The notes under the pieces: generated by a model | What the model saw: only the letters and a program-made list of their open reading frames with translations | What the model was told of the DNA's origin: nothing | Database searches by the model: none | Part shown: positions 1 to 64,000 of the stretch, piece after piece | How positions within the stretch are numbered: position 1 is the first letter of the stretch | Layout: the number at the start of each line of letters is the position of its first letter | Program-made: the position numbers and the translations under genes | Source of the DNA: Escherichia coli | GTDB taxonomy: Bacteria; Pseudomonadota; Gammaproteobacteria; Enterobacterales; Enterobacteriaceae | Strand: one strand, 5' to 3' | Assembly (NCBI RefSeq): GCF_030013595.1 | Contig: NZ_CP122771.1 | Length of the DNA: 64,000 nucleotides

Positions 1-1428
1 ATGGCCAGTATCAATACCATTGTGAAACGCAAGCAGTACCTGTGGCTGGGGATTGTGGTTGTCGGTGCAGCCTCCGCGATTGGTGGTGCACTGTATCTGT
101 CTGATGTGGACATGTCCGGTAACGGTGAGGCCGTGGCTGAACAGGAACCCGTGCCGGATATGACCGGTGTGGTGGATACGACCTTTGATGACAAGGTGCG
201 TCAGCATGCCACCACTGAGATGCAGGTGACGGCAGCGCAGATGCAGAAGCAGTATGAGGAAATCCGTCGCGAGCTGGATGTCCTGAACAAACAGCGCGGT
301 GATGACCAGCGTCGTATTGAAAAGCTGGGACAGGACAATGCCGCCCTGGCAGAGCAGGTGAAAGCCCTGGGTGCTAATCCCGTCACGGCGACCGGTGAGC
401 CTGTACCGCAGATGCCTGCCTCACCGCCCGGCCCGGAAGGCGAACCACAGCCAGGAAACACCCCCGTATCCTTCCCGCCGCAGGGCAGCGTTGCTGTTCC
501 ACCGCCGACGGCGTTTTATCCCGGGAATGGTGTCACGCCACCACCACAGGTGACGTACCAGTCTGTGCCGGTGCCTAACCGGATACAGCGTAAGGTGTTT
601 ACCCGTAATGAGGGAAAACAGGGACCATCACTGCCGTACATTCCGTCAGGAAGTTTTGCGAAAGCCATGCTGATTGAAGGAGCGGATGCCAATGCGTCGG
701 TCACCGGTAATGAATCCACGGTGCCGATGCAGCTGCGTATCACCGGCCTGGTGGAAATGCCGAACAGCAAAACGTATGACGCAACGGGATGTTTTGTGGG
801 GCTGGAAGCCTGGGGGGATGTCTCCAGTGAGCGTGCCATTGTACGCACCCGCAATATCAGCTGCCTGAAGGACGGCAAAACCATTGATATGCCGATTAAG
901 GGGCATGTCAGCTTCCGGGGTAAAAACGGTATCAAGGGCGAAGTGGTGATGCGTAACGGCAAAATCCTCGGCTGGGCATGGGGCGCGGGATTTGTTGACG
1001 GTATCGGTCAGGGAATGGAGCGCGCCTCCCAGCCGGCTGTCGGGCTGGGTGCCACCGCTGCTTACGGGGCCGGCGATGTCCTTAAAATGGGTATCGGTGG
1101 CGGCGCATCGAAAGCCGCACAGACGCTCAGTGACTACTACATCAAACGTGCCGAACAGTATCACCCGGTGATACCGATTGGTGCGGGCAACGAAGTGACC
1201 GTGGTGTTCCAGGACGGCTTCCAGCTGAAAACCGTGGAAGAGATGGCGCTGGAACGCACGCAGAGCAGAGCGGAAGAAGACAATCCGGAAAGTCCGGTTC
1301 CTGTTCCGCCATCGGCTGAAAGTCATCTTAACGGCTTTAATACTGATCAGATGCTGAAGCAGCTGGGCAACCTGAATCCGCAGCAGTTTATGTCCGGCAG
1401 CCAGGGAGGGGGCAACGATGGCAAATAA
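1..1428 (+). CDS. traB: TraB, T4SS VirB10-like core protein
   Basis: 475-aa ORF with N-terminal TM helix and Pro-rich linker; matches F/R100 TraB from memory; first gene of the traB-traP-trbD-traV-traR-traC synteny. Confidence 0.9.
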   Translation: MASINTIVKRKQYLWLGIVVVGAASAIGGALYLSDVDMSGNGEAVAEQEPVPDMTGVVDTTFDDKVRQHATTEMQVTAAQMQKQYEEIRRELDVLNKQRGDDQRRIEKLGQDNAALAEQVKALGANPVTATGEPVPQMPASPPGPEGEPQPGNTPVSFPPQGSVAVPPPTAFYPGNGVTPPPQVTYQSVPVPNRIQRKVFTRNEGKQGPSLPYIPSGSFAKAMLIEGADANASVTGNESTVPMQLRITGLVEMPNSKTYDATGCFVGLEAWGDVSSERAIVRTRNISCLKDGKTIDMPIKGHVSFRGKNGIKGEVVMRNGKILGWAWGAGFVDGIGQGMERASQPAVGLGATAAYGAGDVLKMGIGGGASKAAQTLSDYYIKRAEQYHPVIPIGAGNEVTVVFQDGFQLKTVEEMALERTQSRAEEDNPESPVPVPPSAESHLNGFNTDQMLKQLGNLNPQQFMSGSQGGGNDGK

Positions 1429-2005
1429 TATGTCACTCCGTCAGATATGCCATGCCACCCGGTATGTTGTTGCCCGAGTCCTGTGTTGGTTGTTCTGGTG
1501 TCTGAAATACGCCGTCATTCTGCCGCTGGCCACAATGGCTCTGCTGGCGTTACTGGTTTTATGGAAGGACAACACCACACCGGGGAAATTGCTGGTTCAG
1601 GAGATCGAGTTTGTAAGGGGCAGAACGCCAGCCGGGCTGTATCCGGTCCGATACTGCTCGAACAGTTTTGGTTCCGATTTAGCGATGCCTCCGTCTGTAA
1701 CGTGCGGTTTTCGCCGGGGGGATGCTGCAGAATATGCCAGGGAGACTGACCAGTCTCTGATGCAACTGTTCACCGCATTATGGGCAACGCTGGCACTGAT
1801 GTATGTCTCGCTGGCGGTGATCTCCGGAAAATGTCCGATGCGACCCGGAAAAATGAAATGTGTCCGGGTCGCAACTTCAGATGAACATCTGAAGGAAGTT
1901 CTTACGGAAGATGCTTCCCTGCCGGAAAAAATCAGGAAATGCCATGTTTATTTCCCTGATGACCGAACAAACAGAAGCAACGGAGATAAAAATGAACATG
2001 CGTAA
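1418..2005 (+). CDS. traP: TraP, pilus stabilisation membrane protein
   Basis: 195-aa ORF starting MANNMSLRQICHATRYV, matching F TraP; start overlaps traB stop. Confidence 0.85.
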   Translation: MANNMSLRQICHATRYVVARVLCWLFWCLKYAVILPLATMALLALLVLWKDNTTPGKLLVQEIEFVRGRTPAGLYPVRYCSNSFGSDLAMPPSVTCGFRRGDAAEYARETDQSLMQLFTALWATLALMYVSLAVISGKCPMRPGKMKCVRVATSDEHLKEVLTEDASLPEKIRKCHVYFPDDRTNRSNGDKNEHA

Positions 2006-2312
2006 TATTAATGTTATTACTGCCCGCGCTGTGCCGGATAAAAACGTATCAGATGATTTTATGCATGCTGTTTTCAGTAACTGCACCACAAGAATCGCAC
2101 TTCCTGCGCCGAAGAAATTCAGTTCTGAATCATTGCCGCACAATTTTAATATGGCTGCTGTCGGAGTGATGAAGAAGGGTATGTCGATGAGTTTATTTTC
2201 TTCTCCGGGGAATACAGTAGTCTCCGGACAACCCTGTGCAGGAAAAACAAATCTGAAAGCAGAGTTAATTTCTGCTGTTGTGGGGAGTAATAAAAAAGGA
2301 GAAAGTCAATGA
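1944..2312 (+). CDS. trbD: TrbD (ORF may also cover the trbG coding region)
   Basis: ORF starting MFISLMTEQTEATEIK between traP and traV, as in F; exact trbD/trbG partition not resolvable by eye. Confidence 0.5.
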   Translation: MFISLMTEQTEATEIKMNMRNINVITARAVPDKNVSDDFMHAVFSNCTTRIALPAPKKFSSESLPHNFNMAAVGVMKKGMSMSLFSSPGNTVVSGQPCAGKTNLKAELISAVVGSNKKGESQ

Positions 2313-2824
2313 AACAGATTTCTTTATTTATTCCTCTGCTGGGGACCTTATTACTTTCCGGCTGTGCCGGAACCAGTACGGAATTTGAGTGTAACGCCAC
2401 CACATCCGATACCTGTATGACGATGGAGCAGGCCAATGAGAAGGCCAAAAAACTGGAGCAGTCCTCAGAAGCAAAGCCGGTTGCGGTATCACTGCCGCGC
2501 CTGGCTGAAGGGAACTTCCGGACAATGCCGGTGCAGACCGTTACCGCGACCACTCCGTCCGGCAGCAGACCTGCGGTGACAGCACATCCGGAGCAGAAAC
2601 TGCTGGCACCACGCCCGCTGTTTACCGCTGCCCGGGAAGTGAAAACGGTTGTTCCGGTCAGTTCAGTTACGCCGGTAACACCTCCTCGTCCGCTAAGAAC
2701 GGGTGAGCAGACGGCAGCATTATGGATAGCGCCTTATATTGATAACCAGGATGTTTATCATCAGCCATCCAGCGTGTTTTTTGTTATTAAACCGTCTGCG
2801 TGGGGAAAACCACGTATTAATTAA
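2309..2824 (+). CDS. traV: TraV, outer-membrane lipoprotein of T4SS core
   Basis: 171 aa; lipoprotein signal with lipobox LLLSGCAG; synteny. Confidence 0.9.
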   Translation: MKQISLFIPLLGTLLLSGCAGTSTEFECNATTSDTCMTMEQANEKAKKLEQSSEAKPVAVSLPRLAEGNFRTMPVQTVTATTPSGSRPAVTAHPEQKLLAPRPLFTAAREVKTVVPVSSVTPVTPPRPLRTGEQTAALWIAPYIDNQDVYHQPSSVFFVIKPSAWGKPRIN

Positions 2825-2958
2825 CTGGCCCTGAAGTTGTATATCAGCCGGCAATGCCGGCGGGCTTTCTGTATTCAAAATCTGCCTGTAAAACGAGTGC
2901 CCTGTGCGTGAAAAGGGATGGGCGGTAGCGTGTCAGAACATGTCGGGAGGAATATTCC

Positions 2959-3180
2959 GTGAGTGATGAAGCCGATGAAGCATATTCAGTGACAGAACAA
3001 CTGACCATGACAGGAATAAACCGGATACGCCAGAAAATAAATGCTCATGGTATTCCTGTTTATCTCTGTGAAGCATGCGGAAATCCTATTCCGGAAGCCC
3101 GGCGGAAAATATTTCCCGGTGTGATGTTATGTGTTGAATGTCAGGCGTATCAGGAAAGACAGAGAAAACATTATGCATAA
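2959..3180 (+). CDS. traR: TraR, DksA/TraR-family zinc-finger protein
   Basis: 73 aa, GTG start; C4 motif CEACGN...CVEC; position between traV and traC. Confidence 0.9.
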   Translation: MSDEADEAYSVTEQLTMTGINRIRQKINAHGIPVYLCEACGNPIPEARRKIFPGVMLCVECQAYQERQRKHYA

Positions 3181-3339
3181 GTCAGTCGCAGAACATAGTG
3201 ATTTAATTCCGGATGAACATGAGTGGATATTCAGAAAACAGAAATCTTTGTATATGCGCCGGGAAATGGCGCGTTAATTACAGGTATTCCCTTCATGGCT
3301 ACCGCATTTCTCGCTTTATTTTTCAACTAAGGAATTCAT

Positions 3340-5967
3340 GTGAATAACCCACTTGAGGCCGTCACTCAGGCGGTTAACTCCCTCGTCACAGCACTGAAAC
3401 TGCCTGACGAATCCGCAAAGGCCAATGAAGTTCTGGGCGAAATGAGCTTCCCGCAGTTCAGCCGTCTGCTGCCGTACCGTGATTATAACCAGGAATCCGG
3501 TCTGTTCATGAATGACACCACGATGGGCTTTATGCTGGAAGCCATTCCCATCAATGGGGCGAATGAGTCTATTGTGGAGGCGCTCGACCACATGCTGCGC
3601 ACCAAACTGCCGCGCGGAGTGCCGTTCTGCATCCATCTGATGTCCAGTCAGCTTGTTGGTGACAGAATTGAATACGGGCTGCGTGAGTTCTCCTGGTCCG
3701 GTGAACAGGCTGAACGGTTTAACGCCATTACCCGTGCCTATTATATGAACGCGGCAGCGACACAGTTTCCGCTGCCGGAGGGGATGAATCTGCCCCTGAC
3801 CCTGCGCCATTACCGGGTATTCTTCTCGTACTGTTCTCCCTCGAAGAAAAAAAGCCGGGCTGACATTCTGGAAATGGAAAACCTGGTGAAAATCATCCGG
3901 GCGTCGTTACAGGGGGCCAGTATCACCACACAGGCGGTGGATGCACAGGCCTTTATCGATATTGTCGGGGAGATGATTAACCATAACCCGGACTCCCTGT
4001 ATCCGAAAAGACGTCAGCTGGACCCGTATTCTGATCTGAATTATCAGTGTGTGGAGGACAGTTTTGACCTGAAAGTCCGGGCGGATTACCTGACGCTGGG
4101 CCTGCGTGAGAACGGCAGGAACAGCACGGCCCGCATCCTGAATTTCCATCTGGCCCGTAACCCGGAAATCGCCTTTCTGTGGAACATGGCCGACAACTAC
4201 AGCAACCTGCTGAACCCGGAACTGTCCATCTCCTGTCCGTTCATCCTGACGCTGACTCTGGTGGTGGAAGACCAGGTGAAAACTCACAGCGAAGCCAACC
4301 TGAAGTACATGGACCTGGAGAAAAAGTCGAAGACCTCCTATGCCAAATGGTTTCCGTCCGTGGAGAAAGAGGCGAAGGAGTGGGGGGAACTGCGTCAGCG
4401 GCTGGGCTCCGGTCAGTCCTCTGTCGTGTCCTACTTCCTCAACATCACAGCATTCTGCAAGGACAATAATGAAACGGCGCTGGAAGTGGAGCAGGACATC
4501 CTGAACAGCTTCCGTAAAAACGGTTTTGAGCTGATTTCACCGCGCTTTAACCACATGCGCAATTTCCTGACCTGTCTGCCCTTTATGGCCGGGAAAGGGT
4601 TGTTTAAACAGCTGAAAGAGGCCGGAGTGGTACAGCGCGCAGAGAGCTTTAATGTGGCCAACCTGATGCCGTTAGTGGCGGATAACCCCCTGACACCGGC
4701 AGGTCTGCTGGCACCCACCTACCGTAACCAGCTGGCGTTTATCGATATTTTCTTCCGGGGGATGAATAACACCAACTACAACATGGCGGTCTGTGGCACC
4801 TCCGGGGCCGGTAAAACCGGGCTGATACAGCCACTTATCCGCAGCGTGCTGGACTCCGGGGGCTTTGCCGTGGTGTTCGACATGGGGGATGGCTACAAGT
4901 CCCTGTGTGAGAACATGGGCGGGGTGTATCTGGACGGTGAAACCCTGCGTTTTAACCCGTTTGCGAACATCACCGATATTGACCAGTCAGCGGAGCGTGT
5001 CCGCGACCAGTTGTCGGTGATGGCCAGCCCCAACGGTAACCTGGATGAAGTGCATGAAGGTCTGCTGCTGCAGGCGGTCAGGGCCTCCTGGCTGGCTAAA
5101 AAGAATAAGGCGCGCATCGATGATGTGGTGGATTTCCTGAAAAACGCCCGTGATAACGACCAGTATGTAGAGTCACCGACTATCCGCAGCCGTCTGGACG
5201 AAATGATTGTGCTGCTTGACCAGTACACTGCTAACGGCACTTATGGCCAGTATTTCAACTCCGATGAGCCGTCCCTGCGGGATGATGCGAAAATGGTGGT
5301 GCTGGAGCTGGGCGGACTGGAAGACCGTCCGTCCCTGCTGGTTGCGGTGATGTTCAGCCTTATCATTTACATTGAGAACCGGATGTACCGCACGCCGCGT
5401 AACCTCAAGAAACTGAACGTTATTGATGAAGGCTGGCGTCTGCTGGACTTCAAAAATCACAAGGTCGGTGAATTTATTGAGAAAGGCTACCGTACGGCCC
5501 GCCGTCATACCGGTGCCTATATCACCATCACACAGAACATCGTCGACTTTGACTCTGATAAGGCCTCCAGTGCTGCCCGCGCGGCATGGGGTAACTCCTC
5601 CTACAAAATTATCCTCAAACAGAGTGCGAAGGAGTTCGCGAAATACAACCAGCTGTATCCGGACCAGTTCCTGCCACTGCAGCGCGACATGATTGGTAAG
5701 TTTGGTGCAGCCAAAGACCAGTGGTTCAGTTCCTTCCTGCTGCAGGTGGAAAACCATTCCTCCTGGCACCGTCTGTTTGTGGACCCGTTAAGCCGCGCCA
5801 TGTACAGCTCTGACGGCCCGGATTTTGAGTTTGTGCAGCAGAAGCGTAAAGAGGGGCTGAGTATTCATGAGGCAGTGTGGCAGCTGGCGTGGAAGAAGTC
5901 AGGGCCGGAGATGGCTTCGCTGGAAGCCTGGCTGGAAGAACATGAGAAATACAGGAGTGTGGCATGA
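3340..5967 (+). CDS. traC: TraC, VirB4-like T4SS ATPase
   Basis: 875 aa, GTG start; Walker A GTSGAGKTG; synteny. Confidence 0.95.
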   Translation: MNNPLEAVTQAVNSLVTALKLPDESAKANEVLGEMSFPQFSRLLPYRDYNQESGLFMNDTTMGFMLEAIPINGANESIVEALDHMLRTKLPRGVPFCIHLMSSQLVGDRIEYGLREFSWSGEQAERFNAITRAYYMNAAATQFPLPEGMNLPLTLRHYRVFFSYCSPSKKKSRADILEMENLVKIIRASLQGASITTQAVDAQAFIDIVGEMINHNPDSLYPKRRQLDPYSDLNYQCVEDSFDLKVRADYLTLGLRENGRNSTARILNFHLARNPEIAFLWNMADNYSNLLNPELSISCPFILTLTLVVEDQVKTHSEANLKYMDLEKKSKTSYAKWFPSVEKEAKEWGELRQRLGSGQSSVVSYFLNITAFCKDNNETALEVEQDILNSFRKNGFELISPRFNHMRNFLTCLPFMAGKGLFKQLKEAGVVQRAESFNVANLMPLVADNPLTPAGLLAPTYRNQLAFIDIFFRGMNNTNYNMAVCGTSGAGKTGLIQPLIRSVLDSGGFAVVFDMGDGYKSLCENMGGVYLDGETLRFNPFANITDIDQSAERVRDQLSVMASPNGNLDEVHEGLLLQAVRASWLAKKNKARIDDVVDFLKNARDNDQYVESPTIRSRLDEMIVLLDQYTANGTYGQYFNSDEPSLRDDAKMVVLELGGLEDRPSLLVAVMFSLIIYIENRMYRTPRNLKKLNVIDEGWRLLDFKNHKVGEFIEKGYRTARRHTGAYITITQNIVDFDSDKASSAARAAWGNSSYKIILKQSAKEFAKYNQLYPDQFLPLQRDMIGKFGAAKDQWFSSFLLQVENHSSWHRLFVDPLSRAMYSSDGPDFEFVQQKRKEGLSIHEAVWQLAWKKSGPEMASLEAWLEEHEKYRSVA

Positions 5968-6350
5968 GTTCAACGCAGAAACCCGCCGACGTCACGGCAG
6001 AACGACGCAGCCACTGGTGGTGGACGGTGCCGGGATGCCTGGCAATGGTGTTACTGAACGCAGCCGTCAGTTACGGCATTGTCAGACTGAATGCACCGGT
6101 GACTGTCGCCTTCAACATGAAACAGACCGTGGATGCGTTTTTTGACAGCGCCAGTCAGAAACAACTGTCAGAAGCGCAGTCAAAAGCCCTTTCAGCGCGT
6201 TTTAACACGGCACTGGAAGCCAGCCTGCAGGCGTGGCAGCAGAAACACCACGCGGTCATTCTGGTGTCGCCTGCTGTGGTACAGGGGGCACCGGATATCA
6301 CCCGGGAAATCCAGCAGGATATTGCCCGGCGAATGAGGGCGGAACCATGA
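5964..6350 (+). CDS. trbI: TrbI
   Basis: 128 aa with TM segment; overlapping stop/start with traC and traW. Confidence 0.8.
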   Translation: MSSTQKPADVTAERRSHWWWTVPGCLAMVLLNAAVSYGIVRLNAPVTVAFNMKQTVDAFFDSASQKQLSEAQSKALSARFNTALEASLQAWQQKHHAVILVSPAVVQGAPDITREIQQDIARRMRAEP

Positions 6351-6979
6351 GATGCCGGGGGCTGATTGCCCTGCTGATATGGGGGCAGAGTGTGGCCGCC
6401 GCCGATCTTGGTACCTGGGGCGATCTGTGGCCGGTAAAGGAGCCGGACATGCTGACGGTGATCATGCAGCGCCTGACGGCACTGGAGCTGTCCGGTGAGA
6501 TGGGCCGGAAAATGGATGTCTTTAAGGAGCGGGTGATCCGCAACAGTCTGCGGCCCCCTGCCGTGCCCGGTATCGGACGCACGGAGAAATACGGTAGCCG
6601 GTTGTTTGACCCGTCCGTCAGACTGGCTGCGGATATCCGGGATAACGAAGGGCGGGTGTTTGCCCGTCAGGGTGAAGTGATGAATCCGCTGCAGTATGTT
6701 CCTTTTAACCAGACGCTGTATTTCATCAATGGCGATGATCCGGCGCAGGTGGCCTGGATGAAACGCCAGACGCCGCCCACACTGGAGAGCAAAATCATCC
6801 TCGTGCAGGGCAGTATCCCGGAGATGCAGAAGTCTCTGGACAGCCGTGTTTACTTTGACCAGAACGGTGTGCTCTGCCAGCGCCTCGGCATTGATCAGGT
6901 CCCGGCACGGGTGAGCGCCGTTCCCGGCGATCGCTTCCTGAAGGTGGAATTTATTCCGGCAGAGGAGGGCAGAAAATGA
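6347..6979 (+). CDS. traW: TraW, pilus assembly protein
   Basis: ATG at 6347 (MRCRGLIALLIWGQSVAA signal peptide); synteny. Confidence 0.85.
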   Translation: MRCRGLIALLIWGQSVAAADLGTWGDLWPVKEPDMLTVIMQRLTALELSGEMGRKMDVFKERVIRNSLRPPAVPGIGRTEKYGSRLFDPSVRLAADIRDNEGRVFARQGEVMNPLQYVPFNQTLYFINGDDPAQVAWMKRQTPPTLESKIILVQGSIPEMQKSLDSRVYFDQNGVLCQRLGIDQVPARVSAVPGDRFLKVEFIPAEEGRK

Positions 6980-7968
6980 AGCGAAGCCTGTGGCTGCTGA
7001 TGTTATTCCTTCTCGCCGGTCATGTCCCTGCAGCGTCTGCGGATTCTGCCTGTGAGGGGCGTTTTGTAAACCCGATCACGGATATCTGCTGGAGCTGTAT
7101 TTTCCCGCTCTCGCTGGGCAGTATCAAAGTCAGTCAGGGTAAGGTCCCCGACACGGCGAACCCGTCGATGCCCATTCAGATTTGTCCGGCACCGCCGCCG
7201 CTGTTCAGGCGTATCGGGCTGGCCATTGGTTACTGGGAGCCGATGGCGCTGACGGACGTCACCCGGTCACCGGGATGCATGGTGAACCTGGGCTTCAGCC
7301 TGCCGGCTTTTGGTAAAACGGCACAGGGAACGGCGAAAAAAGATGAGAAGCAGGTGAACGGGGCGTTCTATCACGTTCACTGGTACAAATACCCGCTGAC
7401 GTACTGGCTTAACATCATCACATCGCTGGGCTGTCTGGAAGGTGGTGACCTGGATATCGCTTATCTTTCTGAAATTGACCCCACCTGGACGGACAGCAGC
7501 CTGACCACCATTCTCAATCCGGAAGCTGTCATCTTTGCCAATCCGATAGCACAGGGAGCCTGCGCAGCAGATGCGATTGCCAGCGCCTTTAATATGCCTC
7601 TCGATGTTCTGTTCTGGTGTGCCGGTTCGCAGGGAAGTATGTACCCGTTCAATGGCTGGGTGAGTAATGAGTCCAGTCCGTTGCAGTCCTCCCTGCTGGT
7701 CAGTGAACGCATGGCGTTCAAGCTGCACCGTCAGGGCATGATTATGGAAACCATCGGGAAAAATAACGCCGTCTGTAATGAATATCCGTCCCCAATCCTG
7801 CCCAAAGAACGCTGGCGTTACCAGATGGTGAATATGTATCCGGACAGCGGGCAGTGCCACCCGTTCGGGCGCAGCGTGACCCGCTGGGAAACCGGGAAAA
7901 ATCCGCCCAACACAAAGAAAAACTTCGGCTACCTGATGTGGCGTAAACGTAACTGTGTTTTCCTGTAA
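6976..7968 (+). CDS. traU: TraU, pilus assembly/DNA transfer protein
   Basis: 330 aa with signal peptide; synteny. Confidence 0.9.
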   Translation: MKRSLWLLMLFLLAGHVPAASADSACEGRFVNPITDICWSCIFPLSLGSIKVSQGKVPDTANPSMPIQICPAPPPLFRRIGLAIGYWEPMALTDVTRSPGCMVNLGFSLPAFGKTAQGTAKKDEKQVNGAFYHVHWYKYPLTYWLNIITSLGCLEGGDLDIAYLSEIDPTWTDSSLTTILNPEAVIFANPIAQGACAADAIASAFNMPLDVLFWCAGSQGSMYPFNGWVSNESSPLQSSLLVSERMAFKLHRQGMIMETIGKNNAVCNEYPSPILPKERWRYQMVNMYPDSGQCHPFGRSVTRWETGKNPPNTKKNFGYLMWRKRNCVFL

Positions 7969-7993
7969 AACTACTAATTCTGAAGGATTTTTT

Positions 7994-8455
7994 ATGTATA
8001 AACAGGCAACAGAATTAATGCTGAACTTTAAAGACCGCATTCTGATTAAGGGGGAAGAAGATACCGGCAAGTCAACTCTCCTGACTGAAATAAGAATCAG
8101 TGATAGTGATTCCCGGTATTACAACTTTAAAACTCTTAACTCTGCGGGGTATAACCAGCTTTGTGATGAAAATATTGATGATTTTGATTTTCTGAATACA
8201 CCTGAAAAGACGTTAATCCTTGATGGAGTCAGGCTGTGTGAAAAGAAAATGACATCAAAAGTTATCAGGTTAATTAAACAGGCCAGAAAATATCATAAAC
8301 GCCTGGTTGTGGTTGCAGACTCATGTGAGTCTGAGTTTATCGAACTGTTGTTTGATGGTGTTATTGCATTGTCCTTCAATTCTGACAGAGAAAGGAGCTG
8401 CAATGTTTATACGCCATCAAGGTGTCGTAATACAGATAATATTTATGCCAGGTAA
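7994..8455 (+). CDS. Hypothetical small P-loop NTPase/kinase-like protein, non-canonical insert in tra operon
   Basis: 154 aa; Walker A-like GEEDTGKST and Walker B-like LILDG; AAGGA 8 nt upstream of ATG; AT-rich relative to flanks; paralog of ORF 32396-32860. Confidence 0.5.
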   Translation: MYKQATELMLNFKDRILIKGEEDTGKSTLLTEIRISDSDSRYYNFKTLNSAGYNQLCDENIDDFDFLNTPEKTLILDGVRLCEKKMTSKVIRLIKQARKYHKRLVVVADSCESEFIELLFDGVIALSFNSDRERSCNVYTPSRCRNTDNIYAR

Positions 8456-8484
8456 ATGTGTAAACAAAAACAGAGGAGGGTGTA

Positions 8485-8937
8485 ATGAGTAATAATATAA
8501 AATATGGCTCCAGAATACTTGATATGGGTGTTCTGCTGGAGATGAAAGCGCTTGTGAATGCAAATGGTGGTGTGTCACGGTGCATTATGGAGTGCCGGCA
8601 GCTTGCCTGTGAGGTCCGTCATTCGCAACAATTACTGGATAAGCTGTCATGTATTGACGACTGGCTGTGCCGGTTTTCCTCAATAATGTATCACCGTTTT
8701 GATAAAGAACAGATTCAGTGGCGGGAGGATGTGGACAGGAATTATCCCAGAGAAAAAGTTTATATTTTCAGTCCCGATGATGTCTCCGTCCATAATAATG
8801 ATATTAAAGACTCTGCCAATAACACATCAGGAATAACCGTGTCGGTTACAGCCAGTAAAATATTTGCAGGTCAGAAAGAGTTTGATGCTTTTTTAAAACT
8901 GGCAGAAAAACTGAGAGAAAACCCTACGGGTAATTAA
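8485..8937 (+). CDS. Hypothetical protein, second gene of traU-trbC insert
   Basis: 150-aa ORF with GGAGG-like RBS (cagaggagggtgtaATG); Cys-rich N-terminal half; no motif recognised. Confidence 0.45.
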   Translation: MSNNIKYGSRILDMGVLLEMKALVNANGGVSRCIMECRQLACEVRHSQQLLDKLSCIDDWLCRFSSIMYHRFDKEQIQWREDVDRNYPREKVYIFSPDDVSVHNNDIKDSANNTSGITVSVTASKIFAGQKEFDAFLKLAEKLRENPTGN

Positions 8938-8964
8938 ATTGTAATAATGCCATCAGGATATATC

Positions 8965-9603
8965 ATGAACTGGAAAATATTTGCACTTTTTGCCCTGACT
9001 GCAGGAATGCATATCACTGTTCATGCCTCAGACAATGTGAACACTCCTGAAAACCGCCAGTTCCTGAAGCAGCAGGAAAATTTAAGCAGACAACTGCGTG
9101 AAAAACCTGACCATCAGCTGAAGGCCTGGGCGGAGAAACAGGTGCTGGAGAACCCCCTTCAGCGTTCAGATAACCATTTCCTGGATGAGCTGGTTCGTAA
9201 ACAGCAGGCTTCGCAGGACGGGAAACCCCGGCAGGGGGCCCTGTATTTTGTGTCGTTTTCCATTCCCGAAGAGGGGCTGAAACGGATGCTGGGCGAAACC
9301 CGGCACTACGGTATACCCGCCACACTGCGGGGCATGGTGAACAATGACCTGAAGACCACCGCTGAAGCCGTGCTGTCCCTGGTGAAAGACGGCGCGACTG
9401 ATGGTGTTCAGATCGACCCGACGCTGTTTTCACAGTACGGCATTCGCAGCGTACCGACACTGGTGGTGTTCTGCAGTCAGGGATACGACATCATCCGGGG
9501 AAACCTGCGGGTCGGCCAGGCGCTGGAGAAAGTGGCCGCCACGGGTGACTGCCGGCAGGTGGCTCATGATTTACTGGCAGGGAAAGGAGATTCCGGGAAA
9601 TGA
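8965..9603 (+). CDS. trbC: TrbC, pilus assembly periplasmic protein
   Basis: Signal peptide MNWKIFALFALTAGMHITVHA then ...NVNTPENRQFLKQQENL matching F TrbC; ORF opens at 8947 but the ATG at 8965 has the better RBS. Confidence 0.85.
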   Translation: MNWKIFALFALTAGMHITVHASDNVNTPENRQFLKQQENLSRQLREKPDHQLKAWAEKQVLENPLQRSDNHFLDELVRKQQASQDGKPRQGALYFVSFSIPEEGLKRMLGETRHYGIPATLRGMVNNDLKTTAEAVLSLVKDGATDGVQIDPTLFSQYGIRSVPTLVVFCSQGYDIIRGNLRVGQALEKVAATGDCRQVAHDLLAGKGDSGK

Positions 9604-11450
9604 AACGTATGTTACCTCTGATACTGGCTCTGGTTGCCGGCATGGCACAGGCTGACAGCAACAGTGATTACCGGGCCGGTTCTGATTTTGCTCACCAGAT
9701 CAAAGGACAGGGAAGCAGCAGTATTCAGGGCTTTAAGCCACAGGAGAGTATCCCCGGCTATAACGCGCATCCGGACGAGACAAAATATTACGGTGGCGTG
9801 ACTGCCGGCGGGGATGGCGGCCTGAAAAATGACGGCACCACGGAATGGGCGACCGGTGAAACCGGAAAAACCATCACAGAGTCCTTCATGAACAAGCCGA
9901 AAGACATTCTTTCACCGGATGCACCGTTCATTCAGACCGGCAGGGATGTGGTGAACCGGGCTGACAGCATTGTGGGAAACACAGGCCAGCAGTGTAGTGC
10001 ACAGCAGATAAACCGCAGTGAATTCACAAACTATACCTGTGAACGGGACACGATGGTGGAGGAGTATTGCACACGGACTGCCAGGATCACCGGAGACTGG
10101 AAATACACAGATGAATATCGTGAGGTGACGATACCGCACTCACAGTTCCGGTTCAGTATGAACGGGCTGAAACTGGTGTTCAGTGTCACGGCTCCGGTAA
10201 CCGGTACAGTGGAAAGTGCATCATTGTCTGTATACGCCGCTTTTTTCTTCCTGAACTCTCGTTATACCTTCATGAATTCAACGTTCAATGTTGGCCTGGT
10301 AAACGGGCAGTCGGGTACTTTCCCCCTGTCCGGGGCGACAGGTTTGCAGGTGACACAAGGGCAGGTTCTGACCGGCAGTGGCTGTACTGCTAACGGTAAC
10401 TGTCTTTCTGGCGGGAACGGTGACCGACAGGTTTATGAGAAACTGGCCAGCGGCGCGTCCACCTTTACACTGAAACTCAGGATGAAGGTCCGTGATAAAG
10501 AATGGGTTCCACGGGTGGAGTGGGTGGAGAGTTGTCCGTTTAATAAAGCGGATGGCGTGCTGAAAGGCACTGAGTGTTCAGAGCCGGGTGGTACGAAAAC
10601 TGGTGTGATGGAAGGTAAACCCTGGAGCATCACACAGGCGTGCTGGGCATACCGGGATAAATATGTCACACAGTCCGCAGATAATGGTACCTGTCAGAAA
10701 TATGTCGATAATCCGGCCTGTACGCTGGCCTCACGTCAGTGCGCGTTTTATTCCGATGAGGGAACCTGTCTGCATGAGTATGCCACGTACTCCTGCGAGT
10801 CAAAAACATCAGGAAAAGTGATGGTCTGTGGTGGTGATGTCTTCTGCCTTGACGGTGAATGCGATAAGGCGCAGAGCGGAAAAAACAGTGATTTTGGTGC
10901 AGCCGTATCACAGCTGGCTGCGCTTGCCGCTGCTGGTAAGGATGTTGCCGCCCTGAATGGTGTGGATGTCAGGGCTTTCACCGGCGAGGCGAAATTCTGC
11001 CGTAAGGCCGCAGCCGGCTTCAGTAACTGCTGTAAGGATGGTGGCTGGGGTCAGGATGTGGGTCTGGCGAAGTGTAACAGTGAAGAAAAGGCGCTGGGAA
11101 AGGCAAAGGACAACAAACTGACGGTGAGTGTTGGCGAGTTCTGTTCGAAAAAGGTACTCGGTGTCTGCCTGCAGAAAAAGCGCAGCTACTGCCAGTTTGA
11201 TTCGAAACTGGCGCAGATAGTCCAGCAGCAGGGGCGTAACGGGCAGCTGCGTATCGGGTTTGGCAGCGCCAAAAGTCCTGACTGTCGTGGAATAACCGTG
11301 GATGAACTGCAGCGTATTAAGTTCGACCAGCTGGACTTCACTAACTTCTACGAAGACCTGATGAATAACCAGAAAATCCCGGACAGTGGTGTTCTGACGC
11401 AGAAAGTGAAAGAACAGATTGCTGACCAGCTGAAACAGGCAGGACAGTAA
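9600..11450 (+). CDS. traN: TraN, outer-membrane mating-pair stabilisation protein
   Basis: 616 aa, signal peptide, Cys-rich C-terminal region; synteny. Confidence 0.9.
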   Translation: MKRMLPLILALVAGMAQADSNSDYRAGSDFAHQIKGQGSSSIQGFKPQESIPGYNAHPDETKYYGGVTAGGDGGLKNDGTTEWATGETGKTITESFMNKPKDILSPDAPFIQTGRDVVNRADSIVGNTGQQCSAQQINRSEFTNYTCERDTMVEEYCTRTARITGDWKYTDEYREVTIPHSQFRFSMNGLKLVFSVTAPVTGTVESASLSVYAAFFFLNSRYTFMNSTFNVGLVNGQSGTFPLSGATGLQVTQGQVLTGSGCTANGNCLSGGNGDRQVYEKLASGASTFTLKLRMKVRDKEWVPRVEWVESCPFNKADGVLKGTECSEPGGTKTGVMEGKPWSITQACWAYRDKYVTQSADNGTCQKYVDNPACTLASRQCAFYSDEGTCLHEYATYSCESKTSGKVMVCGGDVFCLDGECDKAQSGKNSDFGAAVSQLAALAAAGKDVAALNGVDVRAFTGEAKFCRKAAAGFSNCCKDGGWGQDVGLAKCNSEEKALGKAKDNKLTVSVGEFCSKKVLGVCLQKKRSYCQFDSKLAQIVQQQGRNGQLRIGFGSAKSPDCRGITVDELQRIKFDQLDFTNFYEDLMNNQKIPDSGVLTQKVKEQIADQLKQAGQ

Positions 11451-11473
11451 AGCAGGGAAAATAACCGGGGAAA

Positions 11474-11734
11474 ATGATGAAGGTCATATTCACTTCTAAT
11501 CGTATTGTTGATTTTATTATCCGGCTTTTGATTACAGCGATTGTCATTTCTCCGGTAATTATCTGGTCGTGGGATACGGTAAAAGAAACCACGGCAGACG
11601 GGATGCTTGCCGCTGCTTTCGTTATCCTTTACTCCGGTGTGCTCCTGTTTATTCTGTATTTTTGTTTTTCTGCCCTGACTGACCTGCAGAAACCTGATGA
11701 AAGAAAAAGTGATGAAAGGAATGAAGATGAATAA
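11474..11734 (+). CDS. trbE: TrbE
   Basis: 86-aa membrane protein matching F TrbE. Confidence 0.75.
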   Translation: MMKVIFTSNRIVDFIIRLLITAIVISPVIIWSWDTVKETTADGMLAAAFVILYSGVLLFILYFCFSALTDLQKPDERKSDERNEDE

Positions 11735-12470
11735 AGCATTACTGCCACTGTTACTCTGCTGCTTTATTTTTCCGGCGTCAGGAAAAGATGCAGGCTGGCA
11801 GTGGTATAACGAGAAAATAAATCCGAAGGAAAAAGAAAATAAACCTGTACCTGCAGCCCCCCGTCAGGAACCGGATATTATGCAGAAACTGGCCGCACTG
11901 CAGACGGCAACAAAGCGGGCGCTGTACGAAGCCATTCTGTATCCCGGCGTGGATAATTTTGTGAAATATTTCCGGCTGCAAAATTACTGGACTCAGCAGG
12001 CCGGGCTTTTCACCATGAGCGCCAGAAAGGCCATGCTGGCGCATCCCGAACTGGACTATAACCTGCAGTACAGCCATTACAACGGCACGGTCCGGAACCA
12101 GCTGGCGGCAGACCAGGCGCAGCAGCGACAGGCCATTGCGAAACTGGCTGAACACTACGGCATCATGTTTTTTTACCGGGGGCAGGACCCCATCGACGGG
12201 CAACTGGCGCAGGTCATTAATGGCTTCCGGGATACGTATGGTCTGAGTGTTATTCCCGTTTCCGTGGATGGCGTGATTAATCCGCTGTTGCCGGATTCCC
12301 GGACTGACCAGGGGCAGGCGCAGCGCCTCGGCGTGAAATATTTCCCGGCCATGATGCTGGTTGACCCGAAACAGGGCAGTGTTCGCCCGTTATCATACGG
12401 CTTTATTTCGCAGGACGACCTGGCAAAACAGTTCCTGAACGTTTCTGAAGATTTTAAACCCAATTTTTAA
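11727..12470 (+). CDS. traF: TraF, thioredoxin-fold pilus assembly protein
   Basis: Starts MNKALLPLLLCCFIFPASG as in F TraF; ORF extends upstream to 11697. Confidence 0.9.
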   Translation: MNKALLPLLLCCFIFPASGKDAGWQWYNEKINPKEKENKPVPAAPRQEPDIMQKLAALQTATKRALYEAILYPGVDNFVKYFRLQNYWTQQAGLFTMSARKAMLAHPELDYNLQYSHYNGTVRNQLAADQAQQRQAIAKLAEHYGIMFFYRGQDPIDGQLAQVINGFRDTYGLSVIPVSVDGVINPLLPDSRTDQGQAQRLGVKYFPAMMLVDPKQGSVRPLSYGFISQDDLAKQFLNVSEDFKPNF

Positions 12471-12485
12471 TCGCGGATTTGATTT

Positions 12486-12833
12486 ATGAGTGAAGATTAT
12501 TTGAAAATGTTTACAGGTGTTGTTCTGTTAATATTTGTCATTATTGCCGGTTATTTCTTTTCTGAGCGTAATGACAGGAAAATGTTTCTCCTGAGCTCAC
12601 TGGTTTTCCTTGTTATTAATATCGCGTGTTTATATGTGCTTACCGCCAGTCTCTGGTTTCTGTGTGGTGCAATTATGAGTCAGGGCGCAGCACTGGTTGT
12701 TTCAATAGTTGCGGCCGCATTACCGGACGTTACGAGCTTCGACAGGTTCAGAAGAATATTTATCTGTATTATGTTGTCATCGGTATGGTCCGGAGTGATG
12801 TGGTTTTTTATAAGGGGGCTTATGACAGGCTAA
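12486..12833 (+). CDS. trbA: TrbA
   Basis: 115-aa polytopic membrane protein; synteny. Confidence 0.7.
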   Translation: MSEDYLKMFTGVVLLIFVIIAGYFFSERNDRKMFLLSSLVFLVINIACLYVLTASLWFLCGAIMSQGAALVVSIVAAALPDVTSFDRFRRIFICIMLSSVWSGVMWFFIRGLMTG

Positions 12834-12888
12834 GTCATATAAAACGGTCATAAAAACCATACAAAATAATGAGGTTGATTACTGAAGA

Positions 12889-13149
12889 TCATATGATAAA
12901 CCATACCGCAATCCAGTGGCTTCTGAATAGCTCGCAAAAATAAATATAGATAATTGAAAATAACCATAATACAACGATGCCTGCTGCGATACTTAATAAA
13001 CTTATTACAAGATAGTCAGGGAAGGCATTGACCGGTAATGAATGTGATGCTGCATATATCAGCGCAATAATTGCCGCATTTCCCAGTAACGACTCTCTTA
13101 TTATGTTTCTGATTATTTCCAGTTTTTCTTTAAAAGATCGCTTTTCCAT
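12889..13149 (-). CDS. artA: ArtA-like membrane protein, antisense within tra operon
   Basis: 86-aa minus-strand ORF between trbA and traQ, the position artA occupies in F; AT-rich. Confidence 0.5.
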   Translation of the reverse strand: MEKRSFKEKLEIIRNIIRESLLGNAAIIALIYAASHSLPVNAFPDYLVISLLSIAAGIVVLWLFSIIYIYFCELFRSHWIAVWFII

Positions 13150-13229
13150 TTGTACCTCTGATTAATATCACACAAACGCGAATATTACAGACATGAATAC
13201 TCTCATGTAAATAATAACCGGAGTTTAAC

Positions 13230-13514
13230 ATGATAAGTAAACGCAGATTCTCTTTACCCCGGCTTGATATTACGGGAATGTGGGTATTTTCCCTGGGTGT
13301 CTGGTTTCATATCGTCGCCCGTCTTGTTTACAGCAAACCCTGGATGGCTTTTTTTCTGGCGGAGCTGATTGCGGCCATCCTTGTGCTGTTCGGCGCATAC
13401 CAGGTGCTGGATGCATGGATTGCCCGTGTCAGCCGGGAAGAGCGTGAGGCACTGGAAGCCAGGCAACAGGCCATGATGGCAGAGCAGCAGGAGGGCGGAC
13501 ATGTCTCTCACTAA
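13230..13514 (+). CDS. traQ: TraQ, pilin chaperone
   Basis: 94 aa starting MISKRRFSLPRLDITGMWVF, matching F TraQ. Confidence 0.85.
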   Translation: MISKRRFSLPRLDITGMWVFSLGVWFHIVARLVYSKPWMAFFLAELIAAILVLFGAYQVLDAWIARVSREEREALEARQQAMMAEQQEGGHVSH

Positions 13515-14046
13515 ATTACTGCCGGTCATTTTGTTGATGATGGCCACAGGTGTGCAGGCCTCCACCCGGGATGAAATTGAACGACTCTGGAATCCGCAGG
13601 GTATGGCCGCGCAGCCTGCACAACCGGCAGCAGACACATCAGCCAGGACAGAAAAGCCGGCTCCCCGCTGGTTCCGCCTCAGCAACGGCAGGCAGGTTAA
13701 CCTGGCCGACTGGAAGGTGGTGCTGTTTATGCAGGGGCATTGCCCTTACTGCCACCAGTTTGACCCGGTACTGAAGCAGTTGGCACAGCAGTACGGCTTT
13801 TCCGTTTTTCCCTACACCCTGGATGGTCAGGGGGATACCGCCTTTCCGGAAGCATTACCGGTGCCACCGGAGGTGATGCAGACCTTCTTCCCGAATATCC
13901 CGGTGGCCACACCGACCACCTTCCTGGTCAACGTCAACACGCTTGAGGCATTACCGCTTTTACAGGGGGCAACGGATGCCGCCGGTTTTATGGCGCGGAT
14001 GGATACCGTTCTGCAGATGTACGGAGGAAAAAAAGGTGCGAAATAA
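13501..14046 (+). CDS. trbB: TrbB, thioredoxin-like disulfide isomerase
   Basis: 181 aa, signal peptide, CPYC active site. Confidence 0.85.
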   Translation: MSLTKLLPVILLMMATGVQASTRDEIERLWNPQGMAAQPAQPAADTSARTEKPAPRWFRLSNGRQVNLADWKVVLFMQGHCPYCHQFDPVLKQLAQQYGFSVFPYTLDGQGDTAFPEALPVPPEVMQTFFPNIPVATPTTFLVNVNTLEALPLLQGATDAAGFMARMDTVLQMYGGKKGAK

Positions 14047-14317
14047 GCAGGTGGTGTTACTCATTGCCGGAATATCCGGCATCGCGACGGGAATAATCGT
14101 CAGCCTGAATATCCCCTTTATCCGTCAGGGGCTTTTTTATCCCGCCAGCCCTGTAGAAATTGTCGTTTCGCTGTGCCTTACCTTTTCTGTTTCTGTTGTG
14201 TTTTTTGTGGGGGCAATTGTGGGATGGATTTTGGTGTCTGAAATATATTACAGCTGCATGACCAGTCTGAATAAATTATCAGAAATATCAGAGGGAACTT
14301 ATAATGAAAGAAAATAA
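14036..14317 (+). CDS. trbJ: TrbJ
   Basis: GTG start giving MRNKQVVLLIAG...; small membrane protein; synteny. Confidence 0.65.
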   Translation: MRNKQVVLLIAGISGIATGIIVSLNIPFIRQGLFYPASPVEIVVSLCLTFSVSVVFFVGAIVGWILVSEIYYSCMTSLNKLSEISEGTYNERK

Positions 14318-14696
14318 AAATAATCCTGAACTCAAAATCAGAAGTACAGAACGAGATTATAAATACATTTCCAGAATTACTGACAGGTATGCTGTATTGT
14401 CTCTGGTATTCCTGACTGCCGGAATTGTTTTATGGATAGTTATGAATATTATTTTTGATGCCTGTATTGATTCGTGGAAAGCGGACCCGGAATTAAATAA
14501 CGTACGTTATATGTGGAACATCCTGATGTATGCCATTCCGTGTACGTTATGGGCGCTTGCATCCGGCTTTTTTGTTGCGGGTTATCTGCTGCCTTTATGT
14601 GCGTTACCAGTCAGAAATATCAGGATATTCCTGTTGAAACGCCGTATGCGCCGGGAGAACACATTAAGGGAGGGCAGCAATAATGCTTCGCATTAA
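14304..14696 (+). CDS. trbF: TrbF
   Basis: 130-aa membrane protein; synteny. Confidence 0.7.
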   Translation: MKENKNNPELKIRSTERDYKYISRITDRYAVLSLVFLTAGIVLWIVMNIIFDACIDSWKADPELNNVRYMWNILMYAIPCTLWALASGFFVAGYLLPLCALPVRNIRIFLLKRRMRRENTLREGSNNASH

Positions 14697-16056
14697 GCCT
14701 CTTTTTATTCTTTGTGCCGCCTTACTGACGGTGACGCCTGCAGCGTCAGCGGATGTGAACAGCGACATGAATCAGTTCTTTAACAAGCTGGGCTTCGCCT
14801 CCAATACCACACAGTCGGGCGTCTGGCAGGGGCAGGCTGCCGGCTATGCTTACGGCGGCTCCCTGTATGCCCGTACTCAGGTCAAAAATGTTCAGCTGAT
14901 TTCCATGACGCTGCCGGATATCAATGCCGGATGTGGCGGCATCGATGCCTACCTCGGTTCGTTCAGTTTTATTAATGGCGAGCAGCTGCAGCGTTTTGTT
15001 AAGCAGATTATGAGCAATGCTGCCGGTTACTTCTTTGACCTTGCCCTGCAGACAACGGTGCCGGAAATTAAAACCGCAAAAGACTTCCTGCAGAAAATGG
15101 CAAGCGACATTAACAGTATGAACCTCAGTTCCTGCCAGGCGGCGCAGGGGATTATCGGCGGGCTTTTCCCCCGGACGCAGGTGTCCCAGCAAAAAGTCTG
15201 TCAGGACATTGCCGGTGAGAGCAATATTTTTGCTGACTGGGCGGCTTCCCGGCAGGGATGTACCGTTGGCGGTAAATCTGACAGCGTCAGGGATAAAGCC
15301 AGCGACAAGGATAAGGAGCGGGTGACCAAAAACATTAACATCATGTGGAATGCGCTTTCCAAAAACAGAATGTTTGACGGCAACAAAGAGCTGAAAGAGT
15401 TTGTGATGACGCTGACCGGCTCACTGGTGTTTGGTCCCAACGGCGAAATCACACCGCTGTCGGCCAGAACCTCTGACCGCTCAATTATCCGGGCCATGAT
15501 GGAAGGCGGCACAGCAAAAATTTATCACTGCAACGATTCTGATAAATGCCTGAAAGTGGTGGCTGACACACCGGTGACCATCAGCCGGGATAATGCACTG
15601 AAGTCTCAGATTACTAAACTTCTGGCCAGCATTCAGAACAAAGCGGTCAGTGACACGCCTCTGGATGACAAGGAAAAAGGTTTTATTTCCAGTACCACCA
15701 TCCCCGTCTTCAAATACCTGGTTGACCCGCAGATGCTCGGTGTTTCCAACAGTATGATTTACCAGCTGACGGACTATATCGGTTACGACATCCTGCTGCA
15801 GTACATTCAGGAGCTGATACAGCAGGCCCGGGCGATGGTGGCCACGGGAAATTATGACGAAGCAGTTATCGAACATATTAACGACAATATGAATGATGCC
15901 ACCCGGCAGATTGCGGCGTTTCAGTCACAGGTGCAGGTACAGCAGGATGCGCTGCTGGTTGTCGATCGTCAGATGAGCTACATGCGTCAGCAGCTTTCCG
16001 CCCGCATGCTCAGTCGTTACCAGAACAACTATCACTTCGGAGGGAGCACACTGTGA
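14683..16056 (+). CDS. traH: TraH, pilus assembly protein
   Basis: 457 aa with signal peptide; synteny. Confidence 0.9.
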   Translation: MLRIKPLFILCAALLTVTPAASADVNSDMNQFFNKLGFASNTTQSGVWQGQAAGYAYGGSLYARTQVKNVQLISMTLPDINAGCGGIDAYLGSFSFINGEQLQRFVKQIMSNAAGYFFDLALQTTVPEIKTAKDFLQKMASDINSMNLSSCQAAQGIIGGLFPRTQVSQQKVCQDIAGESNIFADWAASRQGCTVGGKSDSVRDKASDKDKERVTKNINIMWNALSKNRMFDGNKELKEFVMTLTGSLVFGPNGEITPLSARTSDRSIIRAMMEGGTAKIYHCNDSDKCLKVVADTPVTISRDNALKSQITKLLASIQNKAVSDTPLDDKEKGFISSTTIPVFKYLVDPQMLGVSNSMIYQLTDYIGYDILLQYIQELIQQARAMVATGNYDEAVIEHINDNMNDATRQIAAFQSQVQVQQDALLVVDRQMSYMRQQLSARMLSRYQNNYHFGGSTL

Positions 16057-18875
16057 ATGAAGTTTATGTGATTGCCGGTGGTGAGTGGTTGCGGAATAAC
16101 CTGAATGCCATTGCCGCCTTTATGGGGACCCGGACGTGGGATTCCATTGAAAAAATTGCGCTCACATTGTCTGTTCTCGCGGTGGCCGTAATGTGGGTAC
16201 AGCGGCACAACGTGATGGATTTGCTGGGCTGGGTGGCCGTGTTTGTGCTTATCAGCCTACTGGTTAATGTCCGCACATCGGTGCAGATTATTGATAACAG
16301 TGACCTGGTCAAAGTTCACCGGGTGGATAATGTGCCGGTCGGACTGGCGATGCCACTTTCACTGACGACCCGTATCGGGCATGCAATGGTGGCCAGTTAC
16401 GAGATGATCTTCACGCAACCGGACAGTGTCACCTACAGCAAAACGGGGATGCTGTTTGGCGCAGAACTGGTATCAAAAAGCACCGACTTTTTGTCCCGTA
16501 ATCCGGAGATCGCCAATCTTTTCCAGGATTATGTGCAGAACTGCGTGATGGGGGATATTTACCTGAACCACAAATACACGCTGGAGGAACTGATGGCCTC
16601 CGCTGATCCTTACACGCTGATTTTTTCCCGCCCCAGTCCGCTGCGGGGCGTTTATGACAGCAATAATAATTTCGTGACCTGTAAGGACGCGTCGGTTTCG
16701 CTGAAAGACAAGCTGAATCTGGACACACAGAGTGGCGGAAAAACATGGCATTATTATGCCCAGCAGCTATTTGGTGGACGCCCTGATCCGAACCTGTTGT
16801 TCAGTACGCTGATTGGCGACAGTTACAGTTACTTCTATGGCTCAAGTAAATCAGCCAGCCAGATCATCCGCCAGAATGTCACCATCAATGCGCTGAAGGA
16901 GGGGATCACCAGTTATGCCGCACGTAATGGTGATTCGGCCAGCCTGGTGAATCTGGCCACCACATCATCGATGGAGAAGCAACGTCTGGCACATGTCTCC
17001 ATCGGTCATGTGGCGATGCGGACACTGCCCATGACGCAGACCATCCTGACGGGGATCGCCATCGGTATTTTCCCGCTCCTGGTACTGGCGGCTGTCTTCA
17101 ACAAACTGACGCTGTCCGTCCTGAAAGGCTATGTGTTTGCCCTGATGTGGTTGCAGTCATGGCCAATGTTGTACGCCATTCTGAACAGCGCCATGACATT
17201 TTATGCGAAGCAGAATGGTGCACCGGTGGTGCTCTCGGAAATTTCACAGATACAGCTGAAATACTCCGATCTGGCTTCCACTGCCGGGTATCTTTCCATG
17301 ATGATCCCGCCATTATCCTGGATGATGGTCAGGGGGCTCGGGGCAGGATTTTCCAGTGTGTACAGCCATTTCGCTTCCTCTGCTATCAGCCCGACCGCCA
17401 GTGCAGCAGGCAGTGTGGTTGACGGTAATTACTCCTACGGCAACATGCAGACGGAGAACGTGAACGGCTTCAGCTGGAGCACCAACAGCACCACGTCGTT
17501 TGGTCAGATGATGTACCAGACCGGCAGTGGCGCAACCGCCACACAGACCCGTGACGGTAATATGGTGATGGATGCAAGCGGAGCTATGTCCCGGTTACCG
17601 GTCGGCATCAATGCAACGCGTCAGATTGCGGCAGCACAACAGGAAATGGCCCGGGAAGCATCGAACAGAGCAGAAAGTGCCCTGCATGGTTTCAGCAGCA
17701 GTATTGCCAGTGCCTGGAACACGCTCAGTCAGTTTGGTTCTAACCGGGGGAGCAGTGACTCTGTCACCGGTGGTGCTGACAGTACGATGAGTGCACAGGA
17801 CTCCATGATGGCCAGCCGTATGCGCAGTGCAGTGGAAAGCTATGCGAAGGCGCATAATATCAGTAATGAGCAGGCGACTCAGGAACTGGCATCCAGAAGT
17901 ACGAGAGCTTCTGCCGGGATGTATGGAGATGCTCATGCTGAATGGGGGGTTAAACCTAAAATTCTTGGTGTTGGTGGCGGCTTAGGTGTTAAAGGTGGTG
18001 GTCGCGCTGGTATTGATTGGGAAGATAATGATGCGCATACGGCAAGTAGTAATACTCAGTCGAGCCATAATGCTCGTCATGATATCGATGCCAGAGCTAC
18101 ACAAGACTTTAAAGAGGCCAGCGATTACTTTACCAGTCGCAAGGTCAGTGAGTCCGGCAGCCATACTGACAATAATGCTGATTCCCGTGTGGATCAGTTG
18201 TCTGCAGCCCTGAATTCAGCGAAGCAGAGTTACGACCAGTTCACGACGAATATGACCCGCAGCCATGAATATGCTGAAATGGCATCCCGTACTGAAAGCA
18301 TGAGTGGGCAGATGAGTGAAGACTTGTCGCAACAGTTTGCACAGTATGTAATGAAACACGCGCCACAGGATGCAGAAGCTATTCTGACAAACACCAGTTC
18401 ACCGGAGATTGCAGAACGTCGTCGGGCGATGGCCTGGTCTTTTGTGCAGGAACAGGTACAGCCTGGTGTTGATAATGCCTGGCGGGAATCCCGTGGCGAT
18501 ATTGGTAAAGGAATGGAGAGCGTACCTTCGGGTGGTGGCAGTCAGGATATTATTGCTGACCATCAGGGACATCAGGCCATTATTGAGCAAAGAACGCAGG
18601 ACAGTAATATCCGTAATGATGTAAAACATCAGGTTGATAATATGGTCACAGAATATAAAGGGAATATAGGTGATACTCAGAACAGCATACGTGGCGAGGA
18701 AAATATTGTAAGAGGACAGTATTCTGAGCTGCAGAATCACCATAAAACAGAGGCATTATCTCAGGATAATAAATATAATGAAGAAAAGTCGGCTCAGGAA
18801 AGAATGCCCGGGGCTGACAGTCCACAGGAACTTATGAAAAGGGCAAAGGAATATCAGGATAAGTATAAGCAATAA
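16053..18875 (+). CDS. traG: TraG, mating-pair stabilisation and entry exclusion target (VirB6-like N-terminal domain)
   Basis: 940 aa, polytopic N-terminal half and hydrophilic C-terminal half; synteny. Confidence 0.9.
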   Translation: MNEVYVIAGGEWLRNNLNAIAAFMGTRTWDSIEKIALTLSVLAVAVMWVQRHNVMDLLGWVAVFVLISLLVNVRTSVQIIDNSDLVKVHRVDNVPVGLAMPLSLTTRIGHAMVASYEMIFTQPDSVTYSKTGMLFGAELVSKSTDFLSRNPEIANLFQDYVQNCVMGDIYLNHKYTLEELMASADPYTLIFSRPSPLRGVYDSNNNFVTCKDASVSLKDKLNLDTQSGGKTWHYYAQQLFGGRPDPNLLFSTLIGDSYSYFYGSSKSASQIIRQNVTINALKEGITSYAARNGDSASLVNLATTSSMEKQRLAHVSIGHVAMRTLPMTQTILTGIAIGIFPLLVLAAVFNKLTLSVLKGYVFALMWLQSWPMLYAILNSAMTFYAKQNGAPVVLSEISQIQLKYSDLASTAGYLSMMIPPLSWMMVRGLGAGFSSVYSHFASSAISPTASAAGSVVDGNYSYGNMQTENVNGFSWSTNSTTSFGQMMYQTGSGATATQTRDGNMVMDASGAMSRLPVGINATRQIAAAQQEMAREASNRAESALHGFSSSIASAWNTLSQFGSNRGSSDSVTGGADSTMSAQDSMMASRMRSAVESYAKAHNISNEQATQELASRSTRASAGMYGDAHAEWGVKPKILGVGGGLGVKGGGRAGIDWEDNDAHTASSNTQSSHNARHDIDARATQDFKEASDYFTSRKVSESGSHTDNNADSRVDQLSAALNSAKQSYDQFTTNMTRSHEYAEMASRTESMSGQMSEDLSQQFAQYVMKHAPQDAEAILTNTSSPEIAERRRAMAWSFVQEQVQPGVDNAWRESRGDIGKGMESVPSGGGSQDIIADHQGHQAIIEQRTQDSNIRNDVKHQVDNMVTEYKGNIGDTQNSIRGEENIVRGQYSELQNHHKTEALSQDNKYNEEKSAQERMPGADSPQELMKRAKEYQDKYKQ

Positions 18876-18890
18876 TGCTGTTTTTGGGAG

Positions 18891-19376
18891 ATGATAATGA
18901 GATGTTTAACCCATATTGCTCTGGTAGCGGTGATACAGTTTATCGCCTGTTATCTGGCTGGTTGGGAGAATGCCGAAACAATTTTTATGCTGTTCTTCAT
19001 AGTACTATGGCAGGGACTGTTTATATGGTTGTTCTCTCAAATACGAAAAAAACGGAATGTGTCGGATGAGTTTAAGTTTAGTAAAGGCGTTTGGTATATA
19101 ACGATGCCAGTATCTTCCTTACTCTCTCCATTATTAAGCCTGATGGTTTTTATCATTGGTACACTATACGAATTAAGGCGAGTTAGTGGTTGTGTAAGTG
19201 TAAGAGAATGGATGCAATCTCAGGTAAATGAACAAACTAATGAAGATTTGCATCTGGATTTTGATAATATGGATTTTCATCGTACTAATCCTGCAACAGG
19301 ATTACCTATGTCAGGTATTGGTGTGGATATCGGTGGTAATTCATATGGTTATTGTTCAAAACGATATGATGAGTGA
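18891..19376 (+). CDS. traS: TraS, entry exclusion inner-membrane protein
   Basis: 161-aa hydrophobic AT-rich ORF between traG and traT; assigned by position. Confidence 0.65.
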   Translation: MIMRCLTHIALVAVIQFIACYLAGWENAETIFMLFFIVLWQGLFIWLFSQIRKKRNVSDEFKFSKGVWYITMPVSSLLSPLLSLMVFIIGTLYELRRVSGCVSVREWMQSQVNEQTNEDLHLDFDNMDFHRTNPATGLPMSGIGVDIGGNSYGYCSKRYDE

Positions 19377-19424
19377 ATCTTAATTTGTATATTATGACGT
19401 TTTATTCAATATGAAGGAACATTG

Positions 19425-20156
19425 ATGAAAATGAAAAAATTGATGATGGTTGCACTGGTCAGTTCCACTCTGGCCCTTTCAGGGTGTGGTGCGATGAGCA
19501 CAGCAATCAAGAAGCGTAACCTTGAGGTGAAGACTCAGATGAGTGAGACCATCTGGCTTGAACCCGCCAGCGAACGCACGGTATTTCTGCAGATCAAAAA
19601 CACGTCTGATAAAGACATGAGTGGGCTGCAGGGCAAAATTGCTGATGCTGTGAAAGCAAAAGGATATCAGGTGGTGACTTCTCCGGATAAAGCCTACTAC
19701 TGGATTCAGGCGAATGTGCTGAAGGCCGATAAGATGGATCTGCGGGAATCTCAGGGATGGCTGAACCGTGGTTATGAAGGCGCAGCAGTTGGTGCAGCGT
19801 TAGGTGCCGGTATCACCGGATATAATTCCAGTTCTGCCGGTGCCACACTCGGTGTGGGCCTTGCTGCCGGTCTGGTGGGTATGGCTGCAGATGCGATGGT
19901 GGAAGATGTGAACTATACCATGATCACGGATGTGCAGATTGCAGAGCGTACTAAGGCAACGGTGACAACGGATAATGTTGCCGCCCTGCGTCAGGGCACA
20001 TCAGGTGCGAAAATTCAGACCAGTACTGAAACAGGTAACCAGCATAAATACCAGACCCGTGTGGTCTCAAATGCGAACAAGGTTAACCTGAAATTTGAAG
20101 AGGCGAAGCCTGTTCTCGAAGACCAGCTGGCCAAATCAATCGCAAATATTCTCTGA
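19425..20156 (+). CDS. traT: TraT, surface exclusion/serum-resistance lipoprotein
   Basis: Lipobox LALSGCGAM; matches F TraT. Confidence 0.9.
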
Positions 20157-20192
20157 ACCTCGTCAGGAGGCTGGTCTGACCGGCCTCCTTGC

Positions 20193-20252
20193 TGACGCCT
20201 CGCGTTGCTCGTTGTCCAACCCCGGGACGTAACAAAATAAATTTTGTCACTT
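20193..20252. repeat. Conserved hairpin-containing intergenic motif, copy 1 (second copy at 32239-32312)
   Basis: Shared flanks tgacgcctcgcgttgctc-ttgtccaaccccggga ... cccggcgtttc; outer stem ccggga/tcccgg retained, inner stem differs between copies. Confidence 0.6.
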
Positions 20253-20358
20253 CCCGGCGTTTCCGAAATAAATATGAAAACACTGAGCGGTTGTGCAAAT
20301 TCTTTGTGCGACCGTGAAGTGTTGCCGGCGAAGCCGGGATCTTCCGGAGAAAGTCATT

Positions 20359-21096
20359 ATGACATCAGACAATATCGCTGAATATGTTGGTGAGAATAAT
20401 CAATTTACTGAGAAGCCTGTAACTGAATACCCCCCGGTGATACAGGATAATACAGTGACCACTAAAGACTATCTGTACAGCAATAATATTGATACTGACC
20501 TTTTAGTGGTTATCGGAGGGCTTATTGTTATATTGTTTCTCATGATGCTTATCATGTACTTTATTAATTCTCTCAGGCATAAGGAATTAACTGAAATACT
20601 GACAAAAATATCTTTTCCTGAAAAATCCGGGAGCAATTCGCTTAAACCGGAAGCGGTCAGCTGTAATTTGTTGTCCCTGTGTGTGCTGGCACCGGTATTC
20701 TTTACACCCAGAAAGCTGGCTGAAGTTTCCAGGGAGATCATCGTGGCGAGTGCGCAGGAAATTGCATGGACGCCGGGGAGCAGTCGTATTGATGGCCACC
20801 AGGCGGAGAATATCACCTGGGCGATTTCATCGCAGTCTCCTGCCGATAAGTATGATCTCATCAATAAAACCTCCCGTGTTTCTCCTGACAGTGGCCGTTT
20901 TTATGAACCGGACACAGTTCTGGATCACCGTGAACGGGTACGCCTTTTTATTCAGATCCAGTTTCCGCATGGGAGTGACTGGTCTGAAGTATTGCGCCTG
21001 ACTGACATTGTTACAGAGAAGGTCTCTTCCGGCAGGGCTGCAGGCGGGTATCACCACCGACATACAGGGTACACCTGGTCTGTTTCTGTGAATTAA
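20359..21096 (+). CDS. Hypothetical membrane-anchored protein inserted between traT and traD
   Basis: 246 aa from ATG 20359 with one TM helix ([22 protein letters not shown]); GGAG-type RBS; not part of canonical F gene order. Confidence 0.4.
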
Positions 21097-21146
21097 CCCC
21101 ACATCATCCTTTTCTGCCCTGTTCCAGATTTTCCCGGAGTTTCATC

Positions 21147-23372
21147 ATGAGTTTTAACGCAAAGGATATGACCCAGGGCGGTCAGATTGCGTCCATGCGT
21201 ATCCGCATGTTCAGCCAGATCGCCAATATCATGCTTTACTGCCTGTTTATTTTTTTCTGGATACTCGTTGGTCTGATTTTATGGGTAAAAATAAGCTGGC
21301 AGACGTTTGTGAACGGCTGTATTTACTGGTGGTGTACCACGCTGGAAGGCATGCGGGATTTAATCAAGTCCCAGCCAGTATATGAGATCCAGTATTACGG
21401 CAAAACCTTCCGGATGAACGCGGCTCAGGTACTGCATGATAAATACATGATCTGGTGCGGTGAGCAGCTATGGTCCGCATTCGTTCTGGCGTCTGTCGTG
21501 GCCCTGGTTATTTGCCTGATTACCTTCTTTGTTGTTTCCTGGATTCTGGGGCGTCAGGGTAAACAACAGAGCGAAAATGAAGTCACAGGTGGTCGTCAGC
21601 TGACAGACAATCCGAAAGATGTTGCCCGGATGCTGAAAAAAGACGGCAAGGACTCCGATATCCGGATTGGCGACCTGCCGATTATCCGAGATTCCGAAAT
21701 CCAGAACTTCTGTCTGCACGGCACAGTCGGGGCCGGTAAGTCGGAGGTTATCCGTCGTCTGGCCAACTACGCCCGTAAGCGTGGTGATATGGTGGTGATT
21801 TATGACCGTTCAGGGGAATTTGTTAAAAGTTACTATGATCCCTCCATCGATAAAATCCTGAATCCGCTGGATGCCCGCTGTGCCGCATGGGATTTGTGGA
21901 AGGAGTGCCTGACACAGCCGGATTTTGATAATACCGCGAACACGCTGATCCCTATGGGTACAAAAGAGGACCCGTTCTGGCAGGGGTCAGGACGTACCAT
22001 TTTTGCGGAAGCGGCGTACCTGATGCGTAATGACCCCAACCGCAGCTACAGCAAACTGGTGGACACACTGCTTTCCATCAAAATCGAAAAACTGCGTACC
22101 TTCCTGCGTAATTCACCGGCAGCCAACCTGGTGGAAGAGAAAATTGAGAAAACGGCGATTTCCATCCGTGCTGTGCTGACCAACTACGTGAAAGCCATCC
22201 GTTACCTGCAGGGGATTGAGCATAACGGTGAGTCTTTTACCATCCGTGACTGGATGCGTGGTGTCCGGGAAGATCAGAAAAACGGCTGGCTGTTTATCTC
22301 GTCGAATGCCGACACCCATGCCTCCCTGAAGCCGGTGATCTCCATGTGGCTGTCCATTGCCATTCGTGGTCTGCTGGCAATGGGAGAAAACCGTAATCGT
22401 CGTGTGTGGTTTTTCTGTGACGAGTTACCCACGTTACACAAACTGCCGGACCTGGTGGAGATCCTGCCGGAAGCCCGTAAGTTCGGTGGCTGTTATGTGT
22501 TTGGTATCCAGTCCTATGCCCAGCTGGAAGATATCTACGGTGAGAAAGCGGCGGCCACGCTGTTTGACGTCATGAACACCCGTGCCTTTTTCCGTTCTCC
22601 CAGCCATAAGATTGCAGAGTTCGCTGCCGGTGAAATTGGTGAGAAAGAGCACCTGAAAGCCAGCGAGCAGTATTCCTACGGTGCTGACCCGGTACGTGAC
22701 GGGGTATCGACCGGTAAGGATATGGAGCGTCAGACGCTGGTCAGTTATTCCGACATTCAGTCTCTGCCGGATCTGACCTGTTATGTCACTCTGCCCGGAC
22801 CGTATCCGGCAGTCAAACTCTCTCTGAAATATCAGGCACGTCCGAAGGTTGCCCCGGAGTTTATTCCGCGTGACATCAACCCGGAAATGGAGAACCGTCT
22901 GAGTGCCGTACTTGCCGCAAGGGAAGCAGAAGGTCGCCAGATGGCCAGCCTCTTCGAACCGGAGGTTGCCTCCGGAGAAGGCGTGACTCAGGCTGAACAG
23001 CCACAACAGCCACAACAGCCACAACAGCCACAACAGCCACAACAGCCACAACAGCCACAACAGCCACAACAGCCACAACAGCCACAACAGCCAGTGTCTT
23101 CTGTCATCAATGATAAGAAGTCAGATGCAGGTGTGAGTGTTCCGGCAGGGGGGATCGAGCAGGAGCTGAAAATGAAACCGGAAGAAGAGATGGAACAGCA
23201 ACTGCCACCCGGGATCAGTGAATCCGGTGAAGTGGTGGATATGGCCGCTTATGAGGCATGGCAACAGGAAAATCATCCGGACATCCAGCAGCATATGCAG
23301 CGTCGTGAAGAGGTGAACATTAATGTACACCGGGAGCGCGGGGAGGATGTTGAGCCGGGAGATGATTTCTGA
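21147..23372 (+). CDS. traD: TraD, type IV coupling protein
   Basis: 741 aa; N-terminal TM helices; Walker [10 protein letters not shown]; C-terminal QQP repeat tract. Confidence 0.95.
22998..23093 (+). repeat. 9-bp tandem repeat (cagccacaa, about 10 units) encoding the (QPQ)n tract of TraD
   Basis: Direct reading of the sequence. Confidence 0.9.
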
Positions 23373-26300
23373 TGTTGAGTTTCAGCGTTGTTAAATCGGC
23401 AGGCAGTGCCGGAAACTATTACACCGACAAGGATAATTACTATGTGCTGGGCAGCATGGGAGAACGCTGGGCTGGTCAGGGGGCTGAACAGCTTGGGCTG
23501 CAGGGCAGCGTCGATAAGGATGTTTTTACCCGTCTTCTGGAGGGCAGGCTGCCGGACGGAGCGGATTTAAGCCGCATGCAGGATGGCAGTAATAAGCATC
23601 GTCCCGGCTACGACCTGACCTTCTCCGCCCCCAAAAGTGTCTCCATGATGGCCATGCTCGGGGGGGATAAACGTCTTATTGATGCACATAACCAGGCCGT
23701 GGATTTTGCTGTCCGTCAGGTGGAGGCGCTGGCTTCCACACGGGTGATGACGGACGGACAGTCAGAAACGGTGCTGACCGGTAATCTGGTGATGGCACTG
23801 TTTAACCATGACACCAGTCGCGATCAGGACCCACAGTTACACACGCATGTGGTGGTGGCTAATGTCACGCAGCATAATGGCGAGTGGAAGACACTGAGCA
23901 GTGACAAAGTGGGGAAAACCGGATTTTCCGAGAACGTGCTCGCGAACCGGATTGCGTTCGGGAAAATATATCAGAGTGAGTTACGTCAGCGCGTTGAGGC
24001 GCTGGGTTATGAAACCGAAGTGGTCGGTAAGCACGGTATGTGGGAGATGCCGGGCGTACCGGTGGAGGCCTTTTCCAGTCGTTCACAGGCTATCAGGGAG
24101 GCCGTCGGTGAAGACGCCTCGCTGAAATCCCGGGATGTGGCGGCGCTGGATACGCGTAAATCCAAACAGCACGTCGATCCGGAAATCAGAATGGCTGAAT
24201 GGATGCAGACGCTGAAGGAAACCGGGTTCGACATCCGGGCATATCGTGACGCGGCGGATCAGCGTGCGGAGATCCGCACGCTGACGCCCGGGCCTGCTTC
24301 ACAGGACGGGCCGGATGTGCAGCAGGCGGTGACACAGGCGATTGCCGGATTAAGTGAACGAAAAGTGCAGTTCACGTACACGGACGTGCTGGCCAGAACG
24401 GTCGGCATACTGCCGCCGGAAAATGGTGTGATTGAACGGGCACGCGCCGGTATCGATGAGGCCATCAGCCGTGAGCAGCTTATCCCCCTCGACCGTGAGA
24501 AGGGGCTGTTCACGTCCGGGATTCATGTGCTCGATGAGCTGTCAGTCCGGGCACTCAGTCGTGACATCATGAAACAGAACCGGGTGACCGTACATCCGGA
24601 GAAAAGTGTTCCCCGGACGGCCGGTTACAGCGATGCCGTCAGCGTGCTGGCACAGGATCGCCCGTCGCTGGCCATTGTGTCCGGGCAGGGCGGTGCAGCC
24701 GGGCAGCGTGAGCGGGTGGCTGAACTGGTCATGATGGCCCGGGAGCAGGGGCGGGAGGTGCAGATTATCGCTGCTGACCGTCGCTCGCAGATGAACATGA
24801 AGCAGGATGAGCGTCTGTCCGGTGAGCTGATAACCGGGCGGCGTCAGCTGCTGGAGGGCATGACCTTCACGCCGGGCAGTACCGTTATCGTCGACCAGGG
24901 CGAAAAACTCTCCCTGAAAGAGACGTTAACTCTGCTGGACGGTGCCGCACGGCATAACGTACAGGTCCTGATAATCGACAGCGGGCAGCGGACCGGTACC
25001 GGCAGTGCGCTGATGGCCATGAAGGATGCCGGAGTGAACACATATCGCTGGCAGGGGGGAGAACAGCGACCGGCAACCATCATCAGTGAACCGGACCGTA
25101 ATGTCCGCTATGCCCGGCTGGCCGGAGATTTTGCGGTCAGCGTGAAAGCCGGAGAAGAGAGCGTGGCGCAGGTCAGTGGAGTACGGGAACAGGCCATGCT
25201 GACTCAGACCATTCGCAGTGAGCTGAAAACACAGGGCGTACTCGGACATCCGGAGGTGACCATGACCGCGCTGTCACCGGTCTGGCTGGACAGCCGGAGT
25301 CGTTATCTGCGGGATATGTACCGCCCGGGGATGGTGATGGAGCAGTGGAACCCGGAGACACGCAGTCATGACCGCTATGTGATAGACCGGGTGACGGCGC
25401 AGAGTCACAGCCTGACCCTGCGGGATGCGCAGGGCGAAACGCAGGTGGTGCGTATTTCCTCCCTGGACAGCAGCTGGTCGCTGTTCCGGCCGGAAAAAAT
25501 GCCGGTGGCAGACGGCGAGCGACTGAGGGTGACCGGGAAAATTCCCGGACTCCGAGTCTCCGGCGGTGACCGCCTGCAGGTGGCATCCGTCAGTGAAGAT
25601 GTGATGACGGTTGTTGTGCCGGGGCGGGCTGAACCGGCCTCCCTGCCTGTGAGCGATTCACCGTTCACGGCACTGAAGCTGGAGAATGGCTGGGTGGAAA
25701 CGCCCGGGCATTCCGTCAGCGACAGTGCGAAGGTTTTTGCCTCCGTCACACAGATGGCAATGGACAAGGCCACCCTGAACGGTCTGGCCCGCAGTGGTCG
25801 TGATGTCCGGCTGTATTCCTCACTGGATGAAACCCGTACTGCGGAAAAACTTGCCCGCCATCCGTCCTTTACGGTGGTTTCTGAGCAGATAAAGGCGCGG
25901 GCCGGTGAGACATCGCTGGAAACGGCTATCAGTCATCAGAAGTCCGCACTTAACACACCGGCACAGCAGGCCATTCATCTTGCCCTTCCGGTGGTGGAAA
26001 GTAAAAACCTGGCCTTCAGCCATGTGGACCTGCTGACAGAGGCAAAGTCGTTTGCTGCAGAAGGAACCAGTTTTGCTGACCTGGGGCGGGAAATCAATGC
26101 GCAGATAAAACGCGGTGACTTACTGTATGTGGATGTGGCAAAAGGCTATGGCACAGGCCTGCTGGTTTCCCGTGCGTCGTATGAGGCAGAAAAGAGCATT
26201 CTTCGCCATATTCTCGAAGGTAAGGAGGCGGTCACGCCGCTGATGGAGAGAGTACCTGGCGAACTCATGGAGAAACTGACATCAGGACAGCGTGCCGCCA

Positions 26301-28642
26301 CCCGCATGATACTGGAAACGTCCGACCGTTTCACGGTGGTGCAGGGCTATGCCGGTGTGGGTAAGACCACACAGTTCCGGGCGGTGATGTCAGCCGTGAA
26401 CATGCTGCCGGAGAGTGAGCGTCCCCGTGTCGTTGGGCTGGGCCCCACGCACCGTGCGGTCGGGGAGATGCGCAGCGCCGGCGTGGATGCACAGACACTG
26501 GCGTCCTTTCTGCATGACACGCAGCTGCAGCAGCGCAGCGGAGAAACGCCGGATTTCAGCAACACGCTGTTTCTGCTCGATGAGAGCTCAATGGTGGGCA
26601 ATACCGACATGGCACGGGCATACGCCCTGATTGCGGCCGGTGGTGGTCGTGCCGTGGCCAGCGGTGACACGGACCAGCTGCAGGCCATCGCGCCCGGTCA
26701 GCCTTTCCGTCTCCAGCAGACGCGCAGTGCTGCCGATGTGGTCATCATGAAGGAGATTGTGCGCCAGACGCCGGAGCTGCGGGAGGCGGTATACAGCCTG
26801 ATTAACCGGGATGTGGAAAGGGCACTGTCCGGGCTTGAGAGTGTGAAACCGTCTCAGGTGCCACGTCAGGAGGGCGCATGGGTACCGGAGCACTCCGTGA
26901 CGGAGTTCAGTCACAGCCAGGAAGCGAAACTGGCAGAAGCGCAGCAGAAGGCGATGCTGAAAGGTGAGGCTTTTCCGGATATTCCCATGACACTGTATGA
27001 AGCCATTGTCCGCGATTATACCGGCAGGACGCCGGAAGCACGGGAGCAGACGCTGATTGTCACGCATCTGAATGAGGACCGGCGCGTACTGAACAGCATG
27101 ATTCATGATGCACGGGAAAAGGCCGGTGAGCTGGGAAAAGAGCAGGTCATGGTGCCTGTCCTGAACACAGCGAATATACGCGACGGGGAGTTGCGTCGTC
27201 TCTCCACCTGGGAGACACATCGGGACGCACTTGCCCTGGTGGATAATGTGTATCACCGGATTGCCGGTATCAGCAAGGATGACGGGCTGATAACTCTGCA
27301 GGATGCGGAAGGTAACACGCGGCTGATTTCGCCCCGGGAGGCGGTGGCTGAAGGCGTCACACTGTACACTCCGGACACCATCCGGGTGGGAACCGGTGAC
27401 CGGATGCGCTTCACGAAGAGTGACCGGGAGCGCGGTTATGTGGCCAACAGCGTCTGGACGGTGACAGCGGTTTCCGGTGACAGTGTCACGCTGTCGGACG
27501 GACAGCAGACCCGGGTGATTCGCCCCGCCCAGGAGCAGGCAGAGCAACATATTGACCTGGCCTATGCCATCACCGCCCACGGTGCGCAGGGGGCGAGTGA
27601 AACCTTTGCCATTGCGCTTGAAGGCACGGAAGGTAACCGGAAACTGATGGCCGGCTTTGAGTCAGCCTACGTGGCCCTGTCGCGTATGAAGCAGCATGTG
27701 CAGGTGTACACCGATAATCGTCAGGGCTGGACGGATGCCATTAACAATGCCGTACAGAAAGGAACTGCCCACGATGTGCTGGAGCCGAAACCGGACCGGG
27801 AGGTCATGAATGCAGAGCGGCTGTTCAGTACGGCGCGGGAGCTGCGGGACGTGGCGGCAGGGCGTGCCGTTCTTCGTCAGGCGGGGCTTGCCGGGGGAGA
27901 CAGTCCTGCACGGTTTATTGCACCGGGACGTAAATATCCACAGCCGTATGTGGCACTGCCGGCGTTTGACCGTAACGGCAAATCAGCCGGTATCTGGCTG
28001 AACCCGCTGACCTCGGATGACGGAAACGGGCTGCGGGGATTCAGCGGTGAAGGCCGTGTGAAAGGCAGCGGGGATGCGCAGTTCGTGGCCCTGCAGGGCA
28101 GCCGTAACGGAGAAAGCCTGCTGGCTGATAATATGCAGGAGGGTGTCCGGATTGCCCGTGATAATCCTGACAGCGGTGTGGTGGTAAGAATCGCCGGTGA
28201 AGGCCGTCCGTGGAATCCCGGTGCCATCACCGGTGGCCGCGTGTGGGGGGATATCCCGGACAACAGCGTCCAGCCGGGAGCCGGAAATGGCGAGCCGGTC
28301 ACGGCAGAGGTACTGGCACAGCGGCAGGCTGAAGAGGCCATCCGCCGTGAAACGGAACGCCGTGCGGATGAAATTGTCCGTAAAATGGCAGAGAACAAAC
28401 CTGACCTGCCGGATGGCAAAACAGAGCAGGCTGTCAGGGAGATTGCCGGGCAGGAGCGTGACCGGGCTGCCATAACTGAACGGGAAGCCGCGCTGCCGGA
28501 GAGTGTGCTGCGTGAATCACAACGGGAGCGGGAAGCGGTCCGGGAGGTTGCCCGGGAAAATCTGCTGCAGGAGCGTCTGCAGCAGATGGAGCGGGATATG
28601 GTTCGTGACCTGCAGAAAGAGAAAACCCTGGGCGGAGACTGA
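23372..28642 (+). CDS. traI: TraI, relaxase/DNA helicase I
   Basis: 1756 aa; N-terminal relaxase with HxH motif (HTHVV) and C-terminal helicase with P-loop (GYAGVGKTT). Confidence 0.95.
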   Translation: MLSFSVVKSAGSAGNYYTDKDNYYVLGSMGERWAGQGAEQLGLQGSVDKDVFTRLLEGRLPDGADLSRMQDGSNKHRPGYDLTFSAPKSVSMMAMLGGDKRLIDAHNQAVDFAVRQVEALASTRVMTDGQSETVLTGNLVMALFNHDTSRDQDPQLHTHVVVANVTQHNGEWKTLSSDKVGKTGFSENVLANRIAFGKIYQSELRQRVEALGYETEVVGKHGMWEMPGVPVEAFSSRSQAIREAVGEDASLKSRDVAALDTRKSKQHVDPEIRMAEWMQTLKETGFDIRAYRDAADQRAEIRTLTPGPASQDGPDVQQAVTQAIAGLSERKVQFTYTDVLARTVGILPPENGVIERARAGIDEAISREQLIPLDREKGLFTSGIHVLDELSVRALSRDIMKQNRVTVHPEKSVPRTAGYSDAVSVLAQDRPSLAIVSGQGGAAGQRERVAELVMMAREQGREVQIIAADRRSQMNMKQDERLSGELITGRRQLLEGMTFTPGSTVIVDQGEKLSLKETLTLLDGAARHNVQVLIIDSGQRTGTGSALMAMKDAGVNTYRWQGGEQRPATIISEPDRNVRYARLAGDFAVSVKAGEESVAQVSGVREQAMLTQTIRSELKTQGVLGHPEVTMTALSPVWLDSRSRYLRDMYRPGMVMEQWNPETRSHDRYVIDRVTAQSHSLTLRDAQGETQVVRISSLDSSWSLFRPEKMPVADGERLRVTGKIPGLRVSGGDRLQVASVSEDVMTVVVPGRAEPASLPVSDSPFTALKLENGWVETPGHSVSDSAKVFASVTQMAMDKATLNGLARSGRDVRLYSSLDETRTAEKLARHPSFTVVSEQIKARAGETSLETAISHQKSALNTPAQQAIHLALPVVESKNLAFSHVDLLTEAKSFAAEGTSFADLGREINAQIKRGDLLYVDVAKGYGTGLLVSRASYEAEKSILRHILEGKEAVTPLMERVPGELMEKLTSGQRAATRMILETSDRFTVVQGYAGVGKTTQFRAVMSAVNMLPESERPRVVGLGPTHRAVGEMRSAGVDAQTLASFLHDTQLQQRSGETPDFSNTLFLLDESSMVGNTDMARAYALIAAGGGRAVASGDTDQLQAIAPGQPFRLQQTRSAADVVIMKEIVRQTPELREAVYSLINRDVERALSGLESVKPSQVPRQEGAWVPEHSVTEFSHSQEAKLAEAQQKAMLKGEAFPDIPMTLYEAIVRDYTGRTPEAREQTLIVTHLNEDRRVLNSMIHDAREKAGELGKEQVMVPVLNTANIRDGELRRLSTWETHRDALALVDNVYHRIAGISKDDGLITLQDAEGNTRLISPREAVAEGVTLYTPDTIRVGTGDRMRFTKSDRERGYVANSVWTVTAVSGDSVTLSDGQQTRVIRPAQEQAEQHIDLAYAITAHGAQGASETFAIALEGTEGNRKLMAGFESAYVALSRMKQHVQVYTDNRQGWTDAINNAVQKGTAHDVLEPKPDREVMNAERLFSTARELRDVAAGRAVLRQAGLAGGDSPARFIAPGRKYPQPYVALPAFDRNGKSAGIWLNPLTSDDGNGLRGFSGEGRVKGSGDAQFVALQGSRNGESLLADNMQEGVRIARDNPDSGVVVRIAGEGRPWNPGAITGGRVWGDIPDNSVQPGAGNGEPVTAEVLAQRQAEEAIRRETERRADEIVRKMAENKPDLPDGKTEQAVREIAGQERDRAAITEREAALPESVLRESQREREAVREVARENLLQERLQQMERDMVRDLQKEKTLGGD

Positions 28643-28661
28643 TACAGGAAGACAAACACTG

Positions 28662-29408
28662 ATGACAACGGATAACACGAACACGACACGTAACGATTCA
28701 CTGGCTGCCCGGACCGATACCTGGTTGCAGTCGTTTCTGGTCTGGTCACCCGGACAGCGGGATATCATCAAAACGGTGGCACTGGTGCTGATGGTACTGG
28801 ACCACATCAATCTGATATTCCAGCTGAAGCAGGAATGGATGTTTCTGGCCGGGCGTGGAGCCTTTCCGCTGTTTGCCCTGGTGTGGGGGCTGAATCTGTC
28901 CCGTCATGCGCATATCCGGCAACCGGCCATTAACCGGCTGTGGGGATGGGGGATTATTGCCCAGTTCGCATATTATCTGGCAGGCTTTCCCTGGTATGAG
29001 GGGAATATCCTGTTTGCCTTTGCAGTGGCGGCACAGGTGCTGACGTGGTGTGAAACGCGCAGTGGGTGGCGTACAGCAGCGGCCATTCTTCTGATGGCGC
29101 TGTGGGGGCCTTTGTCCGGCACCAGTTACGGCATTGCCGGGCTGCTGATGCTGGCAGTCAGCCACCGGCTGTACCGGGCGGAAGACAGAGCGGAACGTCT
29201 GGCGCTGGTCGCCTGCCTGCTGGCTGTTATTCCGGCGCTTAACCTTGCCACCAGTGATGCAGCGGCGGTGGCCGGTCTTGTGATGACGGTGCTGACCGTT
29301 GGTCTGGTGTCGTGTGCAGGAAAATCATTACCCCGTTTCTGGCCCGGGGATTTTTTCCCGGTATTCTACGCCTGTCATCTGGCTGTGCTGGGCGTTCTGG
29401 CGCTGTGA
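28662..29408 (+). CDS. traX: TraX, pilin N-acetylase
   Basis: ATG at 28662 (MTTDNTNTTRNDSLAAR...); polytopic membrane protein; synteny. Confidence 0.85.
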   Translation: MTTDNTNTTRNDSLAARTDTWLQSFLVWSPGQRDIIKTVALVLMVLDHINLIFQLKQEWMFLAGRGAFPLFALVWGLNLSRHAHIRQPAINRLWGWGIIAQFAYYLAGFPWYEGNILFAFAVAAQVLTWCETRSGWRTAAAILLMALWGPLSGTSYGIAGLLMLAVSHRLYRAEDRAERLALVACLLAVIPALNLATSDAAAVAGLVMTVLTVGLVSCAGKSLPRFWPGDFFPVFYACHLAVLGVLAL

Positions 29409-29462
29409 CGGGTGTGGTATCTTTGACCGCAAGAGGATGATTCGTCAGAGGCAGAACACAGC

Positions 29463-30023
29463 ATGACAGAGCAGAAGCGACCGGTACTGACACTGAAGCG
29501 GAAAACGGAAGGGGAGACGCCTGTCCGCAGGCGGAAAACCATCATCAATGTCACCACGCCACCAAAGTGGAAGGTGAAAAAGCAGAAGCTGGCCGAGAAA
29601 GCAGCCCGGGAAGCAGAGCTGGCGGCAAAAAAAGCGCAGGCCAGACAGGCACTGTCCATTTATCTGAATCTGCCCACGCTGGATGAGGCCGTGAATACCC
29701 TGAAACCCTGGTGGCCGGGATTGTTTGACGGTGACACGCCCCGGCTTCTGGCCTGCGGTATCCGGGACGTGTTACTGGAAGACGTGGCGCAGCGGAATAT
29801 CCCGCTCTCGCATAAAAAACTGCGCAGGGCGCTGAAGGCCATCACCCGTTCAGAAAGCTATCTGTGTGCCATGAAAGCCGGTGCCTGCCGGTATGACACG
29901 GAAGGGTATGTGACGGAGCATATTTCTCAGGAGGAGGAAGCGTATGCGGCAGCGCGTCTGGATAAAATCCGCCGCCAGAACCGGATAAAGGCAGAACTTC
30001 AGGCCGTGCTTGATGAGAAATAA
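29463..30023 (+). CDS. finO: FinO, fertility-inhibition RNA chaperone (apparently intact)
   Basis: 186 aa, basic N-terminus; matches R100 FinO; uninterrupted. Confidence 0.9.
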
Positions 30024-30145
30024 AAAAAAGCCTCCATCAGAGAGGAGGCAGGGAAATAAGGCTTAAAAGGAAATAACTTCCGTACCCGAAAGGAAGCCAA
30101 TTCAGTAGATTATTTAACACCATAATACTGACGGGTTAAAGAGGA

Positions 30146-30367
30146 GTGATAAAGATGAATGGATTCAGAAACAGTTCACGGAACGGTCAGGTCTGGTGCT
30201 GGCAGCGTGCCGGAAGCCGGGCCGTTATTCTGGAAGTCAGTGGTCGCTGGATGGAAGCGGCAGAAGCATGGCGACGGGCTGCCAGTGTTGCACCCCGGAC
30301 AGACTGGCAGCAGTTTGCCCGAAAAAGGGCTGAACACTGCCACCGGCGCTGCCGGGGAAGGGTGTAA
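30146..30367 (+). CDS. Hypothetical small basic protein
   Basis: 73-aa ORF downstream of finO; coding status uncertain. Confidence 0.3.
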   Translation: MIKMNGFRNSSRNGQVWCWQRAGSRAVILEVSGRWMEAAEAWRRAASVAPRTDWQQFARKRAEHCHRRCRGRV

Positions 30368-30653
30368 CGAAAAAAGCAGCCTTCATTACTCCAGGTATTC
30401 AGAAGGCTGAATAATGCATGAGATTTTTCTTTTTTATATCTGGCCTGGCAGTATGACCAGTCAGCAGTCATTATCACAGGATTATTGCTGTATTAAGTAA
30501 TAGCGTGCTGTTTTGTGATTGATTTCATAAAACAAGACGTCGTTTAATATGCGCCTGAATATTCACGAGGGAAGTCTTTCTTTTTATATGGTGCTCCCGG
30601 AAATAAAATATTTTTTGTTATTGCTCACCCTGTTATGAATAAAAGGTAAAAAC

Positions 30654-31331
30654 ATGGAAGAAAATAATACGAGTACAGATAAAAACACCCTGACAGCCCT
30701 TATTGATTATGAAAACTGTGGCAGCCTGAAAAATATTTCCCTTGAGCAGTATGGGGAACTGATTATTTTTGTCGGGCCACAGCAGAACGTCGTTGTTCTT
30801 CCTGCAGACTCTTTTCCTGAAGGTGCGAGAATCACTATCAGGCAGGTGAGTGGTGTGTCCAGGAATAATGTCGATTTTCATCTTGTTCTGGAGCTGGGGC
30901 GGATAAGCTGTTGTGCAGCAGGGAAAGATAAAACATACCACATCATTTCATCGGATAAGGGATATGACGGTGTTATCAGGACGCTGAAAGAAGCCGGTAT
31001 TACCTGCATTCGTCGTGATGTACCGGAAAGTATTGCTGCTGCCGGTGAGTCTGGTGCAGACAAAAGTAACTGCCTGAAACAACCTTCTGTTCCTGAAAGT
31101 GATATCGTCAGCCGTTGGGCAGGAAAGCTGCAGCAGATAGCCGGCAGCGGAGCCGGTAATATGCCTGTGTCCGTCGAAACATTTAATAATTATTTAAAGT
31201 CACACATGCGTGACGAATGGAACAAAACCCGGGCAGTGGCGATAAGGAATGAACTGGTTCGTCGGGGAGTCACAGAAGTCAGGGAGAAAAAGATAATCTG
31301 GAAAAAGGCGAAAAAGGAGAATAAAGCATGA
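30654..31331 (+). CDS. NYN/PIN-like (LabA-type) nuclease-fold protein
   Basis: 225 aa; N-terminal IDYENC and later SSDKGYDGVIRTLKEAG resemble NYN signature positions; AT-rich promoter region upstream. Confidence 0.5.
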   Translation: MEENNTSTDKNTLTALIDYENCGSLKNISLEQYGELIIFVGPQQNVVVLPADSFPEGARITIRQVSGVSRNNVDFHLVLELGRISCCAAGKDKTYHIISSDKGYDGVIRTLKEAGITCIRRDVPESIAAAGESGADKSNCLKQPSVPESDIVSRWAGKLQQIAGSGAGNMPVSVETFNNYLKSHMRDEWNKTRAVAIRNELVRRGVTEVREKKIIWKKAKKENKA

Positions 31332-31647
31332 GGTATCGCAGCTGTGCTCAGATAAAAACAGCCCCCGTTGCGGTTGCGGAGCGAAGGGGGCTGAAAAGGG
31401 GAATTAAGGATGATTGTTATTATGGTGAACCAGAAGGTTATCCCTGTCTGTAAGCTGAATCGGACTAAACGACATAATACCTGTAACATCACTGAAACAT
31501 CAGCGGTATATGTGGTGTGTATGAATATCCCGGCAGCATTAATTCTTCTGTGAGGAAATGCATTGATAAGAAACAGAATAAGTCGGTGGTAAGGAAAATG
31601 AATTTATTAATTCAGTATCCGTTTATCAGATAAAAAAGGGAAAGAGT

Positions 31648-32241
31648 ATGGTGAAACTGATTATTTTTATTCTCATTGTTCTGATTATTGCAGCGTTACT
31701 TATCCGGATTATCCTCAGAAGTGTAAATCAGCATTCTCCTTTGCTGATGCAATTGCATGCGGCAGGTATACGGACCGGTGATGCAGAGCGAATACTGTCC
31801 AGCGGTGAATACTGGCAACGTCAGAAGACGCTGCTGACAGAAAGGGAAGTCAGTTTTATGAAAGGACTGTTCAGAATTGTGGATATGAAGCGGTGGTATC
31901 TGTGTCCGCAGGTACGGGTCGCGGATATCGTCCAGCTGAACGAGAATATCCGGCCACGATCACGCCAGTGGTGGCAGTTATTCAGAATGGTGTCTCAGTG
32001 GCATGTTGATGTGGTTATCGTTGAGCGGCGTTCGTTCAGTATTGTTGCAGCAGTAGAGCTGGATGATGCCAGCCATTTACGACCGGAACGCAGACGCCGG
32101 GATATTCTTCTGGAAGAGGTTCTGAGGCAGGCTGGTATTCCGTTGCTCAGAAGCCACGATGCCAGAAAACTGCTGCAGATGACCGGAGAATGGCTGAATA
32201 CAACAGGGGCTGATCAGCAGTCCCCGGAACATCGTAGCTGA
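31648..32241 (+). CDS. Membrane-anchored DUF2726-like (restriction-endonuclease-fold) protein
   Basis: 197 aa; N-terminal TM helix; HVDVVIVER...AVELDD resembles a PD-(D/E)xK-type core. Confidence 0.5.
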   Translation: MVKLIIFILIVLIIAALLIRIILRSVNQHSPLLMQLHAAGIRTGDAERILSSGEYWQRQKTLLTEREVSFMKGLFRIVDMKRWYLCPQVRVADIVQLNENIRPRSRQWWQLFRMVSQWHVDVVIVERRSFSIVAAVELDDASHLRPERRRRDILLEEVLRQAGIPLLRSHDARKLLQMTGEWLNTTGADQQSPEHRS

Positions 32242-32312
32242 CGCCTTCGCGTTGCTCAGTTGTCCAACCCCGGGAGCGGGAAAAAGCAAGTTTTCCCCGC
32301 TCCCGGCGTTTC
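32239..32312. repeat. Conserved hairpin-containing intergenic motif, copy 2
   Basis: Shares flanks with 20193-20252; perfect stem ccgggagcggg/cccgctcccgg; partial third copy (gacgccttcg) at 32889-32898. Confidence 0.6.
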
Positions 32313-32395
32313 TGTAATAAAAAACGGGAAATGGTGGTCACAGAGTAAATGCCGGAACCACCTGTACCCAAACTTTATATAATAATGGTGAATAT

Positions 32396-32860
32396 ATGAA
32401 ATATGATGATGTATCAGAATTGATGATTAAGCGTGAACACAATATTCTTATTATGGGGAATTCTGCCTCCCACATTGATAAATTTTTTAAGGGATATTCT
32501 ATACCAGGTTCTAAATATTATGATTTCACTCAGATTAACAGTGATTCAGATGTAGAGAGAAATGAGCATGCTGTCTCATTTATCAGGGATGCAATGAATA
32601 GTGAAGAGCACACAATCATTTTTAATTGTGTTGGGTGGCATGATTTAGGTGGTGGATCAGCAGTATCACAGTTTGCAATGATGGTCAGAAAATTTGGTAA
32701 ACAACTTATTGTCGCTGTAAGTGAAAAGGATGCCATCAAATTAAAAGATAACTTTAATATTATTGGAACGTTGTCATATGGTAAAGAAAATTTTATTGCC
32801 ATGAGTCATACGAAAAGCGAGTTAACTGGAGGGAAATGTCGGTACCGGATTAAAAATTGA
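32396..32860 (+). CDS. Hypothetical protein, degenerate-P-loop paralog of ORF 7994-8455
   Basis: 154 aa; aligns with 7994-8455 product (ELM, ILI.G, YY.F..NS, TLILDGV/TIIFNCVG, KRLVVVA/KQLIVAV) but Walker A replaced by GNSASHIDK; AT-rich. Confidence 0.45.
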   Translation: MKYDDVSELMIKREHNILIMGNSASHIDKFFKGYSIPGSKYYDFTQINSDSDVERNEHAVSFIRDAMNSEEHTIIFNCVGWHDLGGGSAVSQFAMMVRKFGKQLIVAVSEKDAIKLKDNFNIIGTLSYGKENFIAMSHTKSELTGGKCRYRIKN

Positions 32861-33116
32861 TGTAAATAAAAAGCATACTTATTGGCTGGAGTGACGCCTT
32901 CGTGCTTCTGTAGTAAAAAGCGGGAAAGGCAGGTAATAGTCAGCAACAGGGAATGTGGTATTATCGCGGCGGGTGTCTGAGCCTTTCTGGTTCAGGCAAG
33001 ACGCAGGTACCAGAAATGCGAAGACCCCACTCGTTAATCCATTAACTCGTGAGGCCTGCATGAAGTACCTTAACACTACTGATTGTAGCCTCTTCCTTGC
33101 AGAGAGGTCAAAGTTT

Positions 33117-33266
33117 ATGACGAAATATGCCCTTATCGGGTTGCTCGCCGTGTGCGCCACGGTGTTGTGTTTTTCACTGATATTCAGGGAACGGTTATGT
33201 GAGCTGAATATTTACAGGGGAAATACAGTGGTGCAGGTAACTCTGGCCTACGAAGCACGGAAGTAA
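33117..33266 (+). CDS. srnB: Hok-family type I toxin (SrnB/PndA-like)
   Basis: 50-aa peptide MTKYALIGLLAVCATVLCFSLIFRERLCELNIYRGNTVVQVTLAYEARK; overlapping upstream leader ORF analogous to mok. Confidence 0.8.
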   Translation: MTKYALIGLLAVCATVLCFSLIFRERLCELNIYRGNTVVQVTLAYEARK

Positions 33267-33549
33267 GCTGCCGGGCGGGGACGGAAGTCCCCGCTTTCCG
33301 GAAGTGTGAGGTATTTCAGGGGCAGACACCCGACATGCCAGAAACAGCCGGTCCCGCCCGGGGCCGGCATCCTGGTTAAGGCATTTCCTGCTTTTCAGTC
33401 ATTTCATTATCAAAATCACATTAAACGGTCGTAATCAGACATGATTTGTGCGCCAACACAGATCTTCGTCACAATTCTCAAGTCGCTGATTTCAAAAAAC
33501 TGTAGTATCCTCTGCGAAACGATCCCTGTTTGAGTATTGAGGAGGCGAG

Positions 33550-33798
33550 ATGTCGCAGACAGAAAATGCAGTGACTTCCTCATCAGGTACAAAGCGAGCA
33601 TACAGAAAAGGTAATCCTCTGACGCTTGCAGAACGTCAGCAGGCATCCCTGGCAAGAAAACGAGCTACACATAAAGAACTCAGAGTGTTCATTCCTGCTG
33701 CGTTAAAAGCGCAATTGCAGGTGATGTGTGAAGCTGAGGGCGTTACCCAGGCTGAGATGATTGCCGAACTGATAAAGCAGAAGAGTGCTTTTAGCTAA
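33550..33798 (+). CDS. copB: CopB/RepA2 repressor of the RepFIIA replicon
   Basis: 82 aa starting [11 protein letters not shown], similar to R1 CopB; directly upstream of repA1. Confidence 0.85.
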
Positions 33799-33984
33799 CT
33801 AAAATGTAGCGACATCACATTCTTGCCTGTTTCTGGTGTGCGTGATAGATTGCTGATCGTTTAAGGAATTTTGTGGCTGGCCACGCCGTAAGGTGGCAGG
33901 GAACTGGTTCTGATGTGGATTTACAGGAGCCAGAAAAGCGAAAACCCCGATAATCTTTCTATGTTTGGCGACGAAGAAGATTAC

Positions 33985-34080
33985 CGGGGCCATCTAAAAA
34001 CCGTATAGCCAACAATTCAGCTATGCGGGGAGTATAGTTATATGCCCGGAAAAGTTCAAGACTTCTTTCTGTGCTCACTC
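33985..34080 (-). ncRNA. copA: CopA antisense RNA region (approximate)
   Basis: Position between copB and repA1 where CopA/CopT lies in IncFII replicons; boundaries not determined. Confidence 0.3.
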
Positions 34081-34108
34081 CTTCTGCGCATTGTAAGTGC
34101 AGGATGGT

Positions 34109-34966
34109 GTGACTGATCTTCAACAAACGTATTACCGCCAGGTAAAGAACCCGAATCCGGTGTTCACACCCCGTGAAGGTGCCGGAACACTGAAGTTCTG
34201 CGAAAAACTGATGGAAAAGGCGGTGGGCTTCACCTCCCGTTTTGATTTCGCTATTCATGTGGCGCATGCCCGTTCGAAGGGACTGCGTCGGCGCATGCCA
34301 CCGGTGCTGCGTCGACGGGCTATTGATGCACTGCTGCAGGGGCTGTGTTTCCACTATGACCCGCTGGCCAACCGTGTCCAGTGCTCCATCACCACGCTGG
34401 CCATTGAGTGCGGGCTGGCGACGGAGTCTGCTGCCGGAAAACTCTCTATCACCCGAGCCACCCGCGCCCTGACGTTCCTCGCAGAGCTGGGCCTGATTAC
34501 CTACCAGACGGAATATGACCCGCTTATCGGGTGCTACATTCCGACCGACATCACGTTCACACCGGCACTGTTTGCCGCTCTCGATGTGTCTGAGGTGGCG
34601 GTGGCAGCTGCGCGCCGCAGTCGTGTGGAATGGGAAAACAGACAGCGCAAGAAGCAGGGACTGGATGCACTGGGTATGGATGAACTGATAGCGAAAGCCT
34701 GGCGTTTTGTGCGTGAGCGTTTCCGCAGTTACCAGACAGAGCTTAAGTCCCGGGGAATAAAGCGTGCCCGTGCGCGTCGTGATGCGGACAGGGAACGTCA
34801 GGATATTGTCACCCTGGTGAAACGGCAGCTGACGCGCGAAATCGCGGAAGGGCGCTTCACTGCTAATCGTGAGGCAGTAAAACGCGAAGTGGAGCGTCGT
34901 GTGAAGGAGCGCATGATTCTGTCACGTAACCGTAATTACAGCCGGCTGGCCACAGCTTCCCCCTGA
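34109..34966 (+). CDS. repA1: RepA1 replication initiator (IncFII)
   Basis: GTG start giving [24 protein letters not shown]..., matching R100 RepA1. Confidence 0.9.
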
Positions 34967-34999
34967 AAGTGACTTCTCCTGAATAATCCGGCCCGCGCC

Positions 35000-35330
35000 G
35001 GAGGCATTCGCACGCCTGAAGCCTGTCAGCGAACAAAAAAGCAGCACTGCATACAAAAAACAATCTCATCATCCACCTTCAGGTGCATCCGGTTCCCCCT
35101 GTTTTTGATGCAAAACACCTCCCACAGACGGGTAATTTTGCTTATCCACATTTAACTGCAAGGGACTTCCCCATAAGGTTACAACCGTTCATGTCATAAA
35201 GCGCCAGCCGTCAGCGTTACAGGGTGCAATGTATCTTTTAAACACCTGTTTATATCTCCTTTAAACTACTTAATTACATTCATTTAAAAAGAAAACCTAT
35301 TCACTGCCTGTCCTGTGGACAGACAGATAT
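35000..35330. promoter_or_regulatory. Putative vegetative replication origin (oriR)
   Basis: AT-rich non-coding region immediately downstream of repA1, as in R1/R100; not confirmed by motif. Confidence 0.35.
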
Positions 35331-35878
35331 GCACCTCCCACCGCAAGCGGCGGGCCCCGACCAGAAACTATTTAGTTACAACACTCAAATACAACCACCG
35401 GAAGAACCCCGGTCCCGCGCAGAACTGAAACCACAAAGCCCCTCCTCATAACTGAAAAGCGAGGCCGCCCCCGCCCAAAGGGCGGGAACAACATCGCTTT
35501 TAATTATGAATGTTGTAACTACATTATCATCGCTGCCAGTTCTCTGGCTGGAAGTCCTCAGTACACGCTCGTAAGCGGCCCTCACGGCCCGCTAACGCGG
35601 AGATACGCCCCGACTTCGGGTAAACCCTTGTCGGGACCACTCCGACCGCGCACAGAAGCTCTCTCATGGCTGAAAGCGGGTATGGTCTGGCAGGGCCGGG
35701 GATGGGTAAGGTGAAATCTATCAATCAGTACCGGCTTACGCCGGGCTTCGGCGGTTTTACTCCTGTATCATATGAAACAACAGAGTGCCGCCTTCCATGC
35801 CGCTGATGCGGCATATCCTGGTGACGATATCTGAATCGTTATATACTGTGTATATACGTAGTAATGACGAGGTGATAA

Positions 35879-36148
35879 ATGGCACAGGTTAATATGAGTT
35901 TAAGAATCGACGCTGAACTGAAGGATGCTTTTATGGCCGCTGCAAAAAGCATGGACCGTAATGGCTCTCAGTTAATCCGGGATTTTATGCGCCAGACCGT
36001 TGAACGGCAGCATAATACCTGGTTCCGTGACCAGGTTGCGGCAGGACGTCAGCAACTCGAGCACGGCGATGTGCTTCCCCATGACATGGTCGAATCTTCT
36101 GCTGCTGCATGGCGGGATGAGATGAGCAGGAAGATTGCCGGTAAATGA
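35879..36148 (+). CDS. ParD/RelB-like ribbon-helix-helix antitoxin
   Basis: 89 aa; N-terminal MAQVNMSLRIDAELKDAFMAAA typical RHH; stop overlaps next ORF (ATGA). Confidence 0.6.
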   Translation: MAQVNMSLRIDAELKDAFMAAAKSMDRNGSQLIRDFMRQTVERQHNTWFRDQVAAGRQQLEHGDVLPHDMVESSAAAWRDEMSRKIAGK

Positions 36149-36309
36149 TGGAGATATTTTGGACCATGCTGGCCAGCCAGGACAGGAAGCGCATTCGTGA
36201 GTACATTGCGGAGCAGAACCTGATGGTCGCCATTGAACTGGACGAACGGATTGGTTATTTCGGACGAACGCACCGGCTTACGCCGGTTTTACATCTGTAC
36301 TACATGTAA
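36145..36309 (+). pseudogene. Truncated ParE/RelE-like toxin
   Basis: 54-aa ORF with ParE-like N-terminus (EIFWTMLASQDRKRIREYIAEQN) ending prematurely, about half the usual length. Confidence 0.4.
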
Positions 36310-36356
36310 CCTCATACACACATAAATGAGTAACATACTGATTAATATGGTAAATC

Positions 36357-37280
36357 ATGACGATTGAAAGCTTTTTTATTGGCACCCGCCGCTCTGATAA
36401 ACGTTACGGGCCTCAGAGCAAGGATATGCAGGTTTCTGAATTCATTTCTCTGATTTCTCCCCAAAATGCCCCTCATAAGGTTGTGTTACCTGATTTTACT
36501 GGTCTGGCAATTCAGCTTGATGCACAAATCAGGAACCAGTTTCATCAACTGAAAGAGGATGAGCACTTCCTTCGATATCGGCAGTTGTCGGAAAGGTGGT
36601 ATCAGGCGGACTCTATTAGTGACAGAAACAACCGCAGTAAGCGTTTTGAGAAGATCATGGATGACTCACTTGATTTTTTGCTTTACAGCCAAGACGTCAT
36701 GCCTAACATCAATCCAGATGATCTCCAATGGCATGATTACGAAAAGGCTAGCAGTAAGGGTAAAATGTACTGTGTAGCGCTTCTGTTCCATGTCATTGCA
36801 CGGGCTGCATATGAACCCGAATCTGTGGGTAAAGATCCGACACTTCCAGAATATTGCCGGTGGATGAAAAATTGGATAGAGAAAACATTAGGTCATGATT
36901 TTTTAGATAGAATGATGATCTATTGTGCGCTGTTTGCCCCAGCGTATTTTCCCGCGTTACAACGTCTGAGCGGAGAGAAAGAAACGCGTGATGTCCATGA
37001 ATTCCTGGCTGAGCATGTTCGCACTTTAGCTCAAAAAAATTCTTCAGAGGTAAATTATAGAGATCAACGGCAATTCACGTTTGGCTACACCATGTTCACG
37101 AAGCAACAATTTGAATTTCTGGGCATGATGCGCGATGTCCATTACCGGATTGATTGTATTGAACAGCTCCTTCTGGACCTTATAGAACGTAAGGTTGTGG
37201 ATTTCACTGATGCATCTGTTGCAGGCACGTGGATTGAGAAGCAAATTCAGCGGCTTGAATCAAACGACGTAAAGCAGTAA
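36357..37280 (+). CDS. Hypothetical 307-aa protein
   Basis: Long ORF with plausible RBS; followed by hairpin 37321-37345; no motif recognised. Confidence 0.45.
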   Translation: MTIESFFIGTRRSDKRYGPQSKDMQVSEFISLISPQNAPHKVVLPDFTGLAIQLDAQIRNQFHQLKEDEHFLRYRQLSERWYQADSISDRNNRSKRFEKIMDDSLDFLLYSQDVMPNINPDDLQWHDYEKASSKGKMYCVALLFHVIARAAYEPESVGKDPTLPEYCRWMKNWIEKTLGHDFLDRMMIYCALFAPAYFPALQRLSGEKETRDVHEFLAEHVRTLAQKNSSEVNYRDQRQFTFGYTMFTKQQFEFLGMMRDVHYRIDCIEQLLLDLIERKVVDFTDASVAGTWIEKQIQRLESNDVKQ

Positions 37281-37371
37281 CCCTCTGAACTGTAAATTGG
37301 GTAGTCAGATTTAATTATTGGCACCTGTTCATAGGTGCCACCTTTCTGAAAGAATGTATCCTAATTTTTCG

Positions 37372-37890
37372 ATATCCAAACTGACCCCTATTTTAGATGT
37401 TTCATTTATCACACCCTAAAGCTGAATATTTATCACAAGCCATTTTTACCGATAAATAACTAAGGCGATCAATGCCAATGGACTTACAATAATAAACAGA
37501 TTCTTTTTTGCTATTCAGGTTCGTAACACGGGGTCTGAAGTCCAATGGAACGAAAACGTACGTTAGTGAAGTAACTGTATGATATATCAAGACATAATGG
37601 ACATAGAAAAACGCCATCAAAACGGTGTCTTTTTAATCGAAAATTGGCACTTAACGGACGGCATTGTCTACTAATCGATTTTTAGACGATAATTTTCCTC
37701 TTACCGTACATTTTCGTACGGTTGGCCCTCAAACCCCGATTTGAACTCAATCGGATAACCTGAATGCAATACCGCAATGGCGATAATTTAAAAGCGATAG
37801 CCGTTGACGCAAAATCAATCCGTTACGCATCTCTATTGGTTAAATAATGCGCTTAACGTACAAAATTTTCCCATATCCAAACTGACCCCT
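37372..37890. repeat. 18-bp direct repeats atatccaaactgacccct (37372-37389 and 37873-37890) bracketing about 500 bp of non-coding DNA
   Basis: Exact repeat read from sequence; internal palindrome accgtacattttcgtacggt. Confidence 0.6.
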
Positions 37891-37899
37891 TAAAGGACA

Positions 37900-38235
37900 T
37901 CAACACGCATTCGGCGTTTTTTCTTGTCCAATTGTGATTTTCGTGAGCTCCGTATCAGTGAAATTTCCCTTTCCTGATTCTGTGTCAAAGTCACCAGGTT
38001 TGAACCGGTGTACATCCTGCCATATAGAGAAACAGGTGTGGCAGGTGACAGGCAGTTCTCCATCAGCCACCTTTTCGCAGTTTTCAATCAGTACCCGTTC
38101 CTTATTGTATTGTAAGTTATAACCACTTGTGCAAAGCGTTTCATACCCGTGAGCGCCTGTCACGATATGTGTGGCAATCCGTTCCCTGACTTTTCCGTTC
38201 ACTAATAACTGTTCACGTGTGGTGATCGTTCGCAT
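37900..38235 (-). CDS. Hypothetical small Cys-containing protein
   Basis: Minus-strand ORF with AGGAAG RBS before second ATG; contains CHTC; coding status uncertain. Confidence 0.3.
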   Translation of the reverse strand: MRTITTREQLLVNGKVRERIATHIVTGAHGYETLCTSGYNLQYNKERVLIENCEKVADGELPVTCHTCFSIWQDVHRFKPGDFDTESGKGNFTDTELTKITIGQEKTPNAC

Positions 38236-38329
38236 TCTCTTCCTCATCAGCTTTCCTGTAGAAGCCTCCTGACTATAAGGCTCCGGATATCTTACCCGCT
38301 CATTTTGGCTGGAGGTAGTGGTGGCGTCA

Positions 38330-38560
38330 GAGGATGAATTACTGACATTGTATATGAAGCTTTGAGTTTTTTCTGGATTTCATCAGTGTTTATCTTTATT
38401 TGTTCTTGTTTGTTCTCTTTTGTGCTGTTGGAGTCGGTTTTTGTCTGTGTTTTTCTTTATTTTTCCATTTGTGGCCGATATCAGGTCTTTACCGATACGT
38501 TGTTTTAGGTGATAATCGTTTTTGATCTCGTATTTTTCTAAAAAAATCCATTTTATTTAT
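38330..38560. promoter_or_regulatory. Putative parC-like centromere/promoter region
   Basis: AT-rich region with short reiterated motifs directly upstream of stbA. Confidence 0.3.
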
Positions 38561-38572
38561 GTGAGGTTCTAG

Positions 38573-39553
38573 ATGCGTATCTTTGTAGACGACGGCTCTA
38601 CCAACATCAAACTGGCCTGGGTTGAAGACGGTGCAGTGAAAACGTTAATTAGTCCGAATAGTTTTAAGCCGGAATGGTCTATGACGCTGCAGGGACTGAC
38701 TGATGCCACTGTACCCGCTTCCGCAAACTATGAGATTGATGGAGAAAAATACAGCTTTGATCAATTGAGTCCGGATGCAGTGCGCACCACAGAAACGCGT
38801 TATCAGTACAGCGACGTTAATGTGGTTGCTATTCATCATGCGTTGATGCAGTCAGGTATTGCTCCACAACCTGTTGATATTGTTGTGACTTTACCTTTAG
38901 GTGAGTATCTGGATGAGAACGATCAGCCAAATCTGGCTAATATCGAACGTAAGAAAAATAATGTCCGGCGAACTGTAACAGTTCAGGGGCGTGAAAACTT
39001 TACCATTCGTAAAGTCAGTGTCTTGCCTGAGTCCGTGCCTGCCGGTTTTGACGTGCTGAAAGATCTGAATGATCTGGAGTCGCTGTTGATTGTTGATATC
39101 GGTGGAACGACCCTTGATATTGCACATGTCCGCAGCAAAATGTCAGGTTTCACAAAAACCTATTGTGACCCCAAGACTGGCGTCTCCATCATTACTGAAG
39201 CAGTTAAGCATGCGATGGATGTGAATGTGAGTACACGAACCAGTTCTTATTTTGCAGATCGTCTAATCCAGGGCCGGGATGACAATGAATTCCTGACCCG
39301 TTATATCCCGAATGCAGAACAGCGTGAGCGGATCCTGACAGTATTACGTGACCGGGAAAAAAAACTGCAGCATCGTGTGGCGGATTCAGTAGGACGCTTT
39401 GCTGGTTTTACTCATGTTATGGTTGTTGGCGGTGGTGCCAGCCTTGTGGCTGGGGCAGTAAAAAAAGCGACAGGAGTGGGTGATAACCGTTTCTTTGTCA
39501 GTGACAATCCTCAGTTCGATCTGGTGTTGGGAATGATGGCAATGAAGGGATGA
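38573..39553 (+). CDS. stbA: StbA/ParM actin-like partition ATPase
   Basis: 326 aa; MRIFVDDGSTNIKLAW, DIGGTTLD and VVGGGA motifs as in R1 ParM. Confidence 0.9.
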   Translation: MRIFVDDGSTNIKLAWVEDGAVKTLISPNSFKPEWSMTLQGLTDATVPASANYEIDGEKYSFDQLSPDAVRTTETRYQYSDVNVVAIHHALMQSGIAPQPVDIVVTLPLGEYLDENDQPNLANIERKKNNVRRTVTVQGRENFTIRKVSVLPESVPAGFDVLKDLNDLESLLIVDIGGTTLDIAHVRSKMSGFTKTYCDPKTGVSIITEAVKHAMDVNVSTRTSSYFADRLIQGRDDNEFLTRYIPNAEQRERILTVLRDREKKLQHRVADSVGRFAGFTHVMVVGGGASLVAGAVKKATGVGDNRFFVSDNPQFDLVLGMMAMKG

Positions 39554-39978
39554 GTATGGCTGATAATCGTAAGTGCTCTTTTTATATTTATCCGGAACGA
39601 AATGCAGCTGATCGGGTGGCTGACAGGTTTCTTGAAAAATTGCCTCAGAAAGAACGTGGTCGGGCAATGCGGGCCATGATGTTGTGTGGTGCTGCATTGA
39701 TGAAGCAGGATGAACGATTGCCGTTCCTGATAGCTGAATTCCTGACAGACAGCACGTCTATGCAGGATATTCAACGAATTATCAGTAGTACGCTACCACA
39801 ACAGGAAAATGGTGAAGTCGTTCGTTTGCTGGAGGCATTTCTGCAGTCTGCTGGTAATAATGCAAAAGCGATCCTGCCTGCGGTTGATTCTGCTACGCAA
39901 GAAATATCTGCTCCAGTCGATCAGAATCTCCTGGAAACAAGAAACAACATTAAGAACTTGTTTCCGGATGATGAATAA
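39550..39978 (+). CDS. stbB: StbB/ParR partition adaptor
   Basis: 142 aa overlapping stbA stop; similar organisation to R1 ParR. Confidence 0.8.
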   Translation: MSMADNRKCSFYIYPERNAADRVADRFLEKLPQKERGRAMRAMMLCGAALMKQDERLPFLIAEFLTDSTSMQDIQRIISSTLPQQENGEVVRLLEAFLQSAGNNAKAILPAVDSATQEISAPVDQNLLETRNNIKNLFPDDE

Positions 39979-40014
39979 GAACTGAACTCTGTTAAAGGAC
40001 GCTGTTGCGTCCTT

Positions 40015-40378
40015 TTTTCTTTTCCGACAAAGGATGTCGCCGGGCTCCTCTTTTTACTGCGCCGGCTGACGCGGCGCGGCAGGAACGCTGCCTGTGGTCA
40101 GTATCCCGCGTCCGGCCGGGCACGGGACGGGCGCTTTTACCGCTCCCGGCTGGCGTCGGTGGCAGTGTACGCCAGCCCGTCGCCCTTTTCTGATGAACGC
40201 CCTTCAAGCCGCTTTCGCGGCATATCCTCGCCGTCAAACAGACGACGGCTGCGGTATTCCACGGTCGGCCTGACCCGTTATCGGACGCGGTGAACAGCCC
40301 ACAGGCCGCGGGGAACGGGCGCCACAGGGGCGCCCTCCCGGTGCTCTCTGCTGAAGCAGAAGTGAGAGGAGAATTCCC
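40015..40378 (+). repeat. Leading-region direct repeat family B, copy 1 (about 360 bp, includes RBS of downstream gene)
   Basis: Near-identical to 41338-41687; begins after stbB terminator hairpin; ends at ATG of 40379 ORF. Confidence 0.85.
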
Positions 40379-41305
40379 ATGCCAAACTGGTGCTCAAATC
40401 GTATGCATTTTTCTGGTGAACCGGCACAGATTGCTGAGATTAAACGACTGGCCAGCGGTGCAGTCACACCGTTTTATCGCCGCGCCACAAATGAAGGTAT
40501 TCAGCTGTTTCTGGCCGGAAGTGCCGGACTTCTGCAGACCACTGAAGATGTGCAGTTTGAACCGTGCCCCGGAGTGACGGCTGCCGGACGTGGTGTTGTA
40601 TCGCCGGAGAATATCGCGTTCACCTGCTGGCTGACACACCTGCAGAACGGTGTGCTACTGGATGAACAAAACTGCCTGATGCTGCATGAACTCTGGCTGC
40701 AGAGTGGTACTGGCCAGCGTCGCTGGGAAGGATTACCGGATGAGGTCAGGGAAACCATCACCGTGCATTTCACCGCCAAAAGAGGTGACTGGTGTGGCTT
40801 CTGGAGTAACGAGGATGTATCGGTGTGGTGGAACCGTCTGTGTGACAATGTACTGCCGGAAAAAACCATGCCGTTTGACCTGCTGACGGTTCTGCCCACC
40901 CGCCTGGATGTTGAAGTGAATGGCTTTAACGGTGGTGTTCTGAATGGTGTTCCTTCTGCGTATCACTGGTATACGGAACAGTATGGCGTGAAGTGGCCTG
41001 TGGGGTATGAGGTGAATATCAGCCGTCAGGGAGAAAACTTCATTCAGGTGGATTTCGACACGCCGTGGTGTCAGCCGGAAAGCAACGTTGTTGCAGAATT
41101 AAGCCGCCGTTTCGGCTGCACGCTGGAGCACTGGTACGCCGAACAGGGCTGCAATTTCTGTGGCTGGCAGTTGTATGAGCGCGGAGAGCTCGTTGATGTG
41201 CTGTGGGGGGAACTGGAATGGTCTTCCCCGACAGATGACGATGAGCTGCCGGAAGTCACCGGACCTGCGTGGATAGTCGACAAGGTGGCGCATTATGGCG
41301 GATGA
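40379..41305 (+). CDS. Conserved leading-region hypothetical protein
   Basis: 308-aa ORF immediately downstream of repeat B1. Confidence 0.6.
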   Translation: MPNWCSNRMHFSGEPAQIAEIKRLASGAVTPFYRRATNEGIQLFLAGSAGLLQTTEDVQFEPCPGVTAAGRGVVSPENIAFTCWLTHLQNGVLLDEQNCLMLHELWLQSGTGQRRWEGLPDEVRETITVHFTAKRGDWCGFWSNEDVSVWWNRLCDNVLPEKTMPFDLLTVLPTRLDVEVNGFNGGVLNGVPSAYHWYTEQYGVKWPVGYEVNISRQGENFIQVDFDTPWCQPESNVVAELSRRFGCTLEHWYAEQGCNFCGWQLYERGELVDVLWGELEWSSPTDDDELPEVTGPAWIVDKVAHYGG

Positions 41306-41337
41306 AGTATGACGGAGACGGGCGGGCAACCGCCCGT

Positions 41338-41687
41338 TTCTTTTCCGGTAAAGGATGTCGCCGTGCTCCTCTTTTTACTGCGCCGGCTGACGCGGCGCGG
41401 CATAAACGCTGCCTGTGGTCAGTGTCCCGCGTCCGGCGGGCACGGGACGGACGCTTTTACCGCTCCCGGCTGGCGTCAGTGACAGTGTACGCCAGCCCGT
41501 CGCCCTTTCTGATGAACGCCCTTCAAGCCGCTTTCGCGGCATAGCCTTGCCGTCAAACAGACGACGGCTGCGGTATTCCACGGTCGGCCTGACCCGTTAC
41601 CGGACGCGGTGAACAGCCCACAGGCCGCGGGGAACGGGCACCACAGGGGTGCCCTCCCGGTGCCCTCTGTAAGAGAAGGAGGCTTTT
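41338..41687 (+). repeat. Leading-region direct repeat family B, copy 2
   Basis: Near-identical to 40015-40378; ends at ATG of methyltransferase gene. Confidence 0.85.
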
Positions 41688-42371
41688 ATGTCCCGTTTTA
41701 TCCTGGGTGACTGCGTGCGAGTTATGGCCACGTTTCCGGACAATGCTGTCGATTTCATCCTCACCGACCCGCCGTATCTCGTCGGTTTCCGTGACCGTTC
41801 CGGGCGCACCATTGCCGGTGACGTTAACGATGACTGGCTGCAACCTGCCAGTAATGAGATGTACCGCGTACTCAAAAAAGACGCGTTAATGGTGAGCTTC
41901 TATGGCTGGAACCGCGTCGATCGCTTTATGGCCGCCTGGAAAAATGCGGGATTCAGCGTGGTTGGCCACCTGGTGTTTACCAAAACCTACACATCGAAGG
42001 CCGCATATGTGGGCTATCGCCACGAATGCGCCTACATCCTGGCAAAAGGACGTCCGGCGCTGCCTCAGAAGCCATTGCCCGACGTGCTGGGCTGGAAATA
42101 TTCAGGCAACCGCCATCACCCGACGGAAAAGCCTGTTACCAGCCTGCAACCGCTCATTGAGAGCTTCACACATCCGAACGCGATTGTGCTGGACCCGTTT
42201 GCAGGCAGCGGCTCAACATGCGTCGCCGCCCTCCAGTCCGGACGCCGGTATATCGGTATCGAGCTGCTTGAACAGTATCACCGTGCCGGACAGCAACGAC
42301 TGGCCGCCGTGCAACGGGCCATGCAGCAGGGGGCCGCGAATGATAACTGGTTTGAACCGGAGGCGGCGTAA
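41688..42371 (+). CDS. Orphan DNA methyltransferase (beta-class N6A/N4C)
   Basis: 227 aa; DPPY near N-terminus and FAGSGST near C-terminus; no adjacent restriction endonuclease. Confidence 0.85.
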   Translation: MSRFILGDCVRVMATFPDNAVDFILTDPPYLVGFRDRSGRTIAGDVNDDWLQPASNEMYRVLKKDALMVSFYGWNRVDRFMAAWKNAGFSVVGHLVFTKTYTSKAAYVGYRHECAYILAKGRPALPQKPLPDVLGWKYSGNRHHPTEKPVTSLQPLIESFTHPNAIVLDPFAGSGSTCVAALQSGRRYIGIELLEQYHRAGQQRLAAVQRAMQQGAANDNWFEPEAA

Positions 42372-42593
42372 ATGAACTATGCCGGACACGAAAAACTTCG
42401 CGCCGAAGTGGCGGAGGTGGCCAACACCATGTGTGACCTTCGGGCCAGGCTGAACGATATGGAGCATCGCTGTCGCTTTGATTCCGATGTGCTTGTTGAA
42501 CGCCTGACACGCCAGACGCTGTATCGCGCCAATCGCCTGTTCATGGAGGCATATACCGAAATTCTGGAACTGGATTCCTGCTTCAAAGATTGA
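42372..42593 (+). CDS. Hypothetical small protein
   Basis: 73-aa ORF start-overlapping MTase stop. Confidence 0.4.
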   Translation: MNYAGHEKLRAEVAEVANTMCDLRARLNDMEHRCRFDSDVLVERLTRQTLYRANRLFMEAYTEILELDSCFKD

Positions 42594-42603
42594 GGAGAGA
42601 GAG

Positions 42604-43039
42604 TATGTACGGAACATGCGAAACGCTGTGCCGGGAGCTGGCAGCAAAGTATCCGGGAGACACGCCACTGATGCTGGTTATCTGGTCTCCGGAAGATATT
42701 CAGGCACTGGCTGACGGTATGGAAATTTCTCTGACCGATCATGAAATCAGGACCGTCCTGGCGCGCATGGAGGACATCCCGGAAGACCAGCGGACTGAAT
42801 CCGGTATTTCTTCCGCCGCGGTGATGGAGATTATCAGCAACGTGAGCGAAAACCGCCAGGTGACCGTCCCTGCTGAACTGCTGGCGTCCCTGATTCAGAC
42901 CGCTGAACAGGCACTGTGGAAACGTGAGTGGGCCGCCCGTGATAACGGCCTCGCCGTCCCGGAATGCGTTACCCGCCGTCAGGCGGTGGTTAATCAGGCC
43001 CGCACCCTGCTGAAAAACAACACACACGAAAACAACTGA
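42604..43039 (+). CDS. Hypothetical protein, paralog of 44754-45176
   Basis: ATG at 42604 ([12 protein letters not shown]...); shares RQVTVPA-containing region with 44754 ORF. Confidence 0.5.
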
Positions 43040-43089
43040 TGTTATCGCCGCCTGCCCTGCGGGCGGCGATACAGGGAGAACGCTTAATC

Positions 43090-43869
43090 ATGAACGAAAA
43101 CAGCACGCTGAACGCACTGATTTGTCGTCACGCCCGTAACCTGCTGCTGGCGCAGGGCTGGCCGGAGGAGACGGATGTTGATCAGCGAGATCCACAGAAC
43201 TATCCGGGCTGGATCAGCATTTACGTGCGGCTGGATGCGCCCCGGCTGGCGACGTTACTTATCAACCGTCACGGCGGCGTACTGCCGCCGCTCCTGGCCT
43301 CCGCCATTCAGAGACTGACCGGAACCGGGGCGGAACTGGTACTGTCCGGCAGTCAGTGGCAGTCGCTGCCGGTACTTCCGGCAGACGGAACGCAGGTGTC
43401 TTTCCCGTATGCCGGAGAATGGCTGACCGAAGACGAAATCAGGGCTGTTCTTGATGCGGTGCACGATGCGGTACGAAGCATCTGTTACCAGGTGGCAGAA
43501 GATGCGCGGCGTATCCGTGCGGCGCTGACCACCACCGGTCAGACGTTGCTGACCCGCCAGACGCGCCGCTTTCGCCTGGTCGTGAAGGAAAGCGATCACC
43601 CCTGCTGGCTCGATGAAGATGACGAAAACCTGCCCGTGGTGCTCGATGCCATCGTGAACCGGGGAGCACGTTTTTCGTCGGTGGAAATGTATCTGGTCAG
43701 TGAGTGTATTGAGCATATCCTGTCCAGTGGGCTGGCCTGCGATGTGCTGCGTATACCGGATGAACCGCCCCGCCGCTGGTTTGACCGTGGTGTTCTGCGG
43801 GAAGTTGTCCGGGAAGCCCGGGCCGAAATCCGCAGCATGGCGGATGCCCTGACAAAAATCAGGGGCTGA
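43090..43869 (+). CDS. Hypothetical protein
   Basis: 260-aa ORF from ATG 43090. Confidence 0.5.
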
Positions 43870-44281
43870 TGATGGCGGGGAAAATCCCCGCCTTTTTCCT
43901 GCCGGTCCCCGGACAGAGCACAAAGGAAGTCGCCGCCGGCTCCGCTTTACCCGGCCATGCAGGCATGGCCTTGTGGGTTTTCAGTTATGTGGCCACAGTG
44001 TCGTGTGCGGGCTGTGCCGTGCCTCCATCTTAGCCGGGCTGGCGTTGATGCAAGGGTACGCTTCGCCGCTGCGGTCACCCGGTCCCTCCTTCCCGTCTGC
44101 CGTGATTTTCCGGTCGTTCACCCGCTCAGATTTCGCGGTCTCACCCTCCAACTCCCGCCAGCCGTGTGCGTCAGGCTGCGGCTTCCCTTGCGCCCTGTGC
44201 ATCCCCGCCTTATCGCCCGGCTTTTATGGAGGCACGGCACCGCCCGGTGTCGCGGAATATGTGAACAACGGAGGAAATCCC

Positions 44282-44707
44282 ATGCAGTATGCAAAATCTG
44301 TCATTCTGAACGTTGAAGAGTGCGACCGTCTGTCTTTTCTGCCTTACCTGTTTGGCAACGATTTTCTGTATGCCGAGGCATCTGTGTACGCGCTGGCGAA
44401 AAAAATGATGCCGGAATATGAAGGCGGATTCTGGCACTTCATCCGCCTGCCGGACGGTGGCGGTTACATGATGCCGGATGGCGACCGTTTTCATCTGGTC
44501 AACGGTGAAAACTGGTTTGACCGTACGGTCAGCGCCGATGCCGCAGGCATCATTCTGACCTCCCTTGTGATTAACCGCCAGTTGTGGCTGTACCACGACA
44601 GCGGGGATGCGGGACTGACACACCTGTACCGGATGCGCGATGCGCAGTTGTGGAGCCACATCGAATTTCACCCCGAATGTAACGCGATTTACGCGGCACT
44701 GGACTGA
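44282..44707 (+). CDS. ardB: ArdB/KlcA-like antirestriction protein
   Basis: 141 aa starting [33 protein letters not shown]; recognised as ArdB/KlcA family from memory. Confidence 0.75.
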
Positions 44708-44753
44708 TTAACGGACGGGGCGGCAATGCCGTCCCTGTAAAGGCGACGAGAAC

Positions 44754-45176
44754 ATGTACTGTACTGTTAAAGAAATTATCCGCGAAGTGCTGGATACAGA
44801 CGTGCCGGACAGTGAATGCGTTTTTGCCGTGGTGCTGACCCGTGGGGATGTGCGTCACATAGCCCAGGACTGGAACCTGTCAGACGATGAGCTGGAAACC
44901 GTCATGCAGCGGCTGGACGATGCCTTTGAGCATGGTGCGGATGTCAGCGTTGTTCACGACGTTGTTCGTGAACTGATGGAAGAAAAGCGCGCCAGCCGTC
45001 AGGTGACAGTCCCGGCGGTGATGCTGGAAAAAGTGATGGCGCTGGCAGGCAGTGAAATGAAGCGCCTGTATGCCGTCGGGAGTGAGAACGGGGGCGACGG
45101 TGACGCATTCGTCAGGGAAGAACGCGAAGCAATGGACGTTGTGTTACAGGCGCTGGACGGGGAGCACATGTCATGA
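44754..45176 (+). CDS. Hypothetical protein, paralog of 42604-43039
   Basis: 140-aa ORF; shared RQVTVPA motif and acidic profile. Confidence 0.5.
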   Translation: MYCTVKEIIREVLDTDVPDSECVFAVVLTRGDVRHIAQDWNLSDDELETVMQRLDDAFEHGADVSVVHDVVRELMEEKRASRQVTVPAVMLEKVMALAGSEMKRLYAVGSENGGDGDAFVREEREAMDVVLQALDGEHMS

Positions 45177-45364
45177 ATATCAGCACAGAAACCCGCGAAA
45201 TTCTGCGTAATTACAGGGCCGTGATTAATGCACGACGTCGTGAGATGGGGCAGAAACCGCTCACCACCGCGCAGGTTGTTGATGAAATCTGCGATTTTGT
45301 GGCGAATCAGCAGGCGGTTTTCCTCGGTGGTCACTACATCCTGCAGGGTAACAGAAACAGATGA
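45173..45364 (+). CDS. Hypothetical small protein
   Basis: 63-aa ORF overlapping stop of upstream gene. Confidence 0.35.
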   Translation: MNISTETREILRNYRAVINARRREMGQKPLTTAQVVDEICDFVANQQAVFLGGHYILQGNRNR

Positions 45365-45592
45365 TACAGAGGCAGGCGGTGGAGGCCGCCTGTCAGCCCG
45401 CGCGAAAACCCCTGGCAGGCTGGCGCCTGCCGGAAGGGAAGCGGGCCACGCTGGCGCGTCGCCCGTTACCCTTCCCGTTTGTGATGTGTCCGGAATGTTT
45501 TTTTCTGATGGTATGACCCTGTTCCTGTTGTTGTTGTTGTTCTTTTCTCTGCTGCCCTGATTCTGACTACTGCAGTGTTGTCCTGTCTGCCT

Positions 45593-46165
45593 GCGCACCT
45601 TCGGCTCCCGGCTGCCTGGCGGCATCCGGTCGTCAGGCCCGACTCCGACAGGCAGCTGCTGGCGCACCCGCCAGTCTCCGCCGAACCCGCTGGCGCGGTT
45701 TCGGGCTGTCGCTACGGTCCGATGCGTGAAAACCCCGGGCTTGCAGCGACCGTTCCGGTCGCGCCACCCTTGTCGCGCCGTGGCCTGCGCTCCCGGCATC
45801 CCGGCAAAAGGCCGCCGGGATGTAAGGCGCAACGCCGTTTCGCGCACGCGCTCTCCGTCGTTGCGGCGGGTCCCTGCTCATTGCCTGCCGGGTGCCACAC
45901 ACCCGTATGAGTCCCTGTCGCCGGGGGCTGATACAGCCACAACCTGCCGCACTGACTGTCCAGGGTAAATGAACAGCCCACAAAATTTTTTACCCAAAAC
46001 CCGGTAAAAAATTTTGCGTTCTGCCCGGGACAGGTGCGTCAGGCCGTGGCAGTGATGCCCCTTGCGGCGAAGGTTCTCAAACGGGTGAAGTTCATACCAC
46101 AGGGAATACAGCAGCAGGTTCCCGCGAAACGTCAAAACCGCGGCTCCCGAAACTCAACGGGTGAT
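45593..46165 (+). repeat. Frpo-like leading-region repeat, copy 1 (hairpin 45979-46018)
   Basis: About 570 bp GC-rich unit also at 49012-49465 and 59340-59925; 14-bp perfect stem caaaattttttacc/ggtaaaaaattttg. Confidence 0.8.
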
Positions 46166-46395
46166 GTTCTTTAAAAATCAGGATTTATTTCAGGCTCCGG
46201 CAATATGCATTTATTTGTTCTGTCAGTCATCCGGCTGGCAGGTAATGAGAACGCAGGAACAGAAGGAGGAAAACACCGGAGAACGTCAGACGCAGATATG
46301 AAAAAAGCAGGTCAGGGACCTGCTTAATCCACACCGCAGAGACTGCACGAACAGTCTTTACGGTTTCATTAATTAACGTCATAAGAGGCTAAATT

Positions 46396-46626
46396 ATGAC
46401 AGTAAGTATTGTTTCACCTTCCGCAGCGGCTGTAAAGCCCCGCCGTCATCCCCGTTTCAGACGCGAAGACATCCCCGCGCCGGAAATTGACCCCGTGCTG
46501 AAAGCCTTCGGGCGACACATTGCCCGGAGTTTTCACCGGGGGCGTGGTGTACACATCCCCGCCATGAAAAACACGACCTTCGGGCAGGTGCTCCGCACAC
46601 TCGAACTGAAACGCGCTTTTAACTGA
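46396..46626 (+). CDS. Hypothetical small protein
   Basis: 76-aa ORF downstream of Frpo-like copy 1. Confidence 0.4.
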   Translation: MTVSIVSPSAAAVKPRRHPRFRREDIPAPEIDPVLKAFGRHIARSFHRGRGVHIPAMKNTTFGQVLRTLELKRAFN

Positions 46627-46677
46627 TGAGGTGAGCCGCCCCGCGAGGGGCGGCAACAGACGGAAGGAGAACATTTT

Positions 46678-48039
46678 ATGACATTAGCAGCAATCACCAT
46701 GACCGCCCCGGAAGCCGCCAGCCCTGTGCAGATGTACCGCGCGACCTACTCACCGGATGACAACAAACTGCGCCTGTATGCCGTGTCACGTCTTGACCCG
46801 GAGACGTATAAAAAAGTGCATGATGCCGGTTTCCGCTGGGCACCAAAACAGGAGCTGTTTGTCGCGCTAGCCTGGACACCGGGCCGGGAAGACGTGCTCC
46901 TCTCACTTGCCGGAGAGATTGAGGATGAAGACAGCACGCTCGCTGAACGTCAGGAAGCACGGGCGGAGCGGTTTACCGGATACAGCGGAAAGCGGGCCAG
47001 TGAATCCGCACAGGCACTTGATGAAGTGGAAAGACTGGCCGCGATGATCCCGCCCGGTCAGCCCATTCTTGTGGGGCATCACAGCGAACGCCGCACCCGT
47101 CGTGATGCGCAGCGTATTGAAAACGGCATGAAACGAGCAGTGATGCTCTTTGAACGTGCGGAATACTGGGAAGAGCGGGCGCGGTCGGCACGGCTTCACG
47201 CGAAGTATAAAGAACGTCCGGACGTTCGCTGGCGTCGCATCAAAAAAATCGAAGCTGATTTGCGCAAGGCTGAAAAGACCATCGCACAGTCGCAGAAATA
47301 TCTGACGATGTGGCGGGCTGAATCGCTGGATCTGAATATGGCAAAATTCATCAGCAGTTATGACCGTATCAGTGCCTGTTTCCCGCTGGATACGTATCCG
47401 CGCCCGGCAGAAAAAAGCCAGTATGAAGGGAGCCGGTCGTTATGGTCGGCCCTGGATGATGACATCATCACCACGGAGCAGGCCCGCGAAATTGCGATCC
47501 GCTGTCATGAACGGCAGATTCAGCATCAACAACGCTGGGTTAACCACTATCAGAACCGCCTGATCTATGAGCGTACCATGCTGGACGAAAGCGGCGGCGT
47601 GGTTACCCGGACACAGGATTTTGAGCCGGGCGGACAGGTTTTCAGCCGGGGCGAGTGGCTGACCATCATCCGTGTGAACAAAAGCAACGGGGCGGTGAGT
47701 TCAGTCACAACGCCGAATTACAGTTTCCTCGGGTACAGCGGCACGATGAAAGTGACGCCCGATCGCATCACGGACTACAAAGCACCATCGGCAGAAGAGG
47801 CTGCCGTCGCCAGCCAGGCCGCGAAGCGTCCGCCGGTAGTCAACTATCCGGGGGAAGGTTTCCGGGAAATGACAAAGGCACAGTGGGCCGCCCTGCCCCG
47901 GGACTGTAAGGCCGTGCGCAGTGTGGCAGAAGCAGAAGACCACGGGGCATACCGCTACCGCCGCACAATGGACAATAATTTCCGTCTGGTGAATGTGTAT
48001 ATCACCGACATGAAAATTACGGAAATCCCACAGAAATAA
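46678..48039 (+). CDS. Conserved leading-region hypothetical protein
   Basis: 453-aa ORF with GGAGAA RBS. Confidence 0.6.
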   Translation: MTLAAITMTAPEAASPVQMYRATYSPDDNKLRLYAVSRLDPETYKKVHDAGFRWAPKQELFVALAWTPGREDVLLSLAGEIEDEDSTLAERQEARAERFTGYSGKRASESAQALDEVERLAAMIPPGQPILVGHHSERRTRRDAQRIENGMKRAVMLFERAEYWEERARSARLHAKYKERPDVRWRRIKKIEADLRKAEKTIAQSQKYLTMWRAESLDLNMAKFISSYDRISACFPLDTYPRPAEKSQYEGSRSLWSALDDDIITTEQAREIAIRCHERQIQHQQRWVNHYQNRLIYERTMLDESGGVVTRTQDFEPGGQVFSRGEWLTIIRVNKSNGAVSSVTTPNYSFLGYSGTMKVTPDRITDYKAPSAEEAAVASQAAKRPPVVNYPGEGFREMTKAQWAALPRDCKAVRSVAEAEDHGAYRYRRTMDNNFRLVNVYITDMKITEIPQK

Positions 48040-48085
48040 GGTATATCCCCCCGGGAAATCCCCGGGGGATGACGGAGATAATGAC

Positions 48086-48649
48086 ATGCACAGTCAGTTA
48101 AGAGAACGTATCCGGCTGATGCGCGCAAGGCTGGATAACGCCGCGCCGGTTGCTGAAATCCGGGCTGAATCTCAGCTTTTTGTGACTCCTGCCCCGGTCT
48201 GTGATCGCCTGGTGACGCTGGCGGAGATCAGCAACCGTGATCACATTCTGGAACCCTCTGCCGGCACCGGGGCCATACTGCGGGCGATTCGGGATACCGC
48301 GCCGGGGGCCATGTGTGATGCGGTGGAAATCAACAGCGGGCTGGTCCGGTATCTGCGGGAAAATTTTAACGGTGTCAGGGTTCAGTGTGGCGACTTCATG
48401 GAATGGCAGCCGGTGCAGTATTACAGCCGGGTTATCATGAATCCGCCGTTCAGCCACGGGCAGGATATCCGGCATATCCTGCGGGCCTTTTCCCTGTTGC
48501 GTCCGGGTGGCGTGCTGGTCGCCGTCTGTCTCAACGGACCACGCCAGCAGGAGAAGCTGTTGCCGTTTTCTGACGTCCGCGAGGAGCTGCCGCGCGGCAC
48601 GTTTGCTTATACCCGTGTTCCGACGATGATTATTCGTCTGCGGGCCTGA
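48086..48649 (+). CDS. Small orphan N6-adenine DNA methyltransferase-like protein
   Basis: 187 aa; SAM-binding EPSAGTG followed by NPPF catalytic motif. Confidence 0.75.
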   Translation: MHSQLRERIRLMRARLDNAAPVAEIRAESQLFVTPAPVCDRLVTLAEISNRDHILEPSAGTGAILRAIRDTAPGAMCDAVEINSGLVRYLRENFNGVRVQCGDFMEWQPVQYYSRVIMNPPFSHGQDIRHILRAFSLLRPGGVLVAVCLNGPRQQEKLLPFSDVREELPRGTFAYTRVPTMIIRLRA

Positions 48650-48830
48650 AGACGCCGGGCAGGCGGGAGGATAAATGCCTGTCTGTCCGCGCCGGGAAAA
48701 GACCGCGCGCCGGTGGCGCTGAAAGGGGCCGCGCTGACGCGCCGCCCCTTTCATTACGCGGACGTTCTGACGGGGGCTTCTGTCTTTTCAGACCTGTCAT
48801 TTGCCTGTTACTGATGATGTTGTTGTTCCT

Positions 48831-48866
48831 GCTACTGCTACTGCTACTGCTACTGCTACTGCTACT
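48831..48866. repeat. Hexanucleotide microsatellite (gctact)x6
   Basis: Direct reading; related (gtt)x5 run at 45523-45542 in the equivalent position before Frpo-like copy 1. Confidence 0.85.
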
Positions 48867-49011
48867 GTTCTTCTTTTTTCTGATGCTCTCATTACTGTCT
48901 GTTTTGTTGTTCTCCTGCTTATGCCTTTTCCGGGCGTCCCCCTGGCGGGGCGGGCTGTCGTGAACGGAGCCAGCGAAGCTGTCTCCGCCCTGGCGGGCTT
49001 CCATCCCTGAC

Positions 49012-49465
49012 GCCAAACCCCCTGGCTTGCAGCGACCGTTCCGGTCGCGCCGCCTCTGTCGCGCCGTGACCTGCGCTCCCGGCATCCCGGCAAAAGGCCG
49101 CCGGGATGTGAGGGGCAACGCCGTTTCGCGCACGCGCTCTTCGTCGTTGCGGCGGGTGCCTGCCCGTTGTTGTATCCGGTGCCCTGCACCCGTTTAAGCC
49201 CCTGTCGCCGGGGGCAAAGACAGCCACAACCGTCTCCGCCAGTCCAGGGGTGAAATGCACATCCCACAAAAGTTTTTGCCCAAAAGCCGGCAAAAACTTT
49301 TGTGGTCTGCCCCCGGACAGTCGTTTCCGGCCGTGGCAGTGATGCCCCTTGCGGCGAAGGTTCTCAAACGGGTGATGGTTAATACCGGAGGGAACAAACG
49401 GCAGGTCCCCGCAAAACGTCAAAACCGCGGCTCCCGAAACTCAACGGGTGATGGGGGCTGAAAAC
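49012..49465 (+). repeat. Frpo-like leading-region repeat, copy 2 (hairpin 49264-49305), immediately upstream of ssb
   Basis: Perfect 17-bp stem ccacaaaagtttttgcc/ggcaaaaacttttgtgg; unit ends at ssb RBS. Confidence 0.8.
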
Positions 49466-49486
49466 ATCAACAGAAGGAGACACATC

Positions 49487-50017
49487 ATGGCAGTTCGTGG
49501 AATTAACAAGGTCATTCTTGTCGGTCGCCTGGGAAAAGATCCGGAAGTCCGTTACATCCCCAACGGGGGCGCAGTGGCAAACCTGCAGGTGGCCACGTCA
49601 GAAAGCTGGCGTGACAAACAGACGGGGGAGATGCGGGAGCAGACGGAATGGCATCGCGTGGTGTTGTTCGGCAAGCTCGCGGAAGTGGCTGGTGAATATT
49701 TGCGTAAGGGTGCGCAGGTCTACATCGAGGGGCAACTCCGTACCCGTAGCTGGGACGACAACAACGGCGTCACCCGTTACATCACTGAAATCCTTGTTAA
49801 AAACACGGGCACCATGCAGATGCTGGGACGTGCCGCAGGTACTCAGACTCAGCCGGAAGAGGCGCAACAGTTCAGCGGTCAGCCTCAGCCGGAATCACAG
49901 CCGGAACCGAAAAAAGGTGGCGCGAAAACGAAAGGCCGTGGACGTAAGGCCGCGCAGCCGGAGCCTCAGCAGCCGTCTGAACCCGCGTATGACTTCGATG
50001 ACGACATTCCGTTCTAA
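49487..50017 (+). CDS. ssb: Plasmid single-stranded DNA-binding protein
   Basis: [25 protein letters not shown]-fold N-terminus; Gly/Gln/Pro-rich tail ending DDDIPF. Confidence 0.95.
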
Positions 50018-50066
50018 CGAAAGACAGTGACAACCGCCCCGTCCAGTGCGGGGCATCACCGGAGAT

Positions 50067-50306
50067 ATGAGGATGAGCGAATATTTCAGAATATTTCAGG
50101 GGCTGCCTGACGGCTCCTTTACCCGCGAACAGGCTGAAGCCGTTGCCGCACAGTACCGGAATGTCTTTATCGAGGATGATCAGGGAACGCATTTTCGCCT
50201 GGTTGTCCGCAATAACAGTGGCCTGGTCTGGCGTACCTGGAATTTTGAGGACGGTGCCGGGTACTGGATGAACCATGTCATCCGGAATTTCGGCATTCTT
50301 AAGTAA
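50067..50306 (+). CDS. Hypothetical small protein
   Basis: About 80-aa ORF downstream of ssb; start approximate. Confidence 0.5.
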
Positions 50307-50369
50307 GAGAGGTGCCGGACGGGAACGCGTCCGGCAGACATACAACCATCCCGGTCAAAGGAGAAATAT

Positions 50370-52328
50370 ATGTCAGTTACAGAGTCTAAGACAAAAACGG
50401 AGCGTAAATCCAGCCGTAAACCTGCAAAAACGCAGGAAACAGTCCTGTCTGCCCTGCTGGCGCAGACGGAGGAAGTGAGCGTGCCGCTGGCCTCACTGAT
50501 TAAATCACCGCTGAATGTGCGCACGGTGCCGTATTCTGCGGAGTCCGTCAGCGAACTGGCGGACTCCATTAAAGGTGTCGGCCTGTTACAGAATCTGGTT
50601 GTTCATGCCCTGCCAGGTGACCGTTACGGTGTCGCCGCAGGCGGTCGCCGACTGGCAGCACTCAACATGCTGGCAGAGCGCAACATCCTTCCGGCTGACT
50701 GGCCTGTACGCGTGAAGGTCATTCCGCAGGAGCTGGCGACTGCCGCATCGATGACCGAGAACGGTCAGCGTCGGGATATGCACCCTGCCGAACAGATTGC
50801 CGGATTCCGCGCAATGGCGCAGGAAGGCAAAACACCTGCACAAATCGGTGATTTGCTGGGCTATTCACCCCGCCACGTTCAGCGAATGCTGAAACTGGCT
50901 GACCTTGCGCCTGTCATCCTCGATGCGCTGGCAGAAGACCGCATCACCACCGAACACTGTCAGGCGCTGGCGCTGGAGAACGACACCGCGCGTCAGGTGC
51001 AGGTGTTTGAAGCCGCCTGTCAGTCGGGATGGGGCGGTAAACCGGAAGTACAGACCATTCGTCGTCTGGTGACCGAAAGTGAAGTGGCGGTGGCGGGGAA
51101 CAGTAAATTCCGCTTCGTGGGGGCTGATGCCTTCTCGCCAGACGAACTGCGCACCGATTTGTTCAGCGACGACGAAGGTGGCTATGTGGACTGCGTGGCG
51201 CTCGATGCCGCCCTGCTGGAAAAACTCCAGGCTGTCGCAGAGTTCCTTCGGGAAGCCGAAGGCTGGGAATGGTGCGCCGGACGCATGGAGCCTGTCGGTG
51301 AGTGCCGTGAGGATGCCGGAACATACCGCTGTCTGCCGGAGCCGGAAGCGGTGCTGACGGAGGCGGAAGAAGAACGTCTGAACGAACTGATGACGCGTTA
51401 CGACGCGCCGGAAAACCAGTGTGAGGAATCTGACCTGCTGGAAGCAGAAATGAAGCTGATGCGCTGCATGGCGAAGGTCAGGGCGTGGACGCCGGAGATG
51501 CGTGCCGGAGGTGGAGTGGTGGTGTCCTGGCGTTATGGCAACGTGTGTGTCCAGCGTGGTGTGCAGTTGCGCAGTGAGGATGACGTGGCTGACGACGCTG
51601 ACCGTACGGAACAGGTGCAGGAGAAAGCGTCAGTGGAGGAAATCAGTCTGCCACTGCTGACGAAAATGTCTTCCGAACGCACGCTGGCAGTCCAGGCAGC
51701 ACTGATGCAGCAACCGGACAAATCTCTGGCACTGCTGGCATGGACGCTCTGCCTGAATGTGTTTGGCAGCGGAGCGTACAGTAAACCAGCACAAATCAGC
51801 CTGGAATGTAAACATTATTCGCTGACCAGCGATGCGCCATCGGGGAAGGAAGGTGCCGCATTCATGGCGCTGATGGCAGAAAAAGCCCGTCTTGCTGCCC
51901 TGTTACCGGAGGGATGGTCACGGGACATGACGACATTCCTGTCACTCAGTCAGGAGGTGCTGTTATCCCTGCTCAGTTTCTGCACCGCATGCAGCCTTAA
52001 CGGTGTCCAGACCCGTGAGTGTGGTCACACGTCACGCAGTCCGCTTGACACGCTGGAAACCGCCATCGGCTTTCACATGCGAGACTGGTGGCAGCCGACA
52101 AAAGCAAACTTCTTCGGACACCTGAAAAAGCCGCAGATTATCGCAGCCCTGAATGATGCCGGACTGTCCGGTGCCGCACGGGATGCAGAGAAGATGAAGA
52201 AAGGTGATGCGGCTGAACATGCAGAGCACCATATGAAAGACAACCGCTGGGTGCCTGGCTGGATGTGTGCACCACGTCCACAGACGGATACCACTGAACG
52301 CACCGATAACCTGGCTGATGCCGCCTGA
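50370..52328 (+). CDS. ParB-like nuclease domain protein
   Basis: 652 aa; N-terminal ParB/Srx-like box (VHALPGDRYGVAAGGRRLAAL). Confidence 0.8.
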   Translation: MSVTESKTKTERKSSRKPAKTQETVLSALLAQTEEVSVPLASLIKSPLNVRTVPYSAESVSELADSIKGVGLLQNLVVHALPGDRYGVAAGGRRLAALNMLAERNILPADWPVRVKVIPQELATAASMTENGQRRDMHPAEQIAGFRAMAQEGKTPAQIGDLLGYSPRHVQRMLKLADLAPVILDALAEDRITTEHCQALALENDTARQVQVFEAACQSGWGGKPEVQTIRRLVTESEVAVAGNSKFRFVGADAFSPDELRTDLFSDDEGGYVDCVALDAALLEKLQAVAEFLREAEGWEWCAGRMEPVGECREDAGTYRCLPEPEAVLTEAEEERLNELMTRYDAPENQCEESDLLEAEMKLMRCMAKVRAWTPEMRAGGGVVVSWRYGNVCVQRGVQLRSEDDVADDADRTEQVQEKASVEEISLPLLTKMSSERTLAVQAALMQQPDKSLALLAWTLCLNVFGSGAYSKPAQISLECKHYSLTSDAPSGKEGAAFMALMAEKARLAALLPEGWSRDMTTFLSLSQEVLLSLLSFCTACSLNGVQTRECGHTSRSPLDTLETAIGFHMRDWWQPTKANFFGHLKKPQIIAALNDAGLSGAARDAEKMKKGDAAEHAEHHMKDNRWVPGWMCAPRPQTDTTERTDNLADAA

Positions 52329-52382
52329 TGAACAACCACACCGCCCCGCCGGAGACGGGGCGGCAGCAAGGGAGATACCGTG

Positions 52383-52817
52383 ATGAAAACTGAACTGACC
52401 CTGAATGTATTACAGACCATGAGTGCACAGGAATATGAAGATATCCGGGCAGCCGGAAGTGATGAACGTCGTGAGCTGACACACGCCGTGATGCGGGAAC
52501 TGGATGCGCCGGACAACTGGACGATGAACGGCGAGTACGGCAGCGAGTTCGGCGGCTTTTTCCCCGTCCAGGTCCGCTTCACGCCTGCCCACGAACGTTT
52601 TCACCTGGCGTTATGTTCACCGGGCGATGTCTCTCAGGTCTGGGTGCTGGTTCTGGTGAATGCCGGTGGTGAGCCGTTTGCGGTGGTTCAGGTGCAGCGG
52701 CGGTTTGTACCGGAAGCTGTCAGCCATTCACTGGCACTGGCGGCGTCACTGGATGGGCAGGGGTACAGCGTTAACGACATCATCCATATCCTGATGGCGG
52801 AAGGAGGTCAGGCATGA
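52383..52817 (+). CDS. psiB: PsiB, plasmid SOS inhibition protein
   Basis: Starts [13 protein letters not shown], matching F PsiB. Confidence 0.9.
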
Positions 52818-53533
52818 GCGCACGTTCACAGGCACTGGTTCCCCTCAGCGCAGAGCAACAGGCCGCATGGCGGGCGGTGGCGGAGACGGAAAAACGCCGC
52901 CATCAGGGAAACTCGCTGGCGGAATATCCGTATGCGGGGGCGTTTTTCCGCTGTCTGAACGGAAGCCGCAGGATATCGCTGTCTGACCTGCGATTTTTCA
53001 TGCCGTCCCTGACCGCAGAAGAACTGCACGGCAACCGTCTTCAGTGGCTGTATGCCATCGATGTGCTGATTGAAACACAGGGCGAGGTCTGCCTCCTTCC
53101 CCTTCCCGGTGATGCAGCAGAGCGGCTGTTCCCGTCGGTGCGGTTCCGTGTCAGGGAACGCAGTCGCCATAAATCCGCGCTGGTCATGCAGAAGTACAGC
53201 CGCCAGCAGGCACGGGAGGCAGAGCAGAAAGCCCGTGCGTACCAGGCGCTGGTTGCTCAGGCTGAAATCGAACTGGCATTCCATTCGCCGGAGACGGTCG
53301 GAAGCTGGCATGCCCGCTGGAGTGACCGGGTGGCGGAGCATGACCTGGAAACGCTGTTCTGGCAGTGGGGTGAGCGTTTTCCGTCACTGGCCGGAATGGA
53401 ACGCTGGCAGTGGCAGGATATGCCGTTCTGGCAGGTCATCGCAGAGGCTGGTATGGCGGCAAGGGTGGTCGGTCATGCTGTTCGTGAGATGGAGCGGTGG
53501 ATGGTGCCGAACAAACTCCGGGAGGCAGCGTGA
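52814..53533 (+). CDS. psiA: PsiA
   Basis: 239-aa ORF overlapping psiB stop; matches F PsiA. Confidence 0.9.
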
Positions 53534-53566
53534 TGCGTAAGCGGCTCGCCAGAACCGTATTGATAT

Positions 53567-55138
53567 TTACTGAGAGGTCAGATCAACTTTCCAGGGCAAC
53601 AGATCGCGTACCCGGTTTGCCGGCCAATCCTGGATATGCTCAATGACGTAACGCAGCCATTTTTCTGGTTCCACATTGTTCAGACGGCATGTGCCGATCA
53701 GCGAGTACAACACCGCCGCATGTTCGCCACCGCTGTCGGAACCCGCGAAGAGCCAGTTTTTCCGGCCTACGGCCACTCCCCGTAAGGCGTTCTCTGCGAT
53801 GTTGTTGTCGATTTCCACCCAGCCATTACTGCAGTACACGTTCAGGGCCTCCCACTGTTTCAGCAGGTATGCGAACGCTTTTGCCGTATCCGAGTGACGC
53901 GACAGTGTTTTCATCTGTTCCTGTATCCAGTCATACAGTGACTGCATCAGTGGAGCCGCTCTGGCTTTTCTTGCTGCCAGACGCTGTTCTGCTGAACATC
54001 CCCGGACTTCTGCCTCGATGACATACAGTTCACCGATACGCTGCAGGGCTTCCGTGGTGATGTCGGTTGGCACTCTTGCATGCACATCGTGGATTTTTCT
54101 CCGGGCATGGGCCATACACGCGGCTTCCGTTATTCTGCCGGATTCGTATAACGCCCGGTAACCACCGTAAGCATCTGCCTGAAGCACACCGCTGTAACCG
54201 GCCAGGTGATTCTGTGGATGGATACCTTTCCGGTCCGGGCTGTACGCGAACCAGACCGCCGGGGGCATCTGTGAACCGGCGTTACGGTCATCACGGACAT
54301 AGACCCACAGCCGGGCAGTTCTTGTTTTACCACTGCCCGGCTCCTGGACCGGAACGGGGATATCATCCGCATGGACTTTACCGGGCATCAGCACATACTG
54401 GCGCAGCACGTCATACAGCGGCTCCAGCAGTTCAGCAACGGCACCGGTCCAGCGCCCCAGCGTGGCGCGGCTCAGTTCCACGCCCTGACGAAGGTATATT
54501 TCTGACTGGCGGTATAACGGCAGATGGTCTGCATACTTCCCGGTGACGATATGAGCCAGAAGCCCCGCTCCGGCATAACTGCGTGCAATGGGTTTTGAAG
54601 GTACTGGTGCCTGCACGATATGGTCGCACCGGCAACAGGCCAGTTTCGGACGTTGTGTTTCGATAACCTTAAAAGCGCTGCTGATAAGCTCCAGTTGCTC
54701 TGACACATCACACCCCAGAGGACTGAGGTCACCACCACAGGCCGGGCAGCATTCCTCTTCCGGCCGGATGACCCGGGTTTCACGGGGAAGTGAGGCCGGT
54801 AACGGCTTACGGGCTGAAGACTGGCGCAGGGCGGATGGCAGTACCGGGTCATATTGCTCATCCAGCGTTTCCGCCATTTCTTCCTGAAGTGCGCTGATTC
54901 GCTCCTGGGCTTCCTGTATCTGCCGTTCGGTTTTAGCGCGAAGTTTTTCTGAGCTTTTACCGAACTGCATGCGCTGCAGTTTCGCAACCAGCGCCTTCAG
55001 CCGGTTGATTTCGGAAGCATAAGCCGCCACCCGCTGTGAGAGCAGGCGGTTGTATTTCGCCATCTGGCGGATGGTGTCCTGTTGCGTCTGCAACAGTGCC
55101 CGCAGGCGGGCATTCTCATGAGCAAGTGAGGTGTCCAT
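53567..55138 (-). CDS. IS66-family transposase (OrfC)
   Basis: 523 aa with N-terminal coiled coil, CxxC...CxxC zinc motif and DDE-type core. Confidence 0.9.
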
Positions 55139-55157
55139 ATCCTCACTTTACAACGGG

Positions 55158-55505
55158 TTATATGCGGATGCCAGCGCGTTCCGTTCGTTTCGGGTGCTTC
55201 CAGTCGATGCCTTCGAGAAGCATGGACAACTGAGCCGGAGTAAGGTGAACCTTTCCATCGCGGGTGACCGGCCAGACGAAGCGGCCCCGCTCCAGGCGTT
55301 TGGTGAAGAGGCACAGTCCGTCACTGTCAGCCCACAGCACTTTTATCTGGTCACCCCGGCGTCCGCGGAAGATGAACAGATGCCCGGAGAACGGGTCATC
55401 CTTCAGGACGTTCTGAACTTTTGAGGCCAGGCCGTTAAAGCCATTTCGCATATCGGTGATACCGGCAACCAGCCAGATACGCGAACCGGCAGGGAGAGAT
55501 ATCAT
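55158..55505 (-). CDS. IS66 OrfB (TnpB-like accessory protein)
   Basis: 115-aa ORF with the conserved IS66 OrfB-like N-terminus. Confidence 0.85.
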   Translation of the reverse strand: MISLPAGSRIWLVAGITDMRNGFNGLASKVQNVLKDDPFSGHLFIFRGRRGDQIKVLWADSDGLCLFTKRLERGRFVWPVTRDGKVHLTPAQLSMLLEGIDWKHPKRTERAGIRI

Positions 55506-56155
55506 CAGTGGCTGCTCCCTTTCATTTCGCGGATAAGTGTCTGTAATAACGCCGGTGTCAGTTCACCTTTCAGCCTGAGAGTTCCGGCCGGCAGAACCAG
55601 CTCGCAGCACAGACTGTCTGGCAGTGTATTTATCTGTTCAGGTATCTGCACTGGTGCCGGGATTTTATTATCCGGCTCCGGAGTTAACGTCACGGGAAGT
55701 AGCGATGTTTCATGTTCGCCGGGCGGTTGCAGGCCACCGTTACGCCAGAGATGCCGCCAGTTAAAGAGCAGGTTATCGTTAATTCCATTCTCTCGAGCTA
55801 TTTGTGCGACACAAGCACCGGGTAAAAGAGTTTGCTGAACCAGTCTCCATTTAAACTCCGGTGAAAATCGGTTCCGGCGGGGTTTCTCTGCTTTCACAGG
55901 CTGAGTCACGGTCGGGGCTGAAGGGTATCGCCCCGGGAAAAGAGCCCGGGCCAGTTGCCCGCAGGAATATTCACCGGAAAGAGGCCAGTCAGTGAATACC
56001 TGGTGAAATCGCCTCACCAGAGAAAAAATGGCGGTTTTGCTGACACCGGTCTGCGCAGAAATGCGCGGGTACGACAGTGACTCGTCAAATCTCAGCTGTA
56101 GCACACGCAGGATCAATTCCGGATTGTCTGCCAGTACCGCTTTTCGTGCATTCAT
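55505..56155 (-). CDS. IS66 OrfA-like HTH protein
   Basis: 216-aa ORF start-overlapping orfB; longer than typical OrfA. Confidence 0.7.
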   Translation of the reverse strand: MNARKAVLADNPELILRVLQLRFDESLSYPRISAQTGVSKTAIFSLVRRFHQVFTDWPLSGEYSCGQLARALFPGRYPSAPTVTQPVKAEKPRRNRFSPEFKWRLVQQTLLPGACVAQIARENGINDNLLFNWRHLWRNGGLQPPGEHETSLLPVTLTPEPDNKIPAPVQIPEQINTLPDSLCCELVLPAGTLRLKGELTPALLQTLIREMKGSSH

Positions 56156-56444
56156 CTTAAATGTCCCTTTACTGCGAAAATGGACATTAGTATCGGAAAC
56201 AGGAAAGGGAGGCGAAAGACGGTTTAAATGAGACGGTTACCGTGATGCGGCAACAATCACATGGATTTCCCGTGAACGGTCTGAATGAGCGGATTATTTT
56301 CAGGGAAAGTGAGTGTGGTCAGCGTGCAGGTATATGGGCTATGATGTGCCCGGCGCTTGAGGCTTTCTGCCTCATGACGTGAAGGTGGTTTGTTGCCGTG
56401 TTGTGTGGCAGAAAGAAGATAGCCCCGTAGTAAGTTAATTTTCA

Positions 56445-56510
56445 TTAACCACCACGAGGCATCCCTATGTCTAGTCCACATCAGGATAGCCTCTTACCGC
56501 GCTTTGCGCA
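56445..56510 (-). ncRNA. sok: Sok-like antisense RNA region (approximate)
   Basis: Position antisense to mok/hok leader directly upstream of hok. Confidence 0.3.
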
Positions 56511-56524
56511 AGGAGAAGAAGGCC

Positions 56525-56683
56525 ATGAAACTACCACGAAGTTCCCTTGTCTGGTGTGTGTTGATCGTGTGTCTCACACTGTTGATATTCACTTATCTGA
56601 CACGAAAATCGCTGTGCGAGATTCGTTACAGAGACGGACACAGGGAGGTGGCGGCTTTCATGGCTTACGAATCCGGTAAGTAG
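56525..56683 (+). CDS. hok: Hok/FlmA type I toxin
   Basis: 52-aa peptide [52 protein letters not shown] read directly (below ORF-track length cutoff); overlapping mok-like frame 56467-56679. Confidence 0.85.
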
Positions 56684-56994
56684 CAACCTGGAGGCGGGCG
56701 CAGGCCCGCCTTTTCAGGACTGATGCTGGTCTGACTACTGAAGCGCCTTTATAAAGGGGCTGCTGGTTCGCCGGTAGCCCCTTTCTCCTTGCTGATGTTG
56801 TACGGGCATGAACAACCTGACTTCAGGAAGGTCGTTTCCCTTCAGGAACGGGGATGAACGCGCGCCTGCGGCGCCCGTTCTTTTCCCCCGCCTTCTCTGG
56901 TTATGGCCTGTCAGAAATCACATCACCTTCCCTGTGATTATTCTCTTTTTCTTCCTGCTCTGATTCTGACTACTGCAGTGTTGTCCTGTCTGCC

Positions 56995-59339
56995 GGGTCG
57001 GGTAGCAGCGGCACATTGCTGCGCCGCCGCCCCCTAAGAACGGAGCGTGCGAGTTTTCCCGCACTCCGCTCAAGCCTTTATAAGTGCTTTCGGTGAGCAC
57101 CGGCTTCCCTGCTGTGTAACTGTCGGTGGCAGTTCGGATGTAACAACTCGAGATTGGTCAGTTCGTCACTGCCGCCCATAACTTTCCTGATCCGGTGATG
57201 TATATTCCATCCGGTCTGGTTGGTTATGAGTTGTCCGCACTGCGGACAGTGTTTCCCCTGCCTCTTCCAGAGTTGAACTACTGTCTTCATCTTCTTTGAT
57301 TTGCCTTTCCAGATTAGATCCAGACGACGTTCAAAGTAGATTTCCATTCCGGGGGTGTATGGTGTTGCTTCGCCTTTGATTTTTATATGGCGCTTTATCG
57401 GTGTTTCCATTGCCCGGAAGAGTGTCAGAATTTTCCCTTCCGGGGTTATGGCTTTAAAGATCCAGCGCCTGCCTTCAAAGGAGAAGTATCGTCCGGCGAT
57501 CCACCGCAATCCTTTCCGGGGATGCCGTCTTACACACCATCGCCATATAGCTCGCCAGATTTGGGTGTCGACATAATTAAATGTTTCTTTCGCCACGACG
57601 TGTCGGTGATAGGTAGCCCATCCCCGGATCACCGGGTTTAGCTGGCCTATCAGTTTCCATGCCGGGAGCGTCGGATTGCGTTTAATTATTTCTCTGACTT
57701 TACAGAGGAAGTTCTTCAGGTTTTTCTTCGACGGTTTAATCAGCATTTTACCGTTGTACTTCCTGACGTTCTGCCCTAAAAAGTCGAAGCCTTTATCTAT
57801 ATGTGTGATCGCTGTTTTTTCTTCCGACAGTTCCAGCCCTCGTTCGCGCATGAAAGCTGCAATCAGTGGTCTGACCTCATTTTCCAGCAATTCACGGGAG
57901 CTGCCTGAACAGATGAAATCATCAGCATATCTCACATAATTCACCTGGTGCTTTGCACTGTGATAACCACTTTTCCTGAACGTTTGCATCAGTTCCTTCT
58001 CCAGTCCGTCCAGAGCCATGTTGGCGAGAACAGGGGATATGATGCCTCCCTGCGGTGTCCCGCTGTTCGTATGGTTAAACACGCCTCTTTCCATGTAACC
58101 TGCTTTCAACCATTTTTTAAGCAGTCTCCTGTCCATCGGAATATGGGAAAGCAGCCAGTCATGGCTGATGTTATCGAAACACCCTTTAATATCGCCCTCC
58201 AGTATCCATTTGGGCGATACTTTCTGGCTCATCCGCAGAAAAATGGACTCAATGGCGTCATGCGTGCTGCGCATTGGTCTGAAACCATAGCTGTTATGGT
58301 CAGCAGTGGTCTCGGATACGGGTTCCAGAGCCAGCAGCCACAGTGCCTGCATGGCCCGGTCCCTCATTGTGGGTATGCCCAGCGGTCGCGTTTTGCCGTT
58401 TGATTTTGGGATATGTATTCGCCGTAGTGGCTGTGGCCTGTAACCACACAGATTCAGGCTGCATATTCCTTCCCATTTCTCCTTCGGTGTGTGCCATATT
58501 TTTCCGTCAATACCGGGTGTCCTTTTACCGGTATTTTCAGTTACACGCCTGACAGCCACGGCTTTGCCGGAGAATGAGCGGGTGAGGATGCGCTGTAGTT
58601 CTCTGACCTGCCGCCATTGTTGCTGTCGGGTTGCCTTTGCAATCCGTAACTGTAGCTTTCGCACCCGGGCATGGCATGCTTTCCAGTTTATGGTGTGCCA
58701 GCCTGTCGGGTGGGGTATCGTGGACACACTGATGTGTGTATTCATCTCGCTGATATCCTTTTGACTGCTTTACAGCTTTTCATGCAATTAAAGACCAGAC
58801 GGAAGTCTGCCCGCTTTCGCGTCGGGGAACCTGCCCCGTATCCCGGTTATTACGGCCGGGCATTCGCTTTTTCCGTCCTCCTATGCCCGCACCGCTAACA
58901 GTGTTCCTTGCGGTTCACCTGCCTGTGAGGCAGCGATACGGGTTTACCAGGTTCCGCTTAACATACAGAGGGTCAGGGCGGGTTCTGTCTCTTCACCGGG
59001 GGTCTCTGCGCCCATGTGCTCCCTGTGCGCGAGGTAGCAACCGGACCCCGTACCTTTTGGTTCAGGCCTGTCAGCATCTTTGGCCTGTTGCCGATAACGG
59101 TGTTTATCAACAGTTCACATGTGTTAACCCTTCTGACCAGCCTTGCTCTCCTGCCGCATGATGCTTGCAGCAAGGTAAAGCCCCTCACGGGGCTTTACCC
59201 GGGCTGACGCCCGGCTCTCGTTGTCCCGGGAGCTTCAGACCCCGCCGTTGCCGGCAACGCCTGTCCCGGTAGGCTACAGCTAATGGGATAGCTGGTTTTA
59301 TCAATGTAAAACAATACGTTAAGCGACTTCCTGTCGCAC
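56995..59339 (-). mobile_element. Group II intron, boundaries +/-10 bp
   Basis: 5' end GTGCGACAGG on minus strand; domain V-like hairpin GAGCGGAGTGCGGGAAAACTCGCACGCTCCGTTC near 3' end (+ coords about 57030-57063); encodes RT/maturase/HNH ORF. Confidence 0.8.
57078..58745 (-). CDS. Group II intron-encoded reverse transcriptase/maturase with HNH endonuclease
   Basis: 555 aa; RT motifs incl. YADD (VRYADDFIC); C-terminal CPQCG...H..H HNH. Confidence 0.9.
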   Translation of the reverse strand: MNTHISVSTIPHPTGWHTINWKACHARVRKLQLRIAKATRQQQWRQVRELQRILTRSFSGKAVAVRRVTENTGKRTPGIDGKIWHTPKEKWEGICSLNLCGYRPQPLRRIHIPKSNGKTRPLGIPTMRDRAMQALWLLALEPVSETTADHNSYGFRPMRSTHDAIESIFLRMSQKVSPKWILEGDIKGCFDNISHDWLLSHIPMDRRLLKKWLKAGYMERGVFNHTNSGTPQGGIISPVLANMALDGLEKELMQTFRKSGYHSAKHQVNYVRYADDFICSGSSRELLENEVRPLIAAFMRERGLELSEEKTAITHIDKGFDFLGQNVRKYNGKMLIKPSKKNLKNFLCKVREIIKRNPTLPAWKLIGQLNPVIRGWATYHRHVVAKETFNYVDTQIWRAIWRWCVRRHPRKGLRWIAGRYFSFEGRRWIFKAITPEGKILTLFRAMETPIKRHIKIKGEATPYTPGMEIYFERRLDLIWKGKSKKMKTVVQLWKRQGKHCPQCGQLITNQTGWNIHHRIRKVMGGSDELTNLELLHPNCHRQLHSREAGAHRKHL

Positions 59340-59925
59340 GCGCACCTTCGGCTCCCGGCTGCCTGGCGGCATCCGGTCGTCAGGCCCGACTCCGACAGGC
59401 AGCTGCTGGCGCACCTGCCAGTCTCCGCCGAACCCGCTGGCGCGGTTTCGGGCTGTCGCTACGGTCCGATGCGTGAAAACCCCGGGCTTGCAGCGACCGT
59501 TCCGGTCGCGCCGCCTCTGTCGCGCCGTGGCCTGCGCTCCCGGCATCCCGGCAAAAGGCCGCCGGGATGTAAGGCGCAACGCCGTTTCGCAAACCGCGCT
59601 TCACGTCGTTGCGGCGGGTCCCTGCCCGTTGTTGTGTCCGGTGCCATTCACCTGTTTAAGCCCCTGTCGCCGGGGGCATAGACAGCCACAACCGTCTCCG
59701 CCAGTCCAGGGGTGAAATGCACATCCCGCAAAACTTTTTGCCCAGAAGCAGGCAAAAACTTTTGCGGTCTGCCCCCGGACAGTCGTTTCCGGCCGTGGCA
59801 GTGATGCCCCATGCGGCGAAGGTTCTCAAACAGGTGATGGTGAATACCGGAGGGAACAAAAGGCAGGTCCCCGCAAAACGTCAAAACCGCGGCTCCCGAA
59901 ACTCAACAGATGATGGGGGCTGAAA
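59340..59925 (+). repeat. Frpo-like leading-region repeat, copy 3 (hairpin 59726-59767)
   Basis: Stem ccgcaaaactttttgcc/ggcaaaaacttttgcgg; unit ends at RBS of 59948 ORF. Confidence 0.8.
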
Positions 59926-59947
59926 ACCAGAGAGAGGAGAAAGCAGG

Positions 59948-60235
59948 ATGAGTACCCGAAATATCCACGTTAACACCGCGTCGTACACGCTTCTTGTTGC
60001 CGGGAAGAAAAAAAACACCGGGGAAGAGTGGGACGTCCTGGAATTCAGCAGCCTGACTGAGCTGAAAAAATATCGCAAAAGCCACCCGGAAAAGATGGCC
60101 TTCAGTTATAGCTACGCGCTCAGTCAGGGTGTGGATAAGCAGTTCCGCCATATCAACATTGCGGAAGCCGATCACTTCAAACAGTTCCTGCGTCAGATTA
60201 AGCGTGCCGGCCTCGATATCCGGGCGATCTGCTGA
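59948..60235 (+). CDS. Hypothetical small protein
   Basis: 95-aa ORF with GAGGAG RBS immediately after Frpo-like copy 3. Confidence 0.5.
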   Translation: MSTRNIHVNTASYTLLVAGKKKNTGEEWDVLEFSSLTELKKYRKSHPEKMAFSYSYALSQGVDKQFRHINIAEADHFKQFLRQIKRAGLDIRAIC

Positions 60236-60352
60236 CCGGATGTGATGAATACCCCTCCTGATTGTTGCAATCTTGTTAATGGAGATCGGGGGGATGATAT
60301 TAAGCGGAAAAATTTTTTATTAAATTTATTCTTTCATAAAGGAGTAGCTGTT

Positions 60353-61174
60353 ATGCGATTAGCTTCCCGTTTTGGTCGGTATAATTCCATCCGCCGTGAA
60401 CGTCCTTTAACGGATGATGAATTAATGCAGTTCGTGCCTTCGGTATTTTCCGGTGATAAACATGAGTCCCGGAGTGAACGTTATACGTATATTCCAACAA
60501 TCAATATCATCAATAAGTTACGTGATGAAGGTTTCCAGCCATTCTTTGCCTGTCAGAGTCGGGTTCGTGATTTGGGACGTCGCGAATACAGTAAACATAT
60601 GTTACGTCTTCGCAGGGAAGGGCATATTAACGGACAGGAAGTTCCTGAAATTATCCTGCTTAATTCACATGATGGTTCATCCAGTTATCAGATGATCCCC
60701 GGAATTTTTCGTTTTGTCTGCACAAATGGCCTGGTGTGCGGAAATAATTTTGGCGAAATCCGCGTTCCACATAAAGGTGATATTGTCGGGCAGGTTATCG
60801 AGGGAGCGTATGAAGTGCTCGGTGTCTTTGATAAGGTCACTGATAATATGGAGGCGATGAAAGAAATTCATCTTAACAGTGACGAGCAACATTTATTTGG
60901 CAGAGCTGCACTGATGGTCAGGTATGAAGATGAAAATAAAACGCCAGTGACACCTGAACAGATAATTACTCCCCGTCGTCGGGAAGACAAACAGAACGAT
61001 CTCTGGACAACCTGGCAGCGGGTTCAGGAGAATATGATAAAAGGTGGATTATCGGGGCGAAGTGCCTCCGGGAAAAATACCAGGACAAGAGCCATTACAG
61101 GTATTGATGGTGATATAAGAATCAACAAGGCGTTATGGGTGATTGCCGAACAGTTCAGAAAGTGGAAGTCATGA
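60353..61174 (+). CDS. Conserved leading-region hypothetical protein
   Basis: 273 aa from ATG 60353 with AAGGAG RBS. Confidence 0.55.
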   Translation: MRLASRFGRYNSIRRERPLTDDELMQFVPSVFSGDKHESRSERYTYIPTINIINKLRDEGFQPFFACQSRVRDLGRREYSKHMLRLRREGHINGQEVPEIILLNSHDGSSSYQMIPGIFRFVCTNGLVCGNNFGEIRVPHKGDIVGQVIEGAYEVLGVFDKVTDNMEAMKEIHLNSDEQHLFGRAALMVRYEDENKTPVTPEQIITPRRREDKQNDLWTTWQRVQENMIKGGLSGRSASGKNTRTRAITGIDGDIRINKALWVIAEQFRKWKS

Positions 61175-61185
61175 TAATATAAGTA

Positions 61186-61214
61186 AAGCCCCGAAAAAAT
61201 TTTCGGGGTTTTAC
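61186..61214 (+). terminator. Rho-independent terminator-like hairpin
   Basis: ccccgaaaaaattttcgggg followed by TTTT. Confidence 0.6.
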
Positions 61215-61470
61215 TTATATTATCATTTTTCGGCATTGCTGTGTCGTCTGATATACCTCAATTTCATCGACCGGCTTTCCGGTTGTCTGTAAATATTGTG
61301 CCCGCGAAAAATGGTCTGGCAGGAGGCTGCGCAGTTACCGGGTATATATAAGATGGGTTCCCGCTTCGCGGGGCTTCGGCCAGTCAGTATTGTCACTCAT
61401 ATGATATTTTTGTGTGTGGCCTTCCATGCCGCTTTTGCGGCATAACCGGTATCTGACAATGTCTGTAAGA

Positions 61471-61983
61471 TTAATTGTTCTGCACGCTGTTAATTTCCGG
61501 AAGTGATTTCTTCGTGGCCGGAAGCCGGATACCTTTACTGCTTTTTATCCCGGTATAAATCCGGTAAACCTCTGATGCGTAGGCAAGACGTCTCTGGTTC
61601 TGGCGTTCGGATTTCCTGAATCCTGCATTGTATGCACCAACGGCCTCCCAGGTGACGCCCCATTTTTTAAATGCTATTGCCAGATAATAAGCACCGGTAT
61701 AAATGTTCATGCAGGGATCTGTTGTCAGATGTTCCGGCTTAATTCCATAGCGGGCCAGTTCGTTAAAATGCTGGGAATCTACCTGCATCAGTCCGCTGCC
61801 ATATCCCGTTACCGGATTAATACCGATGGCATTAACCCGGTAACGGGATTCTTTCCATGATATTGCTCTCAGTAAATCAGGATCTATTTTGTAATCCCGG
61901 CCTGCAAGATCAAAGCAATCAGTGGCATGGCAGATCTCATTTATAAACATCAGGCAGATGGCTAACATCCATTTTTTCATTTT
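61471..61983 (-). CDS. Gene X / orf169 lytic transglycosylase
   Basis: 170 aa from [12 protein letters not shown]; signal peptide; adjacent to oriT as in F. Confidence 0.85.
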
Positions 61984-61989
61984 TCCACC

Positions 61990-62390
61990 TCTGGTGACTT
62001 TATCCGTAAATAATTTAACCCACTCCACAAAAAGGCTCAACAGGTTGGTGGTTCTCACCACCAAAAGCACCACACACTACGCAAAAACAAGTTTTTGCTG
62101 ATTTGCCTTTTAAATCATGTAATTAACAAATGCTATTTATATTTAATAATTCTGAATTATTAAATAGAGAGTCGTTGGCGATCCTGTTACGACCCTATAG
62201 CGACCCTTATTAGGATCAGTACTGACAATTTTCATGAAAAACATTGATATATATTAGGGGCGCCACTAGCGCCGGATCGCATTTTTTTATAGGATGATCC
62301 TAGAGGCGCTGCTAGGAGTGTCTTTCTTACTTGTAAACACTATATGCATATTTATAGTGAAAAGTTCATTGCTTAATTATGAAAGGTTTT
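61990..62390. promoter_or_regulatory. oriT (origin of transfer) with nic region about 62060-62080 on the minus strand
   Basis: Reverse complement of 62030-62082 reads GTAGTGTGTGGTGCTTTTGGTGGTGAGAACCACCAACCTGTTGAGCCTTTTTGTGGAGTGGG, near-identical to the F/R100 nic region as remembered. Confidence 0.8.
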
Positions 62391-62395
62391 ATCTT

Positions 62396-62779
62396 ATGGC
62401 CAGAGTAATTTTGTATATCAGTAATGATGTCTATGACAAAGTAAATGCGATAGTTGAACAGCGTCGTCAGGAGGGGGCAAGAGATAAAGATATAAGTGTT
62501 TCGGGAACAGCTTCAATGCTTCTTGAACTGGGGCTTCGCGTACATCAGGCTCAGATGGAGCGTAAAGAGTCTGCATTTAATCAGACTGAGTTTAATAAAT
62601 TACTTCTTGAATGTGTTGTAAAAACACAGTCATCAGTAGCGAAAATTTTGGGTATTGAGTCTCTAAGTCCCCATGTCTCCGGGAATCCAAAGTTTGAATA
62701 TGCCAATATGGTTGAAGATATTCGTGAGAAGGTGTCATCTGAGATGGAACGATTTTTTCCAAAAAATGATGAGGAATAA
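62396..62779 (+). CDS. traM: TraM, relaxosome accessory protein
   Basis: 127 aa starting MARVILYISNDVYDKVNAIVEQRRQEGA. Confidence 0.9.
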   Translation: MARVILYISNDVYDKVNAIVEQRRQEGARDKDISVSGTASMLLELGLRVHQAQMERKESAFNQTEFNKLLLECVVKTQSSVAKILGIESLSPHVSGNPKFEYANMVEDIREKVSSEMERFFPKNDEE

Positions 62780-62882
62780 AAAAGAATTAAAAGTTGATTT
62801 ACTTCAAATAACAGGATTTTGATCTGGTTCAATTTGATGACAATTAACCACATAAAGGGTATATTAATTATGTGGTTAATGC

Positions 62883-62965
62883 CACGTTAAAAATTTAGTT
62901 TAAATCGCCGATGCAGGGAGAGCGACCTCCCTGCATCGACTGTCCATAGAATCCTTTGAGAGGAG
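62883..62965 (-). ncRNA. finP: FinP antisense RNA region (approximate)
   Basis: Perfect hairpin cgatgcagggag-agcga-cctccctgcatcg in the traJ 5' leader just before the traJ RBS. Confidence 0.55.
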
Positions 62966-62971
62966 GTTCCT

Positions 62972-63643
62972 ATGTATCCGACGGATCGTAGACAACTTAA
63001 TACTGAACGTCAAATATATTTGGATAAACAGTCTTTTGTAGATGTTTTTTCAATCCCTGCTTGCGTTCGAAATACTAATGGAGATTTTATCGGCTACAAT
63101 GAAAAATTCTCTAAAGAATTTATAGGTAGTCTTGATATCAAAGAGTGGTTTTACTCCCTTCCTGTACAAGTAGCTACATCGTTTTTAAGAGAAGAACTGG
63201 ATGCTATGTCTTTGCCTTCGTCCATGAATAAAATACAGAGCGTGGCTATAGGTGATAAACTCTGGCTGGTACAATTTATACCATTAATATATGGGGAGGT
63301 GGTTAATGTTTTATGGCTTTTTTTCTGCAAAAATTCTAATGTGATAGTGGATTATTGTAGAGGATTACGTTCAAATATAACAAATGACAGAATGCTTGAA
63401 TTTAAAAACAAATCAACGGAAATCCAATGGAAAGTTTTTATTCTTTATTCATTTGGTTTTTGTCATGAATCGATAGCATCTCTTTTGTCTATTACTAATG
63501 GTTCTTCCCGGAATGCAATTTCAGAAGTGTATAAGTTTTTCGGTATACATTCAAAACATGATTTGTTAATGATTTTTCATACAAGTAGGATGCATAGTTT
63601 ATTTTTTGATGAATTGTTTTTTATTTTAAAATGTGCTGAATAG
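62972..63643 (+). CDS. traJ: TraJ, transfer operon activator
   Basis: 223-aa AT-rich ORF between traM and traY. Confidence 0.8.
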
Positions 63644-63779
63644 TTGATGTTTTGTTTTTGTTAAAAACAAGGTGACATTATGTCACCTTGTTTTGTTAAT
63701 GTAATTTACTCTATTTTTGTTTCTATTTTTATGGATTCGTATAATTATATTTAATTATCTAAGTGGCTGAGGAGGAGAC

Positions 63780-64000
63780 TTGAGCAGAAATATAATAAGG
63801 CCTGCTCCGGGCAATAAAGTTTTACTGGTATTGGACGATGCTACTAATCACAAGCTCTTAGGTGCCCGGGAGCGCAGCGGGAGAACAAAAACTAATGAGG
63901 TGCTAGTCAGGTTACGTGATCATCTGAGCCGTTTTCCTGACTTTTATAATCTGGATGCAATAAAGGAGGGAACAGGGGAAACTGATTCGATAATTAAAGA
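63780..64000 (+). CDS. traY: TraY (5' part; truncated by window end)
   Basis: TTG start after GAGGAGGAG RBS; ribbon-helix-helix-like N-terminus; runs off window. Confidence 0.7.
   Translation, partial: MSRNIIRPAPGNKVLLVLDDATNHKLLGARERSGRTKTNEVLVRLRDHLSRFPDFYNLDAIKEGTGETDSIIK

Follow-up and report, generated by a model that had tools for sequence, protein, structure and literature searches.

Two short acidic proteins encoded near an ArdB-like antirestriction gene share the heptapeptide RQVTVPA, raising the questions of whether they belong to one family and of what they could do for the replicon that carries them. The stretch of DNA analysed here (the window), 64,000 nucleotides of contig NZ_CP122771.1 from Escherichia coli, is nearly the whole of a conjugative, F-type IncF plasmid. 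A preliminary description had opened the first of the two ORFs, A, at position 42604, but that frame contains nine stops; the correct start is the ATG at 42605, which lies 7 nt downstream of a GAGGAG ribosome-binding site and gives an N-terminus, MYGT, that is kept across the family. ORF A therefore occupies 42605..43039 on the + strand (144 aa), whereas ORF B had been delimited exactly, at 44754-45176 on the + strand (140 aa). The heptapeptide is identical in both products, at residues 84-90 of A and 82-88 of B, and the acidic N-terminal region attributed to both is also real, with a net charge of −11 in A and −12 in B over the first ~82 residues.

The similarity between A and B extends well beyond the heptapeptide. 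They are 27% identical over 116 aa in BLASTP (E=7e-10), and a comparison of the A-clade and B-clade profiles with hhalign aligned them over their full length, 137 columns, with 99.65% probability and E=3.8e-25. A is a full-length, high-scoring member of Pfam PF07128 (DUF1380; 183.7 bits, residues 1-136 on model positions 1-137). B scored 22.2 bits (E=1.6e-4), failing, with the model version used here, the curated whole-protein gathering cut-off of 26 bits that A passes; under this version it is a sub-threshold sister clade and no formal member, and a precomputed PF07128.18 match is present on close variants of B. The match of B covers only model positions 1-102, corresponding to its first ~100 residues, and its C-terminal hairpin is unlike that of clade A, although the clades share the RxVTVPA motif and their predicted architecture. 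Both proteins also match PHROG 9024 (A, 3e-73; B, 6e-6), and RefSeq names both 'DUF1380 family protein'. Among 18 family sequences, R84, V86, P89, A90 and L93 are conserved in 15-17, and a neighbour-joining tree resolved two clades in agreement with gene position. Full-length profile homology and common architecture therefore unite the A and B clades in one superfamily, and the two proteins are ancient paralogues of a single small family, DUF1380, restricted to plasmids of Enterobacterales.

Other families gave no competing assignment. Neither protein matches Pfam Antirestrict PF03230 (KlcA/ArdB), and neither belongs to the ArdA (PF07275) or Ocr families by sequence or fold. NCBIfam contained no real match for A or B, that of B being only sub-threshold (a fabG_rel reductase at 18 bits where the cut-off is 339; we read this as noise), PADLOC returned nothing with either protein, and a sweep of weak Pfam matches over the 18 family members produced no consistent second family. 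Longer database 'fusions', to TrbI or of KlcA to DUF1380, have one member each and are artefacts of read-through or assembly.

A and B are orthologues of the F-plasmid proteins named, in the source annotation, YubF/YcgB (YcgB being the R100-type name) and YubJ/YcjA (the latter also YcgC). A shares 93% identity with the F protein and 90% with that of pESBL, B shares 97.9% with each, and the order of the surrounding genes is the same in F. The same module is found in the IncI1 plasmid pESBL, and DUF1380 genes occur in F, pO157 and pESBL. Against F, dN/dS was 0.20 for A and 0.08 for B, showing that both are real genes under purifying selection. By tblastn, intact, nearly identical ORFs were found in at least 5000 of 72,556 PLSDB plasmids, and the exact sequences of A and B occur on 674 and 697 contigs, respectively; a tblastn search of 50,697 phage records with A yielded no match. 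By size, the families of A and B rank 7th and 14th among the leading-region families of Samuel et al. 2024, which lists both as uncharacterised, and neither matches the known anti-CRISPR or anti-restriction sets in that study, save for 31 structure matches to ArdB within the B family, which probably reflect KlcA-B read-through products like one that we observed.

The positions of the two clades are fixed: clade A follows the methylase and YubE genes, and clade B lies directly downstream of KlcA/ArdB. The order methylase-YubE-A ... KlcA-B recurs in the divergent loci L003/4, L007, L008, L010 and L011, so that both paralogues are kept in divergent plasmids; L005/6 contain A only, with no B, and in L005 KlcA is present without B. 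Between distant plasmids, the DUF1380 genes diverge fastest within their operons, with protein identities of 26% for A and 32% for B, as compared with 70% for the methylase, 53% for YubE and 45% for KlcA.

In the window, A is the third gene of an operon ordered ssDNA-methylase–YubE–A–orf276. The first gene (41688..42371, + strand) encodes an orphan N6/N4 DNA methylase (Pfam N6_N4_Mtase, 134 bits), homologous to M.EcoGIX and F YubD and 96% and 89% identical to the methylases of F and pESBL; M.EcoGIX is an ssDNA-specific m6A methylase (PMC7736820). A 73-aa ORF of the YubE family (42372..42593, +; PHROG 4830), whose homologues in loci L003-L006 carry PF27407:YubE, has its start directly against the methylase stop codon. 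The last gene, orf276, encodes a 276-aa protein of the YchA/YubG family (43039..43869, +; PHROG 8919, 468 bits) with no Pfam match; it begins on the final base of the stop codon of A and is missing from the divergent loci L003, L005 and L010. An intrinsic terminator on the + strand (43874..43901; GGCGGGGAAAATCCCCGCC then TTTTT) closes the operon. The second operon, KlcA/ArdB–B–orf63, opens with a KlcA/ArdB-type antirestriction gene (F YubI; 44282..44707, +; PF03230, 92 bits), which also matches PHROG 10132, anti-restriction protein. B starts 46 nt after the end of this gene, and its stop codon overlaps, as ATGA, the start of orf63 (45173..45364, +), whose basic 63-aa product is found with its exact sequence on 533 contigs and is 95% conserved in F and pESBL. 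The preliminary description had the two paralogues flanking the ArdB-like gene, which is apt for B, but A belongs to another operon, being separated from KlcA by orf276, the terminator and a promoter region. The small ORFs beside A and B, YubE and orf63, are not homologous (E=4.4), indicating that the duplicated unit was the DUF1380 gene alone.

Both operons are preceded by a long stem-loop region on the − strand resembling the ssDNA promoters of pESBL. Upstream of the methylase, a class-3 type region (41407..41629, −) lies on the transferred, template strand within a conserved element that spans 41337-41669 in full; its identity is 97.4% to the sequence that precedes M.EcoGIX in pESBL and 95.5% to F 53812-54146, and the − strand of 41306-41687, folded as ssDNA, reached −105.3 kcal/mol (z = −4.9 versus shuffles). 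Upstream of klcA, also on the transferred strand, a class-2 type region (44008..44246, −) is 96.6% and 94% identical, respectively, to the pESBL sequences that precede klcA and ardA and 97.9% identical to F, and the − strand of 43870-44281 folded to −101.1 kcal/mol (z = −4.3 versus shuffles). This region agrees with the class-2 description in PMC12672017. The same source reports that start sites of the class-2 and class-3 ssDNA promoters of pESBL were mapped by 5' RACE and that, in RNA-seq of F and pESBL transconjugants, the klcA and M.EcoGIX operons were induced, a result taken here at the level of the operon. We found no sigma-70 promoter match on the + strand between 39900 and 46700.

The positions of traM (62294) and of the SLT gene (− strand, 61471-62073) place oriT at ~62.1-62.3 kb, next to traM. 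The leading genes are all on the + strand, and the T (transferred) strand is the template for both operons; A and B lie in the part of the plasmid that is transferred first. The median gene ranks from oriT are 15 for B, 16 for KlcA, 19 for A and 21 for the methylase (Samuel et al., Supplementary file 3). Expression of the antirestriction gene of pO157 rises 33x and, in parallel, that of the DUF1380 gene beside it 22.7x, and ciprofloxacin induces the whole region. The 96.6-97.4% identity of the hairpin regions to the pESBL promoters suggests that A and B are probably made within minutes of entry, and they probably count among the few genes that are switched on in the first minutes of the plasmid's stay in a recipient.

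AF2 models of A and B (pLDDT 84.7 and 80.5) have an identical order of helices and predict a common architecture, with an acidic four-helix N-domain, the RxVTVPA linker and a C-terminal two-helix hairpin; the relative orientation of the domains is uncertain, as pTM was only 0.55-0.56. The two clades differ mainly in the hairpin, which carries LAGxEMxR...GGGD in B and AEQALWxxEWxARD..PVPE in clade A. Searches of PDB sequences with the single proteins and the family profile found nothing meaningful, and Foldseek against the PDB identified no significant relative of solved structure (best E 0.86); the best BFVD match (E=4.5e-3), to a 92-aa protein of an Erwinia phage that is itself uncharacterised, was uninformative. 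Both proteins are acidic, with a pI of 4.67 for A and 4.41 for B and whole-protein net charges of −9 and −17; throughout clade B the net charge is −13 to −17. Over the N-terminal ~82 residues, every one of the 18 family members examined has a net charge between −8 and −14, with only five acidic columns conserved in at least 70% of these sequences.

What, then, might these proteins do? That their resemblance arose by chance, or that they are non-functional hitch-hiking ORFs, is hardly credible: the full-length homology refutes it, as do the low dN/dS values, the thousands of plasmids with intact ORFs, the hundreds of exact copies and the retention of both paralogues in divergent plasmids. The preliminary description proposed an anti-defence role, which is part of our best guess, and mentioned DNA mimicry, in which the acidic surface, like those of ArdA and Ocr, would pass for B-DNA and tie up type I restriction enzymes or other defence enzymes that bind DNA. 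Like ArdA and phage T7 Ocr, the DUF1380 proteins are acidic, with the charge concentrated in the N-domain, would be made first on entry, to judge from their promoters, and are linked to restriction evasion, being encoded in operons devoted to it. Their charge density is modest, however, at −0.06 (A) and −0.12 (B) per residue, as compared with about −0.17 for ArdA and −0.25 for Ocr. The five conserved acidic columns do not seem to amount to a conserved charge array, and the models predict a fold different from those of ArdA and Ocr, a compact helical domain plus a hairpin and no elongated charged rod. No PDB chain matched significantly, Pfam showed no ArdA match, and in IncI1 plasmids the module coexists with a bona fide ardA. 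Mimicry is not supported, and we consider it quite improbable.

The strict and ancient pairing of A with methylase-YubE, and of B with KlcA, across plasmids whose proteins are 26-45% identical, would fit accessory subunits, A modulating the ssDNA methylase (its targeting or timing, or limiting toxic over-methylation) and B modulating KlcA (its stability or the range of systems inhibited). Tight gene packing and the co-regulation of the antirestriction and DUF1380 genes of pO157 agree with this, but a single fold working with two unrelated partners would be surprising, and A and B diverge faster than those supposed partners. Cloned KlcA/ArdB homologues are, moreover, reported to be active alone (Serfiotis-Mitsa et al. 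2010; Goryanin et al. 2018), which, with the occurrence of KlcA without B in L005, indicates that B is not an obligate KlcA cofactor. Likewise, M.EcoGIX made alone methylated ssDNA in vitro (PMC7736820), and overall we regard a subunit role as unlikely. A third possibility, which we find rather unlikely, is that A and B are establishment factors with no part in defence, acting in ssDNA-to-dsDNA conversion, in SOS, RecA or SSB handling, or in feedback on the ssDNA-promoter operons. Leading-region proteins with such roles exist (PsiB, SSB and YfjB), expression may be limited to the ssDNA phase, and the ciprofloxacin induction in pO157 points the same way; against this, neither A nor B has a fold or motif for DNA binding, direct contact with DNA is unlikely for acidic proteins, and the closest neighbours of both are restriction-evasion genes, not ssb or psiB.

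The explanation that we prefer, with middling confidence in it as a whole, is that A and B are ancient paralogues, made early, that act as stoichiometric binders of host proteins. Hairpin promoters would form on the incoming single strand and drive both operons, as their near-identity to those of measured plasmids suggests; the recipient would begin to make A and B within minutes of DNA entry and would stop when the plasmid has become double-stranded. While the plasmid establishes itself, each protein might then bind a host protein and neutralise or redirect it, as PsiB acts on RecA; the likeliest target is a factor of defence or DNA processing with a link to restriction evasion. Stoichiometric action is proposed because neither protein has an enzymatic or DNA-binding signature, and a non-enzymatic binder is consistent with the lack of further Pfam, NCBIfam or PADLOC matches, the conserved acidic N-domain and the fast divergence. 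The predicted C-terminal hairpin is a likely dimerisation element, and the paralogues may have specialised through their different hairpins. Binding and an anti-defence role are our best guess, drawn from the association with neighbouring genes and from the absence of other signatures.

Two comparisons help to place this proposal. PsiB, the leading-region SOS inhibitor, offers an analogue in the way of working, being small, entry-induced and non-catalytic and binding host RecA, although it has no homology to DUF1380 and belongs to a separate operon (Frpo class 1). KlcA/ArdB (PF03230) and DUF1380 are both small acidic leading-region proteins found in IncF and IncI1 plasmids, and klcA and B are probably co-transcribed from the same ssDNA promoter; however, KlcA has no sequence or predicted-fold similarity to DUF1380, and its activity against type I restriction has been demonstrated in vivo. 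A bolder version, tentative and less likely than not, is that the DUF1380 paralogues form a new class of effectors, of anti-defence or establishment, each specialised by its hairpin against a different host factor. The methylase-linked copy might block type IV (methylation-dependent) restriction otherwise provoked by a promiscuous ssDNA adenine methylase, and the KlcA-linked copy might block a back-up system that senses the inhibition of type I restriction.

The DUF1380 family, the pairing of A and B and their location are already in public annotation, so that finding them here adds little in itself. Our analysis adds the full-length homology between the clades, their ancient duplication, fixed positions and hairpin divergence, their status as the fastest-diverging genes of their operons, and the improbability of mimicry. 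A and B are among the commonest uncharacterised genes of enterobacterial resistance and virulence plasmids, and identifying the binding partners of DUF1380 would fill a gap in how plasmids establish themselves and spread antibiotic resistance. The searchable literature, including searches by the gene names yubF, yubJ and ycjA, yielded no experiments on DUF1380; the 'ycjA' of pS88 is a different, ParB-like gene.

ORF A (42605-43039, + strand, 144 aa), the equivalent of F YubF/YcgB, and ORF B (44754-45176, + strand, 140 aa), the equivalent of F YubJ/YcjA/YcgC, are both real. The preliminary description had located B exactly and placed the start of A at 42604, one base from its ATG at 42605; a start at 42604 was ruled out by nine stops in that frame. 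A GAGGAG ribosome-binding site lies 7 nt 5' of the 42605 start, which yields the N-terminus MYGT, conserved family-wide. The RefSeq start of the F copy of A (6966-7520 in our F sequence) lies around 40 codons too far 5', running into YubE; from the conserved MYGT start, the true F product has 144 aa.

The similarity between A and B exceeds chance. BLASTP aligned them over 116 residues at 27% identity (E=7e-10), including the exact RQVTVPA heptapeptide. Pfam PF07128 (DUF1380) recognized A with 183.7 bits, clearing its 26-bit cut-off, and B with 22.2 bits (E=1.6e-4), slightly below it; PHROG 9024 matched A at 3e-73 and B at 6e-6, so that two independent profile libraries back their kinship. Among 1.84 billion representative proteins, a profile of the pair reached only 276 at E<=1e-3, many of them fragments, indicating that the family is narrow. 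Its full-length members form two groups, clade A and clade B, whose profiles, built from nine aligned sequences each, matched end to end over 137 columns (99.65% probability, E=3.8e-25). Because BLASTP, Pfam, PHROG and this comparison all extend past the heptapeptide, the similarity claimed in the preliminary description stands and is not confined to that block.

The acidic N-terminal region described for both proteins was also borne out, with a net charge up to the RxVTVPA motif of -11 in A and -12 in B, and of between -8 and -14 in every one of the 18 sequences compared. In A numbering, E40, D45 and E47 form a small conserved cluster within this domain, and the linker holds an invariant Arg. 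The C-terminal part is roughly neutral in clade A; of the nine clade B members, eight carry -2 to -6 there and one carries +1. AlphaFold2, run on the 18-sequence alignment, predicted a common plan (pLDDT 84.7 for A and 80.5 for B; pTM 0.55-0.56): four helices within residues ~5-82, RxVTVPA in a non-helical linker, and a hairpin whose two long helices (about 90-113 and 120-142) run antiparallel. It is mainly in this hairpin that the clades diverge (AEQALWxxEWxARD..PVPE in A, LAGxEMxR....GGGD in B). Neither Foldseek against PDB (best E 0.86) nor BFVD (best match an uncharacterised phage protein, E=4.5e-3) returned an informative relative, and we found no further Pfam, NCBIfam, PADLOC or PDB-sequence signal.

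The window spans traW to traJ, an almost complete IncF conjugative plasmid. A pig ETEC plasmid is 99.3% identical over the queried 8.1 kb (40000-48100), and its gene map also agrees with the remainder; at least 5000 PLSDB plasmids from Escherichia, Klebsiella, Salmonella and Shigella match the 8.1-kb region. ParM/StbB and DUF1281 precede a DNA methylase (41688-42371), followed by YubE (73 aa), A, a 276-aa ORF directly 3' of A (orf276, 43039-43869), a clean intrinsic terminator (43874-43901), KlcA/ArdB (44282-44707), B and, directly 3' of it, a 63-aa ORF (orf63). Then come DUF3560, a SAM-methyltransferase, ssb, a ParB-like gene, PsiA, DUF932, an SLT gene on the - strand and TraM (62294). This gene order puts oriT at about 62.1-62.3 kb and makes the stretch the leading region; the transferred strand is the - strand, the template for all these leading-region genes. 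This arrangement is shared by the classical F plasmid (A 93% and B 97.9% identical), and the module also occurs in the IncI1 plasmid pESBL (90.3% and 97.9%), whose transfer system is unrelated to that of IncF.

YubE starts immediately after the methylase stop, and the stops of A and B overlap the starts of orf276 and orf63, respectively. We infer two operons, methylase-YubE-A-orf276 and KlcA-B-orf63, bracketed by DUF1281 (40379-41305) and DUF3560 (46678-48039). Both bracketing genes belong to prevalent leading-region families of unknown function, the former acidic (pI 4.57) with a ferredoxin-like C-domain. The orf276 product, of the YchA/YubG family (PHROG 8919), has no Pfam domain, is translationally coupled to A and is annotated as 258 aa in F and pESBL; since three divergent loci (L003, L005 and L010) lack it, orf276 is an optional fourth member of the methylase operon.

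The + strand has no sigma-70 consensus from 39900 to 46700. Long stem-loops lie on the - strand upstream of klcA (44008-44246; -101 kcal/mol, z = -4.3) and of the methylase (41407-41629; -105 kcal/mol, z = -4.9), in regions 96.6% and 97.4% identical, respectively, to their pESBL counterparts and 96-98% identical to F. Wen et al. 2025 (PMC12672017) describe transconjugant-specific RNA-seq in which six pESBL leading-region operons, including those of KlcA and M.EcoGIX, showed strong induction within 15 min of mating, the latter two being enriched in F transconjugants too; 5' RACE put transcription starts at upstream hairpin ssDNA promoters, which are of class 2 for klcA and ardA and of class 3 for M.EcoGIX. 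In line with their description, the klcA-upstream region (43900-44281) is also 94% identical to the pESBL ardA-upstream region, indicating that one promoter cassette serves two antirestriction genes on different backbones. From these near-identical, experimentally characterised promoters, both operons would be induced upon entry into the recipient, and A and B probably expressed there early and transiently. M.EcoGIX, the methylase partner, is an ssDNA-specific m6A methylase and a proposed protector of incoming DNA (PMC7736820). Independent co-regulation is seen in resident pO157 of EDL933, with homologues of 41688-50030, where ciprofloxacin raised an antirestriction gene 33-fold, the adjacent DUF1380 gene 22.7-fold, an adjacent hypothetical gene 125-fold, ssb 7.4-fold and the methylase 5-fold (PMC11125564). 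This suggests that DNA damage exposing single strands also fires ssDNA promoters in vegetative cells.

The A/B pairing is of long standing and tied to gene position. Across divergent loci from metagenomes and plasmids, a clade A gene follows methylase-YubE (L003/4, L005/6, L010) or precedes KlcA (L007), and a clade B gene follows KlcA (L003/4, L007, L008, L010, L011); L005 has KlcA and lacks B. In a neighbour-joining tree, 19 full-length sequences fell into two clades concordant with gene position. At short evolutionary distance, purifying selection acts on A and B (dN/dS against F: A 0.20, B 0.08, KlcA 0.14, methylase 0.11); at long distance, they diverge faster than the other genes of their respective operons (identity to L003: methylase 70%, YubE 53%, KlcA 45%, B 32%, A 26%). 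Such divergence fits proteins tracking a variable partner and, equally, a loosely constrained helical scaffold.

We found no catalytic or DNA-binding signature in the sequences or model anatomy. Our preferred reading is that A and B bind a host protein stoichiometrically during plasmid establishment, most likely in connection with restriction evasion, a mode that would resemble PsiB in its logic; the predicted hairpin could dimerise. Taken whole, identity and stoichiometric binding together, this reading has about an even chance of being correct, nearly all the doubt falling on mechanism, not identity. An establishment role unconnected with defence is unlikely. That the proteins are accessory subunits of the methylase or KlcA is quite improbable, since KlcA occurs without B, methylase and KlcA are each active alone, and a single fold would need two unrelated partners. 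The preliminary description had seen possible DNA mimicry in these acidic proteins; we consider it very unlikely, given that charge density is modest and no more than five acidic columns are conserved, and given the compact predicted fold and the bona fide ArdA also carried by IncI1 plasmids with the module.

RefSeq names both products 'DUF1380 family protein'. Samuel et al. 2024 list them as family 7 (3957 members; YcgB/YubF/PF07128; gene rank 19 from oriT) and family 14 (3145 members; YcjA/YcgC/YubJ/PF07128; rank 15), both 'Uncharacterized' (PMC11541004, Supplementary file 3), without anti-CRISPR set matches; their sole anti-restriction matches are 31 ArdB structure matches in family 14 (PMC11541004), which we read as KlcA-B read-through products. 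Our literature search found no functional study, and what was already known is thus an annotated family of unknown function on the best-studied conjugative plasmid. To this we add the full-length homology between clades, an ancient, position-locked duplication, the hairpin as chief site of divergence, the connection to experimentally mapped ssDNA promoters and results that make DNA mimicry unlikely; interest would rise if A or B proved a new anti-defence effector.

Other elements of the region are repeated. A ~335-bp element occurs twice at 95% identity, 5' of the DUF1281 gene (40016-40350) and of the methylase (41337-41669), and once in F, 5' of the methylase; being 97% identical to the pESBL class-3 ssDNA promoter region, it seems to be a duplicated promoter driving a second gene. 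A second pair (45729-46088 and 49015-49375; 85% mutual identity), matching F at 58174-58531, upstream of ssb (95%), and 63562-63921 (93%), presumably represents Frpo/ssi-type (class 1) ssDNA promoters. Finally, a short GC-rich hairpin without a T-run, GGACGGGGCGGCAATGCCGTCCC (44712-44735), lies between the klcA stop and the B start and could serve in stabilising or processing the mRNA.

Follow-up and report, generated by a model that had tools for sequence, protein, structure and literature searches.

The DNA analysed here, a 64,000-nucleotide stretch of Escherichia coli sequence that we call the window, is that of an F-like conjugative plasmid, with Rfam matches to FinP/traJ, CopA, two sok RNAs and several tra antisense RNAs. 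The leading-region genes lie on the plus strand from about 44 kb to 61 kb, in the order DUF1380, a 231-nt ORF, DUF3560, methyltransferase, ssb, psiB, psiA, hok/sok and ygeA/ygeB-like, and are followed downstream by oriT and then by traM and traJ. The nic-region motif of oriT (GTAGTGTGTGGTGCTTT) is found on the minus strand, which identifies this as the transferred (T) strand; the binding sequences of the intron described below lie on this strand too. An IS66-family element encoding TnpA (216 aa), TnpB (115 aa) and a transposase (523 aa) is inserted in the leading region between psiA and hok/sok (53567-56155, minus strand).

Three Frpo-like cores of about 440 bp are present in the leading region, all of them 82-97% identical to Frpo1/Frpo2 of plasmid F. 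Upon entering as a single strand, Frpo sequences fold into a promoter for the early leading-region genes; the Frpo hairpin of F reconstitutes -35 and -10 boxes and drives transcription from single-stranded DNA (PMC9849209). A long hairpin is likewise predicted on the minus (T) strand of copy 1, at about 45898-46087 (-177.6 kcal/mol; ssDNA fold z = -6.1). The cores of copies 1 (45.6 kb) and 3 (59.3 kb) form part of a repeat of about 620 bp, which is laid out as a 49-nt arm, an insertion point, a target module of about 137 nt and the core itself, and both target sites of the intron lie at the outer edge of this repeat. The intron target is outside the Frpo core, at the outer end of the adjoining module, and this module is absent from plasmid F and from copy 2. 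Short tandem repeats adjoin the repeat units, with (GTT)5 at site 1 (45529-45545) and (GCTACT)n at copy 2 (48830-48870); the latter is the variable 6-bp yddA repeat described in the F33 plasmid papers.

When target-type and F-type repeats are compared (window 45585-45730 against 48990-49015 and against positions 13440-13563 of plasmid F, sequence L126), homology is lost no more than about 4 nt from the insertion point and picks up again after about 137 nt. The whole module on the 5'-exon side thus acts like an alternative cassette, with the insertion site as its boundary. An 8-bp inverted repeat (GCTGCCTG/CAGGCAGC) lies near the target on the T-strand, at -64 and -26; the search for a local target hairpin on this strand found that the minimum-energy fold does not use this inverted repeat consistently.

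The two target sites share both of their halves. The left half at 45557-45591 (ctgattctgactactgcagtgttgtcctgtctgcc) has one further exact copy in the window, at 56960-56994 (35/35 nt), and the right half at 45593-45611 (gcgcaccttcggctcccgg) has one further exact copy, at 59340, where the exact match runs for 76 nt. BLAST extends the homology on the left to 49 nt (45543-45591 against 56947-56994, 94% identity) and on the right to 595 nt (45581-46166 against 59329-59915, 88% identity). In 64 kb, chance cannot account for matches this long. At the second place the halves are separated by a 2,343-nt group II intron on the minus strand (56997-59339), while a third, partial copy of the right-hand repeat, at 49015-49453, is without the intron target. 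An earlier note on this DNA had read 45557-45611 as an unoccupied copy of the insertion sequence of this intron, with flanks homologous to those at 56960-56994 and 59340, and alignment of the junctions bears out both statements. The junction that it gave, 45591/45592, is one base off; the true insertion point lies between 45593 and 45592. The t at 45592 is not common to the two sites, but stands in place of the gg (56995-56996) found beside the intron at the filled site; the halves are thus not joined canonically at the empty site. The features of the locus are collected in Table 1.

Table 1. Features of the intron, its target sites and the Frpo-like repeats in the window.
Feature	Position	Strand	Remarks
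3'-exon side of empty site, shared left arm	45543..45591	-	49 nt, 94% identical to 56947-56994; last 35 nt exact
Variant base, +1 of would-be 3' exon	45592	-	A on intron-sense strand for canonical CC
IBS1 GTGCGC (-6 to -1), empty site	45593..45598	-	perfect complement of EBS1 GCGCAC; same as filled site
IBS2 GCCGA (-13 to -9) and IBS2a (A at -14), empty site	45601..45606	-	IBS2 complement of UCGGC, intron nt 246-250
Target module (5'-exon side, about 137 nt), Frpo-like copy 1	45593..45729	-	one difference from 59340-59476 over -1 to -137
Frpo-like core copy 1	45730..46166	-	92% to F Frpo2, 82% to F Frpo1; upstream of 231-nt ORF, DUF3560, methyltransferase
Frpo-like core copy 2	49015..49453	-	upstream of ssb, as Frpo2; F-type upstream module (48862-49014), no intron target
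3' exon of filled site	56947..56996	-	starts with canonical CC (56996-56995); same as intron-free orthologues L129-L131
Group II intron, 2,343 nt, IIB1/CL1, EcI5-related	56997..59339	-	5' GUGCGACAGG ... CUACCCGAC 3'; Rfam; ends homologous to those of EcI5
Intron-encoded protein, 555 aa, intact	57078..58745	-	RVT_N, RVT_1, maturase (GIIM), HNH endonuclease, all E <= 2e-9; YADD present
EBS1 GCGCAC, intron nt 310-315	59025..59030	-	pairs with 5' exon -6 to -1 (putative)
EBS2 UCGGC, intron nt 246-250	59090..59094	-	pairs with 5' exon -13 to -9 (putative)
EBS2a, U upstream of EBS2, about intron nt 243-244			pairs with A at -14 (putative)
5' exon/target module of filled site	59340..59476	-	compared with 45593..45729
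Frpo1-like core copy 3	59477..59915	-	97.5% to F Frpo1; upstream of ygeA-like (59948) and DUF932/ygeB-like (60242); gene order as in F
oriT nic-region motif	62064..62080	-	2 mismatches to F motif; between SLT gene and traM

Anatomy of the intron and its canonical target

The Rfam models RF00029 and RF02012 match the intron with 55.2 bits over 56997-57073 (gathering score 40) and 121.7 bits over 59146-59295 (gathering score 34), and its boundaries, GUGCG...CCCGAC, agree with the conserved 5' GUGYG and 3' AY. The 3' end was placed by aligning EcI5 of pO157 through its published critical positions (C-18, C-17, A-15, A-14 and T+5); EcI5 ends ...CUACCCGAU/CGUAU, which puts the 3' end of the present intron at ...CCCGAC (a slash marks the boundary or insertion point here and below). 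The length of the element equals that of the 2,343-bp intron of pHN7A8. EBS1 and IBS1 match in 6/6 and EBS2 and IBS2 in 5/5 Watson-Crick pairs, with EBS1, EBS2 and EBS2a at positions homologous to those of EcI5, and we infer the pairing roles of these elements from sequence. A covariation check on EBS1 used the exon change at -4 in the comparison sequence L127; EBS1 shows no compensating change there, and the pairing gains no support from covariation. A search of the minus strand upstream of 59339 found no promoter for the intron.

The intron of the window differs from the widespread variant at 21 positions, one of which gives L506P in the HNH domain (codon 506, window 57230); at the protein level, two residues distinguish it from the common variant. 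Nine of the nucleotide differences cluster in the ribozyme at nt 413-492 (window 58848-58927); these clustered changes may be compensatory. An intact ORF and unaltered EBS1 and EBS2 would favour use of the empty site by this intron; the 21 differences, with L506P among them, and the negative promoter search speak against it.

On the intron-sense (minus) strand the filled sites of the window, of L003 and of the two copies in L002 all read ...CCGAAGGTGCGC/GUGCGACAGG...GCUACCCGAC/CCGGCAGACAG, and the canonical target is GGTGCGC/CCGGCAG. This is also the sequence, on the intron-sense strand, of the 'intron-naive' signature in the supplement of the FII-33 plasmid paper, which describes a 2,343-bp intron. 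In L129-L131 the hok/sok-side site is intron-free and reads ...GGTGCGC/CCGGCAGACAGG..., with CC at the junction and a flank identical to that of the window. By this comparison, the filled site of the window is the L129-L131 sequence plus a precise insertion of 2,343 nt (56997-59339). The earlier note had taken the presence of a filled and an empty site in the window as direct evidence of the insertion event. The two do coexist; however, they are paralogues 11 kb apart rather than one locus before and after insertion, so that their coexistence is indirect evidence only. On the sequences compared, the direct evidence is that of the intron-free orthologues L129-L131, with which the FII-33 'intron-naive' signature agrees. 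The sequence L001 was rejected as an intron-free reference; it carries the rarer C allele, and the resulting 1-nt discrepancy, a single C, was settled by the FII-33 naive signature and L129-L131.

Occupancy varies between plasmids. In L003 and the FII-33 plasmids the intron lies at the orthologue of 45592 (site 1), between DUF1380/a 63-aa ORF and the 231-nt ORF. L002 carries the intron at two of its repeats; one copy is reported at site 2, and one copy of L002 also counts among those at the position orthologous to 45592. The same 2,343-nt variant (0 differences) is found at different sites on different plasmids. In an IncI plasmid under experimental evolution, a putative group II intron formed a new junction in the region of ssi3, the Frpo2 homologue (PMC10104558). 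For the present intron, the support for retrohoming is comparative.

Two further occurrences of the intron deserve mention in their own right. In L135 the site-2 intron is split by an IS3-family element, so that its 5' and 3' ends lie 3.66 kb apart (10014-13690). The 6.5-kb contig139 of an assembly labelled 'Streptomyces morookaense' (NZ_JABBXF010000139.1, L014:320-2700) bears this intron with its filled 5' junction. The copies in L002, L003 and L128 match it at 100% identity, and its presence in this assembly is almost certainly due to contamination.

Junction of the empty site and its alleles in PLSDB

The 5'-exon recognition elements of the empty site (IBS1, IBS2, IBS2a and the distal bases) are those of the occupied sites, and the 76 nt upstream are identical. 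The partner of IBS2 aligns position for position with EBS2 of EcI5, and the U upstream of it aligns with EBS2a of EcI5. It is at the junction that the site departs from the canonical target. On the intron-sense strand it reads GGTGCGC/AGGCAG (GGTGCGC/AGGCAGACAGG), with a single A for CC at +1/+2; position +1 (IBS3) is consequently A, not the canonical C, and the 3'-exon register from +2 to about +10 is shifted by 1 nt. The change from CC to A would remove a presumed G-C pair between EBS3 and IBS3; we infer which base EBS3 is, and hence a G-A mismatch at +1, because C is the canonical base there and EcI5, too, has C at +1. A Watson-Crick EBS3/IBS3 pair was retained in all (100%) of the targets invaded by the IIB intron RmInt1 (PMC4075523), and T+5 is critical in the target of EcI5. 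With +1 changed and the 3' exon shifted, these requirements lead us to expect a lower efficiency at the empty site, and we take the copy in the window to be a genuine homing site that is probably weakened.

The frequency of such junctions was determined by megablast in 72,556 PLSDB plasmids, using queries whose arms left and right of the junction were each <28 nt, so that a hit could be seeded only by the exact junction. The canonical CC junction is empty at 4,621 places in 2,302 plasmids and filled at 1,002 places in 892 plasmids, which amounts to about 18% of places; IBS3 is C at these roughly 1,002 filled and 4,621 empty places. The C allele is empty at 71 places (64 plasmids) and filled at 9 (9 plasmids), or about 11%. 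The A allele of the window is empty at 133 places (131 plasmids) and filled at 2 (2 plasmids), so that about 1.5% of its places are filled, 2 of 135, in counts that are not phylogenetically independent. In the four A-type plasmids sampled, A always occurs at site 1, while sites 2 and 3 both have CC; this points to a single site-1 lineage, and the difference between 2/135 and 18% could reflect ancestry rather than efficiency. Most intron-bearing plasmids have one copy (946 places in 842 plasmids), and the canonical CC sites are mostly empty too; emptiness alone says little. The suggestion of the earlier note that the empty copy is a potential target for further retrohoming remains plausible given that the orthologous position is occupied in L003 and the FII-33 plasmids, although it has to be qualified by the A in place of CC, an allele rarely filled in PLSDB.

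The two plasmids with occupied A-type sites, L127 and L128, have precise ...CCCGAC/AGGCAG junctions and contain different intron variants, one common and one divergent. The A allele can thus be invaded and is not a block, and these sites point to one real invasion at the least, and probably to two. Both plasmids have lost the interval between Frpo repeats; the intron now links the A-type flank of site 1 with the ygeA/DUF932 context in L127 and with the ssb context in L128 (positions 2600-5300 in each). The repeats, or intron copies within the repeats, appear to mediate deletions of the leading region. The occupied site of L127 also carries a T-to-G change at -4 in its 5' exon, inside IBS1 and uncompensated in EBS1 (2655-2684); the change appears to have arisen after insertion and would be harmful to splicing or re-homing.

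Interpretation of the empty copy

The sequence identity of the two sites, the anatomy of the intron, the orthologous empty and filled sites and the allele frequencies are observed directly. We propose, with a probability of about 0.8, that the homing site of an EcI5-related IIB1 (CL1) intron is present at 45557-45611 as a paralogous, unoccupied copy, and that this copy is a genuine but probably weakened target. In this model the intron RNA-protein particle would recognize the minus strand, which is the transferred strand, through pairing of EBS1 with IBS1 (-6 to -1), EBS2 with IBS2 (-13 to -9) and EBS2a with IBS2a (-14), a single EBS3-IBS3 pair at +1, and contacts made by the protein. The RNA would then reverse-splice between -1 and +1, the HNH domain would nick the other strand, and the reverse transcriptase would copy the intron. 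The empty site retains all of the 5'-exon elements, and the cost of having A for CC would be the loss of the EBS3-IBS3 pair and a one-base shift of the 3' exon.

The same substitution could instead have abolished reverse splicing or second-strand cleavage altogether, making the site dead or immune, either as a relic or as an escape allele. The contrast between A-type sites (133 empty and 2 filled) and CC-type sites (4,621 empty and about 1,002 filled) is in keeping with this, as is the coexistence of the intron with an empty A site both in the window and in L135. The selections with RmInt1 point to an absolute need for a Watson-Crick EBS3/IBS3 pair (PMC4075523), and the 1-nt shift alters the 3' exon from +2 on, where EcI5 has its critical T+5. 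However, the allele counts are confounded by shared ancestry, and the two occupied A-type sites, with their precise ...CCCGAC/AGGCAG junctions and their common and divergent variants, are difficult to reconcile with a site that cannot be entered; we regard a dead or immune site as unlikely. A different objection is that the intron may have spread by homologous recombination or gene conversion between the Frpo repeats of about 600 bp, rather than by retrohoming, in which case the empty copy would be a substrate for recombination. Such recombination clearly happens, as seen from the deletions between repeats in L127 and L128; the repeats are 82-97% identical over >400 bp, and the F-plasmid literature calls the Frpo copies recombination substrates. 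As an account of how the intron spread we nevertheless find it highly improbable. The left arm is only 49 nt long, the junctions are base-precise at every site, and EBS1 and EBS2 match the flank perfectly; moreover, the occupied A-type sites keep their own +1 allele beside the intron, as expected of retrohoming and not of conversion from a CC donor.

A more far-reaching joint reading can be framed, which we consider decidedly unlikely as a whole. It would make the intron a lineage specialized for the module welded to Frpo, one that might invade incoming single-stranded plasmids with nascent complementary DNA as the primer. The target is on the T-strand, oriented such that in the recipient the synthesis of the complementary strand would reach it from the 3'-exon side, so that invasion of the single strand might occur. 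The CC-to-A change at site 1 would then be an escape variant on the side of the plasmid. The 137-nt module, one boundary of which coincides with the insertion point, might have spread with the intron.

Relation to known introns and implications for F-like plasmids

EcI5 (E.c.I5; IIB1/CL1), from the E. coli O157:H7 plasmid pO157, has the same ribozyme layout and the same ends, GUGCGACA... and ...CUACCCGA followed by U or C. EBS2, EBS2a and the EBS1 loop are at homologous positions in the two introns, the target has A at -14 and C at +1 in both, and both encode a protein with reverse transcriptase, maturase and HNH domains. In contrast, the proteins are 56% and the RNAs about 67% identical, and the EBS1 and EBS2 sequences are different. 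The distal 5' exon of the present intron has C-18, G-17 and G-15 where EcI5 has C-18, C-17 and A-15, and +5 is C here and T in EcI5. In pO157, EcI5 lies behind sopB and is oppositely oriented, and the target of the present intron is missing from that plasmid. We therefore rejected the identification of the present intron as EcI5 itself on the grounds of protein identity, location and target. No formal name in the Zimmerly database, such as Kl.pn.I5, was found for it. Plasmid p62 (NZ_CP023354.1, L132:22290-24014) carries a second, EcI5-like intron with a 574-aa protein directly behind the DUF1281 gene. EcI5 occupies the same position in pO157, which suggests a conserved homing site on F plasmids for EcI5 as well.

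The 2,343-bp intron of the FII-33 (F33:A-:B-) plasmids, exemplified by pHN7A8, agrees with the present one in length, junctions and target, and its intron-left, intron-right and intron-naive signatures match the junctions of the window except for flank SNPs. It occupies site 1, the orthologue of 45592, whereas the intron of the window is at site 3, on the hok/sok side, and site 1 is empty and carries the A allele. The FII-33 papers use the intron as a sublineage marker, and paralogous targets, Frpo and target alleles are not discussed there. That the intron and the naive site serve as lineage markers of F33 plasmids is thus already known. In the part of the literature that was searched, we found nothing on the repetition of the target beside Frpo promoters, on its location on the transferred strand or on natural alleles of the insertion point.

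With respect to Frpo1/Frpo2 (ssi) of F and ColIb-P9, the cores in the window agree with those of F in sequence, in lying upstream of the same genes and in the predicted long hairpin on the T-strand, and differ in that the intron target is in an adjoining module of ~137 nt that F lacks. The choice of a multicopy, conserved and non-essential target in mobile DNA, filled and empty within one replicon, is shared with E.c.I4 in IS3-family elements and RmInt1 in ISRm2011-2. In those cases the target is a transposase gene, whereas here it is a non-coding repeat beside a conjugation-specific promoter; unlike RmInt1, the present intron keeps its En domain.

These findings are modest additions to a well-understood kind of element and do not overturn its current understanding. 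For the window itself, they explain the repeat and identify a second landing pad for a mobile intron. More widely, the target is present in two or three copies, beside promoters of early expression, on thousands of F-like resistance and virulence plasmids. The presence of the intron in at least 842 PLSDB plasmids makes it a useful lineage marker and a possible driver of leading-region deletions between repeats, and the CC, C and A alleles found in nature form a series suited to gauging how far a IIB1 intron depends on a single base pair with the 3' exon.

Follow-up and report, generated by a model that had tools for sequence, protein, structure and literature searches.

Three Frpo-like units in the leading region of an F-like plasmid: probable class-1 single-stranded DNA promoters with compensatory changes in the hairpin stem

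The 64,000-nucleotide stretch of DNA analysed here (the window) carries one GC-rich sequence at three dispersed places, which raises the question of what these units are and on which strand their structure is kept. The original prediction took them for Frpo-like elements, promoters that act on single-stranded DNA (ssDNA), and the three copies were borne out by a repeat search, MAFFT, BLAST and nhmmer. They and the gene that follows the second copy are placed as follows:

45593-46166, functional strand minus: copy 1, probable class-1 Frpo/ssi unit (repeat search, BLAST, nhmmer)
49012-49465, minus: copy 2, directly 5' of ssb, at the position of F Frpo2/ssp1b
59340-59927, minus: copy 3, directly 5' of a 95-aa ygeA-like ORF (59948-60235) and a DUF932 gene
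49487-50017, plus: plasmid ssb, heading the gene set of copy 2 and followed by DUF905, ParB-like (yfjB), psiB and psiA genes

The repeat search matched 45593-45843 with 59340-59590 at 98% and 49133-49432 with 59595-59894 at 94%, and gave 63% without gaps for 45846-46145. BLAST extended the units to 45541-46181, about 49015-49465 and 59340-59927, with identities of 93.8% between copies 2 and 3, 85.1% between copies 1 and 2 and 87.4% between copies 1 and 3. A family-profile nhmmer search of the 64 kb returned exactly three copies (E-values from 5e-99 to 5e-104), which MAFFT likewise recovered. Copies 1 and 3 have in common about 137 nt of extra upstream sequence that copy 2 lacks, and a further 51 nt (45541-45591, equal to 56944-56994) that a group II intron now splits off from copy 3. 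On the gene side, copy 2 ends 22 nt before the ATG of ssb at 49487 (ribosome-binding site at about 49473-49479) and 21 nt separate copy 3 from the start codon at 59948, so that both copies end at the ribosome-binding site of the following gene as had been predicted. The end of copy 1 lies about 230 nt from the next ORF (46396), the first of a module encoding a 76-aa ORF, a DUF3560 protein and a SAM-methyltransferase (46396-48649).

The plasmid setting defines the strand. Eleven Rfam matches at the gathering threshold over the whole window, none of which falls inside the three units, identify it as part of an F-like/IncF-type conjugative plasmid. The landmarks are:

62.9 kb: traJ 5'UTR/FinP (Rfam)
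other Rfam matches: antisense RNAs to traI and traG, CopA, and two copies of sok
62064-62080, minus: oriT nic-region sequence GTAGTGTGTGGTGCTTT (sequence match)

The closest plasmid record is CP122741 (IncF), with 99.2% identity over 45400-50100, and the gene names used around the three units come from the annotation of this near-identical plasmid. Its gene order is antirestriction, DUF1380, copy 1, 76-aa ORF, DUF3560, class I SAM methyltransferase, copy 2, ssb, DUF905, ParB-like, psiB, an IS66 element, hok/sok, a group II intron, copy 3, 95-aa ORF, DUF932, SLT transglycosylase, oriT, traM and traJ. We take GTAGTGTGTGGTGCTTT to be the R100-type nic site on the basis of the TraI binding sites of F and R100. 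As it lies on the minus strand, the minus strand is the transferred one and enters in the order from 62 kb to 45 kb, with copy 3 about 2.1 kb from nic. The leading genes flanking the units (ssb, psiB, ygeA-like and DUF932) are all on the plus strand, for which the minus strand is the template.

Homology gives the units a name. The minus strand of copies 2 and 3 reads as ssiD of D90178, as given in Supplementary Table 2 of Samuel et al. 2024. Copy 3 is 97.4% identical to F Frpo1 (the copy 5' of ygeA; NC_002483), while F Frpo2 (the copy 5' of ssb; NC_002483) is 92.5% identical to copy 1 and 86.8% to copy 2. All three units are homologous to F ssiD/Frpo, lie in the leading region upstream of and co-oriented with leading genes, carry the hairpin on the transferred strand, and contain a sequence of about 330 nt that folds as a long imperfect ssDNA stem-loop. 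Compensatory changes, which are not part of the published descriptions, are found both within the window and across the family. On homology, strand, place, fold and covariation, together with the promoter activity published for relatives, we consider it very probable that the units are class-1 ssDNA promoters (Frpo/ssi) of the transferred strand, their transcription being assigned by analogy. The Frpo-like identity put forward originally is supported by the ssiD homology, the transferred-strand location, the co-oriented genes and the covariation.

The relatives are well documented. According to Masai & Arai 1997, as reported in PMC9849209 and PMC7690428, Frpo serves in vitro as a sigma70 promoter and primer-RNA site in its ssDNA form only. 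When Frpo1 or Frpo2 is deleted, YgeA, Ssb and YfjA are no longer made early in transconjugants (PMC9849209), and an Frpo2 fragment gives effective expression of an anti-CRISPR gene only from the leading transferred strand (PMC11541004). The ColIb-P9/pESBL homologues ssi1-3 are described as 'class 1' ssDNA promoters, with starts in pESBL confirmed by 5'RACE (PMC12672017). Initiation by sigma70 RNA polymerase on the single-stranded form alone, with a transient zygotic induction of the genes downstream, is reported for the F and IncI1 homologues (PMC9849209, PMC12672017, PMC11541004). Survey data count 13,089 homologues in 6,006 conjugative elements (PMC11541004). Three copies have long been known in ColIb-P9 (Bates 1999, as cited in PMC12672017 and PMC3817090), and a 2013 study of IncI plasmids described leading-region modules flanked by three Frpo repeats (PMC3817090). 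The element is thus already known, and the observation of three repeats is a rediscovery. A PLSDB search with copy 2 found at least 14,969 places in at least 5000 plasmids, about three per record, so that three copies represent the ordinary IncF state and no peculiarity of this plasmid. The segment from copy 1 to copy 2 is covered to at least 80% in 3,867 PLSDB records.

Compared with F, where Frpo1 (ssiD, ssp1a) and Frpo2 (ssp1b) have the same strand, the same positions near oriT and the same long imperfect hairpin, copy 3 corresponds to Frpo1 and copy 2 stands at the position of Frpo2. F has two copies, whereas the present plasmid has a third, copy 1, with the 76-aa ORF/DUF3560/methyltransferase module that is absent from F; the common upstream sequence of copies 1 and 3 (about 137-190 nt) is also missing in F. 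The IncI1 plasmid ColIb-P9 likewise has three dispersed copies heading leading-region operons (ssi1-ssi3, R1-R3 of pO26-CRL125). Its upper hairpin is homologous (TGTCCGGGG, AT-rich tip, CCCTGGAC, then TGTGG) and its folds reach -100 to -113 kcal/mol, but its lower stem is not alignable, BLAST matches just about 80-115 nt of the core, and the downstream genes differ (ardA). Class 2 (ssp2/'Frpo3') and class 3 (ssp3) of F and pESBL follow the same logic, with a large transferred-strand hairpin before anti-restriction or methylase operons; the class 2/3 candidates of the window have no sequence similarity to the class-1 copies by self-BLAST and nhmmer.

These candidates are of two kinds. One large hairpin (44008-44246, from the fold of 43870-44285 on the minus strand; -101 kcal/mol, z -4.6) lies 5' of an ArdB/KlcA-like antirestriction gene, matches the position of F class 2/ssp2/'Frpo3' and has visible homology to 'Frpo' 4' of Samuel et al. 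The other kind consists of two GC-rich direct repeats (40016-40350 and 41337-41669, 93-96% identical) with internal inverted repeats and a transferred-strand fold of about -89 kcal/mol per 300 nt, located upstream of a DUF1281 gene (about 40401) and of a DNA methylase gene (about 41688), respectively. From their folds and places, these two copies look like class-3-type ssDNA promoter candidates.

What structure would the entering strand adopt? Folding of the minus strand yielded the following features:

45837-46153, minus: main imperfect hairpin of copy 1, 116 pairs, -96.7 kcal/mol as ssDNA (two-arm map)
45979-46018: tip stem-loop of copy 1
49100-49431, minus: main imperfect hairpin of copy 2, -103.1 kcal/mol for 49098-49460
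49264-49305: tip stem of copy 2, 17 bp, perfect, loop GGCTTTTG
59579-59902, minus: main imperfect hairpin of copy 3, -108.2 kcal/mol
59726-59767: tip of copy 3, with one G.G mismatch in the middle of the stem (C.C on the plus strand)

The minus strand of copy 1 forms one continuous imperfect stem-loop in which 46153 pairs with 45837, and all three units give imperfect hairpins of about 320 nt with about 100-116 pairs and -97 to -108 kcal/mol per roughly 357 nt of ssDNA. The hairpins first noticed at 45979-46018, 49264-49305 and 59726-59767 are present, and predicted on the transferred strand in every copy, but they are the mere tips of structures about 320 nt long. In each stem the AT-rich tip is perfectly or almost perfectly paired, the 3' arm carries a bulge of 8-13 nt and the lower stem is long; the helix GTCCGGGG/CCCTGGAC is invariant, and a single mismatched bubble opposes GGGGCATCACTGCC on the 5' arm to GGCTGTCTTTGCCCC on the 3' arm. 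With flanks, the minus strand of copy 2 folds at -138.4 kcal/mol versus -96.4 +/- 4.7 for shuffled sequences (z -8.9). Since the plus strand is also strongly folded (z -7.3), the fold by itself has no power to name the strand. The further claim that this is the strongest structured non-coding signal of the window holds for the scanned 36-62 kb, but narrowly, as other transferred-strand hairpins of similar stability occur in the same leading region.

Differences between the three copies, compared on a 100-pair structure, indicate that pairing is preserved. All three compensatory changes reported originally are correct as transferred-strand pairs. The pair 49303/49266 is A-T in copy 2 versus G-C at 59765/59728 in copy 3, and 46011/45986 (T-A) and 46005/45992 (A-T) of copy 1 are G-C in copy 2 (49297/49272 and 49291/49278); the third of these, halfway along the tip stem, shows compensation when copies 1 and 2 are compared and corresponds to the G.G mismatch of copy 3. 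Seven pairs differ on both sides while remaining paired in all three copies, two of them among those reported and five lower in the stem. Substitutions are sparser in paired than in unpaired columns, both between copies 2 and 3 (2.5% versus 11.9%) and between copies 1 and 2 (14.1% versus 22.6%).

This comparison was extended to 27 copies in transferred-strand orientation from IncF, IncI1, IncK and Klebsiella-type plasmids. The sources include F, a Klebsiella FIIK-type plasmid (four copies), Enterobacter, K. michiganensis, K. pneumoniae, Salmonella diarizonae, Citrobacter, ColIb-P9 (three), IncK pCT (three) and two metagenomic sequences (Samuel et al.), and all 27 fold at -86 to -113 kcal/mol. 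RNAalifold on a MAFFT alignment recovered 30 pairs, a low yield that results from tip indels and the non-homologous IncI lower stem breaking the register, and was replaced by a majority structure from the individual DNA folds. As such a structure is biased towards pairing, we relied on controls with slid partners. Over 100 pairs and 27 sequences, standard pairs fill 84.7% of the cells, compared with 37-50% when partners are slid by one to three columns, and the covariation score is 0.172 against 0.044-0.061 in controls; both figures come from a structure derived from the same, related sequences. Pairs changed on both sides number 37, against 15-21 after sliding and 24.6 +/- 2.7 after shuffling (none of 500 shuffles reached 37), a control that overstates significance because the sequences are related; moreover, copies swap segments by recombination, so that the compensated pairs represent few independent events. 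Covariance across plasmids agrees with what was seen in the window, hairpin pairing being kept by paired changes among the 27 members. The AT-rich tip hairpin is absent in Ksp_11110, Kmic_22537, Kpn_12001, Kpn_19514, Cfre_12001 and insect_5/6, which keep the rest of the stem and have the short GC hairpin GCGCGGTTTACCGCGTGC in its place; the tip is hence dispensable for family membership. A search of genome contigs with the pattern TGTCCGGGGN{35,65}CCCTGGAC hit at least 120 loci, mostly in GC-rich genomes such as Streptomyces; the family-profile nhmmer found no true member among these listed loci, the pattern being too weak.

A conserved structure of this kind could also act as RNA, forming a structured 5' UTR on the plus-sense mRNAs or belonging to an antisense RNA. 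Each unit would be transcribed, partly or wholly, into the leaders of ssb and the remaining operons, the hairpin arm complementary to leader sequence shows greater conservation than the opposite arm, and the plus strand folds well. However, in all 27 copies the template minus strand gives the more stable fold, its mean advantage over the complement being 14.9 kcal/mol; this test is independent of the majority structure used for the pairing counts. G.T wobbles outnumber A.C cells two to one (170 versus 84 among the 27 copies), and a plus-sense RNA would be mismatched at such positions. A minus-sense RNA would share this asymmetry, but the consensus scan gave neither a promoter nor a terminator signal for it, and the units match no Rfam family. 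Strand stability and the G.T excess together argue that selection acts on the fold of the minus strand and not on a plus-sense RNA, and make a role as RNA very improbable. A separate observation concerns the 5' arm, where every unit has a direct repeat, ATCACCCGTTGAG and ATCACCCGTTTGAG (at about 49440-49452 and 49363-49376 on the minus strand of copy 2, with equivalents in copies 1 and 3). It includes TTGAG(A/T) hexamers and is highly conserved in F-, Klebsiella- and metagenome-type copies, with a variable opposite arm.

If the folded minus strand is a promoter, where could RNA polymerase start? Class-1 ssDNA promoters are characterised by -35 and -10 boxes that re-form within the stem, the -10 region being mispaired. 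A scan of the duplex sequence for the sigma70 consensus found no promoter, an uninformative result that is expected for an ssDNA promoter, nor did scoring the transferred strand with weighted hexamers single out an unambiguous one. Two arrangements of candidate boxes, running in opposite directions along the hairpin, are compatible with the stem:

49362-49367 (copy 2), minus, 5' arm: candidate -35 of model P1, TTGAGA
49339-49344 (copy 2), minus, in the mismatched bubble: candidate -10 of model P1, CATCAC, 17 nt on
46075-46080 and 46052-46057 (copy 1), 59824-59829 and 59801-59806 (copy 3): the same candidate P1 motifs
49241-49246 (copy 2), minus, 3' arm: candidate -35 of model P2, TGGACT
45957-45962 (copy 1): candidate -35 of model P2, TGGACA

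P1 would point towards the loop, and its TTGAGA is invariant in 21 of 27 family members with a varying partner arm. P2 would use the 3' arm as the non-template strand, with a -10 box 17-18 nt on in the same bubble (49211-49231), and fire down the 5' arm towards ssb; its -35 candidate lies within CCCTGGAC, which is nearly invariant in the whole family, ColIb-P9 included. The single bubble is flanked, at a distance of 17-18 bp, by one -35-like hexamer on each arm (5/6 match), and the best candidates agree with the consensus at 8 of 12 positions. In Samuel et al. 2024, the functional Frpo2-acrIIA4 construct starts at the equivalent of window position 45911 and does not contain the partner of TTGAGA, which weakly favours P2 over P1; the start of the construct falls on the stop codon of a spurious ORF (equivalent to 45575-45910) and was thus probably not chosen with the hairpin in mind. 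Both models would give plus-sense RNA off the transferred strand, so that the classification is unaffected, and each hairpin may even have two start sites, one per arm and both plus-sense. A third option, a start at the loop with the AT-rich tip as -10 box, was rejected sterically, since the upstream and downstream duplexes would be the same helix.

Taken as ssDNA promoters, the units would work as follows. The minus strand would enter the recipient 5'-first from nic (about 62.07 kb), exposing copy 3, then copy 2 and then copy 1 as ssDNA, and each would snap back into its imperfect hairpin of about 320 nt, the stem imitating a duplex promoter with a mismatched bubble. From what the literature describes, host sigma70 RNA polymerase would bind this hairpin and transcribe the transferred strand before a complementary strand exists. 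Copy 3 would then yield a burst of plus-sense mRNA for the ygeA-like and DUF932 genes and copy 2 one for ssb, DUF905, the parB-like gene, psiB and psiA, and copy 1 may provide mRNA for the 76-aa ORF, DUF3560 and SAM-methyltransferase module. The transcript could also prime synthesis of the complementary strand, as published for relatives, and conversion to duplex would prevent the hairpin from forming and switch the promoter off.

Related solutions exist elsewhere. The minus-strand origin of filamentous phages (M13/f1) uses hairpins of SSB-coated ssDNA that imitate a sigma70 promoter and give a primer RNA, but only a short primer that drives no genes, and it is not known to be related in sequence to the Frpo units. 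The phiX174-type n'-pas and G4-type ssi are short hairpin sets recognised by PriA or DnaG, not by RNA polymerase; the units of the window are homologous to ssiD, which depends on RNA polymerase. The units could instead be mainly ssi signals that prime complementary-strand synthesis in the recipient, with gene expression as a secondary effect. It was as a priming signal that ssiD originally came to light, and the RNA made at Frpo stays behind in RNA-DNA hybrids from which DNA synthesis is primed (Masai & Arai 1997, as reported in PMC7690428), and early conversion near ssp1/Frpo is rifampicin-sensitive in vivo (bioRxiv 10.64898/2026.01.09.698686). The priming and promoter roles are compatible, but each copy abuts the ribosome-binding site of a co-oriented operon and the Frpo deletions abolish early protein production (PMC9849209). 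The placement of three copies at the start of operons is easier to reconcile with expression control than with priming alone, and priming as the main function seems unlikely to us.

The repeats may have a history of exchange as well. At the sites that differ between copies 1 and 3, F Frpo2 (plasmid F 8257-8613) is a clean mosaic, like copy 3 in the gene-proximal 90 or so columns, like copy 1 in both arms of the upper and middle hairpin, and like copy 3 again at the far end. This mosaic points to recombination or gene conversion between copies and fits F having lost the module between copies 1 and 2. It could even be supposed that the units mainly serve recombination, as substrates or as cassette boundaries by which modules of the leading region are shuffled, and are kept by hitch-hiking and not by selection on structure: besides the mosaic and the module missing in F, a 9.7-kb module is bounded by Frpo repeats in IncI plasmids (Venturini 2013, PMC3817090), and the repeats have been noted as substrates of homologous recombination (Couturier 2023, PMC9849209). 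Recombination explains the mosaicism, but not the fewer substitutions in paired columns, the compensated pairs or the strand-specific stability, and it leaves the experimental promoter activity of relatives unexplained; as the main role of the units it is quite improbable. With promoters as the preferred reading, we tentatively propose, at somewhat less than even chances, that copy 1 is a third class-1 ssDNA promoter which places the 76-aa ORF/DUF3560/SAM-methyltransferase operon under zygotic control in most IncF plasmids, that the absence of this operon from F goes back to the origin of F Frpo2 by recombination of a copy 1 type with a copy 2/3 type, and that the units double as recombination joints through which early-expression modules are added or removed.

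Copy 1 has one further peculiarity. The Rfam antisense RNA AS-pc01 (antisense to pHK01_035; 46302-46401, minus), which terminates in a stem and T-run on the minus strand (about 46307-46323), lies in the 230 nt or so that separate copy 1 from the 76-aa ORF beginning at 46396. Given this distance and this intervening RNA, the output of copy 1 to its first ORF may be modulated by AS-pc01.

Database annotation suggests yet another role, since PGAP annotates the equivalents of two 68-aa plus-strand ORFs (49255-49461 and 59717-59923) in CP122741 and other plasmids as 'single-stranded DNA-binding protein'. These ORFs match no NCBIfam model, their equivalent in copy 1 has no start codon and begins at a stop, and they lie inside the hairpin arms, where family indels fall across the ORF stretch. 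On these grounds the protein-coding reading was rejected as having next to no likelihood, and the annotation is probably spurious.

Frpo-type promoters allow anti-SOS, anti-restriction, SSB and methylase genes to be expressed within minutes of entry, before double-stranded DNA is formed, and are central to the establishment of resistance plasmids in new hosts. This role was established in work going back to 1997 and received in vivo confirmation in 2023-2026. The window adds a quantitative demonstration of strand-specific structural selection on the hairpin and illustrates the usual IncF layout, with three copies versus two in F and copies that recombine; these additions leave the current understanding unchanged.

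Finally, mobile elements have settled among the units. An IS66-family element (53567-56155, minus; ORFs of 523, 115 and 216 aa) sits between the psiB/psiA block and the hok/sok locus (sok 56351-56527), and together with a group II intron it lengthens the distance from copy 2 to copy 3 by about 5 kb. The intron (56995-59339, minus) has its insertion point precisely at the upstream border of copy 3, parting 56944-56994 from 59340, stretches that are contiguous in copy 1 (45541-45600). It comprises D1-D4 (59146-59295) and D5-D6 (56997-57073) by Rfam and a 555-aa RT ORF (57078-58745), and is carried by the transferred strand in antisense orientation to the leading genes.

Follow-up and report, generated by a model that had tools for sequence, protein, structure and literature searches.

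A complete IS679/ISCro1-like insertion sequence with a perfect 8-bp target-site duplication between psiA and hok/sok

IS679 was reportedly first described from plasmid pB171 of E. coli B171 (Han et al. 2001, J Bacteriol 183:4296). ISCro1 is an IS66-family element of Citrobacter rodentium ICC168 (PMC3072379), and for IS66 itself, on Agrobacterium Ti/At plasmids, a tnpABC organisation and 8-bp duplications were reported (PMC6778807). In addition, a copy on pYUAHP7-MCR that is 100% identical to the element studied here was published under the description 'IS679-like', flanked by direct repeats of 8 bp (PMC10832210). The insertion sequence (IS) in the window, that is, the whole 64-kb stretch of DNA that was analysed, belongs on the evidence of its sequence to the IS679/ISCro1 group of the IS66 family. 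It is an element of a known kind, its type of insertion is already known, and the event is routine plasmid biology. The features of the locus, in window coordinates, are given below.

52814..53533, plus strand: psiA, intact, 239 aa (Pfam PsiA, E=1.2e-37)
53529..53536: left copy of the target-site duplication, CGTGATGC, read from the window; the empty site has one copy
53537..56240, genes on the minus strand: complete IS679/ISCro1-like IS66-family insertion sequence, 2,704 bp, from its sequence and from copies elsewhere
53537..53561: terminal inverted repeat at the tnpC end (GTAAGCGGCTCGCCAGAACCGTATT), 17/25 positions matching the other arm
53567..55138, minus strand: tnpC, DDE transposase, 523 aa (LZ_Tnp_IS66, zf-IS66, DDE_Tnp_IS66 and the IS66 C-terminal element)
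55158..55505, minus strand: tnpB, IS66 accessory protein, 115 aa (TnpB_IS66, NF033819)
55505..56155, minus strand: tnpA, IS66 accessory HTH protein, 216 aa (HTH_Tnp_1, IS66_access_TnpA)
56216..56240: terminal inverted repeat at the tnpA end (reverse complement GTAACCGTCTCATTTAAACCGTCTT), from comparison of the arms
56241..56248: right copy of the target-site duplication, CGTGATGC, read from the window
56316..56345, plus strand: promoter-like site TGGTCA-18-TATGAT, placed where the hok promoter is expected
56351..56683, plus strand: hok/sok/mok locus (Rfam sok, ORFs)
56351..56527: sok (Rfam match)
56467..56679, plus strand: mok ORF
56525..56683, plus strand: hok ORF

The genes tnpA, tnpB and tnpC are all full length and intact, and all three open reading frames matched IS66-family models, which confirms the family assignment made in an earlier reading of this DNA from the sequence only (hereafter the sequence-only reading). 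TnpC matched PF03050 (DDE_Tnp_IS66) with E=9.5e-104 over profile positions 1-283 of 284 and reached 476 bits with NCBIfam transpos_IS66 (cut-off 180); TnpB matched PF05717 (TnpB_IS66) with E=2.8e-40 as well as NF033819, and TnpA reached 283.6 bits with NF038385 (IS66_access_TnpA). The tnpB ATG shares one base with the tnpA stop codon (TGATG at 55505), and 19 nt lie between the tnpB stop and the tnpC start. The features of the family, namely a DDE TnpC with tnpA and tnpB upstream, GTAA inverted repeats and an 8-bp duplication, were all observed.

A search of the plasmid collection PLSDB (72,556 plasmids) with the 2,704-bp IS as the query gave 2,743 matching plasmid records; in 1,290 of them 80% or more of the element is present, and in 100 the identity is 99% or higher. 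At least 25 plasmids carry IS positions 1-2704 at 100% identity. Identical or near-identical copies were found at many sites in IncF, IncI, IncX4 and IncHI2 plasmids, each flanked by a duplication of its own, and the window IS is probably an active element.

To obtain the empty site, the window sequence without the IS and without one copy of the 8-mer was used as the query. Uninterrupted matches were found in thousands of F-like plasmids; among the best 5,000 records, the match extends in one place over 80% or more of the query in 3,841. The top match, at about 99.8-99.9% identity, was NZ_CP122686.1, a pig ETEC plasmid from Belgium, in which the left and right alignments overlap on a single CGTGATGC, so that the comparison with IS-free relatives suggested in the sequence-only reading gives one copy of the 8-mer at the corresponding place. 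Window positions 47031-64000 are collinear with this plasmid at 99.86-100% identity, and only two insertions, the IS and a group II intron, set the two sequences apart. The IS is present once in the window. The proposal of a simple insertion without later rearrangement was thus borne out, and no observation spoke against it. No residue of PsiA differs between the window and NZ_CP122686.1 (0/239), and the 748 bp from the IS to the intron, with hok, sok and mok inside, are 100% identical.

On the left side, psiA finishes with GCA GCG TGA, and the stop codon (53531-53533) lies within the left CGTGATGC (53529-53536), where it had been placed before. Since the stop codon is part of the duplicated 8 bp, the psiA reading frame is preserved by the left copy. 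On the right side, sok (56351-56527) and the Hok ORF (56525-56683) lie beyond the IS, which therefore separates psiA from hok/sok, also in agreement with the earlier reading. The promoter-like site at 56316-56345, which we take to be the hok promoter from the known start of the R1 hok mRNA, is located just upstream of the Rfam sok match, and 75 bp of native sequence are present between the IS end and its -35 hexamer. The IS genes are directed away from hok and are convergent on psiA. The spacer between the IS end and the hok promoter-like site showed neither an outward-facing promoter-like site nor a terminator-like site, and a search around the end of psiA (53300-53700) gave no terminator-like site either. 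Because of this lack of a terminator-like site, read-through from psiB-psiA into hok/mok may have existed before the insertion and may now be lost. An effect of the IS on hok expression is possible, with no indication of one, and both neighbours are intact in sequence.

A rather unlikely explanation, though the best surviving of the alternatives, is that the insertion is functionally consequential and has been kept for a changed expression of hok/sok or psiA, for example through removed read-through, convergent transcription from tnpC into psiA or a displaced upstream promoter context. The missing terminator-like sites are in line with this, as are the 2.7 kb of antisense-oriented genes that now lie between psiA and hok and the IS679-like insertions inside hok in two relatives, with the target duplications CACGAAAA (CP122741.1) and GTTGATAT (a second plasmid); because these relatives carry insertions within hok, an altered or lost hok function is evidently tolerated. 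However, the core promoter-like site and the sequences of sok, mok and hok match those of the empty-site plasmid at 100% identity, the native 75 bp upstream of the -35 hexamer have been kept, and since no second record with the insertion turned up, nothing points to spread or selection. With an intact psiA frame, an unchanged hok/sok, a promoter-like site 75 bp away and IS genes directed as described, the insertion is most likely selectively near-neutral.

The junctions were searched with queries of 160 bp across each IS end in PLSDB and in 5,426 complete E. coli genomes. No uninterrupted junction match was found in the 72,556 PLSDB plasmids or in the 5,426 complete E. coli genomes, and a 40-nt exact junction string was not found in JGI metagenome contigs. 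Two candidates for a shared insertion were rejected. In CP122741.1, a top match with 100% of the query covered at 99.9% identity, the near-identical IS sits 360 bp rightward, inside hok, with the target duplication CACGAAAA. In pCss165Kan and p899037_1, for which an 81-82% match in a single piece over the right junction and a continuous BLAST alignment had pointed to the same site, the spacer is a different, diverged one and the duplication is GATTGCCC. The perfect duplication, the 100% identity to copies elsewhere and the absence of the junction from three collections uphold the view of the sequence-only reading that the insertion is relatively recent. The insertion is probably recent within the plasmid lineage, in a relative sense that sets no absolute date, and the databases may lack the junction through sampling alone.

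These searches also bear on a very improbable alternative, in which homologous recombination with another F-like plasmid, one already bearing the same insertion, brought in both the IS and its flanks. Such an exchange would be mechanistically easy, as F-like leading regions are very alike across thousands of plasmids, but no other record with the junction was found among the 72,556 plasmids, the 5,426 E. coli genomes and the JGI metagenomes, and no recombination patch is visible in the flanks, which match the empty-site relative at 99.86-100%. The original event would in any case be the same simple transposition.

The position of the IS at 53537-56240 between 8-bp copies of CGTGATGC had been proposed before, and direct reading of the window showed it to be exact to the base: 2,704 bp lie between the 8-mers, starting with GTAAGCGGCTCG and finishing with TGAGACGGTTAC. 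The imperfect GTAA-type inverted repeats were likewise found, with GTAA at the start of both arms and 17 of the 25 outermost positions identical without gaps. The ends of the IS were set without using the 8-mer repeat, by comparing the termini of copies in other plasmids. Nine copies were fetched: eight picked for 100% identity, from IncF, IncI1, IncI-gamma/K1, IncX4 and IncHI2 plasmids, and one 99.9% copy (CP122741.1). All nine have the same terminal bases, with GTAAGCGGCTCG at the start and TGAGACGGTTAC at the finish, and have perfect 8-bp repeats of their own (AAAAGAAA, ATAATTTA, ATTCTTCT, TTCCAGAT, AAAATAAT, GTTAATAT, TGTTATCT, TGTTTTTG and CACGAAAA), indicating that the boundaries of the window IS are correct and that an 8-bp duplication is usual for this element. 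Perfect 8-bp duplications were observed at 26 sites of the IS679/ISCro1 group, the site in the window included. With both strands counted, the 64-kb window holds the 8-mer CGTGATGC only 6 times, and the chance that two 8-mers match at positions fixed beforehand is 4^-8 = 1.5e-5. A chance match of the flanking 8-mers or a misplacement of the termini, for which the imperfect inverted repeats (17/25) could be cited besides the a-priori possibility, is extremely improbable given this fixed-position chance, the nine other copies with the same ends and repeats of their own and the exactly one 8-mer at the empty site, and the misidentified termini that the sequence-only reading had named as its possible flaw are excluded by these copies and this single 8-mer.

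Other insertions of the same group were also found around this locus. When 21 other IS679/ISCro1-like insertions near psiA/hok were placed on the empty-site reference, many of them clustered about 240-310 bp downstream of hok (window-equivalent 56920-56992), with 10 independent insertion events within the 73 bp of this zone. Two exact 8-bp targets in the zone were each used twice and in opposite orientations, GATTATTC in pE94-2 and a plasmid of FDAARGOS_945, and TCTTTTTC in pCPWW7-IncFII and Shigella p1538020_1; the IS variants at these targets are 51 and 65 mismatches apart (2.2-2.4%). The zone is pyrimidine-rich and lower in GC, and it lies beside a GC-rich repeat that has three copies in the leading region and is possibly an Frpo-like single-strand promoter element. 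The group II intron of the window (56997-59339, minus strand, GTGCG...AC) is inserted a few bases past the zone, and the flank in pE94-2 ceases to match the reference at the same position, after which the RT gene of a group II intron follows.

An apparent orientation bias near psiA/hok, with 12/12 fetched loci oriented the same way, was rejected as an artefact, since the search joins same-strand pieces only; 86 records with IS66-like elements near psiA/hok were found with the original query and 86 with the IS-reversed query, which makes the two orientations equally frequent. A target consensus over the 26 IS-oriented sites, with a weak AT-rich centre and a frequent C at the last base of the duplication, was too weak to be retained. 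When the hot-spot region was folded as single-stranded DNA, the z-scores were modest (-3.0 and -4.0) and were due mostly to the GC-rich part that lies right of the zone. In a literature search, no paper was found on the clustering of IS679-like elements downstream of hok, and we know of no target specificity in the IS66 family. A true regional or site preference of IS679/ISCro1-like elements about 240-310 bp downstream of hok is suggested tentatively, as a possibility somewhat short of even odds. The clustering may reflect targeting or mere tolerance of insertions in dispensable DNA. The repeated use of exact sites downstream of hok would be of interest as a possible target preference in a poorly understood IS family and, if targeting is true, the IS66 family would have a defined natural hot spot in this zone.

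For the window itself, the boundaries, the duplication, the gene content, the empty site and the sequence integrity of both neighbours are direct observations, and the preferred reading, with a rough probability of 0.93, is one transposition of an active IS679/ISCro1-group IS into the spacer after psiA, as a simple and most likely near-neutral event. The IS would have transposed once into the spacer that starts at the psiA stop codon, in the leading region of a conjugative, F-like plasmid that belongs to the pig-ETEC lineage. Staggered cleavage of the target followed by repair would have produced the 8-bp duplication CGTGATGC, with the left copy keeping the psiA frame complete and the right copy fronting an unchanged hok/sok. 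The sole plausible effect would be the blocking of transcription from psiB-psiA into hok/mok. The site is a clean case of an IS66-family element inserted in the leading region of a plasmid. It is useful mainly for annotation and as a lineage marker for the plasmid, and it shows that an insertion of 2.7 kb at these 8 bp around the psiA stop codon is possible with both adjacent genes unaltered.

Compared with the IS66 prototype, the window IS has the same three-ORF tnpABC arrangement, 8-bp duplication and terminal inverted repeats (PMC6778807). The prototype is about 2.56 kb from the coordinates of that paper, in contrast to 2,704 bp for the window IS, and it comes from another host group, so that the two are kin at the family level only. 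Copies labelled with the names IS679 and ISCro1 are much closer. In pCss165Kan, the copy with a transposase assigned by PGAP to the 'IS679 family' is likewise 2,704 bp long, and the tnpA-tnpB-tnpC order, GTAAGCG-type ends and 8-bp duplication of IS679 are common to the window IS. Nucleotide identity across the IS is 97.2% with this copy, whose label is that of PGAP and not an ISfinder reference, and the identical residues amount to 512/523 in TnpC (97.9%), 115/115 in TnpB and 210/216 in TnpA. At the tnpA end, however, the IS679-labelled copies have the repeat GTAAGCGCATCA, which differs from the GTAACCGTCTCA of the window in three of the first 12 bases. The copy in pCPWW7-IncFII, whose transposase PGAP labels 'ISCro1 family', is 97.7% identical (2.3% nucleotide divergence) and has the same GTAACCGTCTCA end as the window IS, with 216/216 identical residues in TnpA and 512/523 in TnpC. 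Under the ISfinder convention, isoforms share about 95% nucleotide or 98% amino-acid identity, or above. Because the window TnpC is equidistant from the two PGAP-labelled copies, the choice between the names IS679 and ISCro1 is a matter of nomenclature.

Independent IS679/ISCro1-like insertions in F-like plasmids were found grouped about 240-310 bp downstream of hok (plasmid loci L013-L030), with the following position in the window and in the empty-site relative L002 (NZ_CP122686.1):

56920-56992 (L002 7172-7244), both orientations: IS679/ISCro1-like insertion cluster

In this cluster, the 8-bp targets GATTATTC and TCTTTTTC were each exact and each used again in opposite orientation, and the IS variants sharing either target were 2.2-2.4% apart. 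It is possible that this zone is a target hot spot for IS679/ISCro1-like elements.

The hok coding region itself was broken by an IS679-like element in two related plasmids, indicating that the leading-region hok can be lost:

L001 (CP122741.1) 6861-9564: element within hok, target-site duplication CACGAAAA
L023 (NZ_CP128879.1) 1137-3840: element within hok, target-site duplication GTTGATAT

At the end of the window's own IS, a terminator-like hairpin spans the junction, with both flank and IS end contributing to it, and is probably due to chance:

56236-56254, minus strand: GTTGCCG-CATCA-CGGTAAC, then a T-rich tail

A complete group II intron was also observed, inserted inside an inverted repeat (GCCGGG...CCCGGC) and missing from the 99.9% identical plasmid NZ_CP122686.1. 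In another plasmid, pE94-2, an RT gene of the group II intron type comes next at the same reference point. The window's intron has these parts:

56997-59339, minus strand: complete intron, 5' end GTGCG, 3' end AC
57078-58745: its RT/maturase ORF
59146-59295: D1-D4 (Rfam)
56997-57073: D5/6 (Rfam)

Most of an F-like conjugative plasmid lies within the window, and antisense RNAs were present in its tra genes. Also observed, at 32971-33127 and 33936-34024, were a further sok/hok-type locus and an RNA resembling CopA, the latter of IncFII-type replication control.

about 62.9 kb: FinP and traJ 5'UTR

The window also holds a 450-630-bp repeat in three leading-region copies of 86-94% identity, each with small ORFs or ssb-like genes downstream:

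45543-46166: repeat copy
49015-49465: repeat copy
59476-59927: repeat copy

The three copies are candidate single-strand promoter repeats of the Frpo/ssi type.

Follow-up and report, generated by a model that had tools for sequence, protein, structure and literature searches.

A full-length EcI5-related group II intron, apparently still mobile, inserted beside the Frpo hairpin of a plasmid leading-region repeat

Introduction

The element reported here has been described before, as a 2,343-bp group II intron in pHN7A8/FII-33 (F33:A-:B-) plasmids, and annotated copies exist on some thousand plasmids of enterobacteria. The papers that describe it characterise the insertion site no further than as a hypothetical ORF of 77 aa lying downstream of ycjA, and both are silent on the intron class, on EBS/IBS pairing and on any association with Frpo (PMC8765060, PMC6052338). 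In each of two independent populations of an evolution experiment, a putative group II intron of a resident IncF plasmid gave rise to a new IncI junction beside the ssi3 operon (PMC10104558).

Here, a 64,000-nt stretch of Escherichia coli DNA (RefSeq assembly GCF_030013595.1, contig NZ_CP122771.1), referred to as the window, was analysed. It carries a full-length IIB1 intron that encodes a chloroplast-like-1 (CL1) reverse transcriptase (RT)-maturase-HNH protein and is a relative of EcI5; very probably the intron is mobile and homes beside Frpo, and it is probably nearly neutral for the plasmid.

Results

Intron boundaries and ribozyme domains

The minus strand of the window contains a complete group II intron of 2,343 nt at 56997-59339, which runs from 5' GUGCGAC to CCCGAC 3'. 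It starts with GTGCGACAGG at 59339 and terminates with CUACCCGAC at 56997. When the flanks (59340-59540 and 56797-56996) are joined, they equal the uninterrupted sites of many plasmids, with 100% identity over 401 nt. Because these empty sites are exact, the intron is 2,343 nt long and ends at 56997. A preliminary description of the locus, made from the sequence, agrees on the start, but had set the end at 56995 and thus two nucleotides too far. The conserved group II ends (5' GUGYG, 3' AY) are present as GUGCG at 59339-59335 and GAC at 56999-56997. The insertion is precise: the target is not duplicated, and the site can pair with EBS1 and EBS2. All neighbouring leading-region genes run antisense to the intron, as had been stated earlier.

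The ribozyme domains and associated features are listed in Table 1. Rfam family RF02012 (domain I) matched 59146-59295 on the minus strand with 121.7 bits (E=3.8e-25, gathering-level), and RF00029 (domains V-VI) matched 56997-57073 on the same strand with 55.2 bits (gathering score 40; E=4e-8). For domains I-III, an RNAalifold consensus of 12 relatives had 155 pairs and a covariation term of -30 kcal/mol; at 102 of these pairs, both sides show compensatory changes. A strict search for a GTGCGAC start gave clean boundaries in only about 14 of 80 relatives; one sequence among the relatives, L051, was dropped as a false intron start. The hairpin that the preliminary description had likened to domain V is domain V, at 57071-57038. 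The domain VI helix is GGGGGCGGCGGC/GCCGCUGCU[A]CCC, in which the bulged branch-point A lies at 57003, seven nucleotides from the 3' end.

The check that had been proposed earlier, modelling of the conserved domains and of EBS/IBS pairing, thus recovered the domains and identified the pairings. The original reading, a group II intron whose ORF encodes RT, maturase and HNH, is fully upheld, given the covariation in domains I-III, the Rfam match to domains V-VI, the EBS/IBS pairing and the precise insertion. The intron is thus genuine and intact, and it is apparently still mobile.

Table 1. Positions of intron, target and leading-region features in the window
Feature	Position	Strand	Basis or remark
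Domain I (intron nt 7-392)	58948-59333	-	RNAalifold on 12 relatives and RF02012
EBS2a (U244, at 59096) and EBS2 (A)UCGGC (nt 245-250)	59090-59096	-	Aligned to EcI5 EBS2
EBS1 GCGCAC (nt 310-315), in hairpin loop	59025-59030	-	Pairs with IBS1
Domain II (nt 398-454)	58886-58942	-	RNAalifold consensus
Domain III (nt 458-549)	58791-58882	-	RNAalifold consensus
Intron-encoded protein in domain IV, 555 aa; RT (YADD), maturase/X and HNH endonuclease	57078-58745	-	Pfam
Domain V, 34 nt, AGC catalytic triad, begins GAGC	57038-57071	-	RF00029 match and sequence
Domain VI with bulged branch-point A	56997-57037	-	RF00029 match and sequence
5' exon recognition: IBS2a A -14, IBS2 GCCGAA -13 to -8, IBS1 GUGCGC -6 to -1	59340-59353	-	
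Candidate IBS3, first 3'-exon nucleotide, C	56996	-	
Second structured segment of repeat copy 3	59340-59583	-	Distal ~137 nt (59340-59476) is the variable module with the homing site
Main Frpo hairpin of repeat copy 3, on T-strand	59584-59902	-	DNA fold
Empty paralogous site, repeat copy 1	45592-45606	-	IBS1 and IBS2 intact; A replaces CC at +1/+2
oriT nic-region motif	62050-62081	-	Marks the minus strand as the transferred strand

Intron-encoded protein and class

The ORF, previously reported as 555 aa with YADD and a C-terminal HNH, has Pfam matches to RVT_N (2.5e-32), RVT_1 (1.6e-41), GIIM (2.7e-24) and HNH (2.2e-9). Its best match among solved structures is the T.el4h maturase-RT 6ME0 (E=1e-177, residues 12-553), compared with E=6e-46 for LtrA and E=7e-41 for the GsI-IIC RT. 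Over its full length, the protein shares 56% identity with the EcI5 protein, and the ribozymes are 67-79% identical. Judged from its sequence, the intron is a distinct relative of EcI5 and is classed as a IIB1 ribozyme with a CL1 protein, the CL1 placement being drawn from pairwise matches (6ME0, EcI5, LtrA and the GsI-IIC RT).

Other assignments were ruled out. The intron is not EcI5 itself, from which it differs in EBS1, EBS2 and target in addition to the protein and nucleotide divergence given above. Similarly, Kl.pn.I5/Se.ma.I1 (reference copy CP006658) shows no nucleotide match, and its protein is 31% identical. Membership of group IIC, with its terminator/attC stem-loop targeting, is excluded by the covarying EBS2 and the HNH domain. 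None of the curated Zimmerly-type names sought in the searches (E.c.I7/8/10, Kl.pn.I1-4) fits.

Target recognition

EBS1 and IBS1 form six of six possible Watson-Crick pairs in the window, and the pairing covaries in all 12 relatives. For EBS2 and IBS2 (GCCGA), all five pairs are Watson-Crick here; five pairs are formed in 9 of 11 relatives, each with its own sequence, and across the relatives EBS2 makes on average 4.6 pairs with its own partner versus 1.3 with the partners of other introns. Additionally, U244 (EBS2a) pairs with A-14 (IBS2a), and 10 of 11 relatives retain this pair, some of them as C-G or G-C. Such a pair with position -14, in which EBS2a directly precedes EBS2, is reportedly a criterion for CL1/IIB1 introns (Monachello et al. 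2021). Of the 16 full-length insertions examined (the present intron and its close Mixta/Pantoea relatives), 15 have C at +1, the exception being Mixta L015, which has A.

The target site reads GGGAGCCGAAGGTGCGC upstream of the insertion point and CCGG downstream of it. The natural homing site is a sequence of about 15 nt, A-GCCGAA-G-GUGCGC followed across the insertion point by C, in a variable module beside Frpo/ssi in IncF and IncI leading regions. At the IncI-type site, which reads GTGGGCG up to the insertion point and C after it, EBS1 pairs at six of seven positions in a register shifted by one nucleotide, versus one of six in register; this shift is unforeseen by the simple EBS1 model. 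Two ectopic chromosomal insertions, in rfbK and gntU, were examined, and both retain A-14, GCCG and most of IBS1.

Position relative to the Frpo repeat

The window intron lies in repeat copy 3, with hok/sok on one side and the yfhA-like/DUF932 operon on the other. The main hairpin of this copy, about 319 nt, is strongly predicted (whole DNA fold z=-8.7). The earlier term 'Frpo-like' is well founded, as this hairpin is 97.5% identical to F plasmid 63669-63986 (Frpo1, upstream of ygeA/DUF932); it is 85% identical to the F copy upstream of ssb. In contrast, the preliminary description had placed the insertion exactly at the 5' boundary of copy 3, and this does not stand: the insertion is inside the repeat unit, since homology between copies 1 and 3 extends 51 nt beyond it (56944-56994 versus 45541-45591) and the main hairpin is 245 nt away. 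The distal module at the homing site differs in F and in window copy 2, and F Frpo1 is without the present module. The empty site suggested earlier for comparison, at about 45593/45592, has identical IBS1 and IBS2, but it is a paralogue with A, not CC, at +1/+2.

With and without the intron, the main hairpin has the same predicted fold at 319 of 319 positions; for the second segment, 178 of 244 positions are the same, and its fold is thus partly altered. The suggestion that the insertion may disturb the structured element is therefore not borne out for the main hairpin, and FII-33 plasmids are reported to conjugate whether or not they carry the intron (PMC8765060). Predicted folds, together with the published conjugation of this related plasmid group, indicate that the insertion is probably close to neutral for the plasmid, because the site is outside the main hairpin, on its far side from the genes that Frpo drives, and the neighbours of the intron all run antisense to it.

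Distribution

Full-length copies at 99% identity or more were found in 982 PLSDB plasmids, and the 5' junction as in the window in 1,010. Among complete E. coli genomes, 343 of 5,426 (6%) carry the intron. Altogether there are roughly 1,200 copies on plasmids and 49 on chromosomes. The same junction is present in about 95% of carrier plasmids; Klebsiella is the source of half of the carrier plasmids. An identical intron occupies the equivalent site of an IncI-gamma/K1 plasmid, with 132 records of that junction, and the backbones that carry the intron are both MOBF/MPF_F and MOBP/MPF_I. Plasmid pCUVET17-1136.1 has three identical copies, one in each Frpo repeat; the repeats are non-tandem and their 3' flanks differ, and this triple occupation appears to reflect recent spread. 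Three copies are also present in CP133144.1, but these were not counted as homing events because they result from a tandem 5.69-kb amplification.

Relatives in Mixta and Pantoea (82-83% amino acid identity) have a homologous 5' exon and an EBS1 altered to match. NCBIfam searches of their flanks named no genes of a leading region. A comparable context is nevertheless supported by a single weak protein match, to the part of the window that directly follows ssb, and by upstream DNA with Frpo-like motifs. The identical copies at several sites and on several backbones, and the new junctions that a putative group II intron made in the evolution experiment (PMC10104558), are indirect evidence that the intron splices and retrohomes.

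Discussion

By analogy with EcI5 and T.el4h, the spliced lariat with its bound protein would reverse-splice into the IBS-bearing, T-strand-sense strand, the HNH domain would nick the opposite strand, and the RT would copy the intron. The intron would in this way move between co-resident plasmids and ride on conjugation. Such spread is open to it because a single plasmid may have as many as three copies of the target, and thousands of conjugative plasmids have the target.

A different route is possible, though unlikely: the ribonucleoprotein (RNP), in a recipient or donor cell, would reverse-splice directly into the transferred single strand during conjugation, and complementary-strand synthesis, not HNH cleavage, would prime the cDNA. 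As a corollary, the lineage would be specialised on the T-strand side of Frpo, that is, on transiently single-stranded and structured DNA. The nic motif was read against the R100/F nic consensus. The intron sense strand is the T-strand (minus), and use of incoming single-stranded DNA for homing would thus fit the strand geometry. The T-strand also holds the IBS sequence and is therefore the strand that would receive the intron RNA. Complementary-strand synthesis on this strand would reach the intron from its 3' side, which is the geometry of En-less introns on lagging-strand templates (RmInt1, and Ll.LtrB in retrotransposition). Additionally, four target types (IncF, IncI, Mixta/Pantoea, and that of a distinct E. 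albertii intron elsewhere) are all occupied in T-strand sense beside Frpo, and the junctions of the evolution experiment arose in conjugating populations (PMC10104558).

However, the protein retains an intact HNH endonuclease, and the related EcI5 homes very efficiently into double-stranded plasmids (PMC8643678). Site-specific homing alone fixes orientation, and the many copies therefore represent few independent events. Furthermore, two other group II introns located in or close to leading regions are oppositely oriented: EcI5 in pO157 and an LtrA-like intron before ssb in L001. The ectopic copies in rfbK and gntU disagree, as one runs with its host gene and the other against it, which gives no strand bias (n=2); the host genes of both are presumably co-directional with replication in K-12. 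It is quite doubtful that a CL1 lineage has specialised on Frpo/ssi modules, always entering in T-strand sense via the incoming single strand and with its cDNA primed by complementary-strand synthesis. Such a lineage may comprise the present intron, its Mixta/Pantoea relatives and the distinct E. albertii intron, in alternative distal segments. With regard to expression, the intron might be transcribed from the -35/-10 boxes of Frpo, which would point into it once double-stranded, if the boxes are on the T-strand, a position drawn from the hairpin geometry. A sigma-70 consensus scan of the minus strand, upstream of and inside the intron, found no promoter.

It is highly improbable that the intron is an immobile relic whose abundance reflects clonal plasmid spread and whose multiple copies arose by recombination between Frpo repeats. 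The FII-33 lineage did spread clonally with the intron already in place (PMC8765060), and the amplification in CP133144.1 multiplied the intron without homing. Nevertheless, the ORF and all ribozyme domains are intact, and both types of conjugative backbone carry the element. Moreover, insertions are precise where both immediate flanks differ (IncF- versus IncI-type sites; rfbK and gntU), and therefore could not be produced by recombination; the three copies of pCUVET17-1136.1, with their distinct 3' flanks, likewise argue against it. There is equally little probability that the insertion is kept for an effect on leading-region expression, whether by insulating copy 3 from hok/sok read-through, by altering the second structured segment (the fold of which does partly change) or through antisense RNA, as the site is filled in a minority (about 1,000 records with the junction versus thousands with the 5' exon), different plasmids have the intron beside any of the three repeats, no difference in conjugation ability is reported (PMC8765060), and F Frpo1 works without the distal segment.

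The preferred reading is thus a mobile intron that homes by base pairing into the module beside Frpo. The element itself is already known, and its target preference is undescribed but unsurprising; an ordinary and already annotated intron is therefore not itself a discovery. Three points go beyond the searched records. The target is a module attached to the leading-region single-stranded DNA promoter, on thousands of resistance and virulence plasmids; IncF, IncI and Mixta/Pantoea elements are struck at equivalent sites, with guide sequences changed to match; and the receiving strand is the transferred strand. The intron is a natural E. coli system for the question of whether group II introns exploit conjugative single-stranded DNA, and it offers an EcI5-like intron of other specificity for gene targeting. 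Intron junctions already serve as lineage markers in plasmid epidemiology.

Comparison with known systems

The pHN7A8/FII-33 intron is the same element: it is of equal length, 99.1% identical (L009/L010 type), has the same recognition sequence and is antisense in the leading region. It occupies copy 1, between DUF1380/hypothetical genes and the DUF3560 operon, whereas the window intron occupies copy 3. EcI5 (E.c.I5, pO157, IIB1/CL1) is alike in its RT-X-En protein, 34-nt domain V and aligned EBS1, EBS2 and EBS2a, and the two introns share U(EBS2a)-A(-14), C at +1 and the 3' end CUACCCGAY. In contrast, EcI5 has its own EBS sequences and target, and its pO157 copy, which is close to sopB and does not adjoin Frpo, is co-oriented with the leading-region genes. 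The T.el4h/Th.e.I3 RNP (PDB 6ME0, 6MEC) is of the same CL1/IIB1 type, and its structural mechanism of DNA target recognition should therefore transfer, although its host is cyanobacterial and its target unrelated.

IIC-attC and other IIC introns resemble the present intron in lifestyle only, in that they home beside conserved, structured, strand-specific DNA on mobile elements. They are without EBS2 or an En domain and recognise a DNA stem-loop, whereas the present intron has EBS2/EBS2a, an AGC domain V, an HNH domain and a base-paired target. Finally, Ll.LtrB, in the relaxase gene of pRS01, is likewise a mobile group II intron that a conjugative element carries, with its spread tied to conjugation. 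However, Ll.LtrB is a IIA/ML intron that lies in sense in an essential transfer gene, such that its splicing is needed for conjugation, while the present intron is intergenic and antisense, and its host plasmid needs no splicing.

Boundaries and domains of the intron

The preliminary description proposed a group II intron with an RT/maturase/HNH ORF at 56995-59339, and its nature is borne out by Rfam matches to domains I and V-VI, by Pfam-type RVT, GIIM and HNH domains and by the YADD motif. The 5' end was correctly placed, the minus strand from 59339 reading GTGCGACAGG..., but the 3' end had been set 2 nt too far. When 56997-59339 is excised and the flanks are joined, the resulting 401 nt have exact, unbroken matches (100% identity) in many plasmids; therefore, the intron is exactly 2,343 nt long and its 3' end is CUACCCGAC. 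The region upstream of the ORF was folded with RNAalifold from 12 sequences, which gave a consensus of 155 pairs, 102 of them with compensatory changes. Annotation of domains and EBS/IBS pairing, suggested with the original description as a check, placed domains I-III, V and VI, which together with the ORF-bearing domain IV make up the full set of six, and paired EBS1, EBS2 and EBS2a.

Features of the group II intron (negative numbers, 5' exon)
Feature	Intron nt	Position in window	Strand	Detail
RF02012 (group II domain I)		59146-59295	-	Rfam, gathering threshold; 121.7 bits, E=3.8e-25
Domain I	7-392	59333-58948	-	RNAalifold
Domain II	398-454	58942-58886	-	RNAalifold
Domain III	458-549	58882-58791	-	RNAalifold
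Sole long ORF		57078-58745	-	555 aa; RVT_N, RVT_1, GIIM, HNH; YADD
RF00029 (domain V-VI)		56997-57073	-	Rfam, gathering threshold; 55.2 bits, E=4e-8
Domain V		57071-57038	-	AGC triad
Bulged domain VI adenosine		57003
EBS1	310-315			GCGCAC; pairs IBS1 GUGCGC (-6 to -1), 6/6
EBS2	245-250			(A)UCGGC; pairs IBS2 GCCGA (-13 to -9), 5/5
EBS2a	244			U; pairs A at -14

Target recognition

EBS positions were assigned through alignment with EcI5, the group II intron of pO157, whose target pairings are known from experiment (PMC8643678). A genome-wide search yielded 547 relatives. Among relatives the EBS loops are hypervariable, yet each fits its own 5' exon: EBS1-IBS1 pairing holds in 12 of 12, EBS2-IBS2 comprises five Watson-Crick pairs in nine of 11 (on average 4.6 pairs with its own partner versus 1.3 with other partners), and EBS2a-IBS2a is retained in 10 of 11, C-G and G-C variants included. 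A-14, GCCG, G-7 and most of IBS1 are also retained at two ectopic chromosomal insertions, one in rfbK and one in gntU. At the IncI-type site ..GCCGAAGUGGGCG|CAAUAAAAG, where the intron is precisely inserted (3501-5843 of the IncI-gamma/K1 plasmid NZ_CP122766.1; also in a further record, L004), IBS2 is the same and equally far from the junction, and IBS1 pairs with EBS1 at 6/7 positions only with the register shifted by one nucleotide (in register, 1/6). Repeat copy 1 of the window, at 45592-45606(-), has the full IBS2a/IBS2/IBS1 with A for CC at +1/+2 and is unoccupied; the +1 A may make a weak IBS3 and so protect this site.

The Frpo repeat

The window belongs to an IncF plasmid, with FinP/traJ at 62.9 kb and a minus-strand oriT nic motif at ~62.05-62.08 kb. 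The orientation of this motif makes the minus strand the transferred strand (T-strand); it is the template of the plus-strand leading genes. The minus-strand DNA directly 5' of the intron is a repeat with three copies in the window. As single-stranded DNA, copy 3 is predicted to form one ~319-nt hairpin (59902-59584) and then a second structured segment (59583-59340). Of the F plasmid elements, Frpo1 (upstream of ygeA/DUF932) shares 97.5% identity with the hairpin and Frpo2 (upstream of ssb) 85%; both names follow PMC9849209. The intron is inserted 245 nt past the hairpin, where the second segment ends, on the flank opposite the Frpo-driven genes. Another 51 nt of repeat homology follow the intron, which places the insertion within the repeat unit: the Frpo-like repeat is real, but its 5' boundary, where the insertion had been placed, is not the site. 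The idea that the intron may disturb the structured element is not supported by folding: in a prediction that includes the intron, the main hairpin keeps 319/319 positions and the second segment 178/244, a partial change.

The homing target is carried by the distal ~137 nt of the repeat (59340-59476), a variable module that is replaced by a different one in F and in window copy 2. At least two unrelated versions of the module, ~110-140 nt long (59340-59476 versus 48879-49015, and the F plasmid), lie between the conserved part of the repeat and a conserved ~50-95 nt downstream, and each hosts a different intron. An Rfam match to the antisense RNA AS-pc01 (46302-46401(-), 98.9 bits) lies in T-strand sense just upstream of Frpo copy 1; a minus-strand antisense RNA family beside a Frpo repeat is relevant to the possible expression of an antisense intron. 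A sigma-70 consensus scan of the minus strand, upstream of and inside the intron, found no consensus promoter for it. An IS66-family element (53567-56155(-); ORFs of 216, 115 and 523 aa) separates psiA from the hok/sok module and is on the intron's strand.

Distribution

The full-length intron is present at ≥99% identity in 982 PLSDB plasmids, and its exact 5' junction in 1,010 plasmids. Among 5,426 complete E. coli genomes, 343 contain the intron, at 562 positions on plasmids and 49 on chromosomes. The occupied repeat is copy 1 in FII-33/pHN7A8-type plasmids versus copy 3 in the window, and pCUVET17-1136.1 carries identical introns in all three repeats, with 3' flanks all different. In NZ_CP122766.1, an identical intron occupies the corresponding position ahead of ssb; the IncI-type 3' junction occurs in 132 records, and the exact empty IncI-type site is common. 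In Mixta and Pantoea, relatives with 82-83% aa identity are inserted in a 5' exon homologous to the one here, which follows Frpo-like sequence, and their EBS1 is altered to match. Judged by sequence comparison, the Frpo-repeat site is the natural homing site of the intron.

In CP133144.1 (4112-17834), a 5.69-kb unit of intron, hypothetical gene, DUF3560 and methyltransferase is present as three tandem copies, a pattern that suggests recombination between repeats or between intron copies as the cause of the amplification, rather than homing. Short contigs assigned to Streptomyces morookaense (contig139) and an Erysipelotrichaceae MAG bear the intron with IncF-type flanks (99-100% identity in the protein, ~98-99% in the 5' region of the ribozyme and at its 3' end), and most likely represent contamination or misbinning in those assemblies.

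Other group II introns in leading regions

E. albertii pESA134_1 (1793-4142) carries a different intron of the chloroplast-like-1 (CL1) lineage, 60% identical in protein. Its target is the other version of the distal Frpo-repeat module (..CAGGGAUGGAAGC|CCGCC), which its EBS1 and EBS2 match perfectly. The corresponding empty site is found in window copy 2 (48994-49010(-), junction 48997|48996) and twice in the F plasmid (13545-13557 and 8157-8169), once per Frpo copy. In pCUVET17-1136.1 (NZ_CP115325.1), a second, unrelated group II intron at ~16200-18837(+) lies in sense, its end 3 nt short of the ssb start codon. It encodes an LtrA-like protein of 633 aa (E=5e-119 to 5G2X), and Rfam places domains V-VI at 18717-18837. 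Its position within the ssb leader, which is Frpo-driven, would make splicing a requirement for expressing ssb in this plasmid.

Mechanism and relation to known introns

The same 2,343-bp intron serves as a lineage marker in pHN7A8/FII-33 plasmids, which conjugate with and without it (PMC8765060, PMC6052338). In two populations of an evolution experiment, a putative group II intron of a resident IncF plasmid, possibly the same one, was reported to have formed new junctions in an IncI plasmid beside the ssi3 operon (PMC10104558). Our analysis argues strongly for ordinary EcI5-type retrohoming, by which the intron would enter a near-neutral site that is conserved and multicopy among conjugative plasmids. 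That it exploits transferred single-stranded DNA is unlikely: the geometry fits, the IBS strand being the T-strand, and complementary-strand synthesis would come from the intron's 3' side; however, the protein retains an intact HNH domain, double-stranded DNA is an efficient homing target for EcI5, insertion orientation follows automatically from site-specific homing, and both EcI5 in pO157 and the LtrA-like intron just before ssb in pCUVET17-1136.1 are oppositely oriented. That the intron is a dead relic, or else a co-opted regulator, is in either case very improbable.

Apart from small coordinate and placement errors, the preliminary description was correct in recognizing a known kind of element, which is moreover an already published one. 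A literature search on introns together with Frpo or the leading region found no description of its class, EBS/IBS pairing or Frpo association; the observation on its target is a moderately interesting addition. Identity with Kl.pn.I5/Se.ma.I1 was rejected on comparison with that element. The protein matches the T.el4h maturase-RT (6ME0) over its whole length (E=1e-177), and LtrA and IIC RTs match far worse; the intron combines a IIB1 ribozyme with a CL1 protein bearing an endonuclease domain. EcI5 of pO157 is 56% identical in protein and 67-79% identical in ribozyme domains I and V-VI.
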